DNA from: a virus
Reading direction: 5' to 3' (one strand)
Length of the DNA: 64,000 bases
Virus record (IMG/VR): IMGVR_UViG_3300032334_001937
Span: 48,020-112,019 of that record
Shown here: one piece after another, positions 1 through 64,000 of the stretch
Layout: each line of letters starts with the position of its first letter
Position numbering within the stretch: position 1 is the stretch's first letter
Notes under the pieces: generated by a model
The model's input: only the letters and a program-made list of their open reading frames with translations
Database searches by the model: none
What the model was told of the DNA's origin: nothing
Translations under genes and position numbers: made by a program

Positions 1-2054
1 GTAAATTCACCACCAGTTGCATATAGTGTTCCAGTTAGTGTTGCACCTGTAGCAGTTAGTGTTCCATCATTTTTAACTGCAAATAATCCACCAGCACTAA
101 TTAGGTTGCTAGAAGGATCACCATTACCTATGATGGTAATTTCTCTTGCTGTTACTTCACCTGTTGGAGTTACTGTAAATTTTGCAGATGAGTTACCACC
201 GCTTGTAGAACTTCCTGCCCAAAACGAATATGTGCCAGATGCTGAAAGTCCTGTATATTTTGTTGGTGGTCCTGATAAATCATTTTCAATTTTATATTCA
301 GAAATTTTCCAGTCAGCTATCTGTGCTTGCTTTGTAATAAATGTTGGTGTTCCAGCTGATGCATCTGAAACAATCTGTGTTGATGGTGAAGTATTGGTTG
401 CGTCATATGCAAAAATACCAGAGCTTTTAAATATAGTTCTTTTTCCTGATGTTGCACTATTACCTGCGTAAATAACTCCATTAGCACCAAATGTAATTGG
501 ACTTTCAAAAGATGTAATCTGTGCTGGGTCAAGTGGTGTTGTTGTTCCTTCTGCAGAATAATTTGATGTGTTACCAAAGTCATCATAATATCTAATTTTA
601 ATATATACAGTTGTGTAGTCAGTATCTGTAATAACTGCAGGACTTAATCCAGCATAAACTACATAGGTATCGTCTGTTGGGTCTCCAGACCAAGCTGTAT
701 GCTTTGCATATACCTCTGCAAAAACAGCACCTGTTGGCAATGTAAAGTTAACTGAATAAGCATTAGATAAAGGAACTGTTGTAAATGTTGGAGTAACCCC
801 TGAGAGCGGATTTGATCTTGCTGCTACGTTAAATGAAACTCCAGAAGACTTATTGTCATTTATATCAATACTTTTTAATAGTCCAGAGAAAGAACTGTAG
901 TGCTCTCCAAATTGATCAAATAAATCTTTTTTGGTGATGATTGTTGTCTGGCTTGTTCCACCTCCAGTTGGGAAGCGATAAAAATATCCTACTAAGTTAT
1001 TTGGTGCAGTTAATTGTATCTGAACTCTTACCGCAGCATCTGAAGATGGAAGTGTGTAAGCAACCACAACATCGTCATTTACCCAAGATCCAGATACTGA
1101 AGCAACTTCACTTGGTGGTGTATTGTCAACTGATACTGGACTGGTTGGAGTAACAGCAGCAGCTGTAGAATAGGCTGTTGTTAGTCCACCATCTGAAGTA
1201 AATCTTGCTTTTACCCAACGCTTATTAAAGTTATGGGCAATAATATTAGCTGGATTAACTGTTCCTAAATAAGCTCTTGAATATGTTACACCTGTTGGTT
1301 CTGTAGAGCTTGTTGATTCGTACTCAACAATTTCAATTGAGTTATAGGCACTTTGGGTTGGAGTAGTGTATGCAACACTATACCCTGCATTAATTGCCGT
1401 TACAGTAATTACTGGAACTGGTAAATCTAAAACATAAGTCGGAATAGTTCCAGCACATATTGTTTGGCTAATATTATTTAGGGGATCTGCAACAAGAACA
1501 CATATTCCTGTTATTGCTGCTCTAAATATTCCAAATGTTTGAACATTTAATGTTTTTGTTAGGGTAACGGTTTGTGCTGTTTGTGTTTTATTTGCAGGGA
1601 ATGTATTAAGAGCTGTGCGTTTTGTAATGCCATCTGCCGTTAATTCAAGAATAAATTGAGAAACTGTGCTATTAAGTTTGTTGGTGTAGTCCCAATTAAA
1701 CTGTACAACTAAATCTTCTCCAACCCAACTAGCGGTTACATTGGTTGGGTCTGTTGGAATAATTACTACTGGGCCTTGTCCAGGATAAATAGATTCGGGC
1801 ATTCCGTTAATTGGTGGAAGGTATGTATCTTTTGTATTATCTTTACTCTTACTTACATTTGATCCTGATTGATTCCCTGGAGTTGTTCCGCCAGCAACTA
1901 AAGATTTTCCATCAAGACCAACAATATCAATTTCTGCACCTTGACGTGATTTTGTTTGATTTATTTTATCCCAAGCAACTCTTGGATCATCTGCACTGAT
2001 TGGGACTGTTGGATTCTTTGCAACAGATTTGCTACTTTGATATTTTGATTTCAC
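1..2054 (-). CDS. Minor tail / tail-tip protein, partial (runs off the left edge)
   Basis: Absent from the ORF track. GTG at 2054 begins MKSKYQSSKSVARNPTVPISADDPR, and the same frame reads ...YATGGEF at the window edge. Thr/Ser/Gly-rich; lies downstream of the tail genes. Confidence 0.75.
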   Translation of the reverse strand, partial: MKSKYQSSKSVAKNPTVPISADDPRVAWDKINQTKSRQGAEIDIVGLDGKSLVAGGTTPGNQSGSNVSKSKDNTKDTYLPPINGMPESIYPGQGPVVIIPTDPTNVTASWVGEDLVVQFNWDYTNKLNSTVSQFILELTADGITKRTALNTFPANKTQTAQTVTLTKTLNVQTFGIFRAAITGICVLVADPLNNISQTICAGTIPTYVLDLPVPVITVTAINAGYSVAYTTPTQSAYNSIEIVEYESTSSTEPTGVTYSRAYLGTVNPANIIAHNFNKRWVKARFTSDGGLTTAYSTAAAVTPTSPVSVDNTPPSEVASVSGSWVNDDVVVAYTLPSSDAAVRVQIQLTAPNNLVGYFYRFPTGGGTSQTTIITKKDLFDQFGEHYSSFSGLLKSIDINDNKSSGVSFNVAARSNPLSGVTPTFTTVPLSNAYSVNFTLPTGAVFAEVYAKHTAWSGDPTDDTYVVYAGLSPAVITDTDYTTVYIKIRYYDDFGNTSNYSAEGTTTPLDPAQITSFESPITFGANGVIYAGNSATSGKRTIFKSSGIFAYDATNTSPSTQIVSDASAGTPTFITKQAQIADWKISEYKIENDLSGPPTKYTGLSASGTYSFWAGSSTSGGNSSAKFTVTPTGEVTAREITIIGNGDPSSNLISAGGLFAVKNDGTLTATGATLTGTLYATGGEF

Positions 2055-2067
2055 TGTAGCGCCTTAA

Positions 2068-2574
2068 TTATTTTGGACCTATTGCTTGCCAATTTAAATA
2101 ACAGTGACCGCTTAAAGCAGATACTGGTAAAGCATCTCCTCTATTTATCCTATAACTAAACTTATCTCTTGTAACATTATAAACATTAACAACAATATTG
2201 TGATCTGTACTAACAACACTTGTAAATCCAAACTGAATAGTTGCAGTAACAATTGGAATTGAGCTAAAAGCTGTTGCCCCAGTTGCTTCATCTCCGTAAT
2301 CAATATCACCGTAATATATGTTTGCAGTACTTAATGAAGCATTATCACCAGAAAAATCTATGCGAGTTCTTCCATAAAGAATCTTTTCGGAGCCAGGGTT
2401 GTACTCATGACCAACTGCATCTTCTGTGTTCCAGTTAGGAGTACCCGTTCCAACAACCCCAAAATTATTTGTAATAGTATTAATACTGTCGCTGTGCTGA
2501 TTAACAACATTAATAAGTTGATGCCAAGCAGCAAGGTCAATAATATTTGGATCTGATATTTTTACATATGGCAT
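2068..2574 (-). CDS. Small tail-associated protein (fibre-tip/lectin-like C-terminus)
   Basis: 168 aa. FSSIPIVTAT and LNWQAIGP resemble gp53/H-type-lectin-like fibre ends; sits in the tail module. Confidence 0.55.
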   Translation of the reverse strand: MPYVKISDPNIIDLAAWHQLINVVNQHSDSINTITNNFGVVGTGTPNWNTEDAVGHEYNPGSEKILYGRTRIDFSGDNASLSTANIYYGDIDYGDEATGATAFSSIPIVTATIQFGFTSVVSTDHNIVVNVYNVTRDKFSYRINRGDALPVSALSGHCYLNWQAIGPK

Positions 2575-2609
2575 TCTGTTCTCCTATTTTATTAATTATA
2601 CCACAGGGC

Positions 2610-5600
2610 CTAGTAGATCCTGTTAAGTGTTAACTGTGTGTCAAGTCCTTGATCAAAAGTATGATTAACTGAGCTTACAATATATTTTTGATTAGATATT
2701 CCATTTAGTGAGTATGTCAGGGTTACTACATCTCCCACTTGAATTAGTGGATTGCCAAATACATTTAGCGATACCGTTTTTGAAAAACCTTCAATGCCCA
2801 TAGATATAACCTTGAGCATTCTTTGTCCTGCCTGCTTTGACTGAATCCATTCTGAATCTAGTTGTGCTGTTTCTAGTATGTTGGCTGGATCAATTACTAC
2901 CTCTAAAATTTCTGGATCTGAAGGGGCAACAATTTCATGTGTCCAAAGATTAAGATTGATTGTAACTTGATTAAGCTCATCTGCTTCTTTTCTCAAAAAA
3001 ACAAGATTAGACGAGTTATTTGCAATTGCCATCTTTGCTCTAAATCCTGTATTAATTGGTGTTGAGTATGACAGTGAGTATTCATCAACTAGTTTCTTTT
3101 GATATTGTTTTTGATCACTTTGATCGGTTCCTGGGAAATAATACCACATATACTCAATTGGTAAAATGTCAACTGAAACTGCTGCAGGGGTTGTATATTG
3201 AACATCATAATAATTAATACCAGATATCTCTGGTGTTGTTTGCATCATGTATGTTGAGTAATCACCATACAAGTTTTGATGTTGTACAAGACCATTTAAG
3301 AATTCTCTATCTTGATAATAATAGCTTACGCTTCTTTCTTTAAGTGGTTTTTCAGTTGCATGAATTTCTCTAAGCGATGTTGTGCTTATTGGATTTGGAG
3401 AAACATCTCCAGTATACTCATACAGTGCAGGAATTGCTGTTGGAGTAGCGGTAGTCAAAAATCCAAACTTAGTACTATAACCAATATTGTCATTAAAGTA
3501 TGGTTTTTGTCTCATTCCAGTTTTCTTATTTACTTCAGTTGTTTTCCATCCAGATCCTCCTGGATTTGTAACTGTGTTATAATCATCTGATTTAGTTTCA
3601 TTCCAACCAGTAACCTCAATATTATTTATGAATACTGAAAGTATTCTTTTCTCATCTCCTGATGAACCATTTTCTCCATCCTCTCCATCTGAAAGATAAT
3701 GAACAACCTTTAGGTTAAATGGGTTATCTGTTGTATAACTATATGTTGCAGGATCTGTGGTTGTATCCTTTTTAATGATTTTTGAAAAATTATTTACAAC
3801 GCTATTGCAAATACCTGTTACATCTGCAAAATATTCATTTTCTGATCCATTAAAAATATGCAATAAATATCTATATTTTGGCGGGTTGTAATAGGCAACT
3901 GTCTTAGGGTCAAGTCTATTAAACCTTTGGAGCTCTACATAATATGTTCCGCCAGTGTCTGTCTCACTTGGCATATTAAAAAATAAACCAGATGCAATTT
4001 TAAAGTTGGTATCTGGCATATCAAACTTTACTGAATATGTCTGATAATATTGTTCGGTTTCATTTGTTGGATAAATAATTACATATTGATCTGTTAATCC
4101 ACTAACTTTTATCTTATCAATGCTTGGTAGTGCTGGATCTTGATCATAGTCGTCAACAATTGAGGTGTATCCAGTAGAGCTACCAACTGTCCATCCATCT
4201 CTATCAATAAGTTTTTCTGATAAACCTTTACTGTCTAAATCAGTAATTCTTGAGTGAGCAGATGGAACTGTTCCAAACATACCTCTTTGTACATTTGTTA
4301 TGTTTCCTAATGTACGAATTAATACATCATAGTCAGAAGATATGGTTGCTTCTCCTCCAGATATATATGCTCCTTCTTGTGTACCCTCAATTTCAAACCA
4401 AGTGCTTGATGCATCAATAATGGTTCCAGATATATTGAATATTTGCGGATTAACTGCAGTAATATTTACTCTGTCTCCAACGCTAAAATTATTTGCTGCT
4501 GTATAAACAATTGTTCCTCCATTTGAATTTACATCTGTGATTGTGGCATAAGATACCTTTAGCTCAACAGCATATTCTCTAATAAAATTATTAATCTCTG
4601 CCTGCAACTGTAGATCATTTTTTACTGAAACCTTTTTGCTGGTGCCTGGATTTTCATCATCAATATATGGATCTGTTGATTTTGAAATTACATACTCTTT
4701 GTATAGAACTGAAACAATTTCATTCTCAATAAATGCATATCCATTTGCATCACGATTAAATGTATGAAAAATATTTTGTAGGTCGTTAACATTCATGCTA
4801 AATGAATTACTATCTTTTGCCATATCACTATACAAATAGTTAAATCCAACAGAGTCTATACTTTGTTGTTGCCATACTACGTCGTTAGACGCTGTATACA
4901 AAAATGATGATGAGTCTTTAATTGTAGGGTTTTTTACATTTTGCAAAGATGGAGATTGCTTTACCTTTGGTGACTGATACCTTAAAGAAACTTTTCCTGG
5001 CTTTGCTTTATTTGAAACTGAAAAACCATTCTTCTTAATATCATTATCATTTAATGAGAATGAGGATGTAGTTGTTGTAAGAATATCCTGTAGGCTTAAA
5101 AATTCCATTACTCCATACTCATTAATGTATGCCCCAATTTGATATGCTACAAAAATTTTGTTAAGTGTATCTAAGATTGTTGAGTCTTTTGAGTTACAGT
5201 AAAAATAAGAAATATCCATAGGTAGTGTTTTGCTATTGCAAACTTTATATAATGAATCATAGTTATAATCAGTAAACCCAACAAGATCCAAAATGTTTGT
5301 AATAATGTCAAATACTGACTTTAAATTAGCAACATAATCTGGAGCTGGAGTAGACTGTAGATATCTAGTAATGTCTAGACACTGAATAGATACTGTGTCT
5401 ATGTCATTTTCGTCCCATGTATCAGAATAGAATACTCCGCCTGGTATATATTTGTTTGTAGAAACAGCATTAGATGGCTTAGAATATTCAAAAATATTAA
5501 ATCCAACATAGAGCTTAATATTTTTTCTTAATATGTTTGCAAGAAGTGTTGATGATTGATCACTTTGACTTGAAAAAATGCTAACTAGCTGACCATTATT

Positions 5601-6995
5601 TACTAATGGTATTCCAGAAAGTGTAACGTTGCAAGAATTTGAGTTAACTGAAGATATTGGCAAAGCACTGTTTTGTGTATCTAGCATTTTTTCTATTGAT
5701 AAAGATTGCACAAAATCTGAAATATCAACTTCAAGTCTTGGAGATACTTCAATAACCTGCATTCTATTAAGGTCATTGACTAAATCAAGACTGGTGTAAG
5801 AGCTAACTTCAGTTCTTGGAGTAGTAGATTTTTGTTTTACTGTTATTTTACTGAACGATGTTGCGTTACTTATTGTTCCAGTGCTAGTAAACTTTGGCAA
5901 AGTTGATGGTACCCATTTAGTTTTTGTCCACATTGTTCCTGTCCAGTACAGCGTTAAAACTCCAGTAGTAAAGCTTTCTGAGTTTACTGGGAAAGTTACA
6001 TCACTATTGTTATCAACTTGGATTAACTGTCCATCCAAATAAATATTGATTATTGGGACTGAAAGTAAAGTATTAAACTTAATAACTATTTTATTTGTTA
6101 AGATTGACTTTTCATATATACCAGAGATACTTGGAAGATATTCAAGTACAGAGTCAATTGGCTCTGAAACAAAATATTTATATGGAGCAATGTCTGAAGC
6201 TACAACACTTTTTAATCCTGGTACTGGGGATGAAGCAAAGAAAAAAGATGGCATATGTACAATTGGGCTAATTGGAGAATAATTTACGCCAGAGTAGCCA
6301 TTGATAATAGATGAGTTAATCTTTCTATAGTTAGCTGGTGGAGTACAGCTTGAGTTACCAGACTGAATGTATGATTCCCCTGGTCTAAAATGTGTAAAAG
6401 CACTATCTGTTGGCCACAAGCTTCCGCTTGTATGATCTGAATAAGATGTTTCAAAAATATGAGGTACAGTAAAATATACAACAGGATTAATATCTGTTCC
6501 ACTTAAAGCATTAACATTAATTGTATATGTAAAAGAAGACATGCCAGAACCTCTTGGGGTTGTGCCAATAGAGGTAATAATTTTTGTCCAGCCCAAAGAA
6601 GTTGCTTCTTCTTGGCTTGTTCCATATTGATTTATTTCGCTTTCAGCAAAAGCTGTTACCATTACTGGGATTGCATTATTAGTTTTTACATAAGTAACTA
6701 TTTTATACGCATGACCTTCATTTACAGAAACAGTATATGCCACTGATCCTTTTCCGTCAGCCATTGTAAATTTTTTAGTTGTAAAATTTTTCTTTTCTTC
6801 ATCATTTGAAGCAGTAACAGTTCCAGAAGATAGCGTTGGTGTATACTCAGTTGATCCTGCAGCAACAGTAATATATGGTGGATTAAATAAATTATGATTC
6901 CACTCAGCAGAAACTACAGGAACTAAACCAATAGAGCCTGAATCTTTAAATATATCGTTGCTTTCGCTTTGAGTTAATGTTCCCACCTTTAACAT
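2610..6995 (-). CDS. Large minor tail protein (baseplate hub / central tail-tip)
   Basis: 1461 aa, second gene after the tape measure. C-terminal GNPLIQVGDVVTL...YIVSSVNHTF is hub-like. Confidence 0.7.
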   Translation of the reverse strand: MLKVGTLTQSESNDIFKDSGSIGLVPVVSAEWNHNLFNPPYITVAAGSTEYTPTLSSGTVTASNDEEKKNFTTKKFTMADGKGSVAYTVSVNEGHAYKIVTYVKTNNAIPVMVTAFAESEINQYGTSQEEATSLGWTKIITSIGTTPRGSGMSSFTYTINVNALSGTDINPVVYFTVPHIFETSYSDHTSGSLWPTDSAFTHFRPGESYIQSGNSSCTPPANYRKINSSIINGYSGVNYSPISPIVHMPSFFFASSPVPGLKSVVASDIAPYKYFVSEPIDSVLEYLPSISGIYEKSILTNKIVIKFNTLLSVPIINIYLDGQLIQVDNNSDVTFPVNSESFTTGVLTLYWTGTMWTKTKWVPSTLPKFTSTGTISNATSFSKITVKQKSTTPRTEVSSYTSLDLVNDLNRMQVIEVSPRLEVDISDFVQSLSIEKMLDTQNSALPISSVNSNSCNVTLSGIPLVNNGQLVSIFSSQSDQSSTLLANILRKNIKLYVGFNIFEYSKPSNAVSTNKYIPGGVFYSDTWDENDIDTVSIQCLDITRYLQSTPAPDYVANLKSVFDIITNILDLVGFTDYNYDSLYKVCNSKTLPMDISYFYCNSKDSTILDTLNKIFVAYQIGAYINEYGVMEFLSLQDILTTTTSSFSLNDNDIKKNGFSVSNKAKPGKVSLRYQSPKVKQSPSLQNVKNPTIKDSSSFLYTASNDVVWQQQSIDSVGFNYLYSDMAKDSNSFSMNVNDLQNIFHTFNRDANGYAFIENEIVSVLYKEYVISKSTDPYIDDENPGTSKKVSVKNDLQLQAEINNFIREYAVELKVSYATITDVNSNGGTIVYTAANNFSVGDRVNITAVNPQIFNISGTIIDASSTWFEIEGTQEGAYISGGEATISSDYDVLIRTLGNITNVQRGMFGTVPSAHSRITDLDSKGLSEKLIDRDGWTVGSSTGYTSIVDDYDQDPALPSIDKIKVSGLTDQYVIIYPTNETEQYYQTYSVKFDMPDTNFKIASGLFFNMPSETDTGGTYYVELQRFNRLDPKTVAYYNPPKYRYLLHIFNGSENEYFADVTGICNSVVNNFSKIIKKDTTTDPATYSYTTDNPFNLKVVHYLSDGEDGENGSSGDEKRILSVFINNIEVTGWNETKSDDYNTVTNPGGSGWKTTEVNKKTGMRQKPYFNDNIGYSTKFGFLTTATPTAIPALYEYTGDVSPNPISTTSLREIHATEKPLKERSVSYYYQDREFLNGLVQHQNLYGDYSTYMMQTTPEISGINYYDVQYTTPAAVSVDILPIEYMWYYFPGTDQSDQKQYQKKLVDEYSLSYSTPINTGFRAKMAIANNSSNLVFLRKEADELNQVTINLNLWTHEIVAPSDPEILEVVIDPANILETAQLDSEWIQSKQAGQRMLKVISMGIEGFSKTVSLNVFGNPLIQVGDVVTLTYSLNGISNQKYIVSSVNHTFDQGLDTQLTLNRIY

Positions 6996-7501
6996 TAGAT
7001 CTCCGTAAACTCAATATTTATATCTACATAATCTGATAAAGATGTTCTCTTTGATAAAGTTTTTGCAAATGTTGTGATAAAAGCACTGTATGTTCTATAT
7101 CCAGTTGCATCAGTTATTGTTGCTTCTGTCTGTGCAGTCTTAAAGTTATGCCCTGATTCATTTGGGACTGAACCAGCAGCAGGATCTGAAGCAAGCTTTG
7201 ACTCAACAACCTTTAAATATATCGGCACACCAGCATTGGCATTATAAAATGATTCCATCCAGGCAGCACCGTAGTTACCATCAGCTGTTTCTGATGATCT
7301 TGTTGGCAAGAATGTCCAGGCTGTTGATATTCTATGCTTTTTAGCAATAACATATTTTCTCATAGTACCGTTAGCCATACGTGTTGTTTGCTCAATTAAA
7401 TCTACATCTATTTGTATTGGTTGTCTATTATGGTCAGTAAGCTTATACCAGGTTGACCCATTAAGGGAAACCTGTATACCCGCTTGAATTTTATATGCCA
7501 T
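6995..7501 (-). CDS. Distal tail (Dit)-like protein
   Basis: Directly follows the tape measure; RMANGTMRKYVIAKK motif. Confidence 0.6.
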   Translation of the reverse strand: MAYKIQAGIQVSLNGSTWYKLTDHNRQPIQIDVDLIEQTTRMANGTMRKYVIAKKHRISTAWTFLPTRSSETADGNYGAAWMESFYNANAGVPIYLKVVESKLASDPAAGSVPNESGHNFKTAQTEATITDATGYRTYSAFITTFAKTLSKRTSLSDYVDINIEFTEI

Positions 7502-10500
7502 TACATCATCACCTTATTTGTTTTGTTATTTTGTCTTTGTACCCTATCTAATCTTACCATAATCTCATCTGCAATTTCTTTCTTATTGAGGTCTGTTCCA
7601 TTAATAATAAAGTGGTTTGTCATTCCTCCATCATTATAAGTTTTATTTTGATCTGCTGGAATAATACGTTCACCCTTGTGAACCATTGCAAGAGTATCAG
7701 CAGGTACATAATCTGTTCCAACATCATATGAAGGAATATTAAATTTAACCATTCCACCTTTAGCAAATCCAAATTTTGATTTTGCTGCATCAATTATTTT
7801 TCCAAAATTGGGTCCAGAGTAACCTATTGTTCCTTTTGAAGTTATTTCTCCTCCGCCCTGAATAATTGTATTAAATTTTTCTGGATTAAATTCAGGATAA
7901 ACAGTTTTATATTGATCTGGCAAGAAAAGCTCTGCTCTTCTATTTTTAGCCATATTTGTAGCGTTTGTATTTGGTGCTAATGGTTCATATGTTCCAAATC
8001 CTATTGGCATAAATTTTATACCCTTTGCAAATTTAGAAAGATATGATGCTGTTGCTTTTGCTCTATTTAATGAAAGCAAGTCATTATCTACTCCACCACG
8101 TGAATCTGCATGTCCTTGAACAACTATAGACTTTATGTTATTATCAATTAATTGAGAAGCTAGTTTTTGAAGTTCTAGCCTTTGTTTTTTATTTAAATCA
8201 TATGAATTAGTACTAAAGTTAGATCTTATTGGCGGAACTTTAATTTTAATTATTTCTTTATGCGCTTCTTGCCAGGCAGCTGCTGGACCCATCATTGTTC
8301 CGCCTTGATAGGTAGGTTTTACTTCACCTTGGAAATTTTTGGAATAATTAGTGACTTGTCCACCTCTTGCAAACTTAGGTTTATTAATATTTTGGAATGC
8401 ATTTGGTTGATTCCATCTTGGTCCAGCTGTTCCAAAATGAGGTATATGTGGTGAAGGCAATGTTCTTTTTGCTTCAAATACATACTCATCTAATAACTTA
8501 GAAGCACTTGGTCCAACCCACTGTTGACTTGCTCCTTCTCCAATAAAATGACCACCTTCTGCTGGTATTTTAATTGCTAAAGGATTAATTGCTTTTAAAA
8601 CAAATTCTGTATAAGCAGCAACATACTGTTCTTTAGCTGTTGCATCTTTGAAGTATCCACCAAGACCAAGGTCCATTAAGTTTTTTATTCCACGGACATC
8701 TTTGCCTAATATAACTTTTGCTATAGCACCAGCCTGTCCACCTCCTGTACCTCCTTGTGTTGCTATGACTTTAGCCCAGTCTAAATTGTCAGTAAATGAT
8801 TTATGCATATCTGGTATCCAGGATTGACCTACATTTAACCCCTTATCAAATTCTTTAAATGGAGCTGCTTCTGGTGAATCATATCTTGGTTCTGGTTTTC
8901 CAGATGCCTTAATTAAATCTACTGCATTTTCTTTCCATCTTGAGGTAAAATGTGACCAAGGAGCATCTTGGGTCATAGAGTTATATCCGAATTTATCCAT
9001 CCAAGCTTTTCCATTTTGCAAAGCCTTATTTGGAACTGTTTTATGTCCTACAATATCAGCCATGTCCTTAAGGCTAAGACCTCTATAGACAACTTGATCT
9101 TCTCCCATTGGTTTTCTAGTTAATAATGAATTAATTACTCCCCAATCATCTTTTTGAGCATACATTGGTTTTTGAGTATATAAATCAAGTGCATTAATTC
9201 CACCAGGTGGGGTGTCTGTTTTTCTTGATAATTTTAATAGCTTTAGAGCATCAGCTATTGTTGTTTTTGAATTTTCTATCATAGATGGAGCATCTTCTGG
9301 TTTTGCCCAGGTGTGGTCCTTAAAGAATTTACCACTTTCAAGATCTTTTATTTTGGTTCTATGATCTGCTATCATTTGCTGATATTTTTTAATTGATGAA
9401 ACTGTATCTTCAGAAAGCTTTGATGTTTTAACGGCTTGTGCTTCTGCAAATGCTTTATTTTGCTGTATAACTCTTTGCATTACATAACTATTACCCATTG
9501 ATGGACGATACTGAGGAAGCTTAGGAACAAAGTTATCATCCATAGCAGCATGGACAGTAACTTTAGGAACAATGGCTGATTTTGTACCCATTCCTAATTT
9601 ACCTGCAAGTCCTACAGCAGGCAATACTCCAAGCACATCTGCAGCAACGCCTAAGCCTTTATGTCCAAATATTTCAGGGCTTGTATTATTTTTTAAATTA
9701 AATGCTGATGTATAGCCAGATAGACCTTGTGCAGCTAGTAACGCAATTCTATCTTTTTCTGTTTGAGAAACTGCTGACTTATAAGAAGAAACTCTTGGGT
9801 CAATTTTTGATGCACCCATACCCATCATTCCAGATAGGTATGAGGAAAACATATTTACTGGGTTAAATCTACTAAAGAAGTTTCCGTTTTTCTTTCCAAC
9901 TGGTCCACCTGTAGCAAACTTCTTTGCATTTAGTTGATCAAAGAAACCTACGCCATATTTATCAACAGCACTTGCATTAACAACATATTCTTTATTAGAT
10001 AGCATTGCTGGAATAGAATCAGATGTTGTACTTCCTGGTCCAGAAATAAAACCGCCATCTGCTTTTTTAGTTGTATTTCTATTGACTGGCTTTCCCTTTA
10101 CACTTAATGTTTGAGGATTCCATTGCTGAATCACGCCAGCACCGTCTACAGCATACTGCTTTCCATTCCATTCAAATACATAAACAGAGTCACCAGTACT
10201 TGTTCTTGTTACTCCACTTCGTTGCTGCAATGCCTTATCAGCTGCAGCGCCAACAGTCTTACCGTCTATAGCCCGTGTAGGTGTCATAGATCCAGCACCA
10301 GACACAACTACTACTGGAAGAGGATTACTTTTATCAAAATTAAACATTCTTGATATGCGATCAAGTGCACCCTTAATGTCTATTGTTGGGGTTGCAACTG
10401 GAGCTGGTCCAGCAGATGCAATGATGTTATCTTTTTTATCTTTATCTGCCTGTAGTTTATCAACTTCATCTTGCTTTGCAGCAATTTGCTTTTCTAGAGC

Positions 10501-13500
10501 TGTTAGTGCATTTTGATTATTATAGTCTACTGTGTTATTAGCTTGTTGTTGTCTTAGCTGTTCTGCTAAAACATAATTTCCATGGATCTTTGCATCTAAA
10601 ATTTCTGCATCAAGGCTTGCCTGTTTTTGCAAGTAATCTTGCTGATTCTTTAACTCTGCTGTTGCATCTTGCTGAGCCTGCAATTTTTTCTGAAGAACTT
10701 TAAGCTCTGCCTTTGCAATTTCTAAAGCACTCTTGCTATTTGCCTTTTCTGCTGCCTTTAGATTAGCAACCTTTGCTGCATAGTCTGCTCTGTCTTTTGC
10801 ATTTTGTTTTTGTATGTCAGCATTTGTTTTTTCAAGGTCTTTTTTAACTGCATCTAAAATCTGCTTTTGTCTTGCTTCTTCAGTTTGACCTGGAGTCATA
10901 GGAACACTTTGTGCTGCCTTCAAGAATATCTGAGCCTCAGCAAAGCTTGCACCCAATGCTCTAAGTTTTGTTAGCTGTGCACCAAGGGCTATGTCTGATT
11001 TATTTGCTGCAATAATTAAATACTGATATGCCTGAGCTGTTCCGCCAAGAGCCTTAGATAATGCGTTGGCCATGCGGATTGCATCTTCATAAGATGTTTT
11101 TGAATCTAGAATTCTGCTTGCAACTAATAGCGCTGCATCCGCTACTCTCTTTTGCTGCTTTGTCAAACCATCATATGCAACATCAAGGTTTGATAATGGT
11201 CTAGCAGCATTTCTTAATTTAGATATCCATGTACCAGTTGCAGTAGTTGAATTCTTTGTGCTTGTTGTAACAGAATCTATTGCCTTCTTTAAGTACTCAG
11301 TCTTTCCAGCATATGTAAGAAGAGTTGTAATTAAGTCTTTTACCTTTGATGGATCCATTCCATTTGCTACCTGTGCAGCAACAAACTGTCTTACTGTTCC
11401 AACAACACTGCTCTCACTGCTCATTCCCTTTAGGCTGTCAGCTACAAGCTTTAGAGGATTATCACTCTTTAACTTATTAATTGCATTAACACGTTTTTGA
11501 AGTTCACTTAATTCTTTATTTGTATCTTTGACTGATGTTGCAAATACGTGAATCTTTGCAGTCTGATCAAGCATTGTTCCACCGAACATGCTAATTACAT
11601 CAGCACTTGCTGTATAAGTTGCTTTTACAGTTGCTTCATGCTTTCTATGCATTTCCACTAATGATGTTATTCCAGCAGTAACAAGTCCTATTGCAGCTCC
11701 AGCTGCAGCTCCCCATACACCAAACATTGCTCCCATAGCTGCCATATTTGCTGTTGATTGAGCTAATGCTTTTCCTGTAAACTCTGGCAAAGCACTAAGA
11801 GCCATGCTTCCAACCATAAGTCCAGCACCAGCTGCCATGCCTCTGCCACTTAAACCAAATCTAGATTTTCCAGCATCTTTTGTTTTGTTTCCATTTTCTT
11901 TTCCAGCAGCTAATTTTTCTTGTTCAGTTAATGCAGCAACAATTGGAAGTGACATTGCATTCTCTGGCATGCTTGGTCCAATTTGAGCTGGCCCCTGTGT
12001 TCTTGTTGCTACTCTTCTTTTCTTTAGTGCCTCTTTAGCTCCAACATCTACTGACTGTACAGCTTCTACACCAATCTTTTTACCTGCTGCTGTTACAATC
12101 TTTTCATCAGCAATCATGCCTTCTGCAAGACCACCATCAATATACTTTCCAGTACGTTTTGATGCTTGAGAGTTTGAAGCAGTTTCTGCACCCTGTGCAA
12201 CTCCCTTAGTAGCTCTTCTTCCAGTTTCTATTGCAACCTTTTCTGCAAATTTTATTAAACGATCATGTGCATTTGCAATAATTGCTTTAGTTCTTACTTC
12301 AATTTCTTTTACACTTGCTGTAATTCCTGGCATGATGTGTGCTGCTTGAGCTCCAGTATATTCTTTTAGTGAATTTTCCTGTGCTCTTTTTCTTGCACGA
12401 TTTAAAGCTATTCGTTGTGAAAGATATGACTTGCGCTCTTCTGGCATGTCTTTTGGTGGTAATGTTCCTAGCTCAGGCAAAACATCTGGCAAAGTGTTTG
12501 GAACATTTTTCATTTGAAATTCGGGCTTAGTACCAGTTTCACTTGATTTACTTGGTCTTTCACCTTTTCTAAAAGCAAAAGGATTTAATCTTACTGCAAG
12601 AGCTTGTGCTTTTTCTCTAAAATCAATATAAGATTTTCCTAAGCTTGTTCTTGGAACAGAAGATCCAGTACCGCTTCCAACCATTGCAACAGTTCTTATA
12701 TCATCTATTGCGCTATTAATTGCTGCAGCTGCTTGTTTACCGCCAATATTAATTGTTTCAGCTTCTTTTCTCATTGCTGGAACAACAATATTTTCAAGGT
12801 CTAAATCTGTTACTAAAGTTTTTCCTGATTTTTCTAATGCACTTATAGAAGACTCTATAAGTTTTTTGCCTGCAACTTCAAAATCTTTATGTAACGTTGG
12901 ATCCTCAACACTTACTCCCATTGAGTCTGCCATTACTGCAAGAAGTGGAGATGCTGCTGCACCACCAGACTGACGAAGTGATGCAATAACATCCTGCATG
13001 CTTGCTCCAGTTGAACTTCCTAGCTGTTGGTTAATCCAATCTTGTAAATATATGGTTGCATTTCTATATGCTTTAATCTCAATGTCTTCAAGTGGTCCTG
13101 TTGTCCCGCCCTTTAGTTTTGTTCCACGACCTGTTGGGAATCCAGGTAGGTTATCTGCAACTAAAGAATTAATTAGATCTGGATGTTTTGAAACAACTGC
13201 TGCTGGGATGATTGCTTCACCATTAGAAATTCTTGCAATGATAGAATCTGAAGTTCCAGTTCCTGGGCCAGTCACAACTCCTGGTGTTCCAGTTGCAAAC
13301 TTCTTGAGGGCTGGAGCCTTCATCATTCCAGGATTGCTCATAGCAAAAGTTTTTGCTGCAACTATTGCTCTTTCATATGCCACTCTTAATTGATTGACTG
13401 CCCCTGCTTCTACAGTAAATTGCTGAGTAAGGGTTGCATGTGCCTGCTCAAGTGAGTGTGCTGCTGCTGCAGCATCAAGCTGTTCGCTTGTTAAATATTG

Positions 13501-15291
13501 TGTTTGTTCTCCAAGATTTTGGCTTTGGCCAGTAAGTCTTTGATATCCTGTTCTTAATGTAAGGAAAAGTTTCATTATGTTTGCAACACCGTTTGCAAGC
13601 AAACCAAATGTCATCAAAAGAATTGGACCAAGACCACCAATAACTCCAGCGGTAATTGCTACAAACTTTTTAGTGCCATCAGATAAGTTATTAAACTTAT
13701 CAAGTACTTTAGTAACAAAATCAATAACTGGAGTAAATGCTTTCATGAACACTTCTCCTACTGGAGCAAGAGATGCTTTAAGCTTTGCAACTGCTGCTTG
13801 AAATTTAATTAATGCAGATGCTGATGTTACACCTAATTCTTTTTCGGTAAGGCTTGCAAGATTCCCTGCTGACTGACCTGCTAAATCAAGAACTCTTGAT
13901 GCCTGATTTCCTGACTGAATAACATTCTTCATCAATGTTGAAATACGTGCAAACTGGAATTTACCAAACATTGTTTCAATTGCTCTTGCTCTAGCAAGTG
14001 GATCTAATCTATCAAGTTCTTTAGCAAACTCAACAACTGTTGCCTTAAGATTACCCTTGTTTTTATTTACAATTCCATTTATATTAATTCCCATACTTGC
14101 AAGCATTTCATTTGCTTTTTTGCTTGGGTTAATTAAAGAGGCTAAGCCAGACTTTAGTGCGTTAGCACCTTCTGATGCATTAACTCCTCCTTCTTTCATT
14201 GCAGTAAGGAAGAAAGCTAAGTCTTTTACATCTCCACCAAGTGACTGAATTACTGGAGCTACCTTTGGAATAGCTGTTGTAATATCATCAAGAGATGTTA
14301 CAGTTTGGTTTTCTACTGCGTTAAGGAAGTCAATTGTTGTAGCAAGCTCTGTTGAAGAAATCTTAAAAGCATTTTGAAGAGATATAGTTGTTTCAAGTGC
14401 TTGCTGTTGTTCAATTTGTCCAAGGATAGCAAGCTTAGTTGCTGCATCTGTTTGTGCAATTAAGTCTGCATTCTTAAAACCTGCTGCAGCTGCTTGAGAA
14501 GCAAGCTCTACTGTCTTAGATACTTCAACGCCATACTTTGTATACCCGTCAGCAAGTGCTCTGATATTCTTTAATGCAGCTTCTGTTTCTACTTGATTAG
14601 TACCAAGATCGCCATATACTTTTCTAAATCTAATTACTTCTGTTTCTAATGTCTTAAAAGACTTGGCTGCTGCCTGACCAAATGCAGCAAGTGGTAGAGT
14701 AAAACCAACCATAAGCTGACGACCAGCCCACTGAGTATTTTTACCAAAGTTAAGAAGACTTGTTGATCCTTGTTTTATTAACTGATTAAAGATTGCTTGC
14801 TTTTGAGCTGCTATCTGAGTTTGTGTACTCAGATTATTCATGTCAAGAGTTAATGGTCTGATAGCAATTGCCTTCATTGCTCCAGTTGCATCACGACCCA
14901 TCTTGATGTATTGGGTCTGTAATGTCTTTACACGTTCTTCGGCTACCTTGCCAATTGTGTCAAATTCACTCTTAAATGCTTTACCAAATGTTTTTGTTGC
15001 TGCCCCAGCATATCTGAAGTACTCACGCATTGAGAGCTTATTGCCCTCAAGCGATGTAGTAAATGATTCTGCTGTTGTTTTTACTGTGCGGAGTTCTGCA
15101 GAGAAAGCACCAATAGCATTTACACTATTGACAAAATTTCTCTGCAGATCCCTCTGAGCAAGTGCTGCTGCTTCACTACTTTTAGCAACAGATGAGTGAA
15201 ACTGAGATATCTGACGTTGTAGGGCCTTTAGTTGGTCCAATGCTGCAGACGTATCAATATTTACGCCAATATTAGCATTTACATCAGACAT
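7501..15291 (-). CDS. Tape measure protein with C-terminal ADP-ribosyltransferase-like and OmpA-like domains
   Basis: 2596 aa, Ala-rich and helical, with a TP901-type core (GVNASEGANALKSGL). Two GPGxxTSDSIxAxxSNxE motifs. OmpA motif GHADSRG...LSLNRA...NRRAE. ART-like motif VYRG...SFT...KEQY. Confidence 0.92.
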   Translation of the reverse strand: MSDVNANIGVNIDTSAALDQLKALQRQISQFHSSVAKSSEAAALAQRDLQRNFVNSVNAIGAFSAELRTVKTTAESFTTSLEGNKLSMREYFRYAGAATKTFGKAFKSEFDTIGKVAEERVKTLQTQYIKMGRDATGAMKAIAIRPLTLDMNNLSTQTQIAAQKQAIFNQLIKQGSTSLLNFGKNTQWAGRQLMVGFTLPLAAFGQAAAKSFKTLETEVIRFRKVYGDLGTNQVETEAALKNIRALADGYTKYGVEVSKTVELASQAAAAGFKNADLIAQTDAATKLAILGQIEQQQALETTISLQNAFKISSTELATTIDFLNAVENQTVTSLDDITTAIPKVAPVIQSLGGDVKDLAFFLTAMKEGGVNASEGANALKSGLASLINPSKKANEMLASMGININGIVNKNKGNLKATVVEFAKELDRLDPLARARAIETMFGKFQFARISTLMKNVIQSGNQASRVLDLAGQSAGNLASLTEKELGVTSASALIKFQAAVAKLKASLAPVGEVFMKAFTPVIDFVTKVLDKFNNLSDGTKKFVAITAGVIGGLGPILLMTFGLLANGVANIMKLFLTLRTGYQRLTGQSQNLGEQTQYLTSEQLDAAAAAHSLEQAHATLTQQFTVEAGAVNQLRVAYERAIVAAKTFAMSNPGMMKAPALKKFATGTPGVVTGPGTGTSDSIIARISNGEAIIPAAVVSKHPDLINSLVADNLPGFPTGRGTKLKGGTTGPLEDIEIKAYRNATIYLQDWINQQLGSSTGASMQDVIASLRQSGGAAASPLLAVMADSMGVSVEDPTLHKDFEVAGKKLIESSISALEKSGKTLVTDLDLENIVVPAMRKEAETINIGGKQAAAAINSAIDDIRTVAMVGSGTGSSVPRTSLGKSYIDFREKAQALAVRLNPFAFRKGERPSKSSETGTKPEFQMKNVPNTLPDVLPELGTLPPKDMPEERKSYLSQRIALNRARKRAQENSLKEYTGAQAAHIMPGITASVKEIEVRTKAIIANAHDRLIKFAEKVAIETGRRATKGVAQGAETASNSQASKRTGKYIDGGLAEGMIADEKIVTAAGKKIGVEAVQSVDVGAKEALKKRRVATRTQGPAQIGPSMPENAMSLPIVAALTEQEKLAAGKENGNKTKDAGKSRFGLSGRGMAAGAGLMVGSMALSALPEFTGKALAQSTANMAAMGAMFGVWGAAAGAAIGLVTAGITSLVEMHRKHEATVKATYTASADVISMFGGTMLDQTAKIHVFATSVKDTNKELSELQKRVNAINKLKSDNPLKLVADSLKGMSSESSVVGTVRQFVAAQVANGMDPSKVKDLITTLLTYAGKTEYLKKAIDSVTTSTKNSTTATGTWISKLRNAARPLSNLDVAYDGLTKQQKRVADAALLVASRILDSKTSYEDAIRMANALSKALGGTAQAYQYLIIAANKSDIALGAQLTKLRALGASFAEAQIFLKAAQSVPMTPGQTEEARQKQILDAVKKDLEKTNADIQKQNAKDRADYAAKVANLKAAEKANSKSALEIAKAELKVLQKKLQAQQDATAELKNQQDYLQKQASLDAEILDAKIHGNYVLAEQLRQQQANNTVDYNNQNALTALEKQIAAKQDEVDKLQADKDKKDNIIASAGPAPVATPTIDIKGALDRISRMFNFDKSNPLPVVVVSGAGSMTPTRAIDGKTVGAAADKALQQRSGVTRTSTGDSVYVFEWNGKQYAVDGAGVIQQWNPQTLSVKGKPVNRNTTKKADGGFISGPGSTTSDSIPAMLSNKEYVVNASAVDKYGVGFFDQLNAKKFATGGPVGKKNGNFFSRFNPVNMFSSYLSGMMGMGASKIDPRVSSYKSAVSQTEKDRIALLAAQGLSGYTSAFNLKNNTSPEIFGHKGLGVAADVLGVLPAVGLAGKLGMGTKSAIVPKVTVHAAMDDNFVPKLPQYRPSMGNSYVMQRVIQQNKAFAEAQAVKTSKLSEDTVSSIKKYQQMIADHRTKIKDLESGKFFKDHTWAKPEDAPSMIENSKTTIADALKLLKLSRKTDTPPGGINALDLYTQKPMYAQKDDWGVINSLLTRKPMGEDQVVYRGLSLKDMADIVGHKTVPNKALQNGKAWMDKFGYNSMTQDAPWSHFTSRWKENAVDLIKASGKPEPRYDSPEAAPFKEFDKGLNVGQSWIPDMHKSFTDNLDWAKVIATQGGTGGGQAGAIAKVILGKDVRGIKNLMDLGLGGYFKDATAKEQYVAAYTEFVLKAINPLAIKIPAEGGHFIGEGASQQWVGPSASKLLDEYVFEAKRTLPSPHIPHFGTAGPRWNQPNAFQNINKPKFARGGQVTNYSKNFQGEVKPTYQGGTMMGPAAAWQEAHKEIIKIKVPPIRSNFSTNSYDLNKKQRLELQKLASQLIDNNIKSIVVQGHADSRGGVDNDLLSLNRAKATASYLSKFAKGIKFMPIGFGTYEPLAPNTNATNMAKNRRAELFLPDQYKTVYPEFNPEKFNTIIQGGGEITSKGTIGYSGPNFGKIIDAAKSKFGFAKGGMVKFNIPSYDVGTDYVPADTLAMVHKGERIIPADQNKTYNDGGMTNHFIINGTDLNKKEIADEIMVRLDRVQRQNNKTNKVMM

Positions 15292-15313
15292 GTATCACCT
15301 CTTTTAAGTTTTA

Positions 15314-15634
15314 TTATTCAGCTGGTAAAACGTTGACCAGTGAACCAAGCTCAATGCCTGATGCTGCTTCAACAATTTTATAAACAGTTGGAAGGTCAAG
15401 AATTTCTTCCAATGTTGCCAAATCTTTTGCCAGTTCTGGCTTGTACTGCTCCATAGCAATTTGAACACACTCAATCAAAATATTCATTGATTTTTCGTTG
15501 TTGTCTGCGACAGTAGCTATACCCTCAAACTTCTTCATAAATGGGCGGAGCAAAGAAATTTTTAGAGGCTTAACCTCAATCTTTGTACCGTCCATAAGAA
15601 TAAGTTCATTACCCTCATGTACTTTCGTTGCCAT
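15314..15634 (-). CDS. Tail assembly chaperone, short form
   Basis: 106 aa between tail tube and tape measure; paralogous to the N-terminal half of the upstream ORF. Confidence 0.7.
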   Translation of the reverse strand: MATKVHEGNELILMDGTKIEVKPLKISLLRPFMKKFEGIATVADNNEKSMNILIECVQIAMEQYKPELAKDLATLEEILDLPTVYKIVEAASGIELGSLVNVLPAE

Positions 15635-15665
15635 TATTTTATTCCTCCTATATAGGCTTAGTCAA

Positions 15666-16370
15666 TTATAGCATAGCGGAGGGGTCTCTAGCGTCTTCAT
15701 AATCAAGACCAAGACCAATACCAAACCCTGCTTTCTGTGCATTTACTCCTTGTAAAGCAAGAACATCATTACTATCAGAAGTTGCCCCACCACTAAATAC
15801 TCTAGCCTTCATATCTTCCCATTGCTTTTGACCTTGCTCTTGTTCACCTTCAAGATCAACCCCTTGCATTGCTGCTAAAAATTTCTTTTCTTCATAGTCT
15901 AATTCTCTTTTACTTGCTAGGGTTGCCAATAACTCTGGCATAGATAAAGATAATTCTAGTTCATGATAATCTTTCCATATACCCAGTAAAAATACTTCTG
16001 ACTCTAATTTAGCCAAGTCTAAGTCTGCCCATGTCATTCCGCTGCTAGTTGCTTGACTCTTTACGGTTTCTTGAGAATCTTCATTTATCTTAATTCCCGC
16101 AGCAACATCAAGAACCAAATATACATTTGGCAAATCAAGATTATCTTCAACATCATCTTTTGTTTTTGATATTTCAGGAAAGTACTGCTTCATTGATATT
16201 CTAACGCATTCAACTAAAAGGTCTATTGACTCATCATCAGTTTCTGCAGTTTGCACTTTTTGAAAAGCGTCCATGAACTCACGAAGGTACTTAATTTTTA
16301 AAGGCATTGCCTCTATTTCAGTTCCATCAATAAGTTTAATTATTTTATTATTGTAAACAGTTGTAGCCAT
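15666..16370 (-). CDS. Tail assembly chaperone, long form
   Basis: Follows the tail tube gene. N-terminal half matches 15314..15634; C-terminal LSMPELLATL region resembles a chaperone T-domain. Start moved to MATTV, behind a TGCTAAAAT promoter. Confidence 0.7.
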   Translation of the reverse strand: MATTVYNNKIIKLIDGTEIEAMPLKIKYLREFMDAFQKVQTAETDDESIDLLVECVRISMKQYFPEISKTKDDVEDNLDLPNVYLVLDVAAGIKINEDSQETVKSQATSSGMTWADLDLAKLESEVFLLGIWKDYHELELSLSMPELLATLASKRELDYEEKKFLAAMQGVDLEGEQEQGQKQWEDMKARVFSGGATSDSNDVLALQGVNAQKAGFGIGLGLDYEDARDPSAML

Positions 16371-16400
16371 ATACTTCAATTTTAGCATATAGAAACAACA

Positions 16401-16425
16401 AAACCCACTATTTTCATAGTGGGCT
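16401..16425 (-). terminator. Probable intrinsic terminator after the major tail gene
   Basis: CCCACTA/TAGTGGG hairpin followed by a T-rich tract on the minus strand. Confidence 0.55.
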
Positions 16426-16445
16426 CAGTCGTATAATTTATTAAA

Positions 16446-17084
16446 TTATGAAGCAGGTGTGAAGGTACGATCTACGATCTTACCGTATGAACCTGAAACG
16501 TCTTCTGGAAGAAGACGGAAGTTAACTGCGAACATTGAAGCTTCGTTACGCTTTGCAGATACTGTAACATTTTCAATTGAAAGTGCACGGTATGCTGTGT
16601 AAACACGCTCTACTGTTGTTGAATCAACGCAATCACCAGTTCCTGGACCGACTGCGATAACTCCACGCTCTACTGGGCATTCGCCAATATCGCCTGCAGA
16701 AAGATCAAGTACACGGCCAGCTGATGTTGACTTTGTACCTGAAAGCTTTGAATCCTTATATGCAAGTGCAAGAAGAAGGTTCTCTAGTGTAGCTTCTGCG
16801 AAAGAAGTTGCAAGAGAAACCTGCATGCCCTGCTTATAAAGCTTTGCAACGTCAAGAATCTGGTCTACCTGGACTTCACCGAAATCTGGTTGGAACTGCA
16901 ATTCAAGACCATTTGTTGTATAGCCTACGTTTGTGTAATCTGCGTCATTTGTAAGGGTATCCTTATAAGACTTAGAAGACTCAAATGCTGTAAGGCTTGC
17001 TGCATCAAGAGTTGTATCTGCAACGAAAAGTGCTGCTGCACCAACGATGATGTTGGTTGATGTACCACGACTATAGTTAGCCAT
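16446..17084 (-). CDS. Major tail tube protein
   Basis: 212 aa; NVGYTTNGLEL and EATLENL motifs; canonical position. Confidence 0.85.
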   Translation of the reverse strand: MANYSRGTSTNIIVGAAALFVADTTLDAASLTAFESSKSYKDTLTNDADYTNVGYTTNGLELQFQPDFGEVQVDQILDVAKLYKQGMQVSLATSFAEATLENLLLALAYKDSKLSGTKSTSAGRVLDLSAGDIGECPVERGVIAVGPGTGDCVDSTTVERVYTAYRALSIENVTVSAKRNEASMFAVNFRLLPEDVSGSYGKIVDRTFTPAS

Positions 17085-17162
17085 ATTTTCACCTCTTTTT
17101 TCTAAATAGGGTTATTAAGTTGTTTGGCGTTGTGTTTCCTCAAACCCAGTATAACAGCATTT

Positions 17163-17696
17163 TTAATTGTATAAAGTAGTATTAGTATGGTAGTCGTACT
17201 CAACGATTATCTTGTTTTTCCAGTTAAATTTGACTGATGCCAGCTCTAGCAGATCCCTGGTCTCGTCAATCTGGAATACCCTAAAATTGTGGAAAAATAC
17301 ATTTAAAGGTGGAAGATCAGCATTATTCTGACTTAGCCAGGTGTTCACATCTTGAGCTGCAGCATCCTCACGGTCTAGGGCCTCTGTTATTACTCTTGAA
17401 ATATTTATGCCCTTGATATCACTTGTAGCATGAATTGTATAGACTAATTGCTCTTTTTTATTCCAGTAACTTGTGTCTGATCCATAGCGAATGAGTCTAT
17501 CCCAAAATATCATGAATGGAGCACCATCTACAGATATCTCTGTAAATAGGTCATCTAGGTTTGTTGACTGTACTGGAAATATTGGATCAATTCCTTCAAT
17601 TCCAGTTAATAGGTCAAATTCTTGTAATTGTGCAAGAATATATTTATTAACCAATACTGGTGGAAATGCTGTCTGTAGTGATACGCTTTCTGCCAT
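17163..17696 (-). CDS. Tail terminator-like protein
   Basis: Size and position immediately upstream of the tail tube gene. Confidence 0.55.
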   Translation of the reverse strand: MAESVSLQTAFPPVLVNKYILAQLQEFDLLTGIEGIDPIFPVQSTNLDDLFTEISVDGAPFMIFWDRLIRYGSDTSYWNKKEQLVYTIHATSDIKGINISRVITEALDREDAAAQDVNTWLSQNNADLPPLNVFFHNFRVFQIDETRDLLELASVKFNWKNKIIVEYDYHTNTTLYN

Positions 17697-17700
17697 GATA

Positions 17701-18378
17701 TTATGCTACTCCAATTTTTGCGTTTACTATCCATTTGAATCCAGTATCAACTCCTGTTGATCTACCGTTCCTTGCTCCAGAGGCAAAGTTCTTTTTGTAT
17801 ATTACTGGATTTTTAATATAATCATAAAGACCTGAAGACTTTAAAAATGATTGCTTAAAATATCTATTAAAAAATTGATCTGTTATTTTTTGTAAAGATC
17901 CTTGAACAAATTCTCCACCTGGGTTATCAACAACTATTTCTTTATCTGTAAAAATTGTTTCCCCATTGATTTCAAAAACAAGCTTGTCTGCTTTTTTAGG
18001 AGATATGGTTACTGGTATTCCTTCTTCCATAATTCGTGCCTTATCGTAAAATGGTGTTCTTGATCCATTTGATACTGTGGTTGATTGTTTAAAAGTTGAT
18101 CTAAAGGATAAACCAAGATTACTAACAGTATAATCAAAGTTGTAAAGTCTTGCATTAGGGCTTCCTGTTTGATACCACTCATAAATATGATGCAATGCTT
18201 TTGGGTTTGATCGTGCTTCGGAATCAACATATTGTTTTAATACCTCAACAACGTTCATGCCAAGATTATTCAGGAATAAAGTTTTTCCACGATTAGCTCC
18301 ATCTAAAAATCCAACAGAATACTCATAGATGTTTAACAGTTTCTTTTCAAGTTCTTTGGTACTTAATGATACTTTCAT
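17701..18378 (-). CDS. Neck / tail-completion protein
   Basis: Synteny within the head-tail joining block. Confidence 0.5.
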   Translation of the reverse strand: MKVSLSTKELEKKLLNIYEYSVGFLDGANRGKTLFLNNLGMNVVEVLKQYVDSEARSNPKALHHIYEWYQTGSPNARLYNFDYTVSNLGLSFRSTFKQSTTVSNGSRTPFYDKARIMEEGIPVTISPKKADKLVFEINGETIFTDKEIVVDNPGGEFVQGSLQKITDQFFNRYFKQSFLKSSGLYDYIKNPVIYKKNFASGARNGRSTGVDTGFKWIVNAKIGVA

Positions 18379-18842
18379 TGATCACCAACTGTTTGATTTT
18401 CTGACCTACGCCACATCATATAATAATATTCAATATTTTGAAGACCGCCTACAAATGGCTCAAGGGTTGCAACTTCAAATATTGTTCCTCTTCCTTTTCT
18501 AGGTCCTGCTGTTTCTCTATAGACTATGTTATCTCCAGGAAGCCTTACATTTGTAACTAAAATGTTTGTTATATTATTGTTATCATTTTTAGTAGAGGTT
18601 CTAATATCTACTCTTGATCTTGCCATTAATTTTCCATCTTGTTGCAAAAATACCTCTGGACTAATTTCTTCTTGAGTTCTTTTTGTAATAGACTGTGCAT
18701 TGCAGGCAATAGTTCTATCAAAGATCCATTCTTTTACTGCTTTGCCATATTCATTTTGAGTAATCACTGCATAGTAAACATCAGCAAGCATTGGATACAT
18801 AAAGTCTGTTGACTCACATGGATTTGATGATGCACCATACAT
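18375..18842 (-). CDS. Head closure (stopper) protein
   Basis: 155 aa, beta-rich, QNEYGKAVKEW motif; follows the adaptor. Confidence 0.6.
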   Translation of the reverse strand: MYGASSNPCESTDFMYPMLADVYYAVITQNEYGKAVKEWIFDRTIACNAQSITKRTQEEISPEVFLQQDGKLMARSRVDIRTSTKNDNNNITNILVTNVRLPGDNIVYRETAGPRKGRGTIFEVATLEPFVGGLQNIEYYYMMWRRSENQTVGDQ

Positions 18843-19822
18843 TACAACAGTCCTGGTGTACGCAAGTTTGTTACATATTTATCAAGAATAATGTCAACAA
18901 GAATATTTCCTGTACCAAAGAACTTAGATGGGTCATACTTAAGGCTAAACTGATCTGTTTGATACTCAGTTATATATGCTTTGTAGTGATCCATTCTTCC
19001 ACACTTAAGGTCTTCAATCATCATTCCTACTGCATCACGAACATCGTTTGGAATAACCTTATACCCTGCTTCATAAACAAATACATAATCAAAACCTTCG
19101 GGAAATGACACTGCTGGGTTTCTTGTATTAATCCACATATTGTCAAAATTCTCATATGGAGCATATGTATAAAATGAATCAGATCCAGCATCTCTATATT
19201 TTAGTGGTTTACGCTCATTGCGATTCTTTGGTTCATACTGACTTGAGTCTGTTGGAACCTTAACGATAGATGTTCTATCTTTTGTAATTACATAGTCAAA
19301 CCCTGCAAGTGCTGGAGTTGTAGCCTTTGAATCAAATACCATTATGCCATTTTCATAGACTTCATCAATCTTATAAATAGTTTCCCAGAATGGCATATAG
19401 TCTGTTCCTTGACCAACAACCTCAAGGACTTTCTTCTCAAATGTAAAACCACGGCTAATAAGTGAGTCAACAATAGCTCTTGCAATACGTTCATTATATG
19501 TTGCTTCTGCAATTTCTGATGCTGTTGTACCCAATGTTTTTGGATCAACATATGGTCTAACAATACTAAGAATATCTTGTACTAAAATGTGTTCTTCTGC
19601 ATCATTATTAATTTCATAAATTTGTACAGAATAATCATGATCATAGGTAATAAAATCACCTGTCAAAGTAAAAGTAATTTGTGAATTATTGTCTGATGTA
19701 ATAACCTCAGATGCCTCAACGGTTTTTGGAGCATTTTCAATTGTAAAAAGATAGTCCGTGTTTGGTTCTGGAACATCATACTTAACATCAATAGGATATG
19801 GTGGGAGTCTAAGAATGATCAT
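18842..19822 (-). CDS. Head-tail adaptor/connector protein
   Basis: YEAGYKVIPNDVRDAV...ILDKY motif typical of head-tail adaptors, with an N-terminal extension. Confidence 0.7.
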   Translation of the reverse strand: MIILRLPPYPIDVKYDVPEPNTDYLFTIENAPKTVEASEVITSDNNSQITFTLTGDFITYDHDYSVQIYEINNDAEEHILVQDILSIVRPYVDPKTLGTTASEIAEATYNERIARAIVDSLISRGFTFEKKVLEVVGQGTDYMPFWETIYKIDEVYENGIMVFDSKATTPALAGFDYVITKDRTSIVKVPTDSSQYEPKNRNERKPLKYRDAGSDSFYTYAPYENFDNMWINTRNPAVSFPEGFDYVFVYEAGYKVIPNDVRDAVGMMIEDLKCGRMDHYKAYITEYQTDQFSLKYDPSKFFGTGNILVDIILDKYVTNLRTPGLL

Positions 19823-19824
19823 AA

Positions 19825-20166
19825 TTATTTACCGTAGTGTTTTGCTACCTCTTGGGGTGTCGCTATGCGAACCTTATTGTGGGTAAGCCACTTTTCGGAA
19901 ACCTCCTTGGTTACAATATTATAGCCTTTTACGACTTCTCCAACACCATTCCAGAAAATATTACGTTCTGAAAAAAGTGCTACTTTTTCGTCCTTTGGCT
20001 TTTCTACCTTTGGTTCCGCTATTGATTCTTCTCTGGGTGTCCAACTAGCAATTACCTCAAGCATATGAGCCTTAGTCTTTACCCCAAATAAATCAATGTT
20101 ATTTTTCTTTGCATAAGACTTTATTTCCATAACAGTCTTTTTAGACAAATCTTCAATAATAGACAT
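19825..20166 (-). CDS. Hypothetical protein with a Rho-N/HeH-like N-terminus
   Basis: LSKKTVMEIKSYAKKNNIDL pattern. Confidence 0.5.
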   Translation of the reverse strand: MSIIEDLSKKTVMEIKSYAKKNNIDLFGVKTKAHMLEVIASWTPREESIAEPKVEKPKDEKVALFSERNIFWNGVGEVVKGYNIVTKEVSEKWLTHNKVRIATPQEVAKHYGK

Positions 20167-20194
20167 TAATTCCTCCTATGTCATTATACCAGAA

Positions 20195-20437
20195 TTAGCG
20201 CCGTCTTCTTCCTCTACCAAAATTATTTTGTGATGGTAAACGAATTCCATTTGGTGTTCCAGATGGATTGACTGCGTTTGGACCTGATGTATCACCCATG
20301 TTTGCATTACCAAATGTTCCCATGGTATTAACTTGCAAACCACCTGGACCCATAATGATTACTCCTGGGTTTCCAAGTGTAACAATAGCACCTTCTGCAA
20401 CATGTGTATGATCTTGTGGTGTTCCTGGATATGACAT
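20195..20437 (-). CDS. Small protein paralogous to the major capsid N-terminal arm, with an Arg-rich tail
   Basis: YPGT..HTH..EGA and NAVNPxGTPxGIxLPxQ are shared with the capsid N-terminus; has an RBS (AAGGAG). Confidence 0.75.
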   Translation of the reverse strand: MSYPGTPQDHTHVAEGAIVTLGNPGVIIMGPGGLQVNTMGTFGNANMGDTSGPNAVNPSGTPNGIRLPSQNNFGRGRRRR

Positions 20438-20505
20438 TTATTCTCCTTATAAATGACTAAAGGGGGACAGATTTTACTCCATCCCCCAAGTCAATCGTTT
20501 TGCGA

Positions 20506-21618
20506 TTATGAGTTGTTTGCTGCTGTTGCGAATGCAACTGCGTCAAGTTCTTCCCACTGAAGACCAAAGCGGACGAATACTGTGTATTCAATTGTGTCCT
20601 TCTTTGGCTGGTAGAAACGGTTTACAGTGATATCACGCTGGAATCCCCATACACGGTTCTGAGGGAATGTAAGATCTACATAACCTGCAGGGTAGTAAGG
20701 AACTTCCTGAACTTCAACACCGAGAACACGTGTTGTACGTGCTCCACCAAATGTCTGAGCGTTTCCATCATAGTATGCCTGACGGTTAGCCTCAGTACCA
20801 CCAAGACGTGGTGTAAATGCTTCTGCAATTGCATCAGCAAGTGTACCGTTGTTCTTGACAATACCCTGGAATGCGTCTGTACCAGCATAGAACTTAAGAT
20901 TGTTCTTAATTGCACGGTACTTACGTGGCATTGCAAGGATGATATCCTGAAGGATTGGGGTTGTCCAGTTGTTATTAGCAACTGTTACGAGAGACTCGTG
21001 TGAATCTCCGCCCTGTACCTTTGAAACAAAGCCTTCCATGATTGAAAGGAAGTTTCCTGTTGAACCGTCACCGTTGATCGCAAGATCTTCAATGTCGTTA
21101 GCAAAAGCTGTTGTCATCAAACGTACGAGATGGTCTTCAAGAGCTCCACCTTCTACGTTATCTTCAAGTGCTTCTGTTGATACTTCCCAGTCAAGACGAA
21201 TCTTCTTAGTAGTCAATTCAACCTTTGAGAAAGTTGCGCCTGCATTTGTAAATGTAGGGTCTGCCTGTGCTGCTGCACGAATTACACGCTCACCAACGTT
21301 AACCTTTTCAAGTTCCATTGTGTTGGCTCTCATAGTAACTCTACGTCCATCCTTAGCGAGAACTGTAGCATCCCACACATAATCAATGAAGCGACGAGCT
21401 TGTTCAGGCAATAGGATACCACCTGGTGTACCTACAGGGTTAACTGCGTTTGCACCAAATGTTCCGTAATTTGCACCATCAATGTTACCCATAACGCCTT
21501 CACGACCATTAACAATGGCTGCTGCGTCTGCGGTAGAACCAGATGCTACTGCACCCTCACCTGTGTGGGTGTGGCCCTGTGTAGTTCCTGGATAGTTTTT
21601 TACGATATCTTCTGACAT
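20506..21618 (-). CDS. Major capsid protein (HK97 fold)
   Basis: GGILLPEQARRFID, VSTEALEDN, FANDIEDLAINGD motifs; GGAGGTGA RBS before MSED; follows the protease. Confidence 0.92.
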   Translation of the reverse strand: MSEDIVKNYPGTTQGHTHTGEGAVASGSTADAAAIVNGREGVMGNIDGANYGTFGANAVNPVGTPGGILLPEQARRFIDYVWDATVLAKDGRRVTMRANTMELEKVNVGERVIRAAAQADPTFTNAGATFSKVELTTKKIRLDWEVSTEALEDNVEGGALEDHLVRLMTTAFANDIEDLAINGDGSTGNFLSIMEGFVSKVQGGDSHESLVTVANNNWTTPILQDIILAMPRKYRAIKNNLKFYAGTDAFQGIVKNNGTLADAIAEAFTPRLGGTEANRQAYYDGNAQTFGGARTTRVLGVEVQEVPYYPAGYVDLTFPQNRVWGFQRDITVNRFYQPKKDTIEYTVFVRFGLQWEELDAVAFATAANNS

Positions 21619-21645
21619 ATTGTTCACCTCCTAGTGATTTTTATG

Positions 21646-23037
21646 TTAGTTATATAGGTCGGAGAATTTGAGGAAACGTCCGCCCCATAGGGATTTTTGA
21701 ACTGGACTTTCATCCAATTCCTGCACGATCTCGCCTAGATCGCCAGACTTGCGGAAAGCTGTGTCCTTTTCTACGGAATCAACTCGCTTTCCAATTTCAT
21801 TAAAAGTACCCTTGATCTGATTTACATCAGTTGTTGTGGCATCAAGAGACTTCTTCATATTAGCAACTTCATCACTAAGTGACTTAATTGTTGCTGTTAA
21901 ATCGCTAAAGGCATTAGTAACAGATTCTTTGATATCAGAAATTGCAACTGCAATTACTTCGTCTGACTTAGGAGCCATTGGCTTCTTGTCTTCTGCTTCT
22001 TCATCCCCTGGCTTTTCAGTCGCAGCATCTGCAGCAGTTTCTTCATCAGATGGCTTTGCAGCTTTTTCTGTTGAATCTTCTTCAGTTGCATCAGACTTCT
22101 TGTCGCACTTGCATGCATCCATAGCCTTTCCACAATCTGGACATGTTGAAGCCTTTGTGACTTCCTGGGTATTAGCATCTGCCTCTGGAGCGACCTCTGA
22201 CTTTGCTACTTCTACTGCTGCTTCTGTTTCAATAACTTCTGCAACTGCATCTGTGTTTTCTGTCATGGATTGTACCTCCTTGTTAATCTTAGAAGTATTA
22301 ATGCCTTTAGCACTATCAACTAAGAATTTTATCATGTTTGTTTTTTCTGAGTCATTCTTTTCTACAAAACCAATGTTTTTCATTTCGTTACCACTTACTG
22401 GGCTAACGTATGTTTCTTCATCAGAAGTTAGAACAATTCCTGTTTCTTCATCATAGAAAACATTTTCTACAACTACATCTGCAAGGTCTCCCTTAATTGT
22501 GTCTACTCCGTCAACCTTTTCAACTGACATAATGCTTGCGAACTGATTTGCTGGGGAGTCTACAAGACTCAACTCAACAAGATCATAGTCCTTAATAACT
22601 CTAATTGTTTTATCTAGTTCTTCGTTATATGCGTCATCCCACTTATTCATTCTACCGCCGATAGAAAAACCAGTGTATGTTCCATCAAGAACTTTTTCCC
22701 ATGCATCTGCTGCACCTTTTGAAATGTATGTAGAAACATAAATGCCTTTGTAAAACTTCTTTGACTCTGGATCAAAATACTTTTCTTCTTTAAAAGAAAT
22801 CATCTTGCCAACTGCTGAAGGTTGATGCATTTCACGAATATTTCCACGGAACTTTGCAAAAGCGCTCATTGATGCTTCTGTTGTAACAATGTCATATTGC
22901 TTGTCAACATTGTCAAGGGAGGCAAAGCCAGACACAATTCTTTTCTCAATATCTACTTTTCCAAAGGGCATTGATAAGCGAACATTGTCGCCGTCAGTGG
23001 TCCAAAAAGCCTTATTTATGTTCATATCGTAATCCAT
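21646..23037 (-). CDS. Prohead protease fused to an acidic/coiled-coil scaffold region
   Basis: IREMH, TGFSIGG, ELSLVDSPAN motifs; acidic linker containing CPDC..CKC; coiled-coil C-terminus. Confidence 0.9.
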   Translation of the reverse strand: MDYDMNINKAFWTTDGDNVRLSMPFGKVDIEKRIVSGFASLDNVDKQYDIVTTEASMSAFAKFRGNIREMHQPSAVGKMISFKEEKYFDPESKKFYKGIYVSTYISKGAADAWEKVLDGTYTGFSIGGRMNKWDDAYNEELDKTIRVIKDYDLVELSLVDSPANQFASIMSVEKVDGVDTIKGDLADVVVENVFYDEETGIVLTSDEETYVSPVSGNEMKNIGFVEKNDSEKTNMIKFLVDSAKGINTSKINKEVQSMTENTDAVAEVIETEAAVEVAKSEVAPEADANTQEVTKASTCPDCGKAMDACKCDKKSDATEEDSTEKAAKPSDEETAADAATEKPGDEEAEDKKPMAPKSDEVIAVAISDIKESVTNAFSDLTATIKSLSDEVANMKKSLDATTTDVNQIKGTFNEIGKRVDSVEKDTAFRKSGDLGEIVQELDESPVQKSLWGGRFLKFSDLYN

Positions 23038-23066
23038 TATACCAAACTTTTATGTAGATTTCTCAA

Positions 23067-24701
23067 TTATTGAGACGCTCTACCTTCACCCTTCGGATTA
23101 CGTCCAGAGACTGTTGCAGGGCCATCTGATTGGTTATTTGTTCTTTCTGCATCTCTAGAACGATTGCCATTTGCTCTTGCATCGGCAGCCTGCCTTGGAC
23201 TTAACTCAAGAGGAGTATCTCCATGCTCTGCCTGTGGAAGATCAAGGATTTCACGAGCTTCATTAGGAAGCATAATCTGATTCTTAACATAACGCTCAAG
23301 AATCTGTGACTGTGCAATCTCATCTGTAAGAGTAAGTTCGTTAAACTTAAACTGAAGAATATCTGTTCTTTCCTTAATAATTTTGCTAATTACCTTCTCA
23401 AGATGCTGTTGTTCTGGACGAGAAACCTGCTCTTTAAATGTGCGATCTTGTGCTAATGCTGCAGCGATTGCTCCTGATTCTGAACCACCAAGCTTAGAAA
23501 TTGGAACTTGATGAGCGATCAAAATATCATCACGATTCTGCTTACGGTATTCCTTAAATGAACCATCCTGAATTCCATTCTCAATTGGTTTCATATCAAA
23601 CTCAACCTTAGAATGATCGTTATCACCAGGTAGTGGGATATACAAAGTTCTGTGTGACTGAGATTTTAGTCCTGTCTGTAGGAATCGGAACATCTTATCT
23701 TCAGCATCAGCCGATAGCTTGGCACCCTTAAGAGTAATTACATATCTTGGTACCGCTTTGTTTTCAAAATAATCAATGTTGTATTGTGAAGCAAGCTGGT
23801 CACCAATAAGTGATGGCAGCGCTGCGATAATATCTGGGACACCATAATAAGTGTTTAGTGGAGAGTAATCCTTGAAATGAATAATTTCATTTGGACGATT
23901 ATCTGCTGTCAGTGGGTTACGGTTAGTTGCTCCAAAATTACGGAAGTAAACAACCTTTGGCCCAATGATTTGAACATATCCATCACGGATACGACGCACA
24001 CGCATTGTTGTTGATGGAATGTGACCAATGTAACCAATCTCACCACTTACAGTTCTACCAACTTCCATATATCCATTACCAGTTGCCTGTAGGTCTGTAT
24101 AAATTTTTTCCATTGTGCGAGTAAAACTGTCATCATCATTTAGTGATTCAAGCCAATCACGAAGTTCTAGTTTTGCTCTTTCAATGCGGTTACGTGCACG
24201 TGCTGTAGCAGCCTGATCTGAATTATTTTCAAGACTCATCATTGTGCGGTCTGTTACATCAAAACGATATCCAAGACCAACAACATTTTCTACCTTTGCA
24301 TCAATGGCAGCATGATTAGCAAAAGATGTATCATAAAAGTTAGCTAGTTCATACATATTGTATGGAGGAGTAATTACATCAAAAAGACCATAGCCATTTC
24401 GGTATACCAAACCAGGATTAATTGCTTTAGAGCCAGAATCCTTTAAGCCTTTTGGATCTGCATTTGCCGAATCAAGATATGGAACACTAAGAAGATCAAT
24501 GTTTGCATTTGTTGCAAGATAGCCTTCTTGTGTCATTGCTTTGTTTACTTGTCTTGAAATACGACGCTTAACATTATCTTCAAGTCCCGTTAAAGATTTT
24601 AATTCTTCCCATGATTTATTAAATGGGTCACTGTTTTTAAATTGACTTTCTGGTTTTTCTGTTGTGCCAAGTCTGGCTTCTAGATAATCTTCGTTATTCA
24701 T
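23067..24701 (-). CDS. Portal protein
   Basis: TGNGYMEV, EIIHFKDYSP, YFENKAVP, PNEARE motifs; start moved to MNNED. Confidence 0.92.
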   Translation of the reverse strand: MNNEDYLEARLGTTEKPESQFKNSDPFNKSWEELKSLTGLEDNVKRRISRQVNKAMTQEGYLATNANIDLLSVPYLDSANADPKGLKDSGSKAINPGLVYRNGYGLFDVITPPYNMYELANFYDTSFANHAAIDAKVENVVGLGYRFDVTDRTMMSLENNSDQAATARARNRIERAKLELRDWLESLNDDDSFTRTMEKIYTDLQATGNGYMEVGRTVSGEIGYIGHIPSTTMRVRRIRDGYVQIIGPKVVYFRNFGATNRNPLTADNRPNEIIHFKDYSPLNTYYGVPDIIAALPSLIGDQLASQYNIDYFENKAVPRYVITLKGAKLSADAEDKMFRFLQTGLKSQSHRTLYIPLPGDNDHSKVEFDMKPIENGIQDGSFKEYRKQNRDDILIAHQVPISKLGGSESGAIAAALAQDRTFKEQVSRPEQQHLEKVISKIIKERTDILQFKFNELTLTDEIAQSQILERYVKNQIMLPNEAREILDLPQAEHGDTPLELSPRQAADARANGNRSRDAERTNNQSDGPATVSGRNPKGEGRASQ

Positions 24702-25095
24702 CAAACGCTGCCCCGCCTGCTTTATTAAGAGTTTGCTGTGCTGCATGCCATGCGCCAAGATCGTTCATGGAAGGAATTAATCCAGCTTTCATGCGATCTA
24801 TTTGCTCAGAATGCTCTTCATCAGTGATTCTTGTAAGACCAGGAACAAAAACTGCTTCTCCATCACCTTCATCACCATAATGCTTAGCTGCTGCCTTAAG
24901 TTCTGCAATTTTAGTTAGATCATTACGCATTGACTCAATGTTTAGTACATTCCCACTGCCGTCCGTAAACCACTTGCCATTTGACTTCTTGTACACATAT
25001 AGACCCCAGTTATACTTCTTTTCAATAACTTGTCTACGTACATTTTTGACAATTGGTTCGCCAGTTTCAGGGTTGATTAAAGAATCCATAACCAT
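24694..25095 (-). CDS. Hypothetical protein upstream of portal
   Basis: 133 aa, overlaps the portal start, preceded by a TGGTATACT promoter. Confidence 0.7.
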   Translation of the reverse strand: MVMDSLINPETGEPIVKNVRRQVIEKKYNWGLYVYKKSNGKWFTDGSGNVLNIESMRNDLTKIAELKAAAKHYGDEGDGEAVFVPGLTRITDEEHSEQIDRMKAGLIPSMNDLGAWHAAQQTLNKAGGAAFDE

Positions 25096-25142
25096 CAGTA
25101 TACCATATTCCCCACTAAATAAGTATTTAAAGAACCACTATT

Positions 25143-27176
25143 TTAGTAAAACTTAATTTCGCAGGCATCTGTTGAGCAATATGCCTCACCTGCTGCTTCA
25201 AGGTTTTCTACTCCATCATAAATAGCGGACCAGTCAATTTTACCAATCTTGCCAACATATGAGTTATATTCTTCACGTGTGATTTCTGTATATGGCTGCT
25301 GAGGATAAGTTTTATTTCCCATTGGAAGAAAAGAAACTGCCTTTAGCTGACCCTCATACATATTAAGTGCTGGAGCGACAAACTTCTTTTCTTCTTCCTT
25401 GTCAAATGAGAGTGTTACAGAAACACCATTATCTGACCAGTACTTCTGAGCGGTTGCTGCCAAACCAATCTTTTCAAATAGGCTAACCTGCTTCTCAGAA
25501 CGTTTATGTCCTGATGCTACTGGGAAATATACTACTTGAGTATTTGCTGATACTAGATCTGGTTCAACTTTATATCCCGCTGCTTTAAACAAATGAAGCA
25601 TTGGATCAGTATCTCCAAAACGAATAGCACGAAGATAGAATTCTCCACCAGGTCCCCAGTGAACTCCAGGTGTAGCACCAGAAAGAAGCGATACAGATCC
25701 TGATGGCTTAACTGTTGTCACACGAACTGATTCACGAACACAAAGCCATTCTGAATACTGATGATCATATTTACGAATTGTTGAGTAACCCTCATCCATC
25801 CATTCACGAGTTGTTGGCAAACCATGTTCGTCAGCAAAAGCAGCAATTCCTGTAAGGGATGTACCAATGCGACGATTGCGTTGCATAATTCCGTTTGTAA
25901 CTGGCCAATGTGTTGGCATAAGAGTAACAGTCTTTCCATACAAATATGCAAACTTAAGAGTCTTCAAAAAGTCTTCTTTTGACTCATGGCGATTAAGGTG
26001 AACCTCTACAAGGGTACAAAGTTCATACGATTCAAGTGGCTGCTCTGCACATGGATTAAATCCCATAATACGAGCATCTTTATAATCTGGAGCATCTGCA
26101 AGGCGACCATAGTCACGTGCAACCCCTAGCCAGATAAAACCTGGCTCTCCGTTGTCTGCAATTAAATCTACATAATCTTCATACTTAGTTCCAACTTCAG
26201 CAGCAATAGAGTTATTACTCATCCATGCCCAACCTGGTTTTTCTGGATCATAGGAGTTTCTTTCTGGGAAGACTTCTGGATTTTTAAGATTAATAAAGCC
26301 ATCATCTTCTGGTGTACCCAAAGCAAGAGTTGCAGAACGACGAACATTTCCAGAAACAACACATGTTCCAATAAGGTTTACGATATCTACAATTGCACGG
26401 CTATCAAGCATATCTCCTGCTCTAGAGCCCACAACATTGCGAATGCGTGTATGGAGATCAATAAGTGGCGCTGGACCGCTTGCAACGCCTCCAAAGCCCT
26501 TAATAGGGGCTCCTAGAGGGCGGATAAGGTCATAGTTAAACTCTTGAATTGGTTGGTTCTGGCGTAAAAATGAATTAATCAAAAGGCGTACAGATTCTAC
26601 CCATCCTTCACGGGTATCTGGAATTTCATAGGTAGATACTGGTTCATTAGGAGCATAAATAGACATTTGCTTATCTTGTCCAAGAGTATCAAATCCTACT
26701 CCAATACCCAGCATTAATGCATCCATAACCCAAGCAAATAATGCACCTGGATCATTGCGGTCAATGTCACGAGTAGAAACCATTGCACAGTTTTGGAGGG
26801 AAGCAGAGTTACGCTTTTCCATAGTCATAGGTGTACCGAATGCCCAAAGACCACGACCTGGTGGTGTCCACTTCAATTCAAACATTCTCTGGAAAGCTTC
26901 CTGAGCAGACTTCTGTGCCTTGTTATCATTCCATGGAAGACGATTGTCTTTAGCATGGTTCTTCTGAACTGAATACATACCCTCAATTACACGACGGCAA
27001 ACTTCATGCCAGCGTTCCTTAGTTCCATCTTCCTTAACACGAGAATATGTACGAATAAATGTAATCTCTCCAAGTGAGTTAGATCCTGCATCTTGAAATC
27101 CAAAAGGACTTGGAGCGTTGTTATATTTATTTACAAATTCATCGGAAAGACGAAAAGAGAATACTGTATCTGACAT
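25143..27176 (-). CDS. nrdJ: Class II (adenosylcobalamin-dependent) ribonucleotide reductase
   Basis: PPGRGLW, NPCAEQ, CTLVE, TTVKPSGS motifs and C-terminal CSTDAC; no small subunit nearby. Confidence 0.93.
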   Translation of the reverse strand: MSDTVFSFRLSDEFVNKYNNAPSPFGFQDAGSNSLGEITFIRTYSRVKEDGTKERWHEVCRRVIEGMYSVQKNHAKDNRLPWNDNKAQKSAQEAFQRMFELKWTPPGRGLWAFGTPMTMEKRNSASLQNCAMVSTRDIDRNDPGALFAWVMDALMLGIGVGFDTLGQDKQMSIYAPNEPVSTYEIPDTREGWVESVRLLINSFLRQNQPIQEFNYDLIRPLGAPIKGFGGVASGPAPLIDLHTRIRNVVGSRAGDMLDSRAIVDIVNLIGTCVVSGNVRRSATLALGTPEDDGFINLKNPEVFPERNSYDPEKPGWAWMSNNSIAAEVGTKYEDYVDLIADNGEPGFIWLGVARDYGRLADAPDYKDARIMGFNPCAEQPLESYELCTLVEVHLNRHESKEDFLKTLKFAYLYGKTVTLMPTHWPVTNGIMQRNRRIGTSLTGIAAFADEHGLPTTREWMDEGYSTIRKYDHQYSEWLCVRESVRVTTVKPSGSVSLLSGATPGVHWGPGGEFYLRAIRFGDTDPMLHLFKAAGYKVEPDLVSANTQVVYFPVASGHKRSEKQVSLFEKIGLAATAQKYWSDNGVSVTLSFDKEEEKKFVAPALNMYEGQLKAVSFLPMGNKTYPQQPYTEITREEYNSYVGKIGKIDWSAIYDGVENLEAAGEAYCSTDACEIKFY

Positions 27177-27332
27177 TTATTTACCTTTCATAGCAAAAAT
27201 AAGTTAAGTACTTTGTAAATTCCAAAGTAGTTCCTAAGTATAGCACAGTTTAAAAAGAAAAACACGCTCACAAAGAGCGTGTCAATCTATAGTTTATAGT
27301 TAGTACTTTTGCAAAACAAAAGTAGTCTTACA

Positions 27333-27962
27333 TTATGAGATCCAGTGGTTTGGAACCATATACTTTAGTCCACTCTTAACAAGGTGTGCTGTATGATGGT
27401 AAGGTGGTGATGGCGGAAATACAATAATGCTTCCTGCTTTTGGTTTTACAGCAAATGTATAATTTCCAGTTCTTTCTGCTTCAGCAAAATCTGGGGTTGG
27501 TCCTGCTTGCTGCAAAATTCCATCAGGAGAAGAAATAGTAAATGATATTTCTCCGCCCTCATAATCATCATTAAGGTACATGACAAAAGAAACCTTTAGT
27601 CTTTCATCTCCTTCTTGCTGATCAAAGTGAGCGCCCATAAATGTACCAGGTTCATATCTTTTTATTGGGTACATAGGAAATAGCTTTGGCTCATCTGTAA
27701 TTCCTTGTGCAGCTGCATAGTCTTTTGCTACAACATCAAAGGCATCTCTAATTGTATTATAGATATAGTTATTTTTTTCATCATCATTCTCTGGAGTATA
27801 GATGGTCTTGTCTGTTCCATACACATAGTGCTGTCCACTACAGGCCATCCATTCACCCCAGGGATCTTCATTATCTTTGTCAATTGCCTCAACAAGTTTT
27901 TGAGGGTCTTGAATTACGTTTGTGTAATAGTAGACCTTTTCTTCAAGTATTTCTCTTTCCAT
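27333..27962 (-). CDS. 2OG-Fe(II) oxygenase, prolyl 4-hydroxylase-like
   Basis: HFD...YLNDDYEGGE...HHTA...KY. Confidence 0.88.
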   Translation of the reverse strand: MEREILEEKVYYYTNVIQDPQKLVEAIDKDNEDPWGEWMACSGQHYVYGTDKTIYTPENDDEKNNYIYNTIRDAFDVVAKDYAAAQGITDEPKLFPMYPIKRYEPGTFMGAHFDQQEGDERLKVSFVMYLNDDYEGGEISFTISSPDGILQQAGPTPDFAEAERTGNYTFAVKPKAGSIIVFPPSPPYHHTAHLVKSGLKYMVPNHWIS

Positions 27963-27973
27963 TTTATATCTCC

Positions 27974-28633
27974 TTAGTATCTATTCTTTTCGTAGTGATC
28001 TTTTTCTCTAATGAAACCTACTATGACATATCTTATTGGTCCATCACCAACAAATCTTACTCCGTGTTCATATTTTTCAGTTCCTGGAAAAACCAATAAA
28101 GAACCTGGTTTTGGCTTTAGTTCTATGTCAAGATGTTCAAAGAAAAGTTCTCCATCTACATAGTCATCATTTAAATAAAGAATTGTTGCATAGCGAATTG
28201 AGGGGTCTGTGTGCTGATCTGTATGTGATTTTAATTGAACCTTTTCCTGCATTCTTTGCATAGTTCCAAATCCACCAAGCTCTAAGCTGTCATCTAATTG
28301 TTTAACTAAAGAGTTTACTCTAGTATGAATTGTTCCAGTTACTTCATATTCAGTAATCTGCAAATTTTTATCATTCCAGTTTTTAGTAATTTCAAACTTA
28401 CCTTCTGCAACTAAGTTATCAACATCATCTCTTCCAAACTTTTCAAGACAAAATCTTTTTAAGTTTTTTACATACTCTATTGACCAGTCTTCTTCTGGTC
28501 TTGTATTAATAATATCCCATAAAGATGCAAGTTCTTCTTTAGACAAAAAATCCTCTACAAGCAAAATTTCATCGTCAATATCTGTACATTTAAAGTTATT
28601 TTTTTCAAATGACTCTTTTAAAAAATTAGACAT
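27974..28633 (-). CDS. 2OG-Fe(II) oxygenase, prolyl 4-hydroxylase-like
   Basis: HTD...YLNDDYVDGE...HGV...RY. Confidence 0.88.
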   Translation of the reverse strand: MSNFLKESFEKNNFKCTDIDDEILLVEDFLSKEELASLWDIINTRPEEDWSIEYVKNLKRFCLEKFGRDDVDNLVAEGKFEITKNWNDKNLQITEYEVTGTIHTRVNSLVKQLDDSLELGGFGTMQRMQEKVQLKSHTDQHTDPSIRYATILYLNDDYVDGELFFEHLDIELKPKPGSLLVFPGTEKYEHGVRFVGDGPIRYVIVGFIREKDHYEKNRY

Positions 28634-29384
28634 TATTCTCCAGATCCTCTATCTTGTACCTATTACCACTAGCATCTATTTTATACCCTTGTTTGATGAG
28701 CTCTTGCCATTCTGCTCTTTCAATCTCTTGCTTTGCCCTAGTTTCTTTCATTTCTGCTGCCCAAGCATCTCTTACCTCTTGTGGGTATGCAGATTCTTCT
28801 CTATCATCCCAGAAAGATCCGATTGTATATCTAATACCCTTGGTGATTAAAGAAACTTCATGCATATTATTAAAACCACCATCAAATACTGCAAGCATTC
28901 CAACTTTAGGCTTAATTTCTATATCTTGATCTGGAAATTTTAAAAGTCCACCCTCAAAATCATCATTAAGGTATAAAAATCCTGCATATCTGCTTCTTGT
29001 AAATGCTCCAGAATTTCCATGCTCGTCTGTGTTGTCGGAGTGAATTCTTGCATATGCTCCTGGCTCCCATTTTTGAGTATGATATCCAATCTTACAAATT
29101 GTTTTTGGATCAAGGTCGTGTACTGAAGCAATGGCTTCTGGCATAACTTTCTCAATATCAGAAAACATTGTAGGTGAAAGTCCAGCATCTAAAACTTCTT
29201 GATCATTATCTTGTGGAGTTACAGAAGAATATGATTCATAAAAAGATATTGGCATCCAAGAAAGCTTGCCGTTATGTGCTTGAGCATCTAGTGCTTGAAT
29301 CATTTTTTTACAGTTTTCTTCAGAAATAAAGTTTTCGTAAACAACTATATCCTTTGTGATTCTTTTTTTATTATCTAGGTTCAT
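28626..29384 (-). CDS. 2OG-Fe(II) oxygenase, prolyl 4-hydroxylase-like
   Basis: HSD...YLNDDFEGG...HEV...RY. Confidence 0.88.
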   Translation of the reverse strand: MNLDNKKRITKDIVVYENFISEENCKKMIQALDAQAHNGKLSWMPISFYESYSSVTPQDNDQEVLDAGLSPTMFSDIEKVMPEAIASVHDLDPKTICKIGYHTQKWEPGAYARIHSDNTDEHGNSGAFTRSRYAGFLYLNDDFEGGLLKFPDQDIEIKPKVGMLAVFDGGFNNMHEVSLITKGIRYTIGSFWDDREESAYPQEVRDAWAAEMKETRAKQEIERAEWQELIKQGYKIDASGNRYKIEDLENNV

Positions 29385-30241
29385 CTTATTCTTCTCTCTT
29401 TGTCGGCATTAATTTTATTTGGATTCTTTTTTCTAAATTCTTCCATAATCTCTGACCATTCTTTGGCCCACTCTTCTTTTCCATAGTCAGCTTCTCTTTT
29501 GAGCCACATCTTGTCGCCAACTTCATACTTCATCCAGTACATTCTGGATAGATATTTTTTTGCTCCTCTTGGTGGGAGCACTCCATGAATATAAACCTGA
29601 TCATTTTTAGTCAATACATCTGGGTGGCCAGAAGGGAAAAGTAAGTAATCTCCAGCCTCTGGCTTATACATGTAGGCTTCACCATCAACAATAAAATCAA
29701 TCTCTCCACCCTCATAGTCATCATTAAAGTAAGCTAAAGCAGTTATAGCAAATTTATATCCTGGTGTTACCATTGGTTCTCTTACGTAGTCGGAATGATA
29801 TGTCATTGCTACTGGATCTTCTATATCTTCTCTATATCTTGCTATTGACGGCCCATTGGTTTTCCATAATTTTACAGTATCACCTTCATGGGTTGTGACC
29901 ATTGCATCTTTATCAAAATCAACACTATTTCTAGATATATAGTCTTCAGTTGCTAAATAAAAGTTTTCAAAAAGTTCTACCATTGCAGCTTTTTGCTCTT
30001 CGTCTTTTTCTGTTGCTGCTTCTACACTTTTAATTTCTTCTATGCTCATGGCACCTGGGCAACCTTTAAATAATGGATTAAGGTACTCTCCAAAACCAGA
30101 CCATTGTGACCAAGGGCTAAGTATTGCATCTTTATCTTCATCTTTTAGGATTGAGAATGTTTTTGAAATATCTTTAAACAGATTTTTATAAACAAATATC
30201 TTAGGATATATTTCAATACAGTCTAAAACCTTTTCTTTCAC
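29381..30241 (-). CDS. 2OG-Fe(II) oxygenase, prolyl 4-hydroxylase-like
   Basis: HSD...YFNDDYEGGE...HGV...KY. Confidence 0.88.
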   Translation of the reverse strand: MKEKVLDCIEIYPKIFVYKNLFKDISKTFSILKDEDKDAILSPWSQWSGFGEYLNPLFKGCPGAMSIEEIKSVEAATEKDEEQKAAMVELFENFYLATEDYISRNSVDFDKDAMVTTHEGDTVKLWKTNGPSIARYREDIEDPVAMTYHSDYVREPMVTPGYKFAITALAYFNDDYEGGEIDFIVDGEAYMYKPEAGDYLLFPSGHPDVLTKNDQVYIHGVLPPRGAKKYLSRMYWMKYEVGDKMWLKREADYGKEEWAKEWSEIMEEFRKKNPNKINADKERRIR

Positions 30242-30912
30242 GGCTTTCTATCTCCCGTATGCTCTGTAATTTCCCAGAAGAACGGGCATGTATATCTAAT
30301 ACCACTCTTGATCTCTGTTACTCCATGGATATAGTTTTTATCCCCTGGGAAGAAATATGCTGCACCCTTTTTGGGCTTGAACTGTACACCCTGTAATGGG
30401 AAGTATAGCTCTCCGCCTTCGTAGTCTTCATTCAAATAGAATAGGCTTGAAAGATCATAGTTTGGGAAATCATTAGGCAAGCCAGCATCTGGTCCCTCAT
30501 GAAGTTCTTTATCTGCGTGAGGTTTTTGAAATTGTCCTGGAAGCCATCTAACAATAGTTGTTCCAGTAGGTGTAACCTTTACCTTGTAGAACTCTTCAAC
30601 AATTGGCTTTAGTCTTTGAAACAATCCTGCAATTACAGGAGCAATAGCTGGATCATTTTTATCTAATGTTGGACTAGTCGCTACTCTGTCTTTCCAATAA
30701 TCTGAATCGTATACAACAGTTCCGTTTTCATTTACGTGACTCTGTGTTACATCCCAAATAGTTATAGACTTTGCAGCCTTTTCTAAAAAATCAATTTCTT
30801 CTTGTGTCATAAAGTTTTCTAGTTCAATAATCATTTCTTTTCCATTGCCAAACCAGCCCGAAGGGGTCATTGATGGTTTTCTAACTACTACTGAGGCATC
30901 CATATTATCCAT
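30238..30912 (-). CDS. 2OG-Fe(II) oxygenase, prolyl 4-hydroxylase-like
   Basis: HAD...YLNEDYEGGE...HGV...RY; leaderless promoter TGATATAAT. Confidence 0.88.
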   Translation of the reverse strand: MDNMDASVVVRKPSMTPSGWFGNGKEMIIELENFMTQEEIDFLEKAAKSITIWDVTQSHVNENGTVVYDSDYWKDRVATSPTLDKNDPAIAPVIAGLFQRLKPIVEEFYKVKVTPTGTTIVRWLPGQFQKPHADKELHEGPDAGLPNDFPNYDLSSLFYLNEDYEGGELYFPLQGVQFKPKKGAAYFFPGDKNYIHGVTEIKSGIRYTCPFFWEITEHTGDRKP

Positions 30913-30940
30913 AATAGCATTATATCATAGGCAAAAAATC

Positions 30941-31396
30941 CTATAATTCCCTTTCTATTTCTAGTTGTTTTAAAAATCTTTCTGGATTAAATCTCCAGTT
31001 ATCTTTTGCAAAAGAAGTTACAATCTTGATACAAACATCTTCATAGTCTTCTTTTTTTAGCTTATTTTTAAGCCCATAAAGTGCATCAACTGTGTCTATA
31101 TAGTTTTGCCTAACAAAAGATGGATCTCCCGCATGATTTCTTTTTAGCACTTTTGTTGTAACTTTTCCAGAAGGTTCGTACAAAGAAACAGTTAAAAACT
31201 CTTTTGCAAAACCAGCATCCTGATACATTTCATATCCTTCTAAAGCTTGGCTTAAGCTATCAAAAGATATAATAGATCTTACTGGCTTTTCACCATCTCT
31301 GGCAACAGTTATAATGTAATGACTTATTTTACCTAGCTTACAGTTTTCCACATATTCATTGACTATATCTGTGTGTATTGAGTTTAATTCACTCAT
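30941..31396 (-). CDS. Hypothetical protein; fusion of two domains encoded separately at 51297..51512 and 50643..50819
   Basis: Manual alignment (see findings). Confidence 0.7.
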   Translation of the reverse strand: MSELNSIHTDIVNEYVENCKLGKISHYIITVARDGEKPVRSIISFDSLSQALEGYEMYQDAGFAKEFLTVSLYEPSGKVTTKVLKRNHAGDPSFVRQNYIDTVDALYGLKNKLKKEDYEDVCIKIVTSFAKDNWRFNPERFLKQLEIEREL

Positions 31397-32109
31397 TATC
31401 TACCGTGGCCTGTTTGATCATCTACAAAAAGCTTTAAGGTTTTTACTTCATGAGAACCAAGAGATTCTTGTTTTTCATTAACAGCATTTCTGTACCAATC
31501 TGTCCACTGACCACCAGAATTTACAACTTGTGCTGCTTCACCATAAGCTTTATTTGCTTCTACTCTTTTTCTATCTTCGTCCTTATAGTCAAAGATATTA
31601 ATTACTGTATTGTTTAGGTTAGTCAGTGATATAGGAATCAACGTTGCAATTGGAGTTCCTGCCTTAATAACAACTTTTTTATTTGCTACTTTTGCCTTAA
31701 TTGCTAAGGGTAGTGGGTTATCATAAAAAGATGTACTTATTAAAGAAGACATAGTTTCAAACTCATCACTAAAATAATTTACTGGATTAATAGAAAAAAT
31801 GCTAACGTCTTGATCTGTTTTAAATATTAATCCAGTACTTAAACTTACAGAGGATTGCCCTCTTCCAGAGTATGCTGTTTTTGGATTAAATATTTCTACA
31901 CGATCAGGCGTTTGATCATTAACTCCATCCCAAATAAACTCAATGTCTTCTTTGCAGGACAGACTATATCCAATAACATTTGCCTGTGTTACAGGGAAAC
32001 ATCTATATGCGTGATTTTCAGAAGTTTCATCCATCCAGTCTCTTTTAATTGACATTGAAGATATCTCAAAAATACAGTCTGGAGTTTTTTCAACTGAAAT
32101 ATTAAACAT
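31396..32109 (-). CDS. DUF6065-like protein
   Basis: KRDWMD..HAYRCFPVTQAN motif and IKAGTPIATLIP, a family often found near phage oxygenase clusters. Confidence 0.65.
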   Translation of the reverse strand: MFNISVEKTPDCIFEISSMSIKRDWMDETSENHAYRCFPVTQANVIGYSLSCKEDIEFIWDGVNDQTPDRVEIFNPKTAYSGRGQSSVSLSTGLIFKTDQDVSIFSINPVNYFSDEFETMSSLISTSFYDNPLPLAIKAKVANKKVVIKAGTPIATLIPISLTNLNNTVINIFDYKDEDRKRVEANKAYGEAAQVVNSGGQWTDWYRNAVNEKQESLGSHEVKTLKLFVDDQTGHGR

Positions 32110-32760
32110 TTAGTCTTCTACATACATTTCTGCAGTATGGAACTTTTTGTTGTAGTCAAGCATGGTTACAATAGAATATTTTGTTCCAGAGTGAACTGGC
32201 ATTGCCTGGTGTGGATACATAAAGTTTGAAGGGAAGATAAATAGATCTCCTGCTTCTGGCTTTATCTTTAAGTCTTGAAGTCTAAAGTATAGCTCTCCGC
32301 CTTCGTAGTCATCGTTTGGATAAGCAACTAATGATACTGTGCAGTTATAAGAGAACCCATGATCATGGTGCTCCTTAAAGTGCTGACCTGGACCATACTT
32401 AATAAAGTTAAATGCTTCCCAGTACTTTAGCTCTCCCAGATTATAGTCTTTGCAGTAATCCTGTACTGCTGGAGCTTGAACATCATAAACATCTTGCCAT
32501 AGTGACTGTAGAGCAAGTGACTGTGGGCGTGTATCATGTTCAAGATTTTCCTTCTTAAACTTAAAATCAACACAGTCTCTATATTCTGGCATTAGCTGAC
32601 GGTATCCAACATATGCTGGCAACCAGCTATACTTTGTTTCATCTCCAACTTGGCCTAAGTTAGACTCAAGTCTATTAACAACATCAATTTCTTTCTTAAT
32701 TACATTCTTATAGCAATGAATTCCATTACCAAGATTAACTTTGTCAGTCCAAGTGCTCAT
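32110..32760 (-). CDS. 2OG-Fe(II) oxygenase, prolyl 4-hydroxylase-like
   Basis: HHD...YPNDDYEGGE...FPSNFMYPH...KY. Confidence 0.88.
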   Translation of the reverse strand: MSTWTDKVNLGNGIHCYKNVIKKEIDVVNRLESNLGQVGDETKYSWLPAYVGYRQLMPEYRDCVDFKFKKENLEHDTRPQSLALQSLWQDVYDVQAPAVQDYCKDYNLGELKYWEAFNFIKYGPGQHFKEHHDHGFSYNCTVSLVAYPNDDYEGGELYFRLQDLKIKPEAGDLFIFPSNFMYPHQAMPVHSGTKYSIVTMLDYNKKFHTAEMYVED

Positions 32761-32769
32761 TTTTTCTCC

Positions 32770-33537
32770 TTATTTATATTCTCTTCTTGTCCAAATTTGA
32801 TTCTTGTAAACACCACCATCGGGTTTACGATAAAAAGTTGCATTCTCTACCATTTTATCATACATATCTTTTTGATTTAGAATTTCAACTTCATTTTCCC
32901 AGTTTTCTCTCTTAAACGGTAAGATCTGTACGTATGGAGTTCCAGCTGGGATGGTTCCTTCCCAATCTTGTGCGATAAAGAATGGAAGACTTCCAATTAA
33001 TTCAACCTTATCAGAATCAACAACCCCAGTTGTATTCATGAAAGGAAGATCAAACCTATTCATTGGAGTCATAAATAGTGAACTATATCCTTCTGGTAGT
33101 CCTAGTGACCATTCTGACTGCCAAGCAAAATGTTCTTTATAGAATCCTTTTGGATGCTCAAACTGTGGCATAGGCGGTCTCTTAGTACAAAAATCTTTAT
33201 GCTTTTCATCAACTACCTTAACATCAATTTTTCCATTACTATCTTTAAAAAATTGAATATCACATGGAGTTAGTAAAACATAACCAGTTGAAAATCCATC
33301 CATAATAGCAGGACATGCTTTCCAGGTAGGAACCTTGCCATAATCATTTGTTGTTCCTTCTTTTGGAAAAGGACAAACCTGATTATTTGCTGGAAAGTAT
33401 TCCCCTGTGTAAGGATTCTTTGCAAATCTATCTGCATCTTTATACCAATCTGGAATTACCTTTTGTGTAGGCAATGGTACAGAAATACTATCTTTTTTTA
33501 ACCAAGGACGAAAAGCTTTAAATATTACTTTGTTCAT
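32770..33537 (-). CDS. DUF6065-related protein
   Basis: PDWYK, KACPAIMD, GVVDSD, IPAGTPYVQILPFKRE motifs. Confidence 0.55.
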   Translation of the reverse strand: MNKVIFKAFRPWLKKDSISVPLPTQKVIPDWYKDADRFAKNPYTGEYFPANNQVCPFPKEGTTNDYGKVPTWKACPAIMDGFSTGYVLLTPCDIQFFKDSNGKIDVKVVDEKHKDFCTKRPPMPQFEHPKGFYKEHFAWQSEWSLGLPEGYSSLFMTPMNRFDLPFMNTTGVVDSDKVELIGSLPFFIAQDWEGTIPAGTPYVQILPFKRENWENEVEILNQKDMYDKMVENATFYRKPDGGVYKNQIWTRREYK

Positions 33538-34247
33538 TTATGACTTAACTCATTAATATCTGTCATAATAACAACACAATATTTTGTGCCAGATTCCATT
33601 GGAAGGGATGCATGCTCATAGATATAGTTTGAAGGGAATACTGCAATATCTCCAACCTTTGGCTTGTATACTAAATTATCAAGTCTTGGAAACTTTAAGT
33701 CTCCTCCAACATAGTCATCATTAATGTAGATAACAGCAGACACTGTGCAGTTATATGCTGGACCGTGATCTGCGTGAATATTGAAGTGTGTACCTTCACC
33801 CTCATATTTTACAAAATTAAATGCTTCATAGTAAACAACATTAATGCCCCAATAACGTGCATAGTCATCTATACAAACCTTTAGCTTTTGATAAATCTCT
33901 TCATGTAGGTCAACAAGCTCTGCATTTGATTCATCCTTTGGTCCAAGGTCAGATTGCTTGTATTTAAAATCAACACAATCTCTAGCCTTTTTAATTGGAG
34001 TGGTAGAGTTGGTTACTTGAGCTTCATTCCATTTATACTTTTTGCCTCCTGAAAGATTTGACTCAAGCACATTGATATAACGCTTTGAGTCTTCTTCAGA
34101 AAAAACATTATGGTAAACATTTAGGCCTAATCCTGGATTACTAACAGATATCCCTTTATCAGGCAAGGCTCTTGCTACTCTGCTAGAAGCAGTCTCTGAT
34201 CTATCCTTAGTAAACCATGGATTTTCGTTTTCATTATATATATCCAT
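33534..34247 (-). CDS. 2OG-Fe(II) oxygenase, prolyl 4-hydroxylase-like
   Basis: HAD...YINDDYVGG...FPSNYIYEH...KY; close paralogue of 32110..32760. Confidence 0.88.
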   Translation of the reverse strand: MDIYNENENPWFTKDRSETASSRVARALPDKGISVSNPGLGLNVYHNVFSEEDSKRYINVLESNLSGGKKYKWNEAQVTNSTTPIKKARDCVDFKYKQSDLGPKDESNAELVDLHEEIYQKLKVCIDDYARYWGINVVYYEAFNFVKYEGEGTHFNIHADHGPAYNCTVSAVIYINDDYVGGDLKFPRLDNLVYKPKVGDIAVFPSNYIYEHASLPMESGTKYCVVIMTDINELSHK

Positions 34248-34316
34248 TTATCCCCCGTGTAATTTAGCTATATGTAAAAGTATATCATATAAGAGGAAAT
34301 ACTGTATAATCTTTAT

Positions 34317-35234
34317 ATGAAGACTATATATGTTTCAATAGCAGCATACAATGAGCCACACCTTGACCTTATGCTATCAAATTGTTTAGAAAATGCAGAA
34401 TACCCAGAGCGTGTACATTTTGGAATTTGGTGTCACTATAATGATAATACCAGGCCTAATTTTGATAAATATAAAAATGTAATGCATGCATTTACAGATT
34501 ACCCCGCAATGCTTGGACTTTGTATTGGCAGGTTAAACTCTTTGTCTTTTTATAATGGAGAAGACTATTGCCTTCAACTTGATGCTCATATGCTTTTTGA
34601 AAAAAATTGGGATACAAAAATAATTAATGCTTTTGAAGAAATAAAAAGGGAACATGAAAAACCAATCATATCAACCTATGTTCCTTGGTGGTCAATATCA
34701 AATAATATAATTAATTATTACAGTAATGATGCAAATGTGTATTGCTCTCCAATGATTATAAATAAAGCTATTGGAAATGGCGAAGGATACCCAAAACTTA
34801 CAACAGAACATTTTCCCTGGGATAAAGAGGTTTATAAAGAACATGCACTAGTCACTGGTCATTTTATATTTTCTGAACCATCTGTACTTGAAGATGTATC
34901 TCCAGATCCACAAGTAATGTTTGGTGGAGATGAAATAACATTAGCATTAAGACTTTGGACAAGAGGCTATAGAATTTTTACCATCAAAAATCCAATAGTT
35001 TGGCATTTAAATAAATTTGATGGTGATCTATACTCAAAAGATCGTTTAATGAGAGCAGAAACCCCAGGAAGAGAAACAGAGCTTCATGGCAAAAGAAGTT
35101 ATACCAGTATGCAAAGAGTAAAAAATATTTTAACTGGTAAAATACTTGGTTATTGGGGAGCTCCAACAATAGAAAAATTAAAAGAATTTGAAAAAGTAAT
35201 TGATCTTGATTTTAATAAGTTTTATGAAGGTTAA
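34317..35234 (+). CDS. GT60/Gnt1-like polypeptide alpha-GlcNAc transferase (Pfam GlcNAc-type)
   Basis: TIYVSIAAY, AEYPERVHFGI, YNGEDYCLQLDAHMLF, FGGDEITLALRLWTRGY match the motif pattern of Skp1-hydroxyproline GlcNAc transferases; leaderless promoter TATAAT-N6-ATG. Confidence 0.8.
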   Translation: MKTIYVSIAAYNEPHLDLMLSNCLENAEYPERVHFGIWCHYNDNTRPNFDKYKNVMHAFTDYPAMLGLCIGRLNSLSFYNGEDYCLQLDAHMLFEKNWDTKIINAFEEIKREHEKPIISTYVPWWSISNNIINYYSNDANVYCSPMIINKAIGNGEGYPKLTTEHFPWDKEVYKEHALVTGHFIFSEPSVLEDVSPDPQVMFGGDEITLALRLWTRGYRIFTIKNPIVWHLNKFDGDLYSKDRLMRAETPGRETELHGKRSYTSMQRVKNILTGKILGYWGAPTIEKLKEFEKVIDLDFNKFYEG

Positions 35235-35800
35235 AGAGCATATTCTTTAGAAGATATCCACATTGGGATAGCATATCTTGTTTTATTAATTTTATCTATC
35301 TCATGAGCAAAAATTTTTCCTTCAGATGGAAAAAATACAAAATCTCCTACTTTTGGATTATACTCAAAATCAGCAAACGGAAACCTCAATATACCTGTAT
35401 CCTCTAATGAGTTCAGATATATGATTCCACTGTACATAAACTGTGGATTAATGCCTTTATCTACGTCTTCGTGTAATCGTAATACTGATCCTGGACAATG
35501 CTTAGAGAACCATAGGTTTGATACTGCTATATCTGTTTTATTATAAAATTTACCTATTTGATTAATTACCCTTGGAAAAATTTTATCTTTAAAATAGTGA
35601 TTAAGATGATTATGCTTGCTAAAGTCTTCAAAAGAGTTTTGAAACAAAAAATCTTTTCCATACTTTAAAGCATATCTTTTATTGTTTTGGGTTGATTCAA
35701 AAACTTCTAAATTATTTTCAATAAAGTCTATAATGCGAGAAGCCTCATCTTCCGTTATAAAGTTATTTATAACTTGGATGAGGCCCCCCGACTGACTCAT
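35231..35800 (-). CDS. 2OG-Fe(II) oxygenase, prolyl hydroxylase-like
   Basis: HED...IYLN...HEI...RY; starts 8 nt after the Pro-rich FN3 gene ends. Confidence 0.82.
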   Translation of the reverse strand: MSQSGGLIQVINNFITEDEASRIIDFIENNLEVFESTQNNKRYALKYGKDFLFQNSFEDFSKHNHLNHYFKDKIFPRVINQIGKFYNKTDIAVSNLWFSKHCPGSVLRLHEDVDKGINPQFMYSGIIYLNSLEDTGILRFPFADFEYNPKVGDFVFFPSEGKIFAHEIDKINKTRYAIPMWISSKEYAL

Positions 35801-35808
35801 GCTACTTC

Positions 35809-36657
35809 TTAGAATCTTGTATCACGGAAGTACGGTGGTACGAAGTAAGGGAAGTACGGACCGAAGCTTGGTGGGAAGAACGGGAAGAACGGTGGGAAGA
35901 ACGGGAAGTACGGGAAGTACGGTGGGAAGAATGGGAAGTACGGTGGGAAGAACGGGAAGTACGGGAAGTACGGTGGGAAGAATGGGAAGAATGGAGGGAA
36001 GAATGGGAAAAATGGTGGGAAGAATGGAAAGAACGGTGCAATAGTAGTAACACTAGATGTAGTAGTTGATGCTGAAGTTCCTAGAGCATTGATAGCAACA
36101 ATTGTATATGTTTGAGCAGCTGGTGATGCAGCAGAAGGTGTATTATCAGCAGCATCATAGGAAGTTGCTGAACCAGAAATTCCAGTAAAGTTTCCTCCAT
36201 CAGATGAAGTAATTGTATATGATGTAATAGCACTACCACCAGTTGCAGGAGCAGTCCAGCTAATCCGATTAAGGTTTGCAGAAACTGTAGTTGCGCTCAC
36301 TGACTGTGGTGTTTGTGGTACTGTGGTAATAGCAATTGCAGAAGAAGGATCAGAAGCTTGTGATGTTCCAGCTGCGTTTGTTGCTGTTACTGTAAAAGTT
36401 ACAGATGCATTAGCAGTAATACCAGACACAGTAACTGGAGAAGAAGCTCCAGTTCCAGTTTGACCTGTGCTTGCTGTTACTGTAAAGGATGTTGCAGCAG
36501 GGGATAGCACAGGTAAAGAGAAGGAAACAGTTGCTTGACCATCACCATAAGCACGACCTGTTCCTGTATTAGTTGCAGATACGCCTGTAGGCTTTAGTGG
36601 CTCCAAGAAATCGTTTGATGCCTGGGAGTGTCTTCCTGCTTTTTTACCTGATGCCAT
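35809..36657 (-). CDS. Fibronectin type III domain protein with a C-terminal Pro/Phe/Tyr repeat
   Basis: FN3 signatures (FTVTATNAAGTS, ISWTAPATGGSAITSYTI), then PFFPFFPPFFPFFPP...PPYF. Confidence 0.88.
   Translation of the reverse strand: MASGKKAGRHSQASNDFLEPLKPTGVSATNTGTGRAYGDGQATVSFSLPVLSPAATSFTVTASTGQTGTGASSPVTVSGITANASVTFTVTATNAAGTSQASDPSSAIAITTVPQTPQSVSATTVSANLNRISWTAPATGGSAITSYTITSSDGGNFTGISGSATSYDAADNTPSAASPAAQTYTIVAINALGTSASTTTSSVTTIAPFFPFFPPFFPFFPPFFPFFPPYFPYFPFFPPYFPFFPPYFPYFPFFPPFFPFFPPSFGPYFPYFVPPYFRDTRF
35826..36035 (-). repeat. Imperfect tandem repeat encoding (P)PFF/PYF units
   Basis: Plus strand shows repeated gggaagaac / gggaagtac / ggt units. Confidence 0.9.
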
Positions 36658-36679
36658 TTTATATCCCCTTAATAGTTTC

Positions 36680-39493
36680 TTATGCTGTCAAGTCGCCGTA
36701 AACAACCCATGTATTTGTAGCTCTCTTGAAAAGAGTTGCAGATGACCATTGAGTTCTTAGCTTTAGACCTGGTGTTGCGTTTACTGTAACTCCAGTATCT
36801 CCTGCGATTGTTACCTGACCTGTTGAAGTCTGAAGGATATCAATTGATGTTCCGACTGGATAAGCAACTGCTGAGTTTGTTGGAATTGTGATAGTTGTTC
36901 CTGATGAAGATGCTACTTCAACAAGGCTATCTCTTTCTGTAAGTGATGAAAGTGTGTATGATGCTGTCTTCTGTACGATTGGTGTCCGTGAAGGAACGCC
37001 TTCCTTTGTCTGTGTACCGTCTGTAAATGCCACTCCAGATGCTGCAACTGTTACAAGACCTGTAAATGTTGGAGCATTGATTGGTGACTTAGCAGCAAGG
37101 TCAGATGTTAAACCTGAAATCTTTGACTGTGCAATTGCTGCTGATGCGTTTACATCTGCATCTACGATTGCTCCATCAGCGATCATTGCTGAAGTAACTC
37201 CACCAGTTGCAATATCAAGTGTTCCTGGTGTAGATTCTGTTAGACCAGAACCTGCTGTTACAGCCTTAGCAGCGTTGTATGCTACGTAGGTAATATTGCT
37301 TGAACCAATTGTGATTGCTGATGTGTTAGAACATACGTAACCGTATCCTGCACCAGCTGTACCTTCAAGTACGAGACAGAAGTCTCCGCCTGCAAGCTCA
37401 CCTGATGGAGTATTATCTGCATCAGCTGCACGAGACCATGTTGAAGCATTTACAACGTAGATACCGTTTGTCTTCTGGTCTGTCTGGTCCTTAACAAGAA
37501 CACGGTCACCAGCAATTACTGATACTCCGTCAATTGTCTGTGTTCCGCTTAGTGTAATATTTGCTGTTGTAGCAACACGAACTGGCTGGTGGAAGTTAAT
37601 TCCAGAAACTACGTTATCAACGTATGCCTTTGTTGCTGCATGTAGGTCTGCTGATGGAGCACCTGCAAGAGTAAGATCTCCTGTCATTGTTCCGCCAGAC
37701 TTTGACAACTTAGCATCAAGCTGTGTTTGAATTGCTGATGTTACACCGTCAACATAGCCAATTTCAGTAGCTGAAACATTTCCAATTGAAGTAGTACTTG
37801 GAAGAACTACAGTTCCTGTAAATGTTGGGTCTGCCTTTGGAGCCTTAAGATCAAGTGCTGTCTGTGTAGCAGTTGAAACTGGCTTATTTGTATCTGATGT
37901 GTTGTCAGCATTTCCAAGACCAACATCTGACTTTGTAATACCAGTTGGTGTATTAATAACTGGTGATGTTAAAGTCTTGTTTGTAAGAGTTTCTGTCTTA
38001 GTTGCAGTTGACTTAGCATCAAGCTGTGTCTGGATTGCAGAAGTAACACCATCAAGGTATCCAATTTCTGTGTCAGAAACACCTGAAACTACTGCTTGCT
38101 TTCCATTAAGCTGTGTTTGGATAGAAGATGTAACTCCATCAACATATCCAAGCTCTGTTGCAGATACTGTTGAAGATACTGCTAGCTTTGTCCAGTCAAT
38201 CGCAGCTGATGCATTAATGTCAGCGTTTACGATTGTGTCATTAGCAATCATTGTGCTTGTGACTGTACCTGTATCTGTTGTTGCAACAAGGTTAGCTGTA
38301 TTTGAAATTCCGTGAACAGCAGTTGTATCTGAGTTATGTGTGCCAATTGCATCATCAGCATAAGTCTTTGTTGCTACTGTTGAGTCAATATCAATTGTAA
38401 GTGTGTTTGATGCGTCATCGTAGTTATGCTGTAGTCCAGTACCTGAATTTAATGCACCAGCAATTGAGTCAACTGCAAGTTCACCAACATACTCTGAGTC
38501 AATGGCAAAACGATCATTGTCTGCATCCCAAGAAAGTCCTGTACCAACAAGGCCAGGGTAATCATTTGATACTCCACTAACAGCACTTGATACATAATCT
38601 TGTGTTGCAAGTGTTCCGCTTGCATCTGGAAGTGTAACTGTTCTATCTGCAGTTGGATCTATTACTGAAAGTGTAGTTTCAAAACCATCTGCTGTTGCAC
38701 CTTCAAAAATTACCTGGTTATTTACGTTAATAGCTGTGCTGTTTACTGTAGTTGTAGTACCGTTTACAGTTAGGTTACCAGAAAGTGTTAAATCTGCTGC
38801 ATTAACAGTACCTGTAAATGTTGGGTTTGCCTTTGGTGCTTTAAGATCAAGAGCTGTTTGTGCAGCTGATGAAACTGGCTTATTTGCGTCAGATGTATTA
38901 TCTACGTTGCCAAGACCTACTGAAGACTTTGTAAGTGCTGCAACTGCAGTTGATACTGCTCCGTCAGCATAAGTCTTTGTAGCAAGTGCTGAAGTATCAG
39001 CGATTCCATGAATATTAGTTGTATCTGCTTCGTGGTTTGAAAGAGCAGTATTTGAAGCCTTTGCATCAAGAGCAGTTTGTGTTGCTGTTGAGACTGGCTT
39101 ATTAGCATCTGAAGTATTGTCTACATTGCCAAGTCCAACGTGTGACTTTGTAACACCAGAAACTGTTCCTGTAAATGTTGGGTTAGCCTTTGGAGCCTTA
39201 AGGTCAAGGCTTGTTGAAAGTGTTGTAAAGAATGCTGGATCATCATTGATTGCTGCTGCAAGTTCATTAAGAGTATTTAATGCTCCTGGTGCTCCATCAA
39301 TAAGGTCATTAATTCCTGCAAGTGCACTTTCAGCATCTGTGAAGTAAGTAAGGTCAGCCCAGTGATTTGTGCCATCACCAATCTTAAATTTATTTGTGTC
39401 TGATTCCCAGCCGATTTCTCCTGCGTTGAGAATTGGGTTAGCGCCTGACCACTGTGATGCGGTTCCTCTGCGCTGTTGCATTCTAGTTGCCAT
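36680..39493 (-). CDS. Fibre protein with an Mtd/hyaluronidase-like N-terminal domain and internal repeats
   Basis: QRRGTASQW...GEIGWESDTNKFKIGDG. Three copies of VGLGNxDNTSDxNKPVS, three of KAPKAxPTFTG, three of ExGYxDGVTSxIQTQL. Confidence 0.8.
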   Translation of the reverse strand: MATRMQQRRGTASQWSGANPILNAGEIGWESDTNKFKIGDGTNHWADLTYFTDAESALAGINDLIDGAPGALNTLNELAAAINDDPAFFTTLSTSLDLKAPKANPTFTGTVSGVTKSHVGLGNVDNTSDANKPVSTATQTALDAKASNTALSNHEADTTNIHGIADTSALATKTYADGAVSTAVAALTKSSVGLGNVDNTSDANKPVSSAAQTALDLKAPKANPTFTGTVNAADLTLSGNLTVNGTTTTVNSTAINVNNQVIFEGATADGFETTLSVIDPTADRTVTLPDASGTLATQDYVSSAVSGVSNDYPGLVGTGLSWDADNDRFAIDSEYVGELAVDSIAGALNSGTGLQHNYDDASNTLTIDIDSTVATKTYADDAIGTHNSDTTAVHGISNTANLVATTDTGTVTSTMIANDTIVNADINASAAIDWTKLAVSSTVSATELGYVDGVTSSIQTQLNGKQAVVSGVSDTEIGYLDGVTSAIQTQLDAKSTATKTETLTNKTLTSPVINTPTGITKSDVGLGNADNTSDTNKPVSTATQTALDLKAPKADPTFTGTVVLPSTTSIGNVSATEIGYVDGVTSAIQTQLDAKLSKSGGTMTGDLTLAGAPSADLHAATKAYVDNVVSGINFHQPVRVATTANITLSGTQTIDGVSVIAGDRVLVKDQTDQKTNGIYVVNASTWSRAADADNTPSGELAGGDFCLVLEGTAGAGYGYVCSNTSAITIGSSNITYVAYNAAKAVTAGSGLTESTPGTLDIATGGVTSAMIADGAIVDADVNASAAIAQSKISGLTSDLAAKSPINAPTFTGLVTVAASGVAFTDGTQTKEGVPSRTPIVQKTASYTLSSLTERDSLVEVASSSGTTITIPTNSAVAYPVGTSIDILQTSTGQVTIAGDTGVTVNATPGLKLRTQWSSATLFKRATNTWVVYGDLTA

Positions 39494-39533
39494 TTACTAC
39501 TCCTTTGGTGTTGTGTATATTATATCAGATAAT

Positions 39534-39992
39534 TTAGTTAAAATTATCCAATGAAATTCCGCCGTCCCATGTTTGGGACCAGACATTTGTATTATAAACG
39601 CCTGCTTCTACAAGCGCTCCTGCTTCGTTATACGTTCCACCCTGTACAAAAATACTTACTATCAAACCAGATCCATCAATTGAAGTATCGTGAATATGGT
39701 CTTGTAGTGTTTGTGAATCTTGAAGTGTTGCTACTGCTACCCAAGCTGAATTTAAATACATATGCAATCTATTTGTGATTGTATCTATGTACAAAGCGCC
39801 TTCATCAGGTGTAGCAGGTGCTTCAGCTAAAACAGGAACGGTTACTGAACCTGTTAAAGCATCTACGTAGTCTTTTGTTGTTGCATGATCTCCAAGGGTA
39901 GGAGTGGCAACAGTAACTGTTCCTCCAAATGTACCGCCGTTTGCAACGACCAGCCCATTCTTTACTTTAAAGTCTTTGTCTACTGTTGCCAT
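39534..39992 (-). CDS. Virion fibre/accessory protein
   Basis: N-terminus MATVDKDFKVKNGL is shared with the neighbouring gene; HATTKDYVD motif. Confidence 0.65.
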   Translation of the reverse strand: MATVDKDFKVKNGLVVANGGTFGGTVTVATPTLGDHATTKDYVDALTGSVTVPVLAEAPATPDEGALYIDTITNRLHMYLNSAWVAVATLQDSQTLQDHIHDTSIDGSGLIVSIFVQGGTYNEAGALVEAGVYNTNVWSQTWDGGISLDNFN

Positions 39993-40009
39993 CTCTTACT
40001 CCTCGTTAA

Positions 40010-41854
40010 TTATGCTAGTAGTGTTCCAACAACAGTTACTGTTGAAGTATTGTTAGTTGGTGTTACACGAAGTCGTACATTTGCTCCATCAACATCTGCT
40101 GTTATAGTTGATGATGAACCATTTGTTCCAACAATTGCGTATTCTGTGATAGCAATATTGTCAGATGTATCAAGTGTGATAAGAACTTCAGAAAGTTCTG
40201 TGTGTGTTCCGTATGCAGTTTTTACAAGGAACTTTGCTGAACGGTAATCTGCCTTAGCAAATGCATAAGCAGTAACTTGTGAACCACCTGTTGGAGCAGA
40301 AACAGTTGCTGCAATCTGCTTAGCAAGTGAGTTAACCTCAACTGCTGTAAAGTTTGGAACTACTGCTTCAAGAGCAGATACTGCTCTCTCATTTGTAAAG
40401 TAAAGGTTTGTTGAACCTTCATCAAGGTCATCAGTATAAGAATCTGCTACACCGTTTTCTGCGGTAATAGTAAGTCCTGCACCTGAGCCTGTGATTGTAA
40501 TATTTGTGAGTGAGGCACTAGTCAAAAGATCTGCTGCTGAACTCTTAGCACGACCATCTGTGAAGTAGAGGTTGTCTTGTCCTTCTTCAATATCGTCTGT
40601 TGTTAGAAGATCAATCTGATCTCCAATTGTTCCGCCTACAGCGTCAATTGCTCTCTGGTTTGTGAAGTATAGGTTTGAACCTTCTTCAATGTCAGATGTT
40701 GTAAGAGCATTAATTTCATCATCTGTGTAGCCATTAGCATTTTGCTCTGCTGTTGCTGCTGCTCCAGCGATATCGTATGCTGCTGCGGTTGCGTCAAGTG
40801 CTCTTTGATTTGTGAAGTATAAGTTTGTGCCTTCTGCGACATCTGTAGTTGTTTGATCATCTACATAGGCCTTAGTTGCTGCATCTGTATTTGATGTAGG
40901 AGTTCCAAGACCAGTGATCTTGTTTGTTCCCATTGCAATAGCACCAGTCATTGTTCCGCCTGCAAGTGGAAGTTTATTTCCAATTGCTACTGCAAGACCC
41001 TGTGCATCTACGCTATCACCAATTGCTGCTGCTAACTCATTAAGAGTATCAAGAAGTTCTGGTGCACCATCTACAAGATCTGCAACTGCTGTTGCAATTC
41101 TATCTGTAACTGTATTTCCACCAGAACCATCAATTGTATTATCTCCAAGAAGAAGATCTGTGTAATCTTTTGCATCTTCAAGTGCTGTTGATGCTGCACC
41201 TAGTGCATCATAAGTACCTGCAAGGTTTAGGTCTGTAATTTCTTGACCAACATAAGCCTGTGTTGCAAGAATATCTGAGCCCCACTTAACAGAAGAACCT
41301 GCTGCTGGGGTAAGAACGATATGAGAATCAGAGTTGATTGTCATTGCTCCTGCGCCAGTGAAGTTAAGTGTATCTCCGATGGTCTTGTTTGTTAATGTTT
41401 GAGTATCTGTTGTACCAACTACGTTACCAGTTACACCGTGTGCTGATGTATCTGACATATGATCTGAAAGATCTGACGCTACTGCACCTGCAGCACCTGC
41501 TGCATCGTATGCTGCTGATGTTGCATCAAGTGCACGTTGGTTTGTAAAGTACTGATTTGTACCTTCAGCAATGTCTGTAGTTGTAAGTGCATCTGCATAA
41601 TCTTCTGCATCTGAAAGAGCCTGTGCTGCTGCACCAAAGTCATCAAATACTTCAGCCTTAACAGAAAGTTCTCCATTAATAACTTGAAGTTGATCTGAAT
41701 CTACAGATGTTACAAGTGTCTCTCCTCCGATGAGGTCAATAATGTACTGGTCAGAATCATCTTCTCTAAGAATATTCTTTCCGTTGATTGTACCTGTTGA
41801 ACCTTCAACTACGAGTCCTGCTTTTACCTTAAAATCTTTTACTACTGTTGCCAT
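40010..41854 (-). CDS. Acidic fibre-like virion protein with TxDxxEGxNxYFT repeats
   Basis: Five TxDxxEG(T/S/Q)..YFT repeats; GAPELLDTLNELAAAI fibre motif. Confidence 0.75.
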   Translation of the reverse strand: MATVVKDFKVKAGLVVEGSTGTINGKNILREDDSDQYIIDLIGGETLVTSVDSDQLQVINGELSVKAEVFDDFGAAAQALSDAEDYADALTTTDIAEGTNQYFTNQRALDATSAAYDAAGAAGAVASDLSDHMSDTSAHGVTGNVVGTTDTQTLTNKTIGDTLNFTGAGAMTINSDSHIVLTPAAGSSVKWGSDILATQAYVGQEITDLNLAGTYDALGAASTALEDAKDYTDLLLGDNTIDGSGGNTVTDRIATAVADLVDGAPELLDTLNELAAAIGDSVDAQGLAVAIGNKLPLAGGTMTGAIAMGTNKITGLGTPTSNTDAATKAYVDDQTTTDVAEGTNLYFTNQRALDATAAAYDIAGAAATAEQNANGYTDDEINALTTSDIEEGSNLYFTNQRAIDAVGGTIGDQIDLLTTDDIEEGQDNLYFTDGRAKSSAADLLTSASLTNITITGSGAGLTITAENGVADSYTDDLDEGSTNLYFTNERAVSALEAVVPNFTAVEVNSLAKQIAATVSAPTGGSQVTAYAFAKADYRSAKFLVKTAYGTHTELSEVLITLDTSDNIAITEYAIVGTNGSSSTITADVDGANVRLRVTPTNNTSTVTVVGTLLA

Positions 41855-41869
41855 TTTTATCTCCTTTAA

Positions 41870-42316
41870 TTAAGCCTTCAACCCAATACGTGCATAACGT
41901 AGGGTGATAGGGGTTATTCCTTGGGCTGGTGTAACAGTGAGGGCAACCGTGTTACTAACCCTGGAGACGCTAATGGTGCCAATATTCCCATCGGTGTCTA
42001 TTGTGCCATACTCGCTAACAGAAACATCTTCTCCGTCAATCAAGATGGTCATCTCTGTGGCGTAAAATTTATTATCACCAGCAGAAGTCTTTGCTATGGA
42101 GATAATGTACTTTACCATTCTCCATGTTGTTGCATCAAAATTATCAAACACAGTAACATTTGTAATGTCACTAATTGTGTTATCGTTGTTACCAGATGAA
42201 CCAAGATTAGTTGCTTGTCCAGCGGTAGAATCAATTAAATCTACGTAATCTTCCTGAGTAGGACGATCACCAGTTTGAAACTTAGTCTTTACGTTTGTGA
42301 GCGATGTGTAGGCCAT
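41870..42316 (-). CDS. Virion accessory protein
   Basis: FQTGDRPTQEDYVDLIDS; C-terminus resembles that of 40010..41854. Confidence 0.6.
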   Translation of the reverse strand: MAYTSLTNVKTKFQTGDRPTQEDYVDLIDSTAGQATNLGSSGNNDNTISDITNVTVFDNFDATTWRMVKYIISIAKTSAGDNKFYATEMTILIDGEDVSVSEYGTIDTDGNIGTISVSRVSNTVALTVTPAQGITPITLRYARIGLKA

Positions 42317-42337
42317 GTATGAATTATATCACGTATT

Positions 42338-42562
42338 TTAAAGTATATAGTTAGAAAAGCCAATAATCTGAATACCAATTCCAGGGATATTATTTATATC
42401 GTGACCTGGGATTTGAATGTTTGTTAAACGAATTCTATATGGAAGAGTATCGTTAATTATTGAAAGCCTTGTAGGGCTAGAGATGAAGGTTTTGTGTTCT
42501 CTTACTTCTTCAACTACTCTAGTAATTACAGGGTTTTTAGTAGTAATTACTGTTGTTGCCAT
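42338..42562 (-). CDS. Hypothetical protein
   Basis: 74 aa, translationally coupled to the upstream gene. Confidence 0.6.
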   Translation of the reverse strand: MATTVITTKNPVITRVVEEVREHKTFISSPTRLSIINDTLPYRIRLTNIQIPGHDINNIPGIGIQIIGFSNYIL

Positions 42563-42984
42563 TAGTCAGTTACATCCTCAAGAACTATTACTCGTCCTTG
42601 CGCTACCGTCCAAACAATTTCATCTTGTGGAAGAGAAAGTTGAATATCAAAAATATCATTAGTACGCAATGTATAAGTTTCTGCTGCTGTTAAAGAAACA
42701 GTAAACTCTCCTGCACCATCGCCTGCGCCTGGAGCTGGAATTTTAGCCATGATTGTTGTTGCCGTATCTGTAATAAAACCTGGAACTACTGGATCTGTTG
42801 TGGGTCTTTTAATTTTCATACGAATAGTCCAGTCAGCAATAATCAGGGGATCTAGATTATCATCTGTTACATAAACACGAAATGCTGCTGTATCACCTTT
42901 AACAAAAGTCCATTCAACTTTTGGAGGTGTTGCTCCAACGCTATATTGAGTCTTTTGAACTAATTGGTCTCTATAAGTTGCCAT
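42562..42984 (-). CDS. BppU-N/Ig-like virion adaptor protein
   Basis: VKGDT...FDIQL...QGRVIVLEDVT pattern; paralogues at 44561 and 60877. Confidence 0.55.
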   Translation of the reverse strand: MATYRDQLVQKTQYSVGATPPKVEWTFVKGDTAAFRVYVTDDNLDPLIIADWTIRMKIKRPTTDPVVPGFITDTATTIMAKIPAPGAGDGAGEFTVSLTAAETYTLRTNDIFDIQLSLPQDEIVWTVAQGRVIVLEDVTD

Positions 42985-43147
42985 AGTTCTTTTATTATAT
43001 CATAATAAGTAATAATACATTTTGTTATCAAATCGTTATAAAGATAATGGACAAAACGGACATTAAAGTTGTACTAGGTAGTAGATTATGTTATACTAGA
43101 TTATGAGACCAATCAAGGTCTCATTCGTTTCTTAGGAGGTAAAAACT

Positions 43148-43702
43148 ATGAGAGAAACTAAAGCGTGGTTAGGGGTAATGTTATTGGTGGTGTCGTCTGC
43201 TGTGTTTGCAAATAATGCAAATGCAGAAAGTCTTACTACTAAAAATAATTTACTAAACAAATCAGCTCAGAATCAGAATACCGCCCACAAAGCGGTTTTT
43301 TTCGTTTCTAGAGCAGAAATGTTAAAAAAGTATGAGAATAAGCCAGTTCTTTCAGACAGAGATTTGGCTTTGATGCTAAAGGCAGTAGGGTTTAAAGGCC
43401 AGGACTTGAAAGAGGCTTGGGCAGTAGCAAAGAAAGAGTCTAATGGGCAACCAATCAGATTCAATGGAAACACAAAAACAGGAGATAGTTCTTATGGGCT
43501 ATTTCAGATCAACATGATTAGCGATCTAGGTCCAGAGCGTCGTGATAAGTTTAACCTTGACACAAACTTTGACTTATTGAATCCTGTCGTTAATGCAAAA
43601 ATTGCATACCATATGAGCAATGGTGGTAAGAACTGGTCTGCTTGGCATGGCATAACAGCCAAAACCAAGATGTGGATAAAGAAGTTCCCGCATAACATTT
43701 AA
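43148..43702 (+). CDS. Lysozyme-like/transglycosylase cell-wall hydrolase with an N-terminal signal peptide
   Basis: AKKES (catalytic Glu), SYGLFQINM, NAKIAY...GGKNWSAW; hydrophobic N-terminus with ANA site; AGGAGG RBS. Confidence 0.82.
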   Translation: MRETKAWLGVMLLVVSSAVFANNANAESLTTKNNLLNKSAQNQNTAHKAVFFVSRAEMLKKYENKPVLSDRDLALMLKAVGFKGQDLKEAWAVAKKESNGQPIRFNGNTKTGDSSYGLFQINMISDLGPERRDKFNLDTNFDLLNPVVNAKIAYHMSNGGKNWSAWHGITAKTKMWIKKFPHNI

Positions 43703-43710
43703 ATAATAAT

Positions 43711-43749
43711 AAGATACCCCCTGAGCTATATGCTTGGGGGTATTTTTTT
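43711..43749 (+). terminator. Intrinsic terminator between convergent genes
   Basis: ATACCCCCTGAGC-TATAT-GCTTGGGGGTAT followed by a T run. Confidence 0.8.
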
Positions 43750-44477
43750 TATGACACAGATATATAAAATGCTTTAATTTTTGCTTCGCAAGGATTATCT
43801 GTTCTTATTTGCGGTAAACCGCCAAAAGACTGAAACTCTGAATTATTTATAAAAAGAGTATGTTCTGCAGAAAAATCATATTCGTACTGGTACTTAAAAG
43901 AACCAATAAAAGAAGTAGGAGAAACTTCTTCATCACTTAACAGTGTTCTCATCCAAACCTCTGTATTATTTGAATATGTAGTCAATTTTATATCATAACG
44001 AATTGTTACAATTGCTCCGATATTAAGGTTTTTAAAATTTATTTTTTGTGCTACTTTGTTCCAAAGCGAAACATGACCTTTTGGCAAAAATAACTCATTT
44101 GTATTTTTTCCTTCTGCATCAACTAAAAGACTTACCCAACCATCTTCTCCTTGATCAATTCCAGTTCTTTGATCTTTAGTTCTTTTATTTTCATAATAAC
44201 CCCAGCCAATTTGTTGACCTGAAGGAGATAGTACGCTAGCACCATCTTTGCCATCTTTACCATTTTTTCCATCTTTACCAGAATCACCTTTATCGCCTTT
44301 TGTGCCCTGGTCTCCTTGATCACCCTTATCTCCTTTTGGTCCCGCTGGTCCTTGAGGGCCTTGTGGTCCAGGCACAGGAAGAAAGGATAGGGTATTGTCT
44401 TGGTATTGAGATTGCTCTACTTGTGCAGCATAGTTAGATTTCTTGTATGGCCCATCCATGCTTTTAGATATAGCCAT
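43749..44477 (-). CDS. Collagen-like (Gly-X-Y) protein
   Basis: About 15 consecutive G-X-Y triplets (GPQGPQGPAGPKGDK...GKDG). Confidence 0.85.
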   Translation of the reverse strand: MAISKSMDGPYKKSNYAAQVEQSQYQDNTLSFLPVPGPQGPQGPAGPKGDKGDQGDQGTKGDKGDSGKDGKNGKDGKDGASVLSPSGQQIGWGYYENKRTKDQRTGIDQGEDGWVSLLVDAEGKNTNELFLPKGHVSLWNKVAQKINFKNLNIGAIVTIRYDIKLTTYSNNTEVWMRTLLSDEEVSPTSFIGSFKYQYEYDFSAEHTLFINNSEFQSFGGLPQIRTDNPCEAKIKAFYISVS

Positions 44478-44480
44478 GAG

Positions 44481-44564
44481 TTACTTCTTTACTTTAAAAA
44501 TAGTCCCATTAATTTTAATAATTGGTGGGAGTTTAGTATTTTTGTCATTAATTTTAATTATCAT
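44481..44564 (-). CDS. 27-aa micro-ORF MIIKINDKNTKLPPIIKINGTIFKVKK
   Basis: ATGA overlap with the upstream stop; exactly fills the gap to the collagen gene. Confidence 0.5.
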   Translation of the reverse strand: MIIKINDKNTKLPPIIKINGTIFKVKK

Positions 44565-44956
44565 AAACTTCCTCCAGGTGTAACATCTCCAAGAACACAA
44601 ATTGTTCCGATTACTGGTGTCCAAGTAATTGTTGAACTACCATCTGGAACCACTGCCTGAAGGTCAAAAGAAAGCTCTGCTACTACTGATTTATATTTTG
44701 TTCCCCAGTTTGCTGTTACTGAAGCTGGTGCTGTAACTGTAACTACGCTTCCATCAGCTGTTACTGTAAGGTCATCTAAAAGGTCTGCAATGGGGTCATA
44801 GGCCGTTGCTGAATATGTCCAACCCACTGTGTCAAATTCTGTAACTTCGTCGTTTTCAAGAAGAGAAACGGTAAATGAAGCAGAGTCACCACGAACTACA
44901 GTCCACTGAATATTTGCTGGTGTAGCGCCAAATTTCTCTATTGTTGGTGAGCACAT
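44561..44956 (-). CDS. BppU-N/Ig-like virion adaptor protein
   Basis: WTVVRGDS...FDLQ...WT...GTICVLGDVT; paralogue of 42562..42984. Confidence 0.55.
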   Translation of the reverse strand: MCSPTIEKFGATPANIQWTVVRGDSASFTVSLLENDEVTEFDTVGWTYSATAYDPIADLLDDLTVTADGSVVTVTAPASVTANWGTKYKSVVAELSFDLQAVVPDGSSTITWTPVIGTICVLGDVTPGGSL

Positions 44957-45303
44957 ATCATTGATTATACCATAATAAATAGGACTGACCCCTAGGGGCA
45001 GTGGGGTGGGTAGAGAGCAACCTAGGGGTCAATCATTATAAATTATAACATTCATTTATAAAATAGTTATTAAGCATCGTCCCCAGTATATTAATTAGTA
45101 ACAAAAAGTTATAATTGGGAATTTTAAAATATAAAGCCAGAGTGTATTGAAATTGTTATCAAAGAGTTATAAAGAGTTATATACCAAATGTCCATTTTGT
45201 CTCAATAAGCCAGAGTACTGATAGTGTATACTTAAAATATATAAAGAAAAGAAATAACTAACTAGTAAGGTTTTTAAGATATCTTATATATTATATATAG
45301 TAG

Positions 45304-45588
45304 TTATTTAGAACGAGCAATATAATCAAGTAATACATCGTACATATGATCTAGTTTATCACTAGTTGCTTTACGTTTTTCTCTAGCATTTTCTTGCTCA
45401 AGTTTAATCTGCTTAATTTCATCACGCATTGAAGATCCGCCGTTAGTTTTGGTTTCCGATCTAATATCTTCTACCGCTTCTACTATTGGCTTTACCTGGG
45501 CTTGAATATACCAACGAATTGATCCAACTACAATCGCTCCAATTGAAAGCAAAGCAAGAATGAATTGTGCCCAGTCTGTAGTGGTCAT
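45304..45588 (-). CDS. Single-pass membrane protein, holin-like
   Basis: N-terminal TM helix, NGGSSMRD motif and coiled coil; near the hydrolase. Confidence 0.5.
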   Translation of the reverse strand: MTTTDWAQFILALLSIGAIVVGSIRWYIQAQVKPIVEAVEDIRSETKTNGGSSMRDEIKQIKLEQENAREKRKATSDKLDHMYDVLLDYIARSK

Positions 45589-45778
45589 TATGAGATTATT
45601 ATACCATTATTTGAGATTAGATAAATAAATATAAAGTTCGCCCGATTAGACTCCGCCGATTTTAAAAGTCGCCGAAATAGAGATATCAAACCACCCTTGT
45701 ACAAACCCTGCATTAAAAATGCTATATGTACACATACTGGTAATTGACTTTTAAAAGGGTTTGCGCTACAATTGAGTA

Positions 45779-46375
45779 ATGGTAGATAGCATCAAAGATA
45801 CACTTAAACTTTTTTTACTGAGCAAATTACGCTTACATCACATGCTATACCGACTACCTGCTATTTCTGAATTTTTAGAAGAACTTATATCCGAAGCCTT
45901 GCAGGAAAACGGATACCCTAATGACTGGAAGCCTAATCGCTCACATGCTGTTTCAAAGGATCTTACACTAGATACTGGCAAATCGTTTTCAATTAAGTCG
46001 GGGATTTATGATCCAAAAAAGAAGACCCTAAAATTTTCGGGGAGTAGATTAGGAAAACACAACACAATAGAAGCTATGGTAGAAAGTATAGAGGCAACAC
46101 ACGCAGACTTCTACATATGCCTTGCAAAAGCCTCTGAAGACTGGTCTAGCATCCCAGGAAAGGCAGACCCTAAGACGTACTACCTATTTGTCTTTGAATC
46201 TGGTAAAATTGATTACAGCGGGGTTTGGGGAGTATCCGAATCCAAGAAGGGTGGTTTTAAATACGTGATTGACAAACCAGGTTTTCATGCAAAGATTGCA
46301 CCTTCCATGTCATATCAACTCTGGACTACTGTGGATACATCTATTATTGGCGAACCAGAGAAGTTGATTGTATGA
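45779..46375 (+). CDS. Hypothetical protein, possible PD-(D/E)xK nuclease
   Basis: E..EE...KD...SIKS pattern; leaderless promoter. Confidence 0.4.
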   Translation: MVDSIKDTLKLFLLSKLRLHHMLYRLPAISEFLEELISEALQENGYPNDWKPNRSHAVSKDLTLDTGKSFSIKSGIYDPKKKTLKFSGSRLGKHNTIEAMVESIEATHADFYICLAKASEDWSSIPGKADPKTYYLFVFESGKIDYSGVWGVSESKKGGFKYVIDKPGFHAKIAPSMSYQLWTTVDTSIIGEPEKLIV

Positions 46376-46569
46376 GTGATGTAAGTTTTGGTGATTGGCT
46401 TAAACCTTCTACGCCTAGAGCCAGTGAGGATCTCATTGAATCCCGCTTTAAAATTTGCTCTGAGTGTGAGTTTTTTAAGAAGAATGGATCCCGCTGCAAA
46501 TTGTGCCATTGCTTTATGAAGCTTAAAACCGAACTATTACATGCTAGGTGTCCAATAGGCAAATGGTAA
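46372..46569 (+). CDS. Cys-rich small protein (DUF6171-like)
   Basis: R..ICxxC...CxxCxC...CPIGKW. Confidence 0.6.
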   Translation: MSDVSFGDWLKPSTPRASEDLIESRFKICSECEFFKKNGSRCKLCHCFMKLKTELLHARCPIGKW

Positions 46570-47108
46570 TTGATACTGGCTATTTTGGAACTTCTTCTAA
46601 TAAGATACTTAAGATTGATAGCATTGCGTCTAAAGACGAGTTGGATTTTATTGTATCTTCCGTTGCAAATATAGACGTTTGGGATATTGATAATCAGCCA
46701 GATGTTTGGACAAATAGAGTAAGCGATCCAGATAAACTGTTTGAGCATGCAAACCAAGCATATGCGTTAATTGAAGAAATACAATTAAGGTTTATGGATG
46801 AAGTAACAAAATTTTATAATGTAAAAGTTGAAGACCCTAGACCATCAATTGCTAGATGGTTTGTCGGAAACTCACAAGAACCTCATGCGGATAAAACACA
46901 CTATCCAGACTATGATATTGGATCTGTCATTTATTTAAATAATGAGTATGAAGGTGGTGAGATTTACTTCCCCCAGCATAATATAGAGCTTAGGCCAAGC
47001 GCAGGAAATGCTATTGCCTTTCCAGGAGATGAGTATTATATGCATGGCGTTAGAGAGATTGTTTCTGGATTTAGGTATACCCTGCCTATTTTCTGGAAAG
47101 TTATATAA
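46563..47108 (+). CDS. 2OG-Fe(II) oxygenase, prolyl 4-hydroxylase-like
   Basis: HAD...YLNNEYEGGE...HGV...RY; paralogue of 30238..30912. Confidence 0.88.
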   Translation: MVIDTGYFGTSSNKILKIDSIASKDELDFIVSSVANIDVWDIDNQPDVWTNRVSDPDKLFEHANQAYALIEEIQLRFMDEVTKFYNVKVEDPRPSIARWFVGNSQEPHADKTHYPDYDIGSVIYLNNEYEGGEIYFPQHNIELRPSAGNAIAFPGDEYYMHGVREIVSGFRYTLPIFWKVI

Positions 47109-47109
47109 T

Positions 47110-47313
47110 ATGGCTAGAGACTGGCAAAATAAAGACTGGCTTACAAACCAGTATATTACTATGGGACGTAGCGTAGCATGGATAGCAGATAGTGTTAATG
47201 TTCATTCAGATATGATTAGGTTTTATTTAGATCAATTTTCTATCTACCGTCCTCTGCAAAAATGCAAACATGGTATGATTATATGTGAAATATGTAACAC
47301 TAAAAATTTATAA
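47110..47313 (+). CDS. Small HTH-like protein with C-terminal Cys/His motif
   Basis: WQNKDWLTNQY...IADSVNV...IRFYL; CKH...CEIC. Confidence 0.5.
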   Translation: MARDWQNKDWLTNQYITMGRSVAWIADSVNVHSDMIRFYLDQFSIYRPLQKCKHGMIICEICNTKNL

Positions 47314-47330
47314 CAGAAAGTGAGTTAAAT

Positions 47331-47516
47331 ATGAATAAGCAAGAAACCGTAGAGTTTATGGTCAAGAATATTAGCGAAACCAATAGAATGTTTTGCGAAC
47401 AAGGTGGAATGGATAAGGCTGAGATTGATAAGATGACTGAAGCTAGTATCCCATCGCTAAATATGATCTGCGATGTTTTGTACGATAATATGAAGAAGGA
47501 GAACCTAATTGCCTAA
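47331..47516 (+). CDS. Hypothetical protein
   Basis: ORF in an operon-like run. Confidence 0.6.
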   Translation: MNKQETVEFMVKNISETNRMFCEQGGMDKAEIDKMTEASIPSLNMICDVLYDNMKKENLIA

Positions 47517-47718
47517 GTATACATATAGAGTAATTTCAAATGTTGTAGAAGAAACATTTATCCAGAACGCTAACAAGACAATCTATGAGATGCTTGGCGA
47601 TGTTGATTTTGATAGCCTTGAGCTTGTAGTTACCACAAAGGATGAGTCAGAGGCAGAGAATGCCCGTAAGACTGTAACAGATATCCGAATGTGGGAATTA
47701 GTCAAAACTGAAGACTAA
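47509..47718 (+). CDS. Hypothetical protein
   Basis: TTG start with AAGGAG RBS. Confidence 0.6.
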   Translation: MPKYTYRVISNVVEETFIQNANKTIYEMLGDVDFDSLELVVTTKDESEAENARKTVTDIRMWELVKTED

Positions 47719-47966
47719 GGTTTATTCTAGGTCTGTATTTGCTTTTGATCTGTGAGAATCTGGACATGTGCATTCAGCACAGCATCTAACAGGTGCGGTT
47801 GTTTCGTTTGTCATGCTTCCATTTTACCACAAATCTGAAAAATTATATAAAAACTAGTTTTGAGAAAATCTGAATATTTTTGTCAGATGTATGATACATA
47901 AAAATAATACAAAAATACAAAAAGAATAGTGAGCACACAAGCGTGATCCTGTGTGCCCACTTTTGT

Positions 47967-48140
47967 TTATTTTGTACCCTGTAGGTAGCCGTCAATTCCA
48001 AGCAAGTCGCAAGTGACTTTCACACGCTGGTTCTTTTGTAGTGTGCTCTTGTATAGCTCTATAAAGTCATATACCTCTTGCTTACTCATGAGGCTAATGC
48101 TGTGAGTATTGCCTTGCATTGATGTGAGTGTGAGTCTCAT
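47967..48140 (-). CDS. Hypothetical protein, paralogue of 50253..50435
   Basis: Absent from the track. MRLTLTSMQGNTHSISL...VKVTCDLLGIDGYLQGTK. Confidence 0.65.
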   Translation of the reverse strand: MRLTLTSMQGNTHSISLMSKQEVYDFIELYKSTLQKNQRVKVTCDLLGIDGYLQGTK

Positions 48141-48278
48141 TTATTTATTCTTCTTTCTCTTGTAAAATTTATACCCTGCGAAAATAACAGCGCTTAGAAT
48201 AATGAGCTTCCAGTTAATAGCAATATAAGTCCAATTGCTATCTAGGCAGATACCGTAATCGTTAATCTCTAAATTCAT
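48141..48278 (-). CDS. Small membrane protein
   Basis: MNLEINDYG..., TM helix plus basic tail; AAGGAG RBS. Confidence 0.55.
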   Translation of the reverse strand: MNLEINDYGICLDSNWTYIAINWKLIILSAVIFAGYKFYKRKKNK

Positions 48279-48452
48279 TTGTTTATTCTCCTTTTGTGCA
48301 TGTGCATGGGTCAATGTAAATTGTGCTAGCGATAACGCTAACGGTTGCAAGTGTATTGCATGAGTCGCATAGAAAAATATCAACTAGCATTTATTTAATT
48401 CCATTCATTAGAAGTAAGGCAACACATATAGTGAAGAAGATATAGAATGTCA

Positions 48453-48620
48453 TTAGAGAGACACTCTCCATTGTGACCACATACCTAGACGGTCACCGTC
48501 TGATTCAATATAGAAACGCTCTATATTGTTCTCACACTCTGTACAGAATGTGTATTGTGTCTCTGATACCTCAGAGATTGCACTCTTATATGGAGAGTGT
48601 GTATGTGTTAATGTAGTCAT
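48453..48620 (-). CDS. Hypothetical protein
   Basis: AGAAAGGTGG RBS behind a TGTCA-N11-TAAGAT promoter; 55 aa with CTEC. Confidence 0.55.
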   Translation of the reverse strand: MTTLTHTHSPYKSAISEVSETQYTFCTECENNIERFYIESDGDRLGMWSQWRVSL

Positions 48621-48735
48621 GTTAGACCACCTTTCTTTTTATTCTTTTAGGGGGTTATTTAATTGTATAGATAAATCTTAGCATATACCTCTGACATTTT
48701 GGGGGATATCTAGGGGTGTGTCTATGTGAGATAGG

Positions 48736-48873
48736 TCACTCTAGTTCTTCTAGATAGAACCCTGTCTGACAGGTAGGGCAGATAGCGCCCTTTTCTTCAC
48801 CGTCTATTGCGATGACCATCTCAGTGCACTTATCGCACCAAACCATTGTATTGAATTCAATATAGTGAGTCAT
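48736..48873 (-). CDS. Small zinc-ribbon protein
   Basis: CDKC...CPTC; AGAAAGGAG RBS. Confidence 0.55.
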   Translation of the reverse strand: MTHYIEFNTMVWCDKCTEMVIAIDGEEKGAICPTCQTGFYLEELE

Positions 48874-49504
48874 TTTGACTCCTTTCTTTTTAACCACCTT
48901 GGTTAATTTCTTATAAGAGAATAATAACATACAATACCCAAAAAGTCAAGTCCTGACACGGCGTGTCGCATGTGATTTGCGCCACATGACCCGAGGGGTT
49001 ATCCACATGATGCACATCACACCTACGATTTACGCTTAAGTTATCCACATGATGTAAGTCACAATCCCTTATTTCCTAAATGTCCGTTTTATACCCCTGT
49101 AAATGTCATACCCCCCTGCTAGAATACTAGTATTAGAAAATAAAGAAAGGAGAACAAAATGTACTTTGTAAATAAATGTTCTCACTGTGGGTATCAGACC
49201 CCAGAAACGCAGGACTACTTCTGTCCTGTGTGTAGCGACACTAAAAGTCGCAACTATGTTCGCTTAGAACAATGGGTTAGAATAGAGGACTAACCCACCT
49301 CTCACACAACTTAATAAATAATAACTTCTAAAGAAAGGAATTCAAAATGAATTCATTGTATAACCCAGCGGATAGCCTTACACCTATCCTTCACTTCCCT
49401 AATCGTGACGGGAGCTGTTTCTACTGTAACGAAACAATCACTTTCGTTGCAGGTCTAAATCGCTATGTAGGCAATAGCGGTATCCGTTGCAAGGAGGCTA
49501 AGTA

Positions 49505-49687
49505 ATGAATGTACTAGTCTCTTCAGAAGTGCAAGAGAATCGTCTCTTGTCTAAATCAGAGCCATGGCGTTATCGTGTGGCTGATACTTATCTAATCGCT
49601 TGTGGAATATGCGATAACAATTTTATTGAAGTATTTCTAAAGGATAGAGACTTCACTAAATATACCTGCGAAAATTGCTGGGAGTAA
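49505..49687 (+). CDS. Small zinc-ribbon protein
   Basis: CGIC...CENC; AAGGAGG RBS. Confidence 0.6.
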   Translation: MNVLVSSEVQENRLLSKSEPWRYRVADTYLIACGICDNNFIEVFLKDRDFTKYTCENCWE

Positions 49688-50037
49688 ACATGAAACACTT
49701 TTTAGAAACAGGTAATGCACTTTTCTTTTTTTCATTTTTTATTTTAATTTATTCTGCGTGGTTACACTTGACAGAATGATCAAAAAAATCCCGAGGCGTT
49801 TTCCACAGGCTGTGGATAACTTTACGTGTGGTATAAATCACTTTACGTTTACGGCGTGTCGCCTTGATTTCCTGGAACTTCCGTGCTAAGATTCTCTTTA
49901 TACAATTAAATAAAGTAGCAAAACGGTGTGACCAACCTCACATTCAAAATGTCGGATATGTCCGAATTTGGATTTGATAATGTCACCCAAAAATGCTAGA
50001 CTTGCCATATCAAGAAAAAAGAAAAGAAGGTGACACC

Positions 50038-50253
50038 ATGTCAGCAAATGTCTACACAGTCCAATCCCTCCTAGTGGGAAAAACTTACTATTCAAATTCA
50101 CTTAAGGGTGAAATTATTTCTGCGGAAATTCACCCTAAAGGAATTTGGTATGAAGGTTGCGAAACCTATCTAGTGCAGGTGCGCCCTCACTACTCTAAAC
50201 CCCTTGCGCTAAAAGATACTTATCGCACAGTTGCAGTAAGAAAGGAAAACTAA
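50038..50253 (+). CDS. Hypothetical protein
   Basis: MSANVY start after a GAAGGTG RBS and a promoter. Confidence 0.65.
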   Translation: MSANVYTVQSLLVGKTYYSNSLKGEIISAEIHPKGIWYEGCETYLVQVRPHYSKPLALKDTYRTVAVRKEN

Positions 50254-50435
50254 TGTATAACCTAACACTTGAAACTTTTGGTGGTACAGTAAAAACCATC
50301 GCCCTACCTTCTAAGGGTGCAGTTGCACAATTTATTTCAACTTACCCTGAAACTCTGCCAGTTGGCGTATCAGTAAAAATTGCATGTGACGCACTAGGCG
50401 TTCGTGGCACTCTTCGTGGAAAGGCTTCTCTCTAA
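50253..50435 (+). CDS. Hypothetical protein
   Basis: TAATG coupling; paralogue of 47967..48140. Confidence 0.65.
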   Translation: MYNLTLETFGGTVKTIALPSKGAVAQFISTYPETLPVGVSVKIACDALGVRGTLRGKASL

Positions 50436-50641
50436 TGGTACTTATTGAACACAATCTCCGTTTCGTTACAGAATTAGACGAAACAAATCCAATGGCTATT
50501 CGTTTGCTTAATCTTGAAAAAGAAATGCAGGTTGAAATGCTTGAAGGCTTGCTAAAAGAACTTCTTGCACCTATGATTCAGCCAGCAATTGACGAAGTTA
50601 ATGAAGGCAATTCATGGGCAACGCTAAGGGTGGCAAAATAA
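50435..50641 (+). CDS. Hypothetical protein
   Basis: TAATG coupling. Confidence 0.65.
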   Translation: MVLIEHNLRFVTELDETNPMAIRLLNLEKEMQVEMLEGLLKELLAPMIQPAIDEVNEGNSWATLRVAK

Positions 50642-50642
50642 A

Positions 50643-50819
50643 ATGATGACACGCAAAGACTATGTAAAGGTCGCTGATATTCTTGCAGGTTATCATGTTG
50701 CAATGATTGACAACTTTTGGTGGGAAGACTTGCTAAATGATTTTGCGCTGATGTTTGAAGAAGACAATCCAAATTTCAAACGTGAAAAATTTATTGAAGC
50801 CTGCGAAGCTGGAATGTAA
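50643..50819 (+). CDS. Small helical phage protein (MTRKDY...DNPNFxxExF type)
   Basis: Absent from the track (58 aa); homologous to the C-terminal half of 30941..31396. Confidence 0.7.
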   Translation: MMTRKDYVKVADILAGYHVAMIDNFWWEDLLNDFALMFEEDNPNFKREKFIEACEAGM

Positions 50820-50823
50820 AAAA

Positions 50824-50852
50824 GGATCCTGAGCATGATTTAAAACTGCTTG
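50824..50852 (+). ncRNA. H-type pseudoknot motif, copy 1
   Basis: GGATC-CTGAGCAT-GATTT-AAAAC-TGCTT. Confidence 0.65.
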
Positions 50853-51296
50853 AAGTTTCAACTAAAAACTCGGGGCGTTTTCCACAGGTTTATCCACAGG
50901 GTGATAAGTTATCCACATACCTTTACGTGTGATTAAAAACACACCCCAGATTCCCCAGATTTGGCGTTTAAGATTTGTATTTGTCACCCCCATAGTGTAG
51001 GATATTTATATCAAGTTAATTAAAGAAAGAAGGCTCCCATGACCGATGTATGTCTTGAGTGTAATGAAAATCCTGTAGATATAACTGAACTTTATTGCTT
51101 CCGTTGCTATCTTGACCGTGAAGTAGAAGCGATGATAGAATATGACTTGCTTGACCAACTATGGCTTACAGAGGAGGCTAAATAATATGGATTTCTACGA
51201 TGAATACTATGAGTCAGATATGATTCGCTCAGACGCTAAATCATGCTATTGCAAACTTCATTCAATCTGCACCAACTGTAAGGAGAGTTACAACTA

Positions 51297-51512
51297 ATGG
51301 AATATTTATACTCAGTATCTTGCACCTATGACGGAGACCGCTCACCTCACTGGGTTGGTCGCTATGATAATGCTATTGACGCAGTTAATTCATGGAATAA
51401 GTTTATTGACTGGGGCATGGCTAATGAATATGCAACTATCAATTTCTCAGAGCCTAATGGCAAAATGCACACCAAAATCTTTTATCGCAACGGAAATGTA
51501 GGGGGTAAGTAA
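51297..51512 (+). CDS. Hypothetical protein
   Basis: Homologous to the N-terminal half of 30941..31396. Confidence 0.7.
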   Translation: MEYLYSVSCTYDGDRSPHWVGRYDNAIDAVNSWNKFIDWGMANEYATINFSEPNGKMHTKIFYRNGNVGGK

Positions 51513-51653
51513 TGCCAGTATTTCAATTTACCACTTTCATAGATATAAAGGCTAAAGACTATGACTCAGCAATAGAAGCGTTTGACAATAACTTAAAATA
51601 TGGAAATATTAATCGCAGCGATGTATATGTCGCAGATATAGAGGAGAAATAAT

Positions 51654-51989
51654 ATGGGTTCAGTTACAGCACTAGGAATTCAGGATTCAGTTCTTGACTT
51701 GGAGACTCAGATTCTCTATCACCTTAAAGGTAATCACTATCCACCTGTCCCCGCAGAAATGGTGAAGCCTTGCATTGACGCTATTGACGCATACTATGAA
51801 GAAGATTTTGACCGCATGATTGGCATGCCAAAGGTTGGAGATTTTCAGATTCTCTACAAGGGTCAAACTTGGGCGCCTGCACACGCAGTTGTAGAGCAAC
51901 ACCACCTTCACACTTTCATTGAACCTGTAGATGACTGGCAAGATGGTTCAGATGACTTCCCACTCTCGCTAGAATATGATGAGGAGTGA
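51654..51989 (+). CDS. Hypothetical protein
   Basis: HLKGNHYPPVP motif; GAGGAG RBS. Confidence 0.7.
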   Translation: MGSVTALGIQDSVLDLETQILYHLKGNHYPPVPAEMVKPCIDAIDAYYEEDFDRMIGMPKVGDFQILYKGQTWAPAHAVVEQHHLHTFIEPVDDWQDGSDDFPLSLEYDEE

Positions 51990-51992
51990 TAA

Positions 51993-52235
51993 ATGACTGC
52001 TACAATGAAAACCATGGAACTAGTATGGGCTGATAAATTAACACCAGGGTCGTTGATGGTTGATGATCTAATCAAGGTTGATGGCGAGCTGTATGAAATA
52101 CTCAGCATTGATTCTGATTCAACAGGTGATAATTATTTTATTGATTGCGTTGATGTGTATGGTGAACGTGACACAATAACAATTGCACATGATGTTTATG
52201 TTGATTTATATGTATACATAGACGCAGAAGAATAA
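51993..52235 (+). CDS. Hypothetical protein (SH3-like, beta-rich)
   Basis: GAGGAG RBS; L.VDDLIKVDG pattern. Confidence 0.65.
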   Translation: MTATMKTMELVWADKLTPGSLMVDDLIKVDGELYEILSIDSDSTGDNYFIDCVDVYGERDTITIAHDVYVDLYVYIDAEE

Positions 52236-52316
52236 AAAACGGCTCGGGGCAAAATGTCCAATTTGTCCAATTAAGATGAGCTTGCATTTTTCCCACATTT
52301 TTGCTAAAATTATTAT

Positions 52317-52457
52317 ATGAAAAAGACACCTGAAGAGTTACGTAAACTTATGGAATTACGTCGTTCTAATGCAGCGTCTGCGATCCCAAATAAAAAAAAG
52401 TACAATAGGAAAAAATGTCAGTCCCTATTGCTACAATTAAAGAAAGAAAGCGAGTAA
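52317..52457 (+). CDS. Small basic protein (LRRSNAA...KKKYNRK)
   Basis: Leaderless start 6 nt after TGCTAAAAT; 46 aa. Confidence 0.55.
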   Translation: MKKTPEELRKLMELRRSNAASAIPNKKKYNRKKCQSLLLQLKKESE

Positions 52458-52463
52458 CCCACC

Positions 52464-53186
52464 ATGTCAAAATTACTTCGTTCAAAAGATAGGAAAGTAG
52501 CAAATGCCGTCACACCTAATGGAAAACAAGCAAGTATCGCTAACACATTCGGCTTACCCGCAGGGAAAGCTTACTCATGTCCTGGAGCGACTAGCGTATG
52601 CGAAAGTGTTTGCTATGCTGGCAAGTTGGAAAAAGTATTCCCAACTGTAAAGGTTAATCTACTTCATAACTGGGAACTATTGCGTAATGCAGACTTAGAA
52701 ACTATGGCTAATCTACTGGATGAAATGATTTCAGACTTTAGAAAAGATTGCGAAAAGCGTAATGCTAAAATGCTATTCCGCATTCACTGGGATGGCGATT
52801 TCTTTAGCGATACTTATGCCTATGCATGGAAAGCCGTAATCATGCTTAATCCAGATATTCAATTCTGGGTATACACCCGTGTGAAGTCTGCAGTACTTAT
52901 CCTTAAGGACATTGCTAATCTATCTTTATATTATTCTACAGATAGCGAAAATAAAGATGAGGGCATTGCACTTAAAAAAGATCATGGAGTATCCCTTGCA
53001 TACCTTGCCAAAAATTTTGCAATAGGACAAGCAGACATGAAAGAGCTTATAGGAAAACCTGGGGCTAAATGCCCTGAGAATAAAAAGGCTATTCCACTTA
53101 TCTCACAGCAAGGGTCTGCCTGCGCTAGTTGCAAGTTGTGTATTTATGAGAAATCTGATATAGTGTTTAGCGCAACCAAAAAGTGA
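52464..53186 (+). CDS. Gp88-like Cys-rich protein
   Basis: FGLPAG..SCPGAT..C...CYA, FRIHWDGDFF, WVYTR and C-terminal CP...CASCKLC. Confidence 0.75.
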   Translation: MSKLLRSKDRKVANAVTPNGKQASIANTFGLPAGKAYSCPGATSVCESVCYAGKLEKVFPTVKVNLLHNWELLRNADLETMANLLDEMISDFRKDCEKRNAKMLFRIHWDGDFFSDTYAYAWKAVIMLNPDIQFWVYTRVKSAVLILKDIANLSLYYSTDSENKDEGIALKKDHGVSLAYLAKNFAIGQADMKELIGKPGAKCPENKKAIPLISQQGSACASCKLCIYEKSDIVFSATKK

Positions 53187-53382
53187 GGGGAACTATGATT
53201 AGCCTAATTATCCTATCAGTAACTATCCTATTCTTTATCCTATTAGGGGCAGGGCTAGGGCACAAGTGATGTATATCACACAGAAAATGTCTCAAAATAT
53301 GAGATTATTTGCAGAGCGATTTGTATTTCTAAGATTTTTCAGATATACTAGAAATATCAACAACTACAGAAAAGGAAACAAA

Positions 53383-53544
53383 ATGACAGTAGCAACAGCA
53401 ACATACAAGGTCGGCGACCTCTTTACAACACAGAAGTCAAAGGTCACAGGGCAGATTCTTGAAATCAAGCCAACAGACAAGAACACAGTTCGTGTGAAGT
53501 TAGATGTAAATGGCAACACACGCTGGACAACTTGGAAGGCGTAA
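53383..53544 (+). CDS. Hypothetical protein
   Basis: MTVATATY start after an AGAAAAGGA RBS. Confidence 0.65.
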   Translation: MTVATATYKVGDLFTTQKSKVTGQILEIKPTDKNTVRVKLDVNGNTRWTTWKA

Positions 53545-53593
53545 GCCTTTCATAGTCGCTAATGTACAGCGACTCTAAATAAGTGGCAGGAAC

Positions 53594-53621
53594 TATCCTG
53601 AGCAAGATACAAAAAGGCTCA
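53594..53621 (+). ncRNA. H-type pseudoknot motif, copy 2
   Basis: TATC-CTGAGCAA-GATA-CAAAAAG-GCTCA. Confidence 0.6.
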
Positions 53622-53681
53622 CTTTAATGTCAGTACCACCCCCTATACTAGAAATATAACCTACAAAAGAAAAGGAACACC

Positions 53682-54104
53682 ATGTCAAGAAGCAAAGCAA
53701 TCTCAGTTAAAATCGCAACACCAAAGGTAATCAAGGCACTAGAAGATGCACTCTCAAAGTTGGAAAAAGACTATGCAGAGAAAGAAGCCAACGAAGCAAA
53801 GTATCAGAAGGCTTATGATAAGTATCGCAAGGAAATTGCTGACTATGCAATCGCAAACATCAAGAAGGCAGAAAACCTACGCACCAACTATCGTTCATGG
53901 AATAATAGCCTGAACATTGACTTTGACCTCACAGTATCAAAGGATTCACTTCCTACTGAACCTGACCGTGACTTCACAACTATGAGCGACCATGAATATC
54001 GTAGTCAGAAGGAAGAAATGTCAAACGCAATTCGTATCCTCAAAATGACAGATGAAGAAGTAGTTTCTACATCAACTTATCAAGCGGTTGCTCGTTATCT
54101 CTAA
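53682..54104 (+). CDS. Hypothetical coiled-coil protein
   Basis: Promoter and RBS; 140 aa. Confidence 0.75.
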   Translation: MSRSKAISVKIATPKVIKALEDALSKLEKDYAEKEANEAKYQKAYDKYRKEIADYAIANIKKAENLRTNYRSWNNSLNIDFDLTVSKDSLPTEPDRDFTTMSDHEYRSQKEEMSNAIRILKMTDEEVVSTSTYQAVARYL

Positions 54105-54182
54105 ATGAGGTTGGGTGGGGTGTAAAAGCCCCACTCCAATTCGCCAGGCTGATTAGGGCGATCATAGAAATACTATAGAGCA

Positions 54183-54237
54183 AGGTTACTGCCGACCTAA
54201 AGACGCAGACCACCTGAGCAAGTGCCAAAACTGCTCA
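54183..54237 (+). ncRNA. Tandem pseudoknots: a ToxI-like knot plus motif copy 3
   Basis: AGGTT-ACTGCC-GACCT-AAAGAC-GCAG, then CAC-CTGAGCAA-GTG-CCAAAAC-TGCTCA. Confidence 0.6.
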
Positions 54238-54401
54238 CCAATATTTATTCAAGTGACCGCATAAATATGCGCCCCGAGCTGTGTGATTTTTCTCACATGC
54301 ATTAAGTCTCATTATTTAAGATTCCTGGGTTTACGTATTGCACTTGTCAGGGCCCGCTGCTAGACTTATATTAATAACAAACAAAAGAAAGCAGGCCCCT
54401 C

Positions 54402-54839
54402 ATGGACGCAGTACAGGTAGCAACAACAGAGTTTCTTAACGCACAGATTGCAGCATTACAGGAAGCGCTAGAGAAGAAGGATGCGATGATTATCTCATTG
54501 CAGGACCGCTCTTCAGATAATTCTCAACGACTATATTCAGAACAGCGTTCACACCAAAGCACCAAGGACGCAGTAAAAGAATATGTTCTTGAATCTCTTA
54601 AGGACAATTCAATGTCTCATGACATTGCAGAAGCACTTGCACAGATTTGTGACTTTGAATTAACTAAGACTGTTACCGTTAATGCAGTTGTAGAGTTTGA
54701 AGTTGAGATTGAAGTAGCGTTTGATGTTGACGCAGATGATGTTGCTAACACTCTTGAATTCAGTGTTGATTCATTTGATTATTCAATTGATGACTACAAC
54801 GTTGACACACGTCAATTAAATGCAGAGGATAATATTTAG
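54402..54839 (+). CDS. Hypothetical protein (coiled coil plus acidic beta domain)
   Basis: Promoter upstream; 145 aa. Confidence 0.75.
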   Translation: MDAVQVATTEFLNAQIAALQEALEKKDAMIISLQDRSSDNSQRLYSEQRSHQSTKDAVKEYVLESLKDNSMSHDIAEALAQICDFELTKTVTVNAVVEFEVEIEVAFDVDADDVANTLEFSVDSFDYSIDDYNVDTRQLNAEDNI

Positions 54840-54885
54840 TAGGGGGCTACTAATAGACATGCCGAATGTCTTTAAACTAGGTAAG

Positions 54886-54978
54886 GGCCCTGAGCACGGC
54901 CACGTAAACTGCTCCACTAGAGGTAATGCCAGTGCTATAGCGAGGCATCCGTTCCTGAACATGAATTTAAACTGTTCA
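54886..54978 (+). ncRNA. H-type pseudoknot motif, copies 4 and 5
   Basis: GGCC-CTGAGCAC-GGCC-ACGTAAAC-TGCTC and GTTC-CTGAACAT-GAAT-TTAAAC-TGTTCA. Confidence 0.65.
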
Positions 54979-55147
54979 CTTTTTATTGCAAAAATCTCGG
55001 GGGGCAAAACTTTCATTTGTCAAGTTTAAGAAGGGTGTTTAAGATCACAGGGAAAATGTCCAATTTGTACACATCTAACTATCCTGATTTGCATATGTCA
55101 CCCCGTCCTGCTATACTTAAATTTCAACAACAGAAAGAAGAAAACTC

Positions 55148-56170
55148 ATGGCACATGACCTAGAAATACAAAATGGAAAAACATCGTTCGCATCATTTCG
55201 TGAACCTGCATGGCATGGATTGGGTACCGTATTCACAGAAGAAAAGACAACCGCAGAAATGCTATCATTAGCAAATCTTGACGGTTGGAATGTTCGTCTT
55301 GAGGATTTGGAAACCCCATCACACCTAACAAGCGACAAGGCGTATCAGTACGTCTTGCGTACTAACCCTACAGATAATTCTCAGACAGACATTCTTGGTG
55401 TCGTTGGTGAGCGTTATCACGTAATGCAGAATGAAGATTTATTCTCATTTGGTGACAATATTCTTGACGGTGGTGGACGTTGGGAAACCGCTGGCTCAAT
55501 CAAGGGTGGACGTGTTGTGTTCGGTGCATTAGCACTAGAGCGTGAGACAGTCCTAGACCCTAGCGGTGTTGCAGATAAGGTAAAGACTTATTTACTTATC
55601 AACACATCACACGATGGCTCAATCGCTATTCAAGCAAGTATCACACCTGTTCGTGTTGTATGCGCTAACACTCTTAACCTTGCTCTTGGTGGCGTAGGTC
55701 GCAAGAAGAACAAGGGTATCAAGCAATCTTTCAAGATTCGCCACACTCAGACCGCTAATGGTAAAGTACAGATTGCACGTGAGACTCTTGGTCTTGCTAA
55801 TGCTTACATGGACGAATTTGATATCATGGCTAAGGCTATGTTTGAGAAAGAAGTCAATGCTAAGTCTTTCAATGATATTATTCTCGCTGCTTATCCTAAG
55901 CCAGAAAAAGACGCTAAGGGTGCAATCAAGAAGTGGGAAAATAAAATTGACATGGTAAATGATATTTACACAGGTGAATTTAACGGCATGATTGCTGGTA
56001 ACGCTTGGGGTGCTTTCAATGCACTTACAGAACGCCTTGATTGGTACCGCACAGCAAGAGGTGGTTCTAACGAATCTATCCTTGCAAGTGCAAGCGGATT
56101 TGACCCTGCAATTAACGCAGAGAAGAATCGTTTGCTTAAAGTTGTGCAGAATGTTATGCAACTAGCATGA
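55148..56170 (+). CDS. DUF932/DUF945 (LGT_TIGR03299-like) protein
   Basis: PAWHGLG, ETAGSIKGGRVVF, SHDGS, TPVRVVCANTL, RHT, WGAFNALTE motifs. Confidence 0.88.
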   Translation: MAHDLEIQNGKTSFASFREPAWHGLGTVFTEEKTTAEMLSLANLDGWNVRLEDLETPSHLTSDKAYQYVLRTNPTDNSQTDILGVVGERYHVMQNEDLFSFGDNILDGGGRWETAGSIKGGRVVFGALALERETVLDPSGVADKVKTYLLINTSHDGSIAIQASITPVRVVCANTLNLALGGVGRKKNKGIKQSFKIRHTQTANGKVQIARETLGLANAYMDEFDIMAKAMFEKEVNAKSFNDIILAAYPKPEKDAKGAIKKWENKIDMVNDIYTGEFNGMIAGNAWGAFNALTERLDWYRTARGGSNESILASASGFDPAINAEKNRLLKVVQNVMQLA

Positions 56171-56174
56171 TACA

Positions 56175-56202
56175 ATTTCCTGAGCATGAAATAAAACTGC
56201 TC
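56175..56202 (+). ncRNA. H-type pseudoknot motif, copy 6
   Basis: ATTTC-CTGAGCAT-GAAAT-AAAAC-TGCTC, ending 3 nt before the tRNA. Confidence 0.65.
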
Positions 56203-56205
56203 TCT

Positions 56206-56279
56206 GGTCTGTTAGCTCAGTTGGTTAGAGCGCTACCCTGTCACGGTAGAGGTCGTGGGTTCAAGTCCCATACAGATCG
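56206..56279 (+). tRNA. tRNA-Asp (GTC)
   Basis: Cloverleaf: GGTCTGT/ACAGATC acceptor, CTACC-CTGTCAC-GGTAG anticodon arm, GTTCAAGTC T-loop; CCA not encoded. Confidence 0.93.
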
Positions 56280-56822
56280 CAAGCGTAAATGGGGCCCCGA
56301 GAAAATTTGGACATTTGGGACATTTAACTAATTGTATTAATATAAAAACCTTATTAAGAAAGACTTGACTTTTTCCCTGAAATTTGCAATAATTAATACA
56401 TGACCACAACATACAAACCATATACCATACACGAACTCGTAGAGGAAATCTATGAGGACAACTTCTCTCACTTTGATTTCATGGAAAACATGAACGGTGG
56501 GGATTGCGATTGTAATCTACATAATGCCATGAACCTTATTGTCAAGTATTGGGGAGAGTAATGCTAGGATATACCATAGAAGATATTAACAAAATACAAG
56601 AGTGTCTTAGTTTACTTAGCAAGGCTGATGGCATACCACAAGACCTTTGTGATGGATTAGAAATGGCTAACTCATTCTTTGATGGACTATGGGCAGAAGG
56701 GTACTTTGACTAATGCATAAACATCATTGGTTATCTTCAGATGTACCAGGGGTATATACCTGTACATTTAATTGTGGGTTTGGATATTGGAATCCTAAGA
56801 CAGAACAAATAGAGGAACAATA

Positions 56823-57065
56823 ATGTGGACTAAGTATGATTATGTTTGTACTAACTGTGATGCTTTGATTGAGATTACCGCCCAGGTTTACCCTGCCCTG
56901 GACCCTGACTGTATCTGTGGAAATAGCATGATTATTAGTATTGGTACATCCCCTGGCAATGCCCCGATCATAACGGATGTGAGCAAAGTCACACCCTCAA
57001 ATGTTGTAAAAATCAACACCAACCCCTATACTGGTATAAAGGAGAAAACAAATGCCAACATATGA
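56823..57065 (+). CDS. Small zinc-ribbon protein
   Basis: YDYVCTNC...CIC. Confidence 0.6.
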   Translation: MWTKYDYVCTNCDALIEITAQVYPALDPDCICGNSMIISIGTSPGNAPIITDVSKVTPSNVVKINTNPYTGIKEKTNANI

Positions 57066-57243
57066 TGTAACAGTAATCGTAGAATATAACTATGAAGTAG
57101 AAGCAGACAATGAGGTTGAGGCTGAAGAGCAAGGCTGGCACTATGAGGATTATCCGTTCTCTGGTGAAGTCTATTCTATTGAAGTAGAAGAGCAACCTGT
57201 AGGTGAGGAATATGATGAGGACGAAGATGAATCCACTGATTGA
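57052..57243 (+). CDS. Small acidic protein
   Basis: AAGGAG RBS; VEADNEVEAEE. Confidence 0.65.
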   Translation: MPTYDVTVIVEYNYEVEADNEVEAEEQGWHYEDYPFSGEVYSIEVEEQPVGEEYDEDEDESTD

Positions 57244-57436
57244 GTATATGCAGTTACATGAGATTAGTTTATGTCAAGACGCAGAAAAACTTCAAAAGCT
57301 CATGGATGAATTTCCAGGTGGTGATTTAGATTCAGATGAATATAGAGAACTAGAAATGGAAGACATTATTAATACTGGCGAACTTAGGGCTACCCGCCAC
57401 CTTTTGTCAGTGGCATACGATATGGTTAACTCATGA
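57227..57436 (+). CDS. Hypothetical protein
   Basis: Overlapping operon gene. Confidence 0.6.
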   Translation: MNPLIEYMQLHEISLCQDAEKLQKLMDEFPGGDLDSDEYRELEMEDIINTGELRATRHLLSVAYDMVNS

Positions 57437-57699
57437 ATGAATCAATCACACTAGACCCATACCTACAACGCATGGTAGACGCAGGCATGGACGGTGCAGA
57501 TATAATGCACGGTCATCTTAAAACTCTCATGGTAGAGGCTGAACAACAACTAACTCTTGCTCAAGAAGCAGAGGATGAATCAGAAGAAGCAATGGACTCT
57601 ATGGAACGTAGATACTGGGAAGGTGTATGCGAAGCCTATGGAGAACTATATAGTTTAACTTATGCCATAGCGTTTGCTAAGGATAAGGTTAAGTCTTGA
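57433..57699 (+). CDS. Hypothetical protein
   Basis: ATGA coupling; ERRYWEG motif. Confidence 0.65.
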   Translation: MNESITLDPYLQRMVDAGMDGADIMHGHLKTLMVEAEQQLTLAQEAEDESEEAMDSMERRYWEGVCEAYGELYSLTYAIAFAKDKVKS

Positions 57700-57755
57700 C
57701 AGTACCCTGCATTTTTGCTACAATTATATAAACCACCTAGTAGAAAGTAATCACC

Positions 57756-58475
57756 ATGCCAAATTGGGTATATAACGGTTTGACCATTGAGGGCAAGCCT
57801 GAATCAGTCAAGGCTCTCATCAAACAACTTAATCAACCATTCAAAATGGTTCATGACAACTGGAACATGGAAACCATGCAACAGGAAAAGAAACTAACTA
57901 CTTATCCTAATCCTGTCTTTGCTTTCTGGAACATAATTAAACCAACAGACATGGAAGCATATTGGGCTGAACCAGCAAAGCGTGAGGCTGGCCCAATCAC
58001 TTTTGATTCAGACCATTGGTATGACTGGAATATCCGTAACTGGGGTACTAAATGGGATGTGGCTATCCATGAGAACGAACAGTATAGTGATACATCTATG
58101 GAAGATTCTCCTAATGGCGAGAACCATGTAGTTCATTACAACTTCAATACCGCTTGGTCTAGGCCATTGCCTGCACTGTTTAAGTTATCTGAACAGTACC
58201 CTGAATTATTATTTACTCACTCATATCAGGAAGAAACAGGTTGGGGTGGGGAAATGGAAATCCTGCGTGGAGAAATCATTTCTGAGTCTGAGTATGATTC
58301 TCAATGCCGTGACTGTGATGCAACAGACTGCATGGAGTATTGCGAGAATGGCTGTGGTGAGATTTGTTCTGTATGTCATTGGCTAGGAGAAGCAGACCTA
58401 GAGGATGTTGCAGAATGTGATGACCACAAGATATACTTAGAGACCAAAGTTCCTGAATACAGAAAGGTAACATAA
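57756..58475 (+). CDS. DUF1281/Api92-like ferredoxin-fold protein
   Basis: MPNWVYN, WYDWNIRNWGTKWD, FNTAWS motifs; Cys-rich tail. Confidence 0.75.
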   Translation: MPNWVYNGLTIEGKPESVKALIKQLNQPFKMVHDNWNMETMQQEKKLTTYPNPVFAFWNIIKPTDMEAYWAEPAKREAGPITFDSDHWYDWNIRNWGTKWDVAIHENEQYSDTSMEDSPNGENHVVHYNFNTAWSRPLPALFKLSEQYPELLFTHSYQEETGWGGEMEILRGEIISESEYDSQCRDCDATDCMEYCENGCGEICSVCHWLGEADLEDVAECDDHKIYLETKVPEYRKVT

Positions 58476-58765
58476 TGAAGCCAGATGACAAAGATAAACT
58501 AAATAAATGTCTAGAGATTCTTGACACCACGGACCTTGGCCTATCTATGGTTTGGCTATGGACTTGGAGTTCAATTGACAACATTCTGCAGGACGAATCA
58601 TGGAATGCAAAGGTAACCCTAGATGACATGTGGGACCACCTAACAAAGGCTGTAGAAAGCGGTAAAACATTTACACTGGAGTATGGCGCTGATGTACATC
58701 AAGATGATGTGCTTGAGTGGATGTTAGATAACGAATGGATCCATGACTCATCGGAGGAAGAATGA
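58475..58765 (+). CDS. Hypothetical protein
   Basis: TAATG coupling. Confidence 0.65.
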   Translation: MKPDDKDKLNKCLEILDTTDLGLSMVWLWTWSSIDNILQDESWNAKVTLDDMWDHLTKAVESGKTFTLEYGADVHQDDVLEWMLDNEWIHDSSEEE

Positions 58766-58829
58766 ACTGGACACAGTTAACGTTATTTGATATCATTGTA
58801 ATAAACCACACAGAAGAGGAGCAAGAATA

Positions 58830-59198
58830 ATGGGAGCACGTATTAATTTTGTATTCAAAGACCATCTAGAGGGCCCTAGCGTAGTATTGTATTCACACTG
58901 GGGCCAGGATTCATGGCAGCCTGACCTGGCAGAGGCTCTACAGCATGCACGTCCTAGATGGGATGACGCCTCATATGGCACACGTATGATTATTAGTTAT
59001 CTTATTCAGCATAACATCCTGGATGAAACAGGGTTTGGTATTTATGCTATTGATGGCAATGGGTCCTACGACCTAGGTGAGCAGACAGTGGTAGTTGATT
59101 TCCCTGACAAAACTATTACTGATATTCATCCCGTGGAATTTGAAGCATTCATTAATGCATATGGACCAAAGCTTTTCGCTGAGCAAGTGATAGGGTAG
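58830..59198 (+). CDS. Hypothetical phage protein
   Basis: MGAR...LYSHWG...ARPRWDDASY; GAGGAG RBS. Confidence 0.7.
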   Translation: MGARINFVFKDHLEGPSVVLYSHWGQDSWQPDLAEALQHARPRWDDASYGTRMIISYLIQHNILDETGFGIYAIDGNGSYDLGEQTVVVDFPDKTITDIHPVEFEAFINAYGPKLFAEQVIG

Positions 59199-59280
59199 GG
59201 TCACCCTGTCCATATAATGAGACGGGGTAGGTTTGTGGTGGGCTTGCCCCGTCTCTCACTTTTTGATAGAATGGAATACT

Positions 59281-59514
59281 ATGACTAGAGCGCAACGACT
59301 TAGAGCAAGCAAGGAAGAAAAGATTGCCCTCACCATTGGCAAATTACTTTCTGATTTTACTCTTGACCTTGAAGCGATTGGAAAATATTTAGCAACAGCA
59401 AATCCGCACATCATTTATTCAAGAACATTAGAAGTGCTGGAGTCAGCGGAATATAACAAGAGCGTTGCAGAGTATCGTGAAGTGGGCAAGTACTACGCAG
59501 ACACATTGTTTTAA
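59281..59514 (+). CDS. Hypothetical protein
   Basis: Start after a TGATAGAAT promoter. Confidence 0.65.
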   Translation: MTRAQRLRASKEEKIALTIGKLLSDFTLDLEAIGKYLATANPHIIYSRTLEVLESAEYNKSVAEYREVGKYYADTLF

Positions 59515-59579
59515 AAGGTTTGAGTGTATCATTTGGTGACTGCAGTTGTCAAGTGATCACTCAGCCCTGCGGGGCCCCG

Positions 59580-60150
59580 AGTAAATCATATCAAAACGGA
59601 CATTACGTACAAACCACCCAAACCACATTTTCTCTAAAAGACATTACGAAGAGCTTTTAAAAATCGCTGGAACTTTTTTGACAAACCTTCTATCATACAA
59701 ACCTTATATTGTCAAACCTCATATCGGACAAACCTTCAAACCAGAAGATAAGGTTTTTCTATTATATATACTACTGGGGATTACGAAGACTCTTTAAATT
59801 CCCTGGACTTTTGCAGCTTGTCAGTGGTGCCTGGTACAATACCGCCCCGTTGGGGCGCCCCGCTTTTGGCGGGGGATTACGAAGATCAATACAAATCCCC
59901 CTAGTATAATACATAACAAACCTCCAAACCTTTTTCCTGGATTTTGCTCAAATATCCAAACCTTTTTATATTTTTTCTGGATATTTTGTACATTTTCTGG
60001 ACATTTTTGTACATTTTGTACAGGGTTTTTGTCCATAAAAGGTTTGACAAATTGGAAGGTTTGGGGTATAATCCGCATGCAGGATATAAGGTTTGACAAA
60101 AGCAAAGGTTTGTGATAGGAGGTTTGGCCACGTTAGACATTACGGCCCCA
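59580..60150. repeat. Non-coding array of CAAACC / GGTTTG and ATTACGAAG repeats
   Basis: About ten CAAACC (59610-59962), then five GGTTTG (60041-60126), around ACATTTT repeats. Confidence 0.7.
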
Positions 60151-60291
60151 TCTGTCTAAATGCTCAATAACATGGTAGACAAACCAGATAATAAATGTCT
60201 GATACATCTAAAAAATATCAGTAACATTTAATTTGCTATCAAACCACTCAAATCGGACATTTTGTTAACCTTCATGTGCTACTATAGATGT

Positions 60292-60483
60292 ATGTTAACA
60301 ATGATTCTAATGCTATTAACCTGGTATCTAACCAAGTTATTTTATACACAAGATCCATATATTCATATTGCAGAAGTAGAAGATAATGGTTTTATGACTG
60401 CTAGATGCTCTAAGTGTTCACAGTTTATAGTAACAACACAAGATAACATGCGTAGCCCTTTCTACTGTATGGTTTGTAAATGA
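60292..60483 (+). CDS. Small membrane-anchored zinc-finger protein
   Basis: Hydrophobic N-terminus; CSKC...CMVC. Confidence 0.5.
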   Translation: MLTMILMLLTWYLTKLFYTQDPYIHIAEVEDNGFMTARCSKCSQFIVTTQDNMRSPFYCMVCK

Positions 60484-60750
60484 TAGCAATGCTCTATATC
60501 CATTTTGTACATTTGCTGTTGGCAGCATCAGTAGTTGGTATTTTTGCAGGGATCAAAGAGTATTTTTGGCCAGGGGACAAATAAGGTATACTTGGGCTAT
60601 GGGCATACTAGATAACCTGGAAGCATCTCTTGATCTGCTATGGGAAGACTCTGACTTAGAGCTTCAAACCCAAAACCCACATATTACTGACTAGGGTTAT
60701 ATCTTATACTAGGGATTACGAAGCATCATTTAAATCCCCCGAAATTTTTG

Positions 60751-60821
60751 CTTCAGGTATAGGAATCGGACCTATGTTATCCATTTCGGAAATGGGTGTC
60801 CGACCATTAGACGAACCTGAA
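60751..60821 (-). tRNA. tRNA-Arg (CCG), slightly atypical
   Basis: Reverse complement: TTCAGGT/ACCTGAA acceptor, CCCAT-TTCCGAA-ATGGA anticodon arm, ATAGG-TCCGATT-CCTAT T arm. Confidence 0.75.
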
Positions 60822-60876
60822 CTGTATTTTCAGTATAGCATAGTTGAATAAACTTAAACCATGATATAATCAACAT

Positions 60877-61239
60877 ATGGCATTCCCAAAAACTCATAAC
60901 TTTGACTACTATCGTGGTGACACATTTGAATTTAAAATCTATCCAAGACTGCAGTCAGGTGAAGGTTTTGAGCTTAGCCCATATGACTCAATAGCTTTTA
61001 AGATTGCTGACAAAAGAGGTCCTGGTGCTACTCAGACTAGCGCAACTGCAGTTAGCCTAACAGATGCTGAAGGTGATTATGTTCTATGTACGATCATACC
61101 TTCAGTAGGAAGAAACCTTACATCTGGTCAGTATGTCTATGATGTTCAGATTACAGATACAACTCCAGACCCAGATGTTATTTATACAATTCTAACAGGA
61201 ATCATAACAGTAACGGATGATATTGCTGGAGCAGTCTAA
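60877..61239 (+). CDS. BppU-N/Ig-like virion adaptor protein
   Basis: YYRGDTF...YVYDVQI...LTGIITVTDDI; leaderless promoter. Confidence 0.6.
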   Translation: MAFPKTHNFDYYRGDTFEFKIYPRLQSGEGFELSPYDSIAFKIADKRGPGATQTSATAVSLTDAEGDYVLCTIIPSVGRNLTSGQYVYDVQITDTTPDPDVIYTILTGIITVTDDIAGAV

Positions 61240-61475
61240 TGCTCAAAATAGCAGTAACACAAGCAAATAATATATTAGATTCTTGTCTTGGTCCAGAAGT
61301 AATTAAAATAACAATACGACCTACATCTATATTCTCACATAATGACACAATCACATATGTAGAGCCATTTGTCTATGTCAATGGTGGAATATATGACAGT
61401 GAAGGCACTCTTGTAGATGCTGGATATTACGATACCGCTCTTTGGGCGATTACATATAACGGAGGATACGCATAA
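61239..61475 (+). CDS. Hypothetical protein sharing its C-terminal motif with 39534..39992
   Basis: VNGGIYDSEGTLVDAGYYDT..W....NGG versus VQGGTYNEAGALVEAGVYNT..W....DGG. Confidence 0.65.
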   Translation: MLKIAVTQANNILDSCLGPEVIKITIRPTSIFSHNDTITYVEPFVYVNGGIYDSEGTLVDAGYYDTALWAITYNGGYA

Positions 61476-62095
61476 TGCAAGAATTTGAGAAAGTCTACCT
61501 TGAAGAAAATATTTATTATATAGAAAACTTCATGTCTGATAAAGAGATAGAAGGCGTTATGTCAATGGACTTAGAGTGGAACCTTATACGCAATGACTTC
61601 CATCAAAATATCTTAAATAGCATAGTTACCAATCAAGATCAAAGACAATACTTCAAGAATGAAGTTGAAGATAAGATTAGATTAGTAGTTGACAATGAAA
61701 ATCAAAAGCTAAGATCAACTAGCTTACTTACAAAATATGTGCCAGATCAAGATAAGTGTTTGGGTGAAGATTGTGGCTGTCAAGGACATGACCTATCTTG
61801 GCATTACGAAAACCATCCTGGTTGTGACTATGAATCAAAATGGATCAGATGGGGAATTGTCCTATACTTCAACGATGATTACGAAGGCGGAGAGTTGGTC
61901 TTCCAACATAAGCCTGTTGAGATCAAGCCTAAAAAAGGCACTCTCATGGTCTTTCCAGCAACCGAAGAATATAGCCATGCAGTCAAGAAAGTATCTGGAA
62001 ACGATAGATATGTATTTTCAGCATTTGTTTACGCTAAAGACTATTGGGAACTATTAAATCGCTCAGGCTTAATTGATCCCTTATTTGTATTTTAA
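61475..62095 (+). CDS. 2OG-Fe(II) oxygenase (HxE variant)
   Basis: WHYE...YFNDDYEGGE...HAV...RY. Confidence 0.85.
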   Translation: MQEFEKVYLEENIYYIENFMSDKEIEGVMSMDLEWNLIRNDFHQNILNSIVTNQDQRQYFKNEVEDKIRLVVDNENQKLRSTSLLTKYVPDQDKCLGEDCGCQGHDLSWHYENHPGCDYESKWIRWGIVLYFNDDYEGGELVFQHKPVEIKPKKGTLMVFPATEEYSHAVKKVSGNDRYVFSAFVYAKDYWELLNRSGLIDPLFVF

Positions 62096-62115
62096 GATAG
62101 GTGTATAATCGTACT

Positions 62116-62262
62116 ATGACTAGAAATTATTTCTCCAAAAAGGGTGGACCTTACTTTGTTGGCGAAGTCTTTAGTCAGCATAAAGACTCACATAAGGACC
62201 ATACACACGCAAAACCTTCTATTCTTGATAAGATTAAGAAGCTTTTAAAGCTTTCCAAGTAG
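62116..62262 (+). CDS. Small basic His-containing protein
   Basis: Leaderless TATAAT-N6-ATG; 48 aa. Confidence 0.5.
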   Translation: MTRNYFSKKGGPYFVGEVFSQHKDSHKDHTHAKPSILDKIKKLLKLSK

Positions 62263-62281
62263 CATATGCTATAATCATTAT

Positions 62282-62416
62282 ATGTCCCAAAACAAAGAAA
62301 AGTGTTATTTTTGCGACCACTTAGCAGAGTACGATCAAGTCGTTACCCTAGGTGAGTCTACTTATACTGTTTCTGGTGTCTGCAAGTCTCATCTACTCAT
62401 GGGGCTATCTGCATGA
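62282..62416 (+). CDS. Small Cys/His zinc-binding protein
   Basis: Leaderless TGCTATAAT-N6-ATG; CYFC...CKSH. Confidence 0.5.
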   Translation: MSQNKEKCYFCDHLAEYDQVVTLGESTYTVSGVCKSHLLMGLSA

Positions 62417-62551
62417 CAGGTATTAATTGCTCTATCTGTGGTCAGCCTAATGCTTCTCAGGCTACCCTTAAGGCTATGTATTGTAGTACTTGTTATACCA
62501 AGTATGTTCCTAAGTCTTGACTTCCCCCGTTTTTTCTGAGACAATGGTTTA

Positions 62552-63097
62552 ATGAAGGTTTGTAGCGGTTGTGGAATTGAATATGATTTAGACAACTTCT
62601 ACAAGACTGCCACAAAATGTAAGTCATGCCATAAGGCCTATTCTGTTGCTTGGAGAAAAGCTAATCCAGACAAAATAAAAATTCATGAGAAACGCAAGAA
62701 TAAAAAAGCTTGGGCTGTTCAAAGACAGGATAAAGAATATCTTTTAAAGAAAACCTTATATAGGCAATCTAGAAAAGATATTTATAATGCTAGAGCTAAA
62801 CAATGGAACAAAGACAATAGAGATAAAACTCGTTTATATGTATTAAAATCTAAGTTAAAAAGAAAGGGTGTAAAAACTTTTTTTATCCTTAATAGGGAGA
62901 TTGATGCTATTTATAGCTCTATCTGTGCTTTTTGCAAATCCTCAGAAAATATTACTATTGATCATATTATTCCTTTATCCCGTGGGGGAAACCACTCAAT
63001 TGGTAATTTACAGCCATTATGCGGGTCTTGTAATTCTAGTAAAAAAAATAGGTTTATATCAGAATACAAATACTACCGATCAAAGATGGTAAAGTAA
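62552..63097 (+). CDS. HNH endonuclease
   Basis: CAFC...TIDHIIPLSRGGNHSIGNLQPLCGSCNSSK; N-terminal zinc finger. Confidence 0.92.
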   Translation: MKVCSGCGIEYDLDNFYKTATKCKSCHKAYSVAWRKANPDKIKIHEKRKNKKAWAVQRQDKEYLLKKTLYRQSRKDIYNARAKQWNKDNRDKTRLYVLKSKLKRKGVKTFFILNREIDAIYSSICAFCKSSENITIDHIIPLSRGGNHSIGNLQPLCGSCNSSKKNRFISEYKYYRSKMVK

Positions 63098-63165
63098 CCG
63101 ATAGTGCCCTGCAAGGGCATACATAGGTATATAACCTCTATATCGGCGCCGAACTTAAAAACGTA

Positions 63166-63402
63166 TTAAGCGATTTCGCCCGAACCTAAAATTGATCCAG
63201 CGCCGTCTATACCTTTAGGCATAGTGTATATTTCCCAGTTGTCTGTATATCCTGGAGCATATCCTGGGTTACCACCATTAGTAATTCTGATATAGTATGC
63301 CCCATTTATTCCGTATGGGTTACCATCTGTGAGAACGGTTGCTCCAAGTGGATAAGATACTCCGTTATTATAAAGGCCTTGATAATTTGGTGGAAATGCC
63401 AT
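63166..63402 (-). CDS. Small protein, possibly carbohydrate-binding-module-like
   Basis: YPLGATV...YYIRI...PGYAPG...WE; leaderless promoter. Confidence 0.5.
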   Translation of the reverse strand: MAFPPNYQGLYNNGVSYPLGATVLTDGNPYGINGAYYIRITNGGNPGYAPGYTDNWEIYTMPKGIDGAGSILGSGEIA

Positions 63403-63421
63403 AAAACTATTGTATCATATT

Positions 63422-64000
63422 TTAAATGAAATTAATATTGATTACTATTCTTTCTTCTGTATATTGAGGGGAAGATGATGAGTGATAAGTCAAACCATCA
63501 AACATTATTGCTGATCCAGCCTTTGGAGAGATTGACCTGTTAACCGTAAGTACTGGGTCTTGATCAGATGAGTGCTTTTGATGAAAGATTATTGTATCCC
63601 CATCTGAGTCATTTACATAGTATAGTAAAACCATATGTGGTGTGGTCATATCTACATGGGGTGGGTGTATATGATCTTGTTTATCTGTTTTATTTAAGAT
63701 GTTTGCTTTAATTCTTAAAGTTTCTTTGATCTCTATCCCGTGTTTTTTAGCAAAGGTGTTTAGTATGTTGCTGCCAATTTCATGGATATCTGACATCTTT
63801 TTGTTATTAAAAGATGCTGCATGAGAGTGTTGCTTATCCTCTGATACTGTTATATTATTATTTTTTAACTTTAGATATTGGCGTATACCGCTTGTGTTTT
63901 CAAGGGTATGCCAAATAATATTTTTATTATTTTTTGTTACTGCTTGGCTTACTTCAAGAATCTGATCTAAACTTAAAAAGTTATCATCATAGATAAACAA
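63422..64000 (-). CDS. 2OG-Fe(II) oxygenase (start at or near the window edge)
   Basis: PHVD...LYYVNDSDGDT...FDGLTYHSS...RIVININ. Confidence 0.85.
   Translation of the reverse strand: MFIYDDNFLSLDQILEVSQAVTKNNKNIIWHTLENTSGIRQYLKLKNNNITVSEDKQHSHAASFNNKKMSDIHEIGSNILNTFAKKHGIEIKETLRIKANILNKTDKQDHIHPPHVDMTTPHMVLLYYVNDSDGDTIIFHQKHSSDQDPVLTVNRSISPKAGSAIMFDGLTYHSSSSPQYTEERIVININFI

Follow-up and report, generated by a model that had tools for sequence, protein, structure and literature searches.

Tape measure proteins are usually regarded as rulers and conduits. What, in such a protein, is marked by a short glycine-rich peptide that recurs between unrelated globular domains, and are those domains cargo for the host? 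An earlier note on the window (the whole 64,000-nucleotide stretch analysed here) had read F-A-x-G-G peptides in a tape measure protein as processing or recombination boundaries of exchangeable effectors, making the protein a polymorphic delivery system.

Architecture of the tape measure protein

The protein comes from an uncultured, siphovirus-like phage with a 112-kb genome. Upstream of its gene are chaperone-like ORFs (two assigned to PHROG 10504), and downstream come distal tail genes, with an ORF of 168 aa and a minor tail protein of 1,461 aa. This position and matches to PF10145 (92.8 bits, cut-off 33.2, aa 252-443), TIGR01760 (107.9 bits, cut-off 28.8) and PHROG tape-measure families identify it as a TP901-type tape measure protein. 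Its features are collected in Table 1.

Table 1. Features of the tape measure gene and its product, listed from the N-terminus; coordinates are those of the window.
Feature	Residues (aa)	Coordinates	Strand	Basis or remark
Tape measure protein gene (P0001)		7501..15291	minus	single ORF, 2,596 aa
N-terminal TP901-type core	1-660	13312..15291	minus	common to 120/120 homologues listed, 55-83% identity
Junction module 1	663-722	13126..13305	minus	module HMM E 6e-23
Variable ruler segment	723-1740	10072..13125	minus	AF2 model m70652a3ba286, hydropathy
Junction module 2	1741-1797	9901..10071	minus	module HMM E 2e-25
Segment A	1798-1934	9490..9900	minus	conserved GNFFSRFNP block; hydropathy
Cargo domain B	1957-2277	8461..9423	minus	helical lead-in + predicted ADP-ribosyltransferase fold, aa ~2025-2278
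Orphan junction KFARGGQVTNY	2306-2316	8344..8376	minus	aligned to terminal-module leading edge behind ART domain in relatives
OmpA-like peptidoglycan-binding domain (predicted)	~2346-2457	7921..8256	minus	PF00691
Junction module 3 (terminal type)	2508-2556	7624..7770	minus	module HMM E 7e-9, terminal-region profile
C-terminal tail	2557-2596	7504..7623	minus	terminal-region profile

The N-terminal core contains a hydrophobic hairpin at a hydropathy peak (aa 541-577). The ruler segment comprises a small folded domain (~745-865), a Gly-zipper hydrophobic stretch (~1183-1214) and a long helix (~1471-1626); over aa 723-1740, a Pfam search gave no match and a fold search no significant match. The AF2 model shows this interval, which links modules 1 and 2, to be largely helical too, and the earlier description of the peptides as lying "after the helical core" is thus only partly apt. 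At the other end, 120 of 121 relatives have the C-terminal tail (~50 aa by the terminal profile) conserved at their extreme end. The T5 (PMC10038345), JBD30 and Douge tape measure proteins each place their last 33-42 residues as a trimer in the baseplate hub; we infer that the tail here is a tail-tip plug.

A junction module defined by its edge peptides

All seven peptides noticed earlier do lie in this one protein, and at the positions given for them: KFATGT (aa 664, 13302-13285), GFPTGR (aa 717, 13143-13126), KADGG (aa 1743, 10065-10051), KFATGG (aa 1791, 9921-9904), KFARGG (aa 2306, 8376-8359), GFAKGG (aa 2508, 7770-7753) and YDVGT (aa 2522, 7728-7714). They occur far above shuffle expectation, with three copies of FA.GG against 0.08 expected and five of F[AP].G[GTR] against 0.23; neither count was equalled in 5,000 composition-preserving shuffles.

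The F-A-x-G-G-like peptides are not free-standing motifs and are instead the edges, reading [F/K/M]-A-x-G-G, of a ~55-aa module present in three copies, plus one orphan edge. Module 1 consists of leading KFATGT, core GPGTGTSDSI..SNGEAII and trailing GFPTGR. Module 2, which matches the tape measure proteins Douge gp16 and JBD30 gp46, consists of leading KADGG, core GPGSTTSDSIPAMLSNKEYVV and trailing KFATGG. Module 3 has leading GFAKGG, core ..YVPADTLAMVHKGERIIPA and trailing YNDGG (aa 2552), a peptide missing from the earlier list; YDVGT, which was on it, falls inside this module at the canonical GPGTGT position and marks no boundary. The orphan KFARGG opens like a terminal-type module but gives way to the OmpA cassette after ~11 residues; of 28 aligned rows, 26-27 keep its A, G and G.

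No other protein of the 112-kb genome has the module or contains the motif in repeated copies, and Pfam holds no model for the ~55-residue module. Beyond this genome the module is restricted to tape measure proteins, in 763 cultured-phage records including JBD30 and Douge, with lambda gpH matching weakly. An Asp and a Glu are invariant (100%) across 337 unique copies, and the motif glycines reach 98-99% conservation. Module 1 is fixed in position in 120 of 121 homologues, the exception being the N-terminally truncated P0122. At the DNA level, the module copies lack long stretches of identity with one another, and AF2 confidence for them is low.

Relatives differ by whole cassettes

We compared 186 relatives at junction 1 by homology clustering of the 150 aa before and the 150 aa after module 1. 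The segments before the module form one cluster and those after it 16 unrelated clusters, and on the N-terminal tree at least 55 changes are counted in the sequence state after the module. The six closest viral contigs all align through module 1, end at the trailing P-G-F-x-x-G and are unrelated beyond it. Cassette ends in relatives adjoin xAxGG: segment A always begins directly behind such a peptide, and the ART domain is followed by a short linker and then the xAxGG of the next module. In a sister protein, 89% identical, a different domain occupies the same slot and homology resumes exactly at GFAKGG.

These alignments support cassette exchange at the module-edge motif, and the comparison shows relatives to differ by whole cassettes whose ends lie at or beside module edges, through many independent exchanges. 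The expectation that domains swap at the motif itself thus held for the six contigs, the junction 1 clusters and the GFAKGG rejoining point; it failed at the left junction with the sister protein (aa ~1981), which lies inside a domain and off any motif, and breakpoint enrichment is only ~2-fold after removal of repeated pair counts. Distal cargo of any kind occurs in 81 of 185 relatives, less than half.

Two predicted cargo domains

Segment A, which precedes cargo domain B, contains a hydrophobic Gly-rich stretch (aa 1878-1900) and is modeled at an AF2 pLDDT of about 30. Cargo domain B is modeled at a pLDDT above 90, and the model matches Certhrax, CDTa and C3 (Foldseek E 1e-4, probability 1.0). 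It also scores VIA Z 12-13.3 (rmsd 2.4-2.8 Å over ~145 residues), with ARTs making up all of the top 50 entries; its matches in BFVD are phage Mod/Alt-type ARTs and minor-capsid-protein ART fusions. Not one Pfam ART family matches it, even at E 10, and the ART-like segment seen earlier is in this way confirmed by fold and not by sequence profile. R2070, S2165-F-T2167 (Ser-x-Thr) and E2221 are placed on predicted strands as in ARTs of the R-S-E clade (C3 / iota / Vip2 type), where the Arg is on strand 1, a Ser-Thr-Ser-type motif on strand 2 and the catalytic Glu at the start of strand 5, and among aligned relatives these positions are kept in 22 of 23 (R2070), 23 of 25 (S2165 and T2167) and 26 of 26 (E2221). 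The first position of [Q/E]-x-E (2219), which in that clade determines target specificity, is not conserved, being A, D or Y among relatives. Because it has neither this [Q/E]-x-E motif nor membership by sequence profile, we assign domain B, by its model, to the ART fold, catalytic triad included, and to no named ART family; it is probably an active R-S-E-type ADP-ribosyltransferase. The domain is rare, with 31 cluster representatives among 1.84 billion, almost always within tape measure proteins.

The OmpA-like segment was likewise confirmed, here by PF00691 (44.5 bits against a cut-off of 27.2, aa 2359-2451) and by matches to solved OmpA/Pal/YfiB domains in the PDB (E 2e-6 to 1e-3); NCBIfam OmpA-type models score below their family cut-offs. 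The GH.D..G, LS..RA and NRR.E signatures usual for this predicted peptidoglycan-binding domain are visible by inspection, and its low AF2 confidence is due to a shallow alignment. The only other Pfam families recorded in relatives are OmpA (PF00691) and LysM (PF01476). The earlier term "exchangeable effectors" suits the ART; the OmpA-like domain, like the LysM domain of relatives, resembles an anchor in the envelope more than a toxin.

The edge peptide resembles a mapped cleavage site

To our knowledge, only T5 and lambda cut their own tape measure protein. T5 pb2 is cut during tail assembly after R1127 (FVPR|AEGG), giving pb2* and pb2C (Linares et al. 2023, PMC10038345). The distal fragment remains in the tail tip and is proposed to be the first part to exit, with the cell wall as its target; ahead of the cut site there is a hydrophobic stretch, and the hub, once open, holds the new C-terminus (PMC10038345). 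We confirmed FVPR|AEGG in the pb2 sequence and found RAxGG kept in 7 of 7 diverse T5-like phages. The present protein resembles T5 in that the cut or edge peptide of both has the form x-A-x-G-G, with peptides of the T5-site form at aa 665, 1743, 1792, 2307 and 2509, ahead of the distal segments; unlike it, T5 has one site and a 92-residue cargo, and swappable cassettes are not described there. The module and terminal HMMs do not match pb2, and hhalign around the cut site aligns 5-6 columns only (E 0.25), with no homology beyond the pentapeptide.

Lambda gpH is processed to gpH* and gpHC by removal of a ~14-kDa C-terminal piece from a Gly-rich region. Residues 733-782 of gpH show the module layout FATGG..PAGIVHRGEFV..YATGG, and by best-domain score with the module HMM it outranks each of 2,000 shuffles; Pfam Tape_meas_lam_C covers 627-701, outside the module. 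Residues 733-853 have a mass of 12.7 kDa, against the ~14 kDa reported for the cleaved fragment. In contrast to the present protein, gpH has a single module and no enzyme cargo; the module match is a candidate cut site.

Canonical modules are also found in JBD30 gp46 (1017-1056; PDB 8rk3) and Douge gp16 (964-1010 and 1412-1463; 8zdo), outside the resolved map in both, and unlike here no cargo domains have been described in either. The "hook" predicted by the JBD30 authors spans the same module region and is proposed to anchor the protein after cleavage; that cleavage is speculative and assigned to a residue other than the module edge.

By analogy with T5 (R|AEGG) and lambda, xAxGG may also be a maturation cleavage site in the present protein, releasing cargo as separate polypeptides, a reading to which we give slightly less than even odds. 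A broader proposal is more tentative: x-A-x-G-G at module edges could be a general siphophage tape measure cleavage site, the same event that yields pb2*/pb2C and gpH*/gpHC. Multi-module proteins would then be polyproteins that release, ahead of the DNA, a set of injected proteins that is freely exchangeable and differs from phage to phage, here an active ART and a cell-wall anchor.

Competing explanations and a model for delivery

We favor, at a probability of roughly 0.55, a modular ejection protein in which exchangeable cassettes are joined by a tape-measure-specific module, and an ART and a cell-wall anchor are delivered to the host. The core at the N-terminus and the presumed tip plug at the C-terminus, both conserved, enclose a variable middle built of cassettes: a helical ruler, a hydrophobic Gly-rich segment followed by a probably active R-S-E-type ART, and a predicted peptidoglycan-binding domain of OmpA-like type. 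The C-terminal end would be first out of the tail at infection, after which the OmpA-like domain would attach the ejected chain to the cell wall. Preceded by its membrane-active segment, the ART would reach cytoplasmic NAD+ and modify a host target as T4 Alt does. Because the inserts are exchanged at Ala-x-Gly-Gly edges and T5 is cut at a matching peptide, the tail probably injects variable helper proteins. Against this reading stand the off-motif junction, the low de-duplicated enrichment and the minority of relatives with cargo, together with the variable first position of [Q/E]-x-E, the lack of a Pfam ART match, the low AF2 confidence of the modules and the lack of T5 homology past the pentapeptide; further, the lumen or hub of the tail must accommodate three chains, each with ~800 residues of distal cargo that are presumably unfolded.

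The best-surviving rival, which we consider less likely, makes the module an uncut, purely structural hinge or "hook" that docks the trimer to the baseplate hub or tube wall. The protein would remain whole and its enzymes would act tethered to a trans-envelope conduit, and junctions would cluster at modules only because recombinants survive if joined within a shared, tolerant element. P23-45 gp96 offers a precedent, a fused polymerase and tape measure working at the pore, with processing not mentioned (PMC10770324), and the hook predicted for JBD30 is a baseplate anchor. The lack of long DNA identity between module copies implies that junctions reflect selection and not a recombination hot spot, and the lack of homology between the module and the T5 cut-site surroundings past five residues also favors a hinge. 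However, xAxGG peptides also stand alone, lacking the core of a module (KFARGG here; LMLHKGG and the like in relatives), and these orphans are conserved to the same degree as full modules, suggesting a role of the pentapeptide's own; this same pentapeptide is the mapped T5 cut site, kept across T5-like phages. An ART tethered on a periplasm-spanning protein would, moreover, have poor reach to cytoplasmic substrates.

Internal modules might instead be functionless relics, former C-terminal ends of an ancestral tape measure protein left behind by recombinational C-terminal additions. Over half of the relatives carry only two modules, with the C-terminal tail next to the second, and the orphan KFARGG can be recognised as a terminal-type module that has been truncated. 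We nevertheless regard this as improbable, since internal copies retain the invariant Asp, Gly-Glu and Asn and have better HMM E-values than the terminal copy, which, like the fixed position of module 1, indicates purifying selection. An assembly or annotation artefact fusing tape measure, ART and OmpA genes we hardly credit: the genome is a metagenome-derived virus record, and some database proteins of 314-772 aa hold the ART and terminal region only (possibly contig-end fragments), but the frame is unbroken across 7.8 kb, a 99%-identical 2,596-aa protein is present in JGI and ENA sources, the family-specific tail stands at the ORF's very end as in its relatives, and the same cargo lies within long tape measure proteins on many independent contigs.

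Relation to other delivery systems

The modular ejection protein that we favor has partial counterparts. We know of ADP-ribosyltransferase delivery so far only from head-packaged proteins. T4 Alt and the MuF-ART "polyvalent proteins" (Iyer et al. 2017, PMC5512222), which are multi-domain with variable domains, resemble it in that a ready-made ART travels with the DNA; unlike it, they are packaged in the head and processed by dedicated peptidase domains, and tape measure proteins are nowhere mentioned in that paper. Thermus phage P23-45 gp96 is a tape measure protein fused to the virion RNA polymerase (Chaban et al. 2024, PMC10770324) and, similarly, places a cytoplasm-acting enzyme within the tape measure polypeptide, entering with it; there, however, the enzyme is N-terminal, and no repeated junction module, cassette exchange or processing is reported. 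As outlined for TM4 (Piuri & Hatfull 2006, PMC1796659), functional cell-wall motifs are embedded in the ruler, but these are small and fixed.

Polymorphic toxins, as outlined by Zhang et al. (2012, PMC3482391), pair a conserved delivery part with toxin domains that vary and recombine, and the present protein is likewise built from a conserved delivery part and variable, recombining cargo. To that extent "polymorphic delivery system" was apt. The toxins differ in having C-terminal tips, immunity genes and silent cassette stores: a simple check of the tape measure gene's neighbours (tail genes) found no immunity gene, and a similarly simple check saw no silent cassette store, the module HMM having no second locus in the 112-kb genome.

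The conserved module is found in lambda (as a weak match), JBD30, mycobacteriophages and hundreds of further cultured phages, and its edge peptide matches the single mapped cut site, making the module edge a concrete, testable candidate for the long-open tape measure cleavage signal. If the proposal is true, long phage tails would bring exchangeable, ready-made enzymes into the host, here a predicted active ART, as a tail-borne counterpart of head-packaged ejection proteins. This would bear on host takeover, on counter-defence and on the engineering of tails for protein cargo delivery.

Tape measure protein with a repeated junction module

The source record is a complete virus of 112,019 bp with direct terminal repeats, and its tape measure gene is flanked by two chaperone-like ORFs and distal tail genes. 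The encoded protein scores above the cut-offs of both PF10145 and TIGR01760, and nine PHROG tape-measure families match it too. Cultured phages are all distant, with best matches of 30% identity across its first 575 residues; the related contigs are of environmental metagenome origin. An earlier note on this DNA had singled out seven peptides in the protein (KFATGT, GFPTGR, KADGG, KFATGG, KFARGG, GFAKGG and YDVGT) as boundaries between exchangeable domains, and all seven are present where that note placed them. The pattern FA.GG occurs three times against 0.08 expected, and F[AP].G[GTR] five times against 0.23 expected; both counts exceed those in every one of 5,000 shuffles.

These peptides are not isolated, but form the two edges of a module of ~55 residues present in three copies. 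The repeats were detected with an HMM; a self-BLAST of the protein gave no match. Across 337 unique copies in relatives, the consensus runs K-[KY]-[FMY]-A-x-G-G, then G-P-G-T-G-T-S-D-[ST]-[VI]-P-A-M-L-[ST]-x-G-E-x-V, Y-G, N and a trailing [YF]-[AP]-x-G, with the Asp and Glu invariant and the motif glycines kept in 98-99%. KADGG is a leading edge of the module and GFPTGR a trailing edge, and an additional trailing edge, YNDGG at aa 2552, had been overlooked. YDVGT, although present, sits inside the third, terminal-type copy rather than at a boundary.

KFARGG (aa 2306) is an orphan edge without a module core. In relatives, a terminal-type module comes after the ADP-ribosyltransferase cargo domain, and its opening residues are matched by KFARGG and the few residues beyond it; from there the protein passes into an OmpA cassette. 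The A-x-G-G of the orphan copies is strictly conserved (26-27 of 28 alignment rows), which argues that the peptide is recognised by something, be it a protease or a structural partner. In a whole-genome scan, the module and the repeated motif copies were confined to the tape measure protein. A fifth [K]-A-x-G-G peptide, KALGG, lies at aa 1413 (about window 11041-11055) inside the helical ruler, with no module context; it may be a chance match, as 0.6-0.75 such matches are expected per shuffle.

Distribution of the module among phages

The module is covered by no Pfam, NCBIfam or PHROG functional name. A 63-residue copy used as query retrieved 763 records from cultured phages, and the hits fell almost without exception within genes annotated as tape measure, with Gordonia, Mycobacterium, Pseudomonas, Burkholderia, Vibrio and others among the named hosts. 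Among solved entries, module matches fall in the tape measure proteins of Pseudomonas phage JBD30 and of mycobacteriophage Douge, the latter with two copies; the map leaves the module unresolved in both. The JBD30 authors predicted a "hook" over module residues and proposed that it anchors this tape measure protein within the baseplate after cleavage. In JBD30 gp46 the module is flanked by FASGG (aa 1019) and HATGG (aa 1081), and the cleavage site speculated in that paper (residue 1066) falls between these peptides, at neither. Lambda gpH has a module-like layout at residues 733-782 (FATGG, PAGIVHRGEFV, YATGG). Its score against the module HMM is weak, at 5.4 bits, yet by best domain it outscores every one of 2,000 shuffles matched in composition; Pfam Tape_meas_lam_C adjoins this stretch on the upstream side without covering it.

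Cassette exchange at module edges

Residues 1 to ~720 are common to every one of the best 120 homologues (55-83% identity), whose lengths range from 1,673 to 4,340 residues. For the nearest relatives by the N-terminal part (78-83% identity), similarity is entirely gone from residues 718-724, at the end of module 1; for some farther relatives (46-55%), it extends to residue ~1,615 or ~1,800. Alignments to the six closest viral contigs span module 1 and stop at its trailing P-G-F-x-x-G, with unrelated sequence beyond. Clustered by homology across 186 proteins, the 150-residue stretches preceding module 1 all fall together, and those following it split into 16 clusters. Mapped onto a FastTree phylogeny of the N-terminal part, this 16-state label changes at least 55 times, against a possible minimum of 15 and 105-109 for shuffled labels. 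Cassette exchange has therefore been frequent.

Further junctions coincide with the motif. Segment A (aa 1798-1934, between module 2 and the ADP-ribosyltransferase (ART) domain) has an xAxGG peptide upstream in every relative examined, with or without a full module core before it. In the sister protein P0003 (89% identical), a different 219-residue domain replaces the C-terminal part of the ART domain and the OmpA-like domain, and the two sequences rejoin exactly at GFAKGG. The left end of this replacement, at aa ~1981, lies away from any motif. In about ten relatives the ART domain is followed by a short linker and then the leading xAxGG of the next module. The P0003 replacement domain (aa ~1953-2171; strings FKGVRS, YFSSNP and SMEFPQLL) might be another, smaller ART-like domain.

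Breakpoints are enriched near modules only about 2-fold when distinct HSP ends are counted once, and 5-fold within 10 aa if every pair is counted; our case for exchange rests on the junction-specific tests, not on these enrichment statistics. Cargo beyond module 2 is present in only 81 of 185 relatives. Single-linkage clustering, which put 91 of 96 distal segments into one component, gave no useful grouping of them. We also considered a DNA recombination hot spot between module copies, and rejected it: identity between copies is about 60%, with a best repeat of 25 nt (76-80% identity), and homology-driven exchange between copies finds no support at the DNA level. With no long DNA identity between copies, selection favouring joints within an element that tolerates them accounts better for the junctions than a hot spot does.

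Predicted structure of the cargo

The earlier note had also proposed an ART-like and an OmpA-like domain, and both identifications are borne out. The OmpA-like domain passes the Pfam threshold and matches solved OmpA/Pal domains. In an AlphaFold2 model of the cargo built from a 28-row alignment, aa 1957-2277 form a confident domain (pLDDT mostly above 90) between low-confidence linkers, and a match to catalytic domains of ADP-ribosyltransferases covers its C-terminal 250 residues. Foldseek matches this domain to Certhrax, CDTa and C3 at E about 1e-4. VIA-align superposes it on Vip2, ExoT, iota Ia and C3 with Z of 12-13.3 and r.m.s.d. of 2.4-2.8 Å for about 145 residues, and ARTs account for 50 of 50 among the matches listed. 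Matches in a viral fold library are phage Mod/Alt-type ADP-ribosylases and minor-capsid ART fusions. In the model, the expected strands carry R2070, S2165-x-T2167 and E2221, which are conserved in 22 of 23, 23 of 25 and 26 of 26 aligned relatives, respectively. Since no Pfam ART model matches the domain and the first residue of the usual [Q/E]-x-E pair is not conserved among these relatives, we call the modelled domain an ART fold with an intact catalytic triad, outside any named family. Among 1.84 billion proteins, this rare ART-containing cargo has 31 cluster representatives, nearly always close to the C-terminal end of a long tape measure protein; short proteins made up of the ART plus the tail also occur. 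A search of viral contigs with the cargo region found no relative.

Segment A is conserved as a block and includes, at aa 1878-1900, a Gly-rich hydrophobic stretch. A glycine-zipper segment is required for membrane translocation of the T6SS effector Tde1, and such segments also lie near the C-termini of Burkholderia tape measure proteins; by analogy only, the segment A stretch may be of the same general kind. The ruler, 1,020 residues between modules 1 and 2, is predominantly helical; it contains one helix of ~155 residues, a small folded domain and a further hydrophobic stretch. Foldseek with the ruler model (721-1741) returned no match at E ≤ 0.001, only helical-repeat noise, and neither the ruler (aa 722-1741) nor the cargo (aa 1798-2340) has a credible Pfam match at E 10.

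Genomic neighbourhood

The two ORFs immediately upstream of the tape measure gene share a PHROG match, and look like paralogous tail assembly chaperones as in T5, more than like a typical G/GT frameshift pair. The portal and head protease genes have as direct neighbours a gene for ribonucleotide reductase and a tandem pair with matches to 2OG-Fe(II) oxygenase and DNA endonuclease PHROGs, an unusual location for nucleotide-metabolism genes. The short repeats of a 937-aa protein suggest, by their sequence matches, a mosaic fibre or decoration protein made of shared repeats. Both tRNA genes lie in the half of the window poor in long ORFs.

Features of the window and module copies in the tape measure protein
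Feature	Position	Strand	Remarks
Tape measure gene	7501-15291	minus	single open frame, 2,596 residues
Module 1	aa 663-722		HMM
Module 2	aa 1741-1797		HMM
Module 3	aa 2508-2556		HMM
Upstream ORF, shorter	15314-15634	minus	PHROG 10504
Upstream ORF, longer	15666-16388	minus	PHROG 10504, PHROG 10474
Head maturation protease	21646-23037	minus	463 aa; PHROG 9427, E 3e-113
Ribonucleotide reductase	25143-27176	minus	
Oxygenase/endonuclease-PHROG gene, first	27333-27962	minus	
Oxygenase/endonuclease-PHROG gene, second	27974-28633	minus	
937-aa protein	36680-39493	minus	short repeated stretches match 36 PHROG families (head decoration, tail fibre, minor tail)
tRNA Asp-GTC	56206-56280	plus	
tRNA Arg-CCG	60750-60821	minus	

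Comparison with T5 and lambda tape measure processing

By analogy with T5 and lambda, xAxGG may be a processing site. T5 pb2 is cut after R1127 during tail assembly, and the 92-residue pb2C is retained in the tip; pb2C is proposed to exit first and digest peptidoglycan, and the new pb2* C-terminus anchors in the opened hub (PMC10038345). In our sequence check R1127 lies in FVPR/AEGG (slash, cut), and R-A-x-G-G is conserved in seven T5-like phages at identities down to 37%. Homology of T5 pb2 to the module was rejected: pb2 was hit by neither of the two HMMs, canonical and terminal, and hhalign with the 7-member T5-like alignment recovered only the pentapeptide (E 0.25). By eye, T5 GEHGTEVVTP resembles the module's HKGERIIPA, which we treat as a possible lead only. 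In lambda, processing of gpH removes a piece of ~14 kDa from its Gly-rich C-terminal region, and a cut at FATGG would release a computed 12.7 kDa. The head maturation protease is the sole protease recognised in the annotated part of the window, and we found no link between it and tail or tape measure processing.

Discussion

Functional motifs embedded in a tape measure protein are described for TM4 (PMC1796659). A distal muralytic fragment in T5 and an N-terminal virion RNA polymerase in P23-45 (PMC10770324) have already been published for tape measure proteins, and T4 Alt and MuF fusions are injected ARTs, but head-packaged. The polyvalent-protein survey (PMC5512222) nowhere mentions tape measure proteins. 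In the searchable literature we found no description of a junction module that is specific to tape measure proteins and delimits swappable cassettes, among them an ART whose triad is intact; full-text searches for the module peptide strings, or for tape measure with polymorphic effectors or ADP-ribosyltransferase, likewise found no paper describing such an architecture.

The polymorphic delivery system proposed in the earlier note is partly supported: its cargo identities and its boundaries of exchange stand, and its steps of cleavage and delivery are inferred. The module edge peptide is a testable candidate for the unexplained cleavage signal of the T5 and lambda tape measure proteins, and the finding would offer a tail-borne route for injected enzymes.

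What the first reader, a model, noticed from the sequence alone, without database searches (positions are those of the whole stretch)
27333..36657. Putative phage-encoded hydroxyproline O-glycosylation pathway with a dedicated Pro/Phe/Tyr-repeat substrate
Seen: eight prolyl-hydroxylase-like 2OG-Fe(II) oxygenases, two DUF6065-like genes and one glycosyltransferase form a contiguous block of about 8.5 kb. It adjoins an FN3 protein whose last ~70 aa are almost only P, F and Y. One oxygenase starts 8 nt after that gene, which lies at the end of the fibre gene run. Established: GT60 enzymes (Dictyostelium/Toxoplasma Gnt1) add GlcNAc to hydroxyproline made by a prolyl 4-hydroxylase (PhyA) on Skp1, and plant extensins are Pro/Tyr repeats that are hydroxylated and then glycosylated. 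Inference: the phage encodes a eukaryote-like writer set that hydroxylates the different Pro contexts (PP, FP, YP), possibly also beta-carbons of Phe/Tyr, and glycosylates them on a virion appendage, for adhesion, receptor binding or shielding. A RiPP-like reading, with the repeat as a multi-core precursor, is an alternative.
Basis: partly seen in the sequence, partly recalled or inferred. Interest (0 to 1): 0.92.

Follow-up and report, generated by a model that had tools for sequence, protein, structure and literature searches.

The report
Phage fibre tail with hydroxylase cassette
An uncultured lake phage, probably of actinobacteria, ends a fibre-region protein in a proline/phenylalanine/tyrosine tail followed by eight collagen-type hydroxylase genes and a sugar-transferase gene; tail and enzymes are gained and lost together, so the tail is the best candidate substrate, but no chemistry is shown.

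Summary
Window 27333-36657 holds eight PF13640 oxygenases, one DUF6065 gene plus a distant paralogue, one PF11397 (GT60) glycosyltransferase, and an FN3 protein whose residues 209-277 are 96% P/F/Y.

- Oxygenase 6 folds like peptidyl prolyl 4-hydroxylases.
- In IMG/VR, 49 of 58 and 36 of 47 Pro/Phe-tailed proteins have such an oxygenase within 2 kb downstream. None of 40 unrelated collagen-fibre loci has one.
- In 29 of 32 relatives with 73-96% identical portals the upstream flank holds RNR but no oxygenase and no P/F tract. In four inspected loci the last fibre gene directly precedes RNR.
- GT60 is accessory: absent from three complete relatives that keep tail and oxygenases.
- All 11 GT60 loci with a Pro-aromatic tract have it within four genes. 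Six of these have Tyr-rich repeats and no detected hydroxylase, so hydroxyproline as acceptor is unproven.
- DUF6065 has a dUTPase fold and matches the conserved-Cys protein of the published Syn9 dioxygenase array.

This scan found the same Pro/Phe-tail plus oxygenase pairing in at least seven other genomes. I found no publication describing it. No modification has been shown.

The parts
35809..36657 (-). FN3 protein (282 aa) ending in the Pro/Phe/Tyr tract; last gene of the fibre run; candidate substrate
   Evidence: fn3 E 3.5e-9; at least 248 relatives in IMG/VR; many homologues continue in frame into a Hint domain
35827..36036 (-). Pro/Phe/Tyr tract, residues 208-277, mostly PFFPFFP-type heptads, followed by RDTRF
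   Evidence: translation; 21/51-nt tandem DNA repeat; the same tail closes a 685-aa protein at genome 44701-46758
35231..35800 (-). oxygenase 8 (189 aa), starts 8 nt after the tract gene; rare type that travels with GT60 in the closest relatives
   Evidence: PF13640 E 8e-7; only 6 of 645 related oxygenases are of this type
34317..35234 (+). GT60-family glycosyltransferase (305 aa), opposite strand, 4-nt convergent overlap with oxygenase 8
   Evidence: PF11397 E 8.5e-34; invariant D89-x-H91, W98, D99, E206
33534..34247 (-). oxygenase 7 (237 aa), oxy6/7 clade, divergent neighbour of GT60
   Evidence: PF13640 E 5e-10; GT60-adjacent oxygenases in L006, L009 and L085 are of this clade
32770..33537 (-). 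DUF6065-like paralogue b (255 aa)
   Evidence: 24% identity to DUF6065a, E 1e-4; homologues beside RNR in haloarchaeal viruses
32110..32760 (-). oxygenase 6 (216 aa), prolyl-4-hydroxylase fold
   Evidence: PF13640 E 5e-15; AF2 pLDDT 92; Foldseek top hits 3gze, 4iw3, PHD2, 5c5t, 6t8m
31396..32109 (-). DUF6065a (237 aa), dUTPase-fold protein with invariant Cys37, abuts oxygenase 6
   Evidence: PF19541 E 2e-24; pLDDT 84; VIA Z 11.2 to dUTPases, next fold Z 3.9; matches Syn9 gp43
30941..31396 (-). conserved 151-aa protein of unknown function inside the block
   Evidence: no Pfam hit; found in 21 related ORFs
30238..30912 (-). oxygenase 5 (224 aa)
   Evidence: PF13640 E 3e-9
29381..30241 (-). oxygenase 4 (286 aa)
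   Evidence: PF13640 E 2e-6
28626..29384 (-). oxygenase 3 (252 aa)
   Evidence: PF13640 E 3e-8
27974..28633 (-). oxygenase 2 (219 aa)
   Evidence: PF13640 E 3e-10
27333..27962 (-). oxygenase 1 (209 aa), last gene of the block
   Evidence: PF13640 E 6e-11
27261..27283 (-). terminator-like hairpin plus T run between oxygenase 1 and RNR; places the block in the fibre transcription unit
   Evidence: 9-bp stem, 5 GC pairs; a consensus match only
36680..39493 (-). fibre protein (937 aa) directly upstream of the tract gene
   Evidence: Mtd_N E 9e-12

Best explanation
The region is a fibre-module cassette that tailors a virion protein. The FN3 protein, and a second 685-aa tail protein, end in an extended Pro/aromatic tract. 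The co-transcribed prolyl-4-hydroxylase-like Fe(II)/2OG oxygenases hydroxylate that tract: most likely Pro to Hyp, with the diverged paralogues taking different sequence contexts or residues. In this phage and a minority of others, a GT60 GlcNAc-type transferase then adds a sugar to a hydroxyl on the tract. That hydroxyl could be Hyp, Tyr or a nearby Ser/Thr. The result would be a hydrophilic, extensin-like tip on a fibre-associated protein. Shown: gene content, protein families, folds, and the linkage and joint loss of tract and enzymes. Inferred: every chemical step, virion location, and biological role. My sub-estimates: the tract is a substrate of at least one array oxygenase, about 0.5; GT60 acts on the tract, about 0.35; the acceptor is specifically hydroxyproline, about 0.2.
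For: (1) All eight block enzymes are PF13640 with an intact HxD...H and a K/R. The nearest solved sequences to oxygenase 6 are LH3, B. anthracis P4H and mimivirus L230. Its model matches Chlamydomonas P4H with a (Ser-Pro)5 peptide, PPHD, PHD2, PBCV-1 vCPH and Dictyostelium PhyA. (2) Linkage: 49 of 58 tract proteins in FN3-selected loci, and 36 of 47 in loci picked only by a PPFF DNA pattern, have an oxygenase within 2 kb downstream. Carriers range from 91 to 839 aa. (3) The same order occurs in a 170-kb phage that shares only 29 of 215 genes with this one. (4) Joint absence: in 29 of 32 relatives with 73-96% identical portals the 7-10 kb upstream flank holds RNR but no oxygenase and no P/F tract. 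In four of six inspected loci (L349, L355, L372, L382) the last fibre gene directly precedes RNR. (5) Control: none of 40 unrelated phage loci with collagen-like fibre proteins holds such an oxygenase. (6) A terminator-like site follows the last oxygenase, with no comparably strong one between the fibres and the block. (7) GT60: 19 of 74 viral GT60 loci have an oxygenase as a direct neighbour. All 11 loci with a Pro-aromatic tract have it within four genes.
Against: There is no biochemical or proteomic evidence. Much of the linkage comes from related phages, so the counts are not independent events. GT60 is missing from three complete relatives that keep tract and oxygenases. Syn9 has a dioxygenase array with a DUF6065 homologue after its fibre genes but no Pro-aromatic tract. 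A close relative places a mini-array after a collagen-like gene. Five further oxygenases lie elsewhere in this genome. The second tract protein is about 25 kb from any oxygenase. The dUTPase fold of DUF6065 has no obvious role in protein hydroxylation. Virion location of the FN3 protein is inferred only from gene position.
Confidence: 0.5

Rival explanations
1. The array makes or tailors a small molecule or non-ribosomal peptide, the reading given for the Syn9 array by Iyer et al. 2010. The neighbouring tract gene is unrelated to it.
For: The Syn9 array of ten dioxygenases plus a dUTPase-fold Cys protein was read this way (PMC2938197). The DUF6065 homologue is Syn9 gp43. The paralogues are very diverged, 20-43% identity. 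The genome also encodes a carbamoyltransferase and an Asp/Asn beta-hydroxylase.
Against: The block has no backbone-forming enzyme, halogenase, transporter or peptidase. The enzymes belong to the peptidyl-prolyl hydroxylase fold group. Tract and array are tightly linked and jointly absent.
Confidence: 0.13
2. The oxygenases modify other proteins, either host proteins (as Pseudomonas PPHD modifies EF-Tu) or other phage structural proteins such as the collagen-like protein at 43749-44477.
For: PPHD and PHD2 are among the top fold matches. LH3 and L230 lysyl hydroxylases are the best sequence matches. The collagen-like protein has X-Lys-Gly triplets. One relative places oxygenases directly after that gene.
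Against: None of 28 full-length homologues of the collagen-like gene has an oxygenase within 2.5 kb downstream, and none of 40 unrelated collagen-fibre loci has any. The block sits in a late structural gene run, not among early genes.
Confidence: 0.15
3. The block acts on nucleotides or DNA: base hydroxylation followed by glycosylation, as in base J. DUF6065 would be a nucleotide-handling enzyme beside RNR.
For: DUF6065 has a dUTPase/dCTP-deaminase fold. The genome has no PF00692 dUTPase. DUF6065b homologues lie beside RNR in haloarchaeal viruses and in relative L367, without oxygenases.
Against: No oxygenase reaches the Tet_JBP cut-off (19 bits against 34.9). The fold matches are protein hydroxylases. 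A terminator-like site separates the block from RNR. GT60 and DUF6065 sit beside Pro-aromatic tract genes in several lineages.
Confidence: 0.07
4. There is no specific substrate link. The oxygenases are general auxiliary genes (for example for 2OG or oxygen handling), and the adjacency reflects a hypervariable insertion spot after the fibre genes.
For: Multi-copy oxygenases are common in aquatic phages, and no substrate for them is named in PMC3037559 or PMC11561400. Five copies are scattered through this genome. The block is an insertion/deletion relative to close kin.
Against: This does not explain why the tract gene is gained and lost with the array. It also does not explain why tracts of different repeat type and on different carriers sit 5-122 nt upstream of arrays in distinct phage types.
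Confidence: 0.1

Closest known systems
Chlorovirus PBCV-1 prolyl 4-hydroxylase (vCPH, PDB 5c5t) with the virus's own proline-rich repeat proteins
   Same: A virus-encoded P4H-type enzyme together with virus-encoded Pro-rich repeats as presumed substrates. vCPH is among the fold matches of oxygenase 6.
   Different: That is a single enzyme in a eukaryotic virus, with basic PAPK-type repeats (from my memory of Eriksson et al. 1999). Here there are 8-13 diverged paralogues, an aromatic Pro tract on fibre-module proteins, plus GT60 and a dUTPase-fold partner.
Mimivirus L230 lysyl hydroxylase/glycosyltransferase acting on viral collagen-like proteins (PDB 6ax6)
   Same: A virus-encoded hydroxylation followed by glycosylation of a viral structural repeat protein. 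L230 is a sequence hit of oxygenase 6 (E 0.006).
   Different: L230 is one bifunctional protein acting on Lys in G-X-Y repeats. Here the genes are separate, the tract has no Gly periodicity and no Lys, and the GT is of family GT60.
Skp1 pathway of Dictyostelium and Toxoplasma: PhyA prolyl 4-hydroxylase followed by Gnt1 (GT60)
   Same: A P4H-type enzyme paired with a GT60 enzyme. Gnt1 requires prior hydroxylation (PMC6939170). PhyA (6t8m) is a fold match.
   Different: That pathway modifies one Pro on a cytoplasmic regulator and extends the sugar with further GTs. Here the candidate is a long repeat on a structural protein, GT60 is optional, and GT60 also occurs beside Tyr-rich repeats without a hydroxylase.
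Tandem dioxygenase array of Synechococcus phage Syn9 (gp41-gp54), Iyer et al. 2010, PMC2938197
   Same: A tandem array of diverged dioxygenases with a dUTPase-fold, conserved-Cys protein, placed directly after the tail-fibre genes.
   Different: Syn9 has Trp halogenases and a JmjC member, and only one of its array genes hits my P4H-type profile. It has no Pro-aromatic tract and no GT60. The published reading was secondary metabolism.
Plant extensins / hydroxyproline-rich glycoproteins
   Same: Pro/Tyr-rich extended repeats that are hydroxylated by P4H and then O-glycosylated.
   Different: Extensins have Ser-Pro(3-5) motifs, use arabinosyl and galactosyl transferases of other families, and are secreted by eukaryotes. 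This is a resemblance only.

Membership tests
GT60 / Pfam PF11397 (GlcNAc transferase) | Significant match to the family profile | tested here: met
   E 8.5e-34, 118 bits against a cut-off of 21, profile positions 98-303; positions 1-45 also match
GT60 / Pfam PF11397 (GlcNAc transferase) | GT-A type metal-binding DxD/DxH motif retained | tested here: met
   D89-A-H91 is invariant in 12 and in 17 homologues. That this is the catalytic motif rests on my knowledge of Gnt1 and ppGalNAc-transferases
GT60 / Pfam PF11397 (GlcNAc transferase) | Transfers GlcNAc from UDP-GlcNAc to Hyp (Gnt1) or Thr (T. cruzi enzyme) | not testable with these tools
   The family's acceptors are taken from PMC6939170; donor and acceptor here are unknown
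Peptidyl prolyl 4-hydroxylases (PF13640 group) | HxD...H iron triad and a distal K/R for 2OG | tested here: met
   His and distal His in 13 of 13 paralogues, Asp in 12 of 13 alignment columns; K in oxygenases 1, 4, 6, 7 and R in 2, 3, 5, 8
Peptidyl prolyl 4-hydroxylases (PF13640 group) | Fold closest to solved peptidyl P4Hs | tested here: met
   Oxygenase 6 only: pLDDT 92; top matches 3gze, 4iw3, PHD2, 5c5t, 6t8m, 7zsc; TM about 0.6. The other seven were not folded
Peptidyl prolyl 4-hydroxylases (PF13640 group) | Hydroxylates peptidyl proline | not testable with these tools
   Pro cannot be told from Lys or another residue: LH3 and L230 lysyl hydroxylases are the best sequence hits
Syn9-type tandem dioxygenase array (Iyer et al. 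2010) | Several diverged dioxygenases in tandem with a dUTPase-fold, conserved-Cys protein | tested here: met
   Eight oxygenases at 20-43% identity; DUF6065a fold Z 11.2, invariant C37, matches Syn9 gp43 at 6.6e-14
Syn9-type tandem dioxygenase array (Iyer et al. 2010) | Trp halogenases and a JmjC/MINA member in the array | tested here: not met
   No such Pfam hit in any block ORF
RiPP-like precursor plus tailoring enzymes | Short precursor peptide with leader/core, plus a protease or exporter | tested here: not met
   Carriers are fibre-region proteins of 91-839 aa, many with FN3 domains; the same tail sits on a 685-aa tail protein; no protease or transporter in the block
TET/JBP plus glucosyltransferase DNA base modification | Oxygenase of the Tet_JBP family | tested here: not met
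   The best match is oxygenase 5 at 19 bits against a cut-off of 34.9
dUTPase (PF00692), considered for DUF6065 | Match to the dUTPase sequence family | tested here: not met
   No PF00692 match anywhere in the genome at E 0.1. Only the fold is shared

The most novel reading that the evidence does not exclude
Aquatic phages carry a dedicated system that decorates fibre tips. A Pro-aromatic tract is made hydrophilic by hydroxylation and then O-glycosylation. Phe-only tracts need the hydroxylase array to create acceptor hydroxyls, whereas Tyr-rich tracts are glycosylated directly by GT60. The dUTPase-fold DUF6065 protein would be a uridine-nucleotide-handling partner. This would give the first natural substrate for the abundant phage 2OG oxygenases and the first hydroxyproline or tyrosine O-glycosylation system in a bacterial virus.
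Probability: 0.2. Interest if true: 0.88.

Novelty: new variant of a known kind. Interest (0 to 1): 0.7.

Why it matters
Multi-copy Fe(II)/2OG oxygenases are among the commonest unexplained genes of marine and freshwater phages. They have been noted in cyanophage genomes since at least 2010 and are usually labelled DNA repair or auxiliary metabolism (PMC3037559, PMC11561400). This locus and its relatives name a concrete, cheap-to-test substrate: a 70-residue Pro/Phe/Tyr tract. If it holds, phages would be shown to build hydroxyproline-rich, sometimes glycosylated, fibre tips. That bears on host recognition and on the origin of collagen- and extensin-type modification. It would also supply a set of diverged peptide hydroxylases with possibly different specificities.

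Tried and rejected
I used IMG/VR scans instead.
- Megablast of the region and tblastn of the FN3 protein against cultured phages gave nothing. The BLAST low-complexity filter hides the tract.
- GT60 has no relative of known structure by sequence, and its 141 homologues carry no informative name.
- DUF6065 in cellular genomes: found in 32 of 301 sampled Alphaproteobacteria. This tally includes the unpublished genome G042. There are no conserved neighbours and no adjacent oxygenase in 14 loci, so this was uninformative.
- Genome-contig hits of DUF6065a were phage contigs binned into lake MAGs.
- A DNA scan for the Tyr-type repeat gave only 5 stretches: two already known, two apparent chance matches and one too short to read.
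- The collagen-like protein as main substrate is rejected on synteny: 0 of 28 homologues have an oxygenase within 2.5 kb downstream.
- No literature on DUF6065, phage GT60 or phage prolyl hydroxylation of fibres was found.
- Alignment A2 was too diverged for a genome scan.


Full report
**Setting.** The window is bases 48020-112019 of a complete 112,019-bp IMG/VR phage record with direct terminal repeats.
- The portal is 45% identical to portals of Streptomyces phages.
- The genome encodes a WhiB protein.
- Near-identical contigs are binned in Lake Mendota MAGs.
- Together these point to a freshwater phage, probably of actinobacteria.
- On the minus strand the order is: fibre genes (41854 down to 36680), the FN3 protein, the oxygenase block, a terminator-like hairpin at 27283-27261, class II RNR, portal, capsid and tail genes.

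**Observation.**
- All eight oxygenases hit PF13640 above cut-off.
- All eight, and five further copies elsewhere in the genome, keep the HxD...H triad and a distal Lys or Arg.
- They are only 20-43% identical to each other, so this is an old, diverged set and not a recent expansion.
- The GT matches PF11397 at E 8.5e-34, with an invariant D-A-H motif.
- GT60 contains Gnt1, which needs hydroxyproline made by PhyA, and a T. cruzi enzyme that uses Thr (PMC6939170).
- Residues 209-277 of the FN3 protein are 96% P/F/Y.
- The same tail, ending RDTRF, closes a 685-aa protein behind the distal tail genes, outside the window at genome 44701-46758.

**What the enzymes resemble.**
- The nearest solved sequences to oxygenase 6 are LH3, B. 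anthracis P4H and mimivirus L230.
- Its AF2 model (pLDDT 92) is closest to Chlamydomonas P4H bound to a (Ser-Pro)5 peptide, Pseudomonas PPHD, PHD2, PBCV-1 vCPH, Dictyostelium PhyA and human C-P4H-II.
- This places it among peptide hydroxylases. It cannot fix the target residue.
- No copy reaches the Tet_JBP cut-off.

**DUF6065.**
- The DUF6065a model (pLDDT 84) has a dUTPase/dCTP-deaminase fold. VIA Z is 11.2 and the top 23 matches are all of that superfamily; the next fold scores 3.9.
- It has an invariant Cys37.
- Iyer et al. [quoted passage not shown] My profile hits Syn9 gp43 at 6.6e-14. So the array-plus-DUF6065 unit is a published gene neighbourhood of unknown function.
- In Syn9 the array also follows the tail-fibre genes, but no Pro-aromatic tract is present.
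- DUF6065b homologues sit beside RNR in haloarchaeal viruses without oxygenases.
- The genome has no canonical dUTPase. A nucleotide-related role for DUF6065 therefore stays open.

**Is the tract linked to the array?**
- The tract is a widespread module. 68 proteins were found by the tail alone, and at least 248 FN3 relatives occur in IMG/VR.
- After the tract, homologues carry a short tail, a Hint domain in frame, Cys-rich knots or an S74 chaperone domain. This shows that the P/F frame is the one translated.
- In FN3-selected loci, 49 of 58 distinct tract proteins with at least 1.5 kb of downstream sequence have an oxygenase within 2 kb. 56 of 58 have one somewhere in the locus.
- In loci picked only by a PPFFPPFFPPFF DNA pattern, 36 of 47 do. 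Carriers range from 91 to 839 aa, and gaps to the first oxygenase are 5-122 nt.
- A complete 170-kb phage shares only 29 of 215 genes with this one, yet has the same order: fibre, FN3-(PPFF)12, oxygenases, DUF6065.
- A related 113-kb phage has an SPPLFF-type tract plus a Hint domain in front of its array.

**Joint absence and control.**
- I examined 32 relatives with 73-96% identical portals and at least 7 kb of upstream flank. In 29 the flank holds RNR but no oxygenase and no P/F tract.
- I inspected six of these. In four (L349, L355, L372, L382) the last fibre gene directly precedes RNR. L367 has DUF6065 genes only, and L392 has one oxygenase.
- L349 has 96% identical portal and RNR.
- So the 9.3-kb unit of tract gene plus block behaves as one cassette.
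- As a control, none of 40 unrelated phage loci with collagen-like fibre proteins has any such oxygenase.
- None of 28 homologues of this phage's own collagen-like gene (43749-44477) has an oxygenase within 2.5 kb downstream.
- One close relative does place a mini-array right after that gene.
- The linkage counts come from partly related phages and are not independent events.

**GT60.**
- GT60 is accessory. About 6 of 80 FN3-selected loci have a GT60-like hit. There it lies upstream of the fibre genes, not inside the array.
- Three complete and two near-complete relatives that keep the tract and 6-10 oxygenases have no GT60 at all.
- Only the closest relatives share this window's arrangement. 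There GT60 travels with the rare oxygenase-8 type.
- In a survey of 74 viral GT60 loci, 19 have an oxygenase as a direct neighbour and 30 have one within 3 kb.
- 11 loci hold a Pro-aromatic tract protein, always within four genes of GT60 and usually 1-4 genes upstream.
- Repeat types among these are PPFF, PPSFF, PPPPYF, FPNFPN, PYHA, PYYA, PPVYYA and PTYF.
- The six Tyr-rich cases have no detected P4H-like gene, and five of them have DUF6065 next to GT60. The three Phe-only PPFF/PPSFF cases have oxygenases.
- This fits a GT that needs a hydroxyl on the tract, native on Tyr or made by hydroxylases. It rests on 11 related-by-lineage loci and is only a lead.

**Verdict.**
- The tract is the best available candidate substrate for the oxygenases (about 0.5).
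- GT60 acting on it is plausible (about 0.35).
- Hydroxyproline as acceptor is unproven (about 0.2).
- The RiPP reading is unlikely.
- The rivals are small-molecule tailoring, other protein targets, nucleotide chemistry, and mere insertion-site adjacency.
- This scan reported the same tract-array pairing in at least seven other genomes with similar verdicts. I re-derived the linkage independently. New here are the joint-absence test, the collagen control, the GT60 survey and the identification of DUF6065 with the Syn9 protein.
- I found no publication describing the tract or its link to the oxygenases.

Noticed in passing
window 43749-44477 (-): A collagen-like protein with about 14 G-X-Y triplets, several of them X-Lys-Gly (GPK, GDK, GTK). 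In one close relative (L428) its homologue is followed after 15 nt by two oxygenases and a DUF6065 gene.
   Followed up: yes
window 46548-47108 (+) and 61475-62095 (+); genome 1131-1943, 1940-2530, 4670-5326: Five more PF13640 oxygenases scattered outside the block. There is also an Asp/Asn beta-hydroxylase fragment (genome 4212-4676), a glutathione-peroxidase-like gene (3420-4205) and a carbamoyltransferase (9636-11099).
   Followed up: partly
genome 44701-46758 (-), outside the window: A 685-aa protein behind the distal tail genes. It has four PPTF units, a Cys-rich mini-domain, and the same Pro/Phe/Tyr tail ending RDTRF as the FN3 protein.
   Followed up: partly
P0004, P0006, P0011, P0020, P0021, P0037, P0054; G003 42283-43911: In many homologues the tract runs straight into a Hint/intein-like domain that starts with Cys and often ends in His-Asn. 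This would leave the tract as a reactive C-terminus after self-cleavage. Others end in Cys-rich knots or an S74 chaperone domain.
   Followed up: no
L349, L355, L372, L382 (relatives with 76-96% identical portals): These relatives lack the whole cassette. They carry an extra ORF of 1150-1230 aa between RNR and portal, where this phage has only a 133-aa ORF (window 24694-25095).
   Followed up: no
L367 4641-7132; Halorubrum virus VOLN27B (L108): DUF6065-type genes occur beside RNR with no oxygenases: three in tandem in L367 and one in haloarchaeal Hafunaviridae. This suggests that DUF6065 also has a role independent of the oxygenases.
   Followed up: partly
genome 17170-17343 (-), outside the window: A WhiB-family gene (E 1e-11). 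With the Streptomyces-phage-like portal, it points to an actinobacterial host.
   Followed up: partly
window 7501-15291 (-): A very long 2596-aa ORF in the tail module, presumably the tape measure. Other first-stage notes of this scan propose embedded enzyme domains in it. I did not examine it.
   Followed up: no
window 56206-56280, 60750-60821, 62552-63097: tRNA-Asp and tRNA-Arg(CCG) genes and an HNH endonuclease lie in the early region.
   Followed up: no

Follow-up and report, generated by a model that had tools for sequence, protein, structure and literature searches.

The window analysed here, 64,000 nucleotides of a 112-kb phage genome (IMG/VR record IMGVR_UViG_3300032334_001937), carries six copies of a compact RNA pseudoknot together with a DUF932 gene, a tRNA-Asp gene and sigma-70-like promoters (Table 1). 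All six repeats claimed in a preliminary description of this DNA are present on the plus strand. They share the layout S1a (3–5 nt, ending in C)–CUGARCA–W–S1b (beginning with G)–NNAAAC–UGYUC(A). The UGCUU ending of copy 1 means that its stem 2 closes with a G–U pair, while copy 2 reads AAAAAG-GCUCA, which moves its stem 2 by one position to UGAGC/GCUCA; this shifted form is a recurrent variant in other contigs. A seventh copy lies outside the window (genome positions 22644–22671), on the minus strand and sense to its neighbouring genes.

Table 1. Pseudoknot copies and associated features, in window coordinates
Feature	Position	Strand	Score and sequence	Context
Pseudoknot copy 1	50824–50851	+	37.9 bits; stem 1 GGAUC/GAUUU (two G–U pairs); loop CUGAGCA-U, linker AAAAC, S2b UGCUU	Starts 4 nt past the TAA stop at 50817–50819
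Pseudoknot copy 2	53594–53621	+	37.0 bits; stem 1 UAUC/GAUA, linker CAAAAAG	49 nt past the stop at 53544; −35 of a promoter-like site begins ~6 nt beyond the copy
Pseudoknot copy 3	54210–54237	+	38.4 bits; stem 1 CAC/GUG, stem 2 UGAGCA/UGCUCA	106 nt past the stop at 54104
Sigma-70-like promoter	54344–54372	+	TTGTCA-17-TATATT	Between copy 3 and the gene starting at 54402
Rejected "degenerate copy"	54855–54883	+	5-bp hairpin AGACA-UGCCGAA-UGUCU, then UUAAACUA (UUAAAC)	
Pseudoknot copy 4	54886–54914	+	27.4 bits; stem 1 GGCC/GGCC, longer linker, ACGUAAAC	46 nt past the stop at 54839
Pseudoknot copy 5	54951–54978	+	36.1 bits; stem 1 GUUC/GAAU, stem 2 compensated, GAACA/UGUUC	In tandem with copy 4, 36 nt beyond it; CUUUUUAUU directly 3′
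Sigma-70-like promoter	55088–55117	+	TTTGCA-18-TATACT, TG extension	Between copy 5 and the DUF932 gene
DUF932 gene (phrog_1221)	55148–56170	+		Copies 5 and 6 on either side
Pseudoknot copy 6	56175–56202	+	46.1 bits; stem 1 AUUUC/GAAAU	Starts 4 nt past the TGA stop of the DUF932 gene; ends 3 nt before tRNA-Asp
tRNA-Asp(GUC)	56206–56280	+		5′ end is the RNase P cleavage site

A strict form of the pattern gave five matches in the window against 0.74 expected in shuffles, and none of 100 shuffles reached five; one of the five matches, at 57539, is not a copy. A covariance model built from 88 seed rows (82 from other contigs plus the six window copies, with stem 1 alone modelled as pairs) recovered exactly the six copies at 27.4–46.1 bits, the next match scoring 9.7 bits; because the window copies are among the seed rows, their scores are partly set by construction. 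The model found no match in the segment where a degenerate copy had been suspected, which offers no convincing stem 2. A broader search for further loop classes that combine a hairpin with an AAAC tail was dominated by noise. The pseudoknot family is absent from the Rfam catalogue, a check that had been named in advance: at gathering thresholds, Rfam 15 reports only two tRNAs in the window, and even at E ≤ 10 no family matches the motif across positions 50500–56500, where a chance snoR64 hit (E 0.73) ends over copy 1. No description of the motif was found in the searched literature on phage structured RNAs or on xrRNA/RNase J, or by searching with sequence strings, and near and distant DNA searches of the 7-kb region against cultured phages matched only a GP88-family gene and a tRNA.

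The motif is a knotted RNA of about 28 nt, an H-type pseudoknot whose fold is demonstrated by covariation in both stems, as had been proposed. Stem 1 (4–5 bp) is free in sequence apart from an invariant C–G closing pair; it differs in nearly every copy and keeps its pairing, and among 146 matches to a pattern that did not require pairing, 136 pair over at least 3 bp with many different sequences. Loop 1 is C or CU, and the hairpin loop pairs with the 3′ tail to form stem 2 (GAGCA/UGCUC, 5–6 bp). A single U or A occupies the junction between the stems, and an A-rich linker ending in AAAC runs along stem 1. The compensatory change reported for stem 2 was borne out. Variants gathered without a pairing requirement were all compensated. 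In IMG/VR, at least 120 contigs carry the doubly compensated GGACA/UGUCC form, whereas the two uncompensated hybrids were seen in 3 and 2. G is rare at positions +1 to +3 after stem 2 (5, 2 and 3%), where it would lengthen stem 2 into a plain hairpin. Each helix alone is weak (−3 to −8 kcal/mol), and stem 1 is often AU-rich. The G–U pairs and the strand bias point to RNA, and these pairs, with the strict sense orientation, argue against a site in duplex DNA.

Many bacterial groups have phages and prophages that carry the family, among them Actinobacteria, Firmicutes, Cyanobacteria, Proteobacteria, Bacteroidota and Saccharibacteria; it also occurs in Methanobrevibacter genome bins, and a Vibrio phage carries a CC-loop variant. 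Cultured carriers include Mycobacterium phage Labelle, Arthrobacter phage Amigo, Lactobacillus prophage Lj771 and Bacillus phage Page. A host-range comparison aimed at dependence on RNase J gave 1 of 151 genomes for Gammaproteobacteria versus 7 of 151 for Bacilli, with few candidates scored. The repeats had been placed downstream of early genes, which holds in this window only; elsewhere late operons carry the motif too, as in front of scaffold and capsid genes. A 28-nt fold that stays nearly unchanged in phages of very different bacteria suggests a general, unstudied layer of phage expression control.

The highly conserved loop and linker, together with an architecture reminiscent of the preQ1-I riboswitch aptamer (RF00522), would suit a small-ligand aptamer. 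Both have the same size and topology, a 5-bp P1 with an A-rich tail in its groove, and a 3′ end that pairs to give a short P2. The resemblance is in architecture only: preQ1-I resides in the 5′ leaders of queuosine synthesis or transport genes, whereas the motif occurs in several copies per genome, after the stops of unrelated genes and before diverse ones, and matches neither RF00522 nor any other Rfam family at E ≤ 10. Because the motif follows genes of unrelated families (dozens adjoin knots) and has no expression platform, a ligand-binding role is unlikely, and the protein decoy listed beside it in the preliminary description found no support. DUF932 is the only recurrent neighbour, and the module of DUF932 gene, pseudoknot and tRNA-Asp recurs in related contigs; as the gene is absent from four of the five cultured carriers tested, DUF932 was rejected as a partner protein. 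An aptamer, a trans-acting decoy or a DNA-level site is the least probable of the readings considered here. A type III antitoxin RNA (ToxI-like), which consists of near-identical tandem repeats beside an endoribonuclease toxin gene, was also rejected: copies are dispersed, stem 1 differs among them, only 7 tandem pairs occur among 303 copies, and neighbours are diverse.

As to placement, 108 of 127 copies lie between genes, 101 of these 108 having an upstream gene on the same strand; the motif is also a handy marker of gene ends and strand when uncultured phage genomes are annotated. The window copies are likewise sense and intergenic, as described earlier, but a stop codon immediately precedes copies 1 and 6 alone, and copies 2, 3 and 4 stand behind a simple hairpin after the stop. 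The stop-to-stem-1 distance shows a sharp 4-nt floor, is most often 5 nt, and falls at 4–11 nt in 64 of 121 copies. In the independent GGACA class, none of 99 copies falls below 4 nt and 42 lie at 4–11 nt, while 13% of generic hairpins in the same contigs, taken as a control, lie at 4–11 nt, with no floor. The ribosomal mRNA tunnel holds 4 nt single-stranded when a stop codon occupies the A site, and the exact floor may be a natural read-out of the ribosome footprint at termination.

This spacing raises the possibility that the ribosome itself is the target, with the knot docking at the mRNA entry of the terminating ribosome to tune termination or recycling, or to block sliding and re-initiation. 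The gap, mostly 4–10 nt and reproducible in two independent sequence classes, equals the spacer of frameshift-stimulating knots, and a universally conserved partner would account for sequence conservation across phyla. The luteovirus-type −1 frameshifting knots of BWYV and PLRV are, like the motif, H-type knots of about 28 nt, in which stem 1 has 4–5 bp, loop 1 opens with C, one base sits at the junction and an A-rich linker passes over stem 1; both lie 4–10 nt beyond the codon that occupies the ribosomal A site. However, luteoviral knots follow a slippery heptamer 5–9 nt upstream in overlapping frames, whereas the motif has a stop codon there and is intergenic; their stem 2 spans 3 bp rather than 5–6, and the motif belongs to DNA phages of bacteria, with no recoding product possible and no useful in-frame sequence past the stop. 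For about half of the copies, the nearest stop is more than 11 nt away, and second tandem copies, as well as those in cultured Firmicutes phages (25–170 nt from the stop), are out of the terminating ribosome's reach. We consider a ribosome-directed role unlikely.

On the 3′ side, a same-strand tRNA (Asp, Arg, Ser, Asn or Gly) starts 2–13 nt past the knot in at least 23 cases, against about 0.1 expected by chance, while a tRNA upstream of the knot was seen once; the abutment to tRNA-Asp noted earlier in the window is that of copy 6. Recurrent fusion to tRNA 5′ ends would fit a punctuation signal for a universal enzyme, for instance RNase P or a different endonuclease, that would divide polycistronic phage RNA where one cistron meets the next. 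The cross-phylum spread and the Methanobrevibacter bins suggest such a partner, and the stacked 10–11-bp helix may resemble an acceptor/T-arm minihelix. The knot, however, has no T-loop equivalent, and among 303 copies only 41 have ACC right after stem 2 and 19 have ACCA, in line with single-position frequencies. For want of any ACCA enrichment, mimicry of a tRNA acceptor was rejected, as was a TYMV-type tRNA-like acceptor pseudoknot, and processing at the knot seems improbable.

Every copy in the window stands between a gene end and the next promoter-like site, and a terminator scan found no canonical plus-strand terminators between genes in the region of the copies. In the window the knot fills the slot of a terminator, and could act as a transcription pause or termination signal in place of a hairpin terminator; a U-run (at least six T in +1 to +10) follows 23 of 125 copies (18%), copy 5 among them. 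Yet the other 82% have no U-tract, T at +3 to +10 reaches only about 40%, and many copies sit within operons, 20–35 nt ahead of the next start, or immediately 5′ of co-transcribed tRNAs. The scarcity of U-runs leaves a classical terminator unsupported, and an intrinsic (Rho-independent) terminator was rejected, the scan reporting none at the copies; a pause or termination signal is very unlikely as the role of the knot. Terminator-like sites occur in 10% of knot-bearing intergenic regions versus 14% of others, and the knot is neither associated with nor exclusive of them. Knots at convergent gene ends outnumber those at divergent gene starts by 13 to 4, or by 31 to 23 with stricter ORF calls.

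The preliminary description listed four roles without choosing among them. Context favours a nuclease block or an end-defining element, because copies sit flush with stops, directly before tRNAs, and between gene ends and promoters. We tentatively propose, at somewhat less than an even chance, that the knot is a compact decay barrier capping the 3′ end of the upstream message. Each copy would act in cis, as an element about 28 nt long within the 3′ untranslated region of the upstream gene. New 3′ ends would arise by read-through transcription, by endonucleolytic cutting, or by RNase P cleavage at a following tRNA, and 3′-to-5′ exonucleases would trim back to the knot and stop. The knot would be placed as near the stop codon as the terminating ribosome allows, so that no naked RNA would separate the translated region from the cap. 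RNase P cleavage at the following tRNA would leave a tail too short for 3′ exonucleases; for copy 6, a cut at the 5′ end of tRNA-Asp would give a 3′ tail of 3 nt. Because the helices are individually weak, resistance would have to come from tertiary contacts. If the knot does block nucleases, it would offer synthetic biology a portable, very small mRNA stabiliser or insulator.

Several known elements stabilise RNA at 3′ ends or between cistrons, including REP elements, T7 RNase III-site hairpins, the TMV upstream pseudoknot domain and the MALAT1 triple helix; they lie on the sense strand, just past stops or at cistron borders, sometimes in tandem, and delimit mRNA decay. The MALAT1 triple helix is released by RNase P at a tRNA-like structure (mascRNA), an order mirrored by the knot followed by a tRNA. 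None of these stabilisers has the sequence or fold of the motif, and REPs and RNase III sites form simple hairpins with sequences specific to a species, whereas the motif keeps one sequence across phyla. For the motif, nuclease resistance and its direction are inferred, whereas fold, conservation, placement and spread are demonstrated. A generic block gives no account of the conservation of loop and linker across phyla.

Some placements face the downstream gene. In five unrelated Firmicutes phages, the knot lies within the late operon, between portal, protease or minor-head genes and directly before the scaffold and major-head genes, and D6E and Page leave no room for a promoter in between; this position suits protection of a highly expressed downstream segment better than a 3′ decay barrier. 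A third of all copies, in a position that also speaks against that barrier, stand 15–39 nt before the next start codon, and those just before tRNAs add to the pattern. The knot might instead stop RNase J, 5′-end-dependent RNase E scanning or sliding ribosomes and so protect the RNA downstream, much as the coremin motif and other exoribonuclease-resistant RNAs do in eukaryotic RNA viruses. Triplexes of linker on stem 1 in frameshifting knots do resist unwinding from the 5′ side. In the window, however, promoters stand between the knot and the next gene, so that primary downstream transcripts would be without it, and copies in general take their position from the upstream stop much more often than from the next start. 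A Vibrio phage is among the carriers, and Vibrio is not known to have RNase J. We regard a block to 5′-to-3′ decay as possible but not probable.

Coremin (xrRNA_C) and its Watson–Crick variant have in common with the knot a short C–G-closed hairpin, a pyrimidine-first loop, beginning with C in the knot, and a UAAAC-U spacer (PMC10520033, PMC10321173). Both are proposed small loop–spacer pseudoknots that occur in 3′ UTRs or intergenic regions, sometimes in several copies. The coremin hairpin-1 loop obeys the rule YGAD or YGNNAD (PMC10520033), whereas the knot loop, CUGARCAW, is 8 nt long and has U at its second position; stem 2 of coremin is either non-canonical or limited to 3 bp, against 5–6 Watson–Crick pairs in the knot; and coremin acts on Xrn1 in eukaryotes. 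The coremin spacer GUUAAACUAC and the knot linker, NNAAAC followed by U, have only UAAAC-U in common, and the full TTAAACTA, with 80 occurrences where composition predicts about 170, is not enriched. Plain frameshifter H-type knots failed to stall Xrn1, and coremin depends on a second hairpin immediately 3′ of it (PMC10321173). Such a hairpin is not consistently present after the spacer in the 290 knot flanks examined, where the 40 nt downstream have a mean z of −0.32 and only weak folds appear in 135 (47%). That the knot is a phage counterpart of the eukaryotic-virus xrRNAs, a protein-independent mechanical block splitting polycistronic messages into separately decaying segments, is rather doubtful. 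Were it so, the block would be set flush against ribosome footprints and would operate across hosts ranging from Actinobacteria to Firmicutes, Cyanobacteria and Saccharibacteria, and the likeness to coremin would reflect a shared solution or a shared origin. A knot that blocks nucleases would be a first example of programmed nuclease resistance in prokaryotic viruses.

All six pseudoknots of the preliminary description were found in the window, and they share one common layout. From 5′ to 3′, this comprises stem 1 (3–5 bp, ending in C), a loop reading CUGARCA and then U, A or C, a return strand for stem 1 that opens with G, a linker whose last bases are AAAC, and UGYUC, which pairs with the loop to form stem 2. 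A covariance model was built from 88 seed rows (82 from other contigs and the six window copies), with stem 1 alone treated as paired; its scan of the window returned exactly six copies at 27–46 bits, the next match scoring 9.7 bits. A proposed degenerate copy proved to be a hairpin with a UUAAAC tail that the model does not recognise. A seventh copy lies elsewhere in the genome, sense to its neighbouring genes.

The copies had been described as following stop codons. Copies 1 and 6 do so directly, beginning 4 nt past the stop; a simple hairpin comes before each of copies 2, 3 and 4, and copies 4 and 5 form a tandem pair. In the three units whose knot is not flush, the hairpins between stop and knot lack U-runs. 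Downstream of each of copies 1–5, a promoter-like site stands ahead of the next gene, and copy 6 directly precedes tRNA-Asp, as had been noted. Because a promoter or tRNA-Asp comes next and no canonical plus-strand terminator was found between genes in the knot region of the window, each short transcription unit here has the knot as its final structured element.

The virus record spans 112,019 bp with 123-bp terminal repeats and a G+C content of 37%, the window forming its final 64 kb. Since the portal protein is 45% identical to portals of large Streptomyces phages and the G+C content is low, the phage, judged from sequence, probably infects a low-GC actinobacterium. Between 49 and 64 kb, the window carries many small plus-strand ORFs with sigma-70-like promoters, a block opposite in strand to the long minus-strand structural block. 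Look-alike promoters of the form (T/A)TGTCA-N17-TA(T/G)ACT stand ahead of small plus-strand genes, and all four lie 3′ of a pseudoknot copy.

Coordinates of knots and neighbouring features (window positions unless stated)
Feature	Position	Strand	Remark
Knot copy 1	50824–50851	+	
Knot copy 2	53594–53621	+	
Knot copy 3	54210–54237	+	
Knot copy 4	54886–54914	+	
Knot copy 5	54951–54978	+	
Knot copy 6	56175–56202	+	
Seventh knot copy	22644–22671	-	genome position
Proposed degenerate copy	54855–54883		
Hairpins between stop and knot	53553–53575, 54112–54140, 54857–54877		
Look-alike promoters	~50975, ~53627, 54344–54372, 55088–55117		
Mycobacteriophage GP88-family protein	52464–53186		early block
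2OG-Fe(II) oxygenase	61475–62095		early block
HNH endonuclease	62552–63097		early block
DnaA boxes TTATCCACA	43671(-), 48999, 49041, 49811(-), 50890, 50909		
Operator-like 17-mer AATGTCCAATTTGTCCA	52253–52269, 55055–55071, 56308–56324(-)		G-rich box CTCGGGGC or GCCCCGAG adjoins each
Vibrio phage D456 knot (locus L257)	598–630		phage position; loop 1 CC, not CU

Evidence for the fold comes from sequence variation. The pattern CTGAGCA-N(4-12)-AAACTGCTC, which does not require stem 1, matched at least 120 IMG/VR contigs; among the 146 matches listed, 103 were identically spaced and 136 could pair stem 1 over 3 bp or more, with many different sequences, so stem 1 is indeed variable yet paired. At the orthologous DUF932 gene–knot–tRNA-Asp junction of related contigs, it reads UUUC/GAAA, AUUC/GAAU, AAUC/GAUU, ACUC/GAGU or CCAC/GUGG. 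A scan fixing just the unpaired bases and stem 1 recovered 26 copies with a non-consensus stem 2, 23 of them fully paired, and a model-derived alignment of 144 copies holds no unpaired cell in the four central stem 2 pairs, with four of the six pairs changed on both sides. Compensatory change in stem 2 is tested most cleanly database-wide: CCUGGACA...AAACUGUCC, with two positions changed on both strands, occurs in at least 120 contigs, and the uncompensated hybrids GGACA/UGCUC and GAGCA/UGUCC in three and two contigs, respectively. G–U pairs are common in stem 2 (GAGUA/UGCUC, GAGCA/UGCUU), which fits a sense-strand RNA. Readings as a DNA site, an aptamer or a decoy, the last two raised in the preliminary description, are unlikely. 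G is nearly missing at the three bases after stem 2, where it would lengthen stem 2 at the expense of stem 1; it thus appears that selection maintains the knot over a simple hairpin. At the junction, the fold is predicted to make contacts involving the invariant C–G, A–U, the C of loop 1 and AAAC.

Neither the gathering thresholds nor a cutoff of E≤10 brought up a corresponding match in Rfam 15, and no description of the motif was found in the literature searched by sequence strings or in work on phage structured RNAs and nuclease-resistant RNAs. Luteoviral frameshifting knots and the preQ1-I aptamer are closest in shape, whereas RNAs of the coremin type (an exoribonuclease-resistant motif of eukaryotic RNA viruses) and 3′ stabilisers such as REP elements are closest in placement and possible function. 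The knot failed defining tests of each of these families and is therefore an uncatalogued cis-acting phage RNA, and a very widespread one.

Cultured carriers include Mycobacterium phage Labelle; Arthrobacter phages Amigo and Molivia; Cyanophage S-RIM4; Synechococcus phage S-H35; Paracoccus phage ParKuw1; Lentibacter phage ICBM1; Lactobacillus phages phig1e, Lj771 and KC5a; Staphylococcus phage StB12; Bacillus phage Page; and Geobacillus phage D6E. In Labelle the knot spans 56439–56469, and in Amigo it follows an SSB gene and precedes tRNA-Gly. Further cultured carriers are crAss-like phages and Vibrio phage D456; tiny ORFs on the opposite strand, probably miscalled, are annotated around the Vibrio knot. 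Among the matches listed for a stricter pattern are genomes and genome bins from many bacterial and archaeal groups, with prophage-like surroundings wherever neighbours could be named. Saccharibacteria bins (loci L126, L149, L157, L179 and L225) carry a near-identical copy with stem 1 GGUC/GACU, about 175 nt past a conserved 221-aa ORF without a Pfam match; the site may be conserved within a prophage or in the chromosome.

Placement follows consistent rules. With genes in fetched contigs taken from simple ORF calls, 108 of 127 copies in the first contig set were intergenic, and 101 of these 108 shared their strand with the upstream gene. By such ORF calls, 13% of copies lie within an ORF of 90 aa or longer on one strand or the other. 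Gaps between stop codon and first paired base show a sharp 4-nt floor and are most often 5 nt long (64 of 121 copies in the first set at 4–11 nt). With a stop codon in the A site, the ribosome entry tunnel keeps 4 nt of mRNA single-stranded. No such floor is seen for ordinary hairpins of these contigs, only 13% of which lie 4–11 nt from a stop. A second, independent sequence class with stem 2 GGACA/UGUCC (loci L258–L375; at least 120 contigs) obeys the same rules: none of 99 gaps is under 4 nt and 42 are 4–11 nt, and two copies directly precede tRNA-Asn. Same-strand tRNAs (Asp, Arg, Ser, Asn, Gly) start 2–13 nt past at least 23 knots, with about 0.1 expected by chance; since many of the tRNA-Asp cases are instances of a single conserved module that follows a DUF932 gene, roughly six events are independent. 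A tRNA just 5′ of the knot occurred in one case only. Apart from DUF932, missing in four of five cultured carriers tested, flanking genes are diverse.

Stop anchoring with a ribosome-sized floor, fusion to tRNA 5′ ends, tandem copies and the pre-promoter position in the window lead us to propose, tentatively, that the knot is a decay barrier, capping the upstream mRNA at its 3′ end. A stop-anchored knot with such a floor would leave no naked RNA between ribosome and cap, and RNase P acting at the 5′ end of an adjoining tRNA would yield a knot with a tail of 2–13 nt (mostly 2–8). This proposal is weakened because each helix alone is weak and the loop is conserved beyond the needs of a generic barrier. 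Some positions also better fit a 5′-to-3′ roadblock protecting downstream RNA: in five unrelated Firmicutes phages (Lj771, phig1e, StB12, D6E and Page; loci L248, L256, L250, L251 and L249), a single knot recurs at one syntenic position, preceded by portal, protease or minor-head genes and followed by the scaffold and major-head genes, and the next start codon, at a median of 75 nt in the first set, is 15–39 nt off in one third of cases. We nevertheless consider such a roadblock less likely, since promoters lie between knot and gene in the window, coremin's required second hairpin is inconsistently present at knots, and plain H-type knots of the frameshifting kind fail to stall Xrn1 (PMC10321173). 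Of the roles first suggested, a nuclease block is thus favoured, as the 3′ decay barrier; termination, like ribosome docking or enzyme punctuation, is possible at lower odds.

Two further repeats mark the small-gene block. E. coli-type DnaA boxes, six in the window versus 0.8 expected, cluster in its intergenic regions, two of them 40–65 nt past copy 1. The operator-like 17-mer, repeated 5′ of early promoters and matched six times at three or fewer mismatches (0.45 expected), is possibly bound by a phage regulator.
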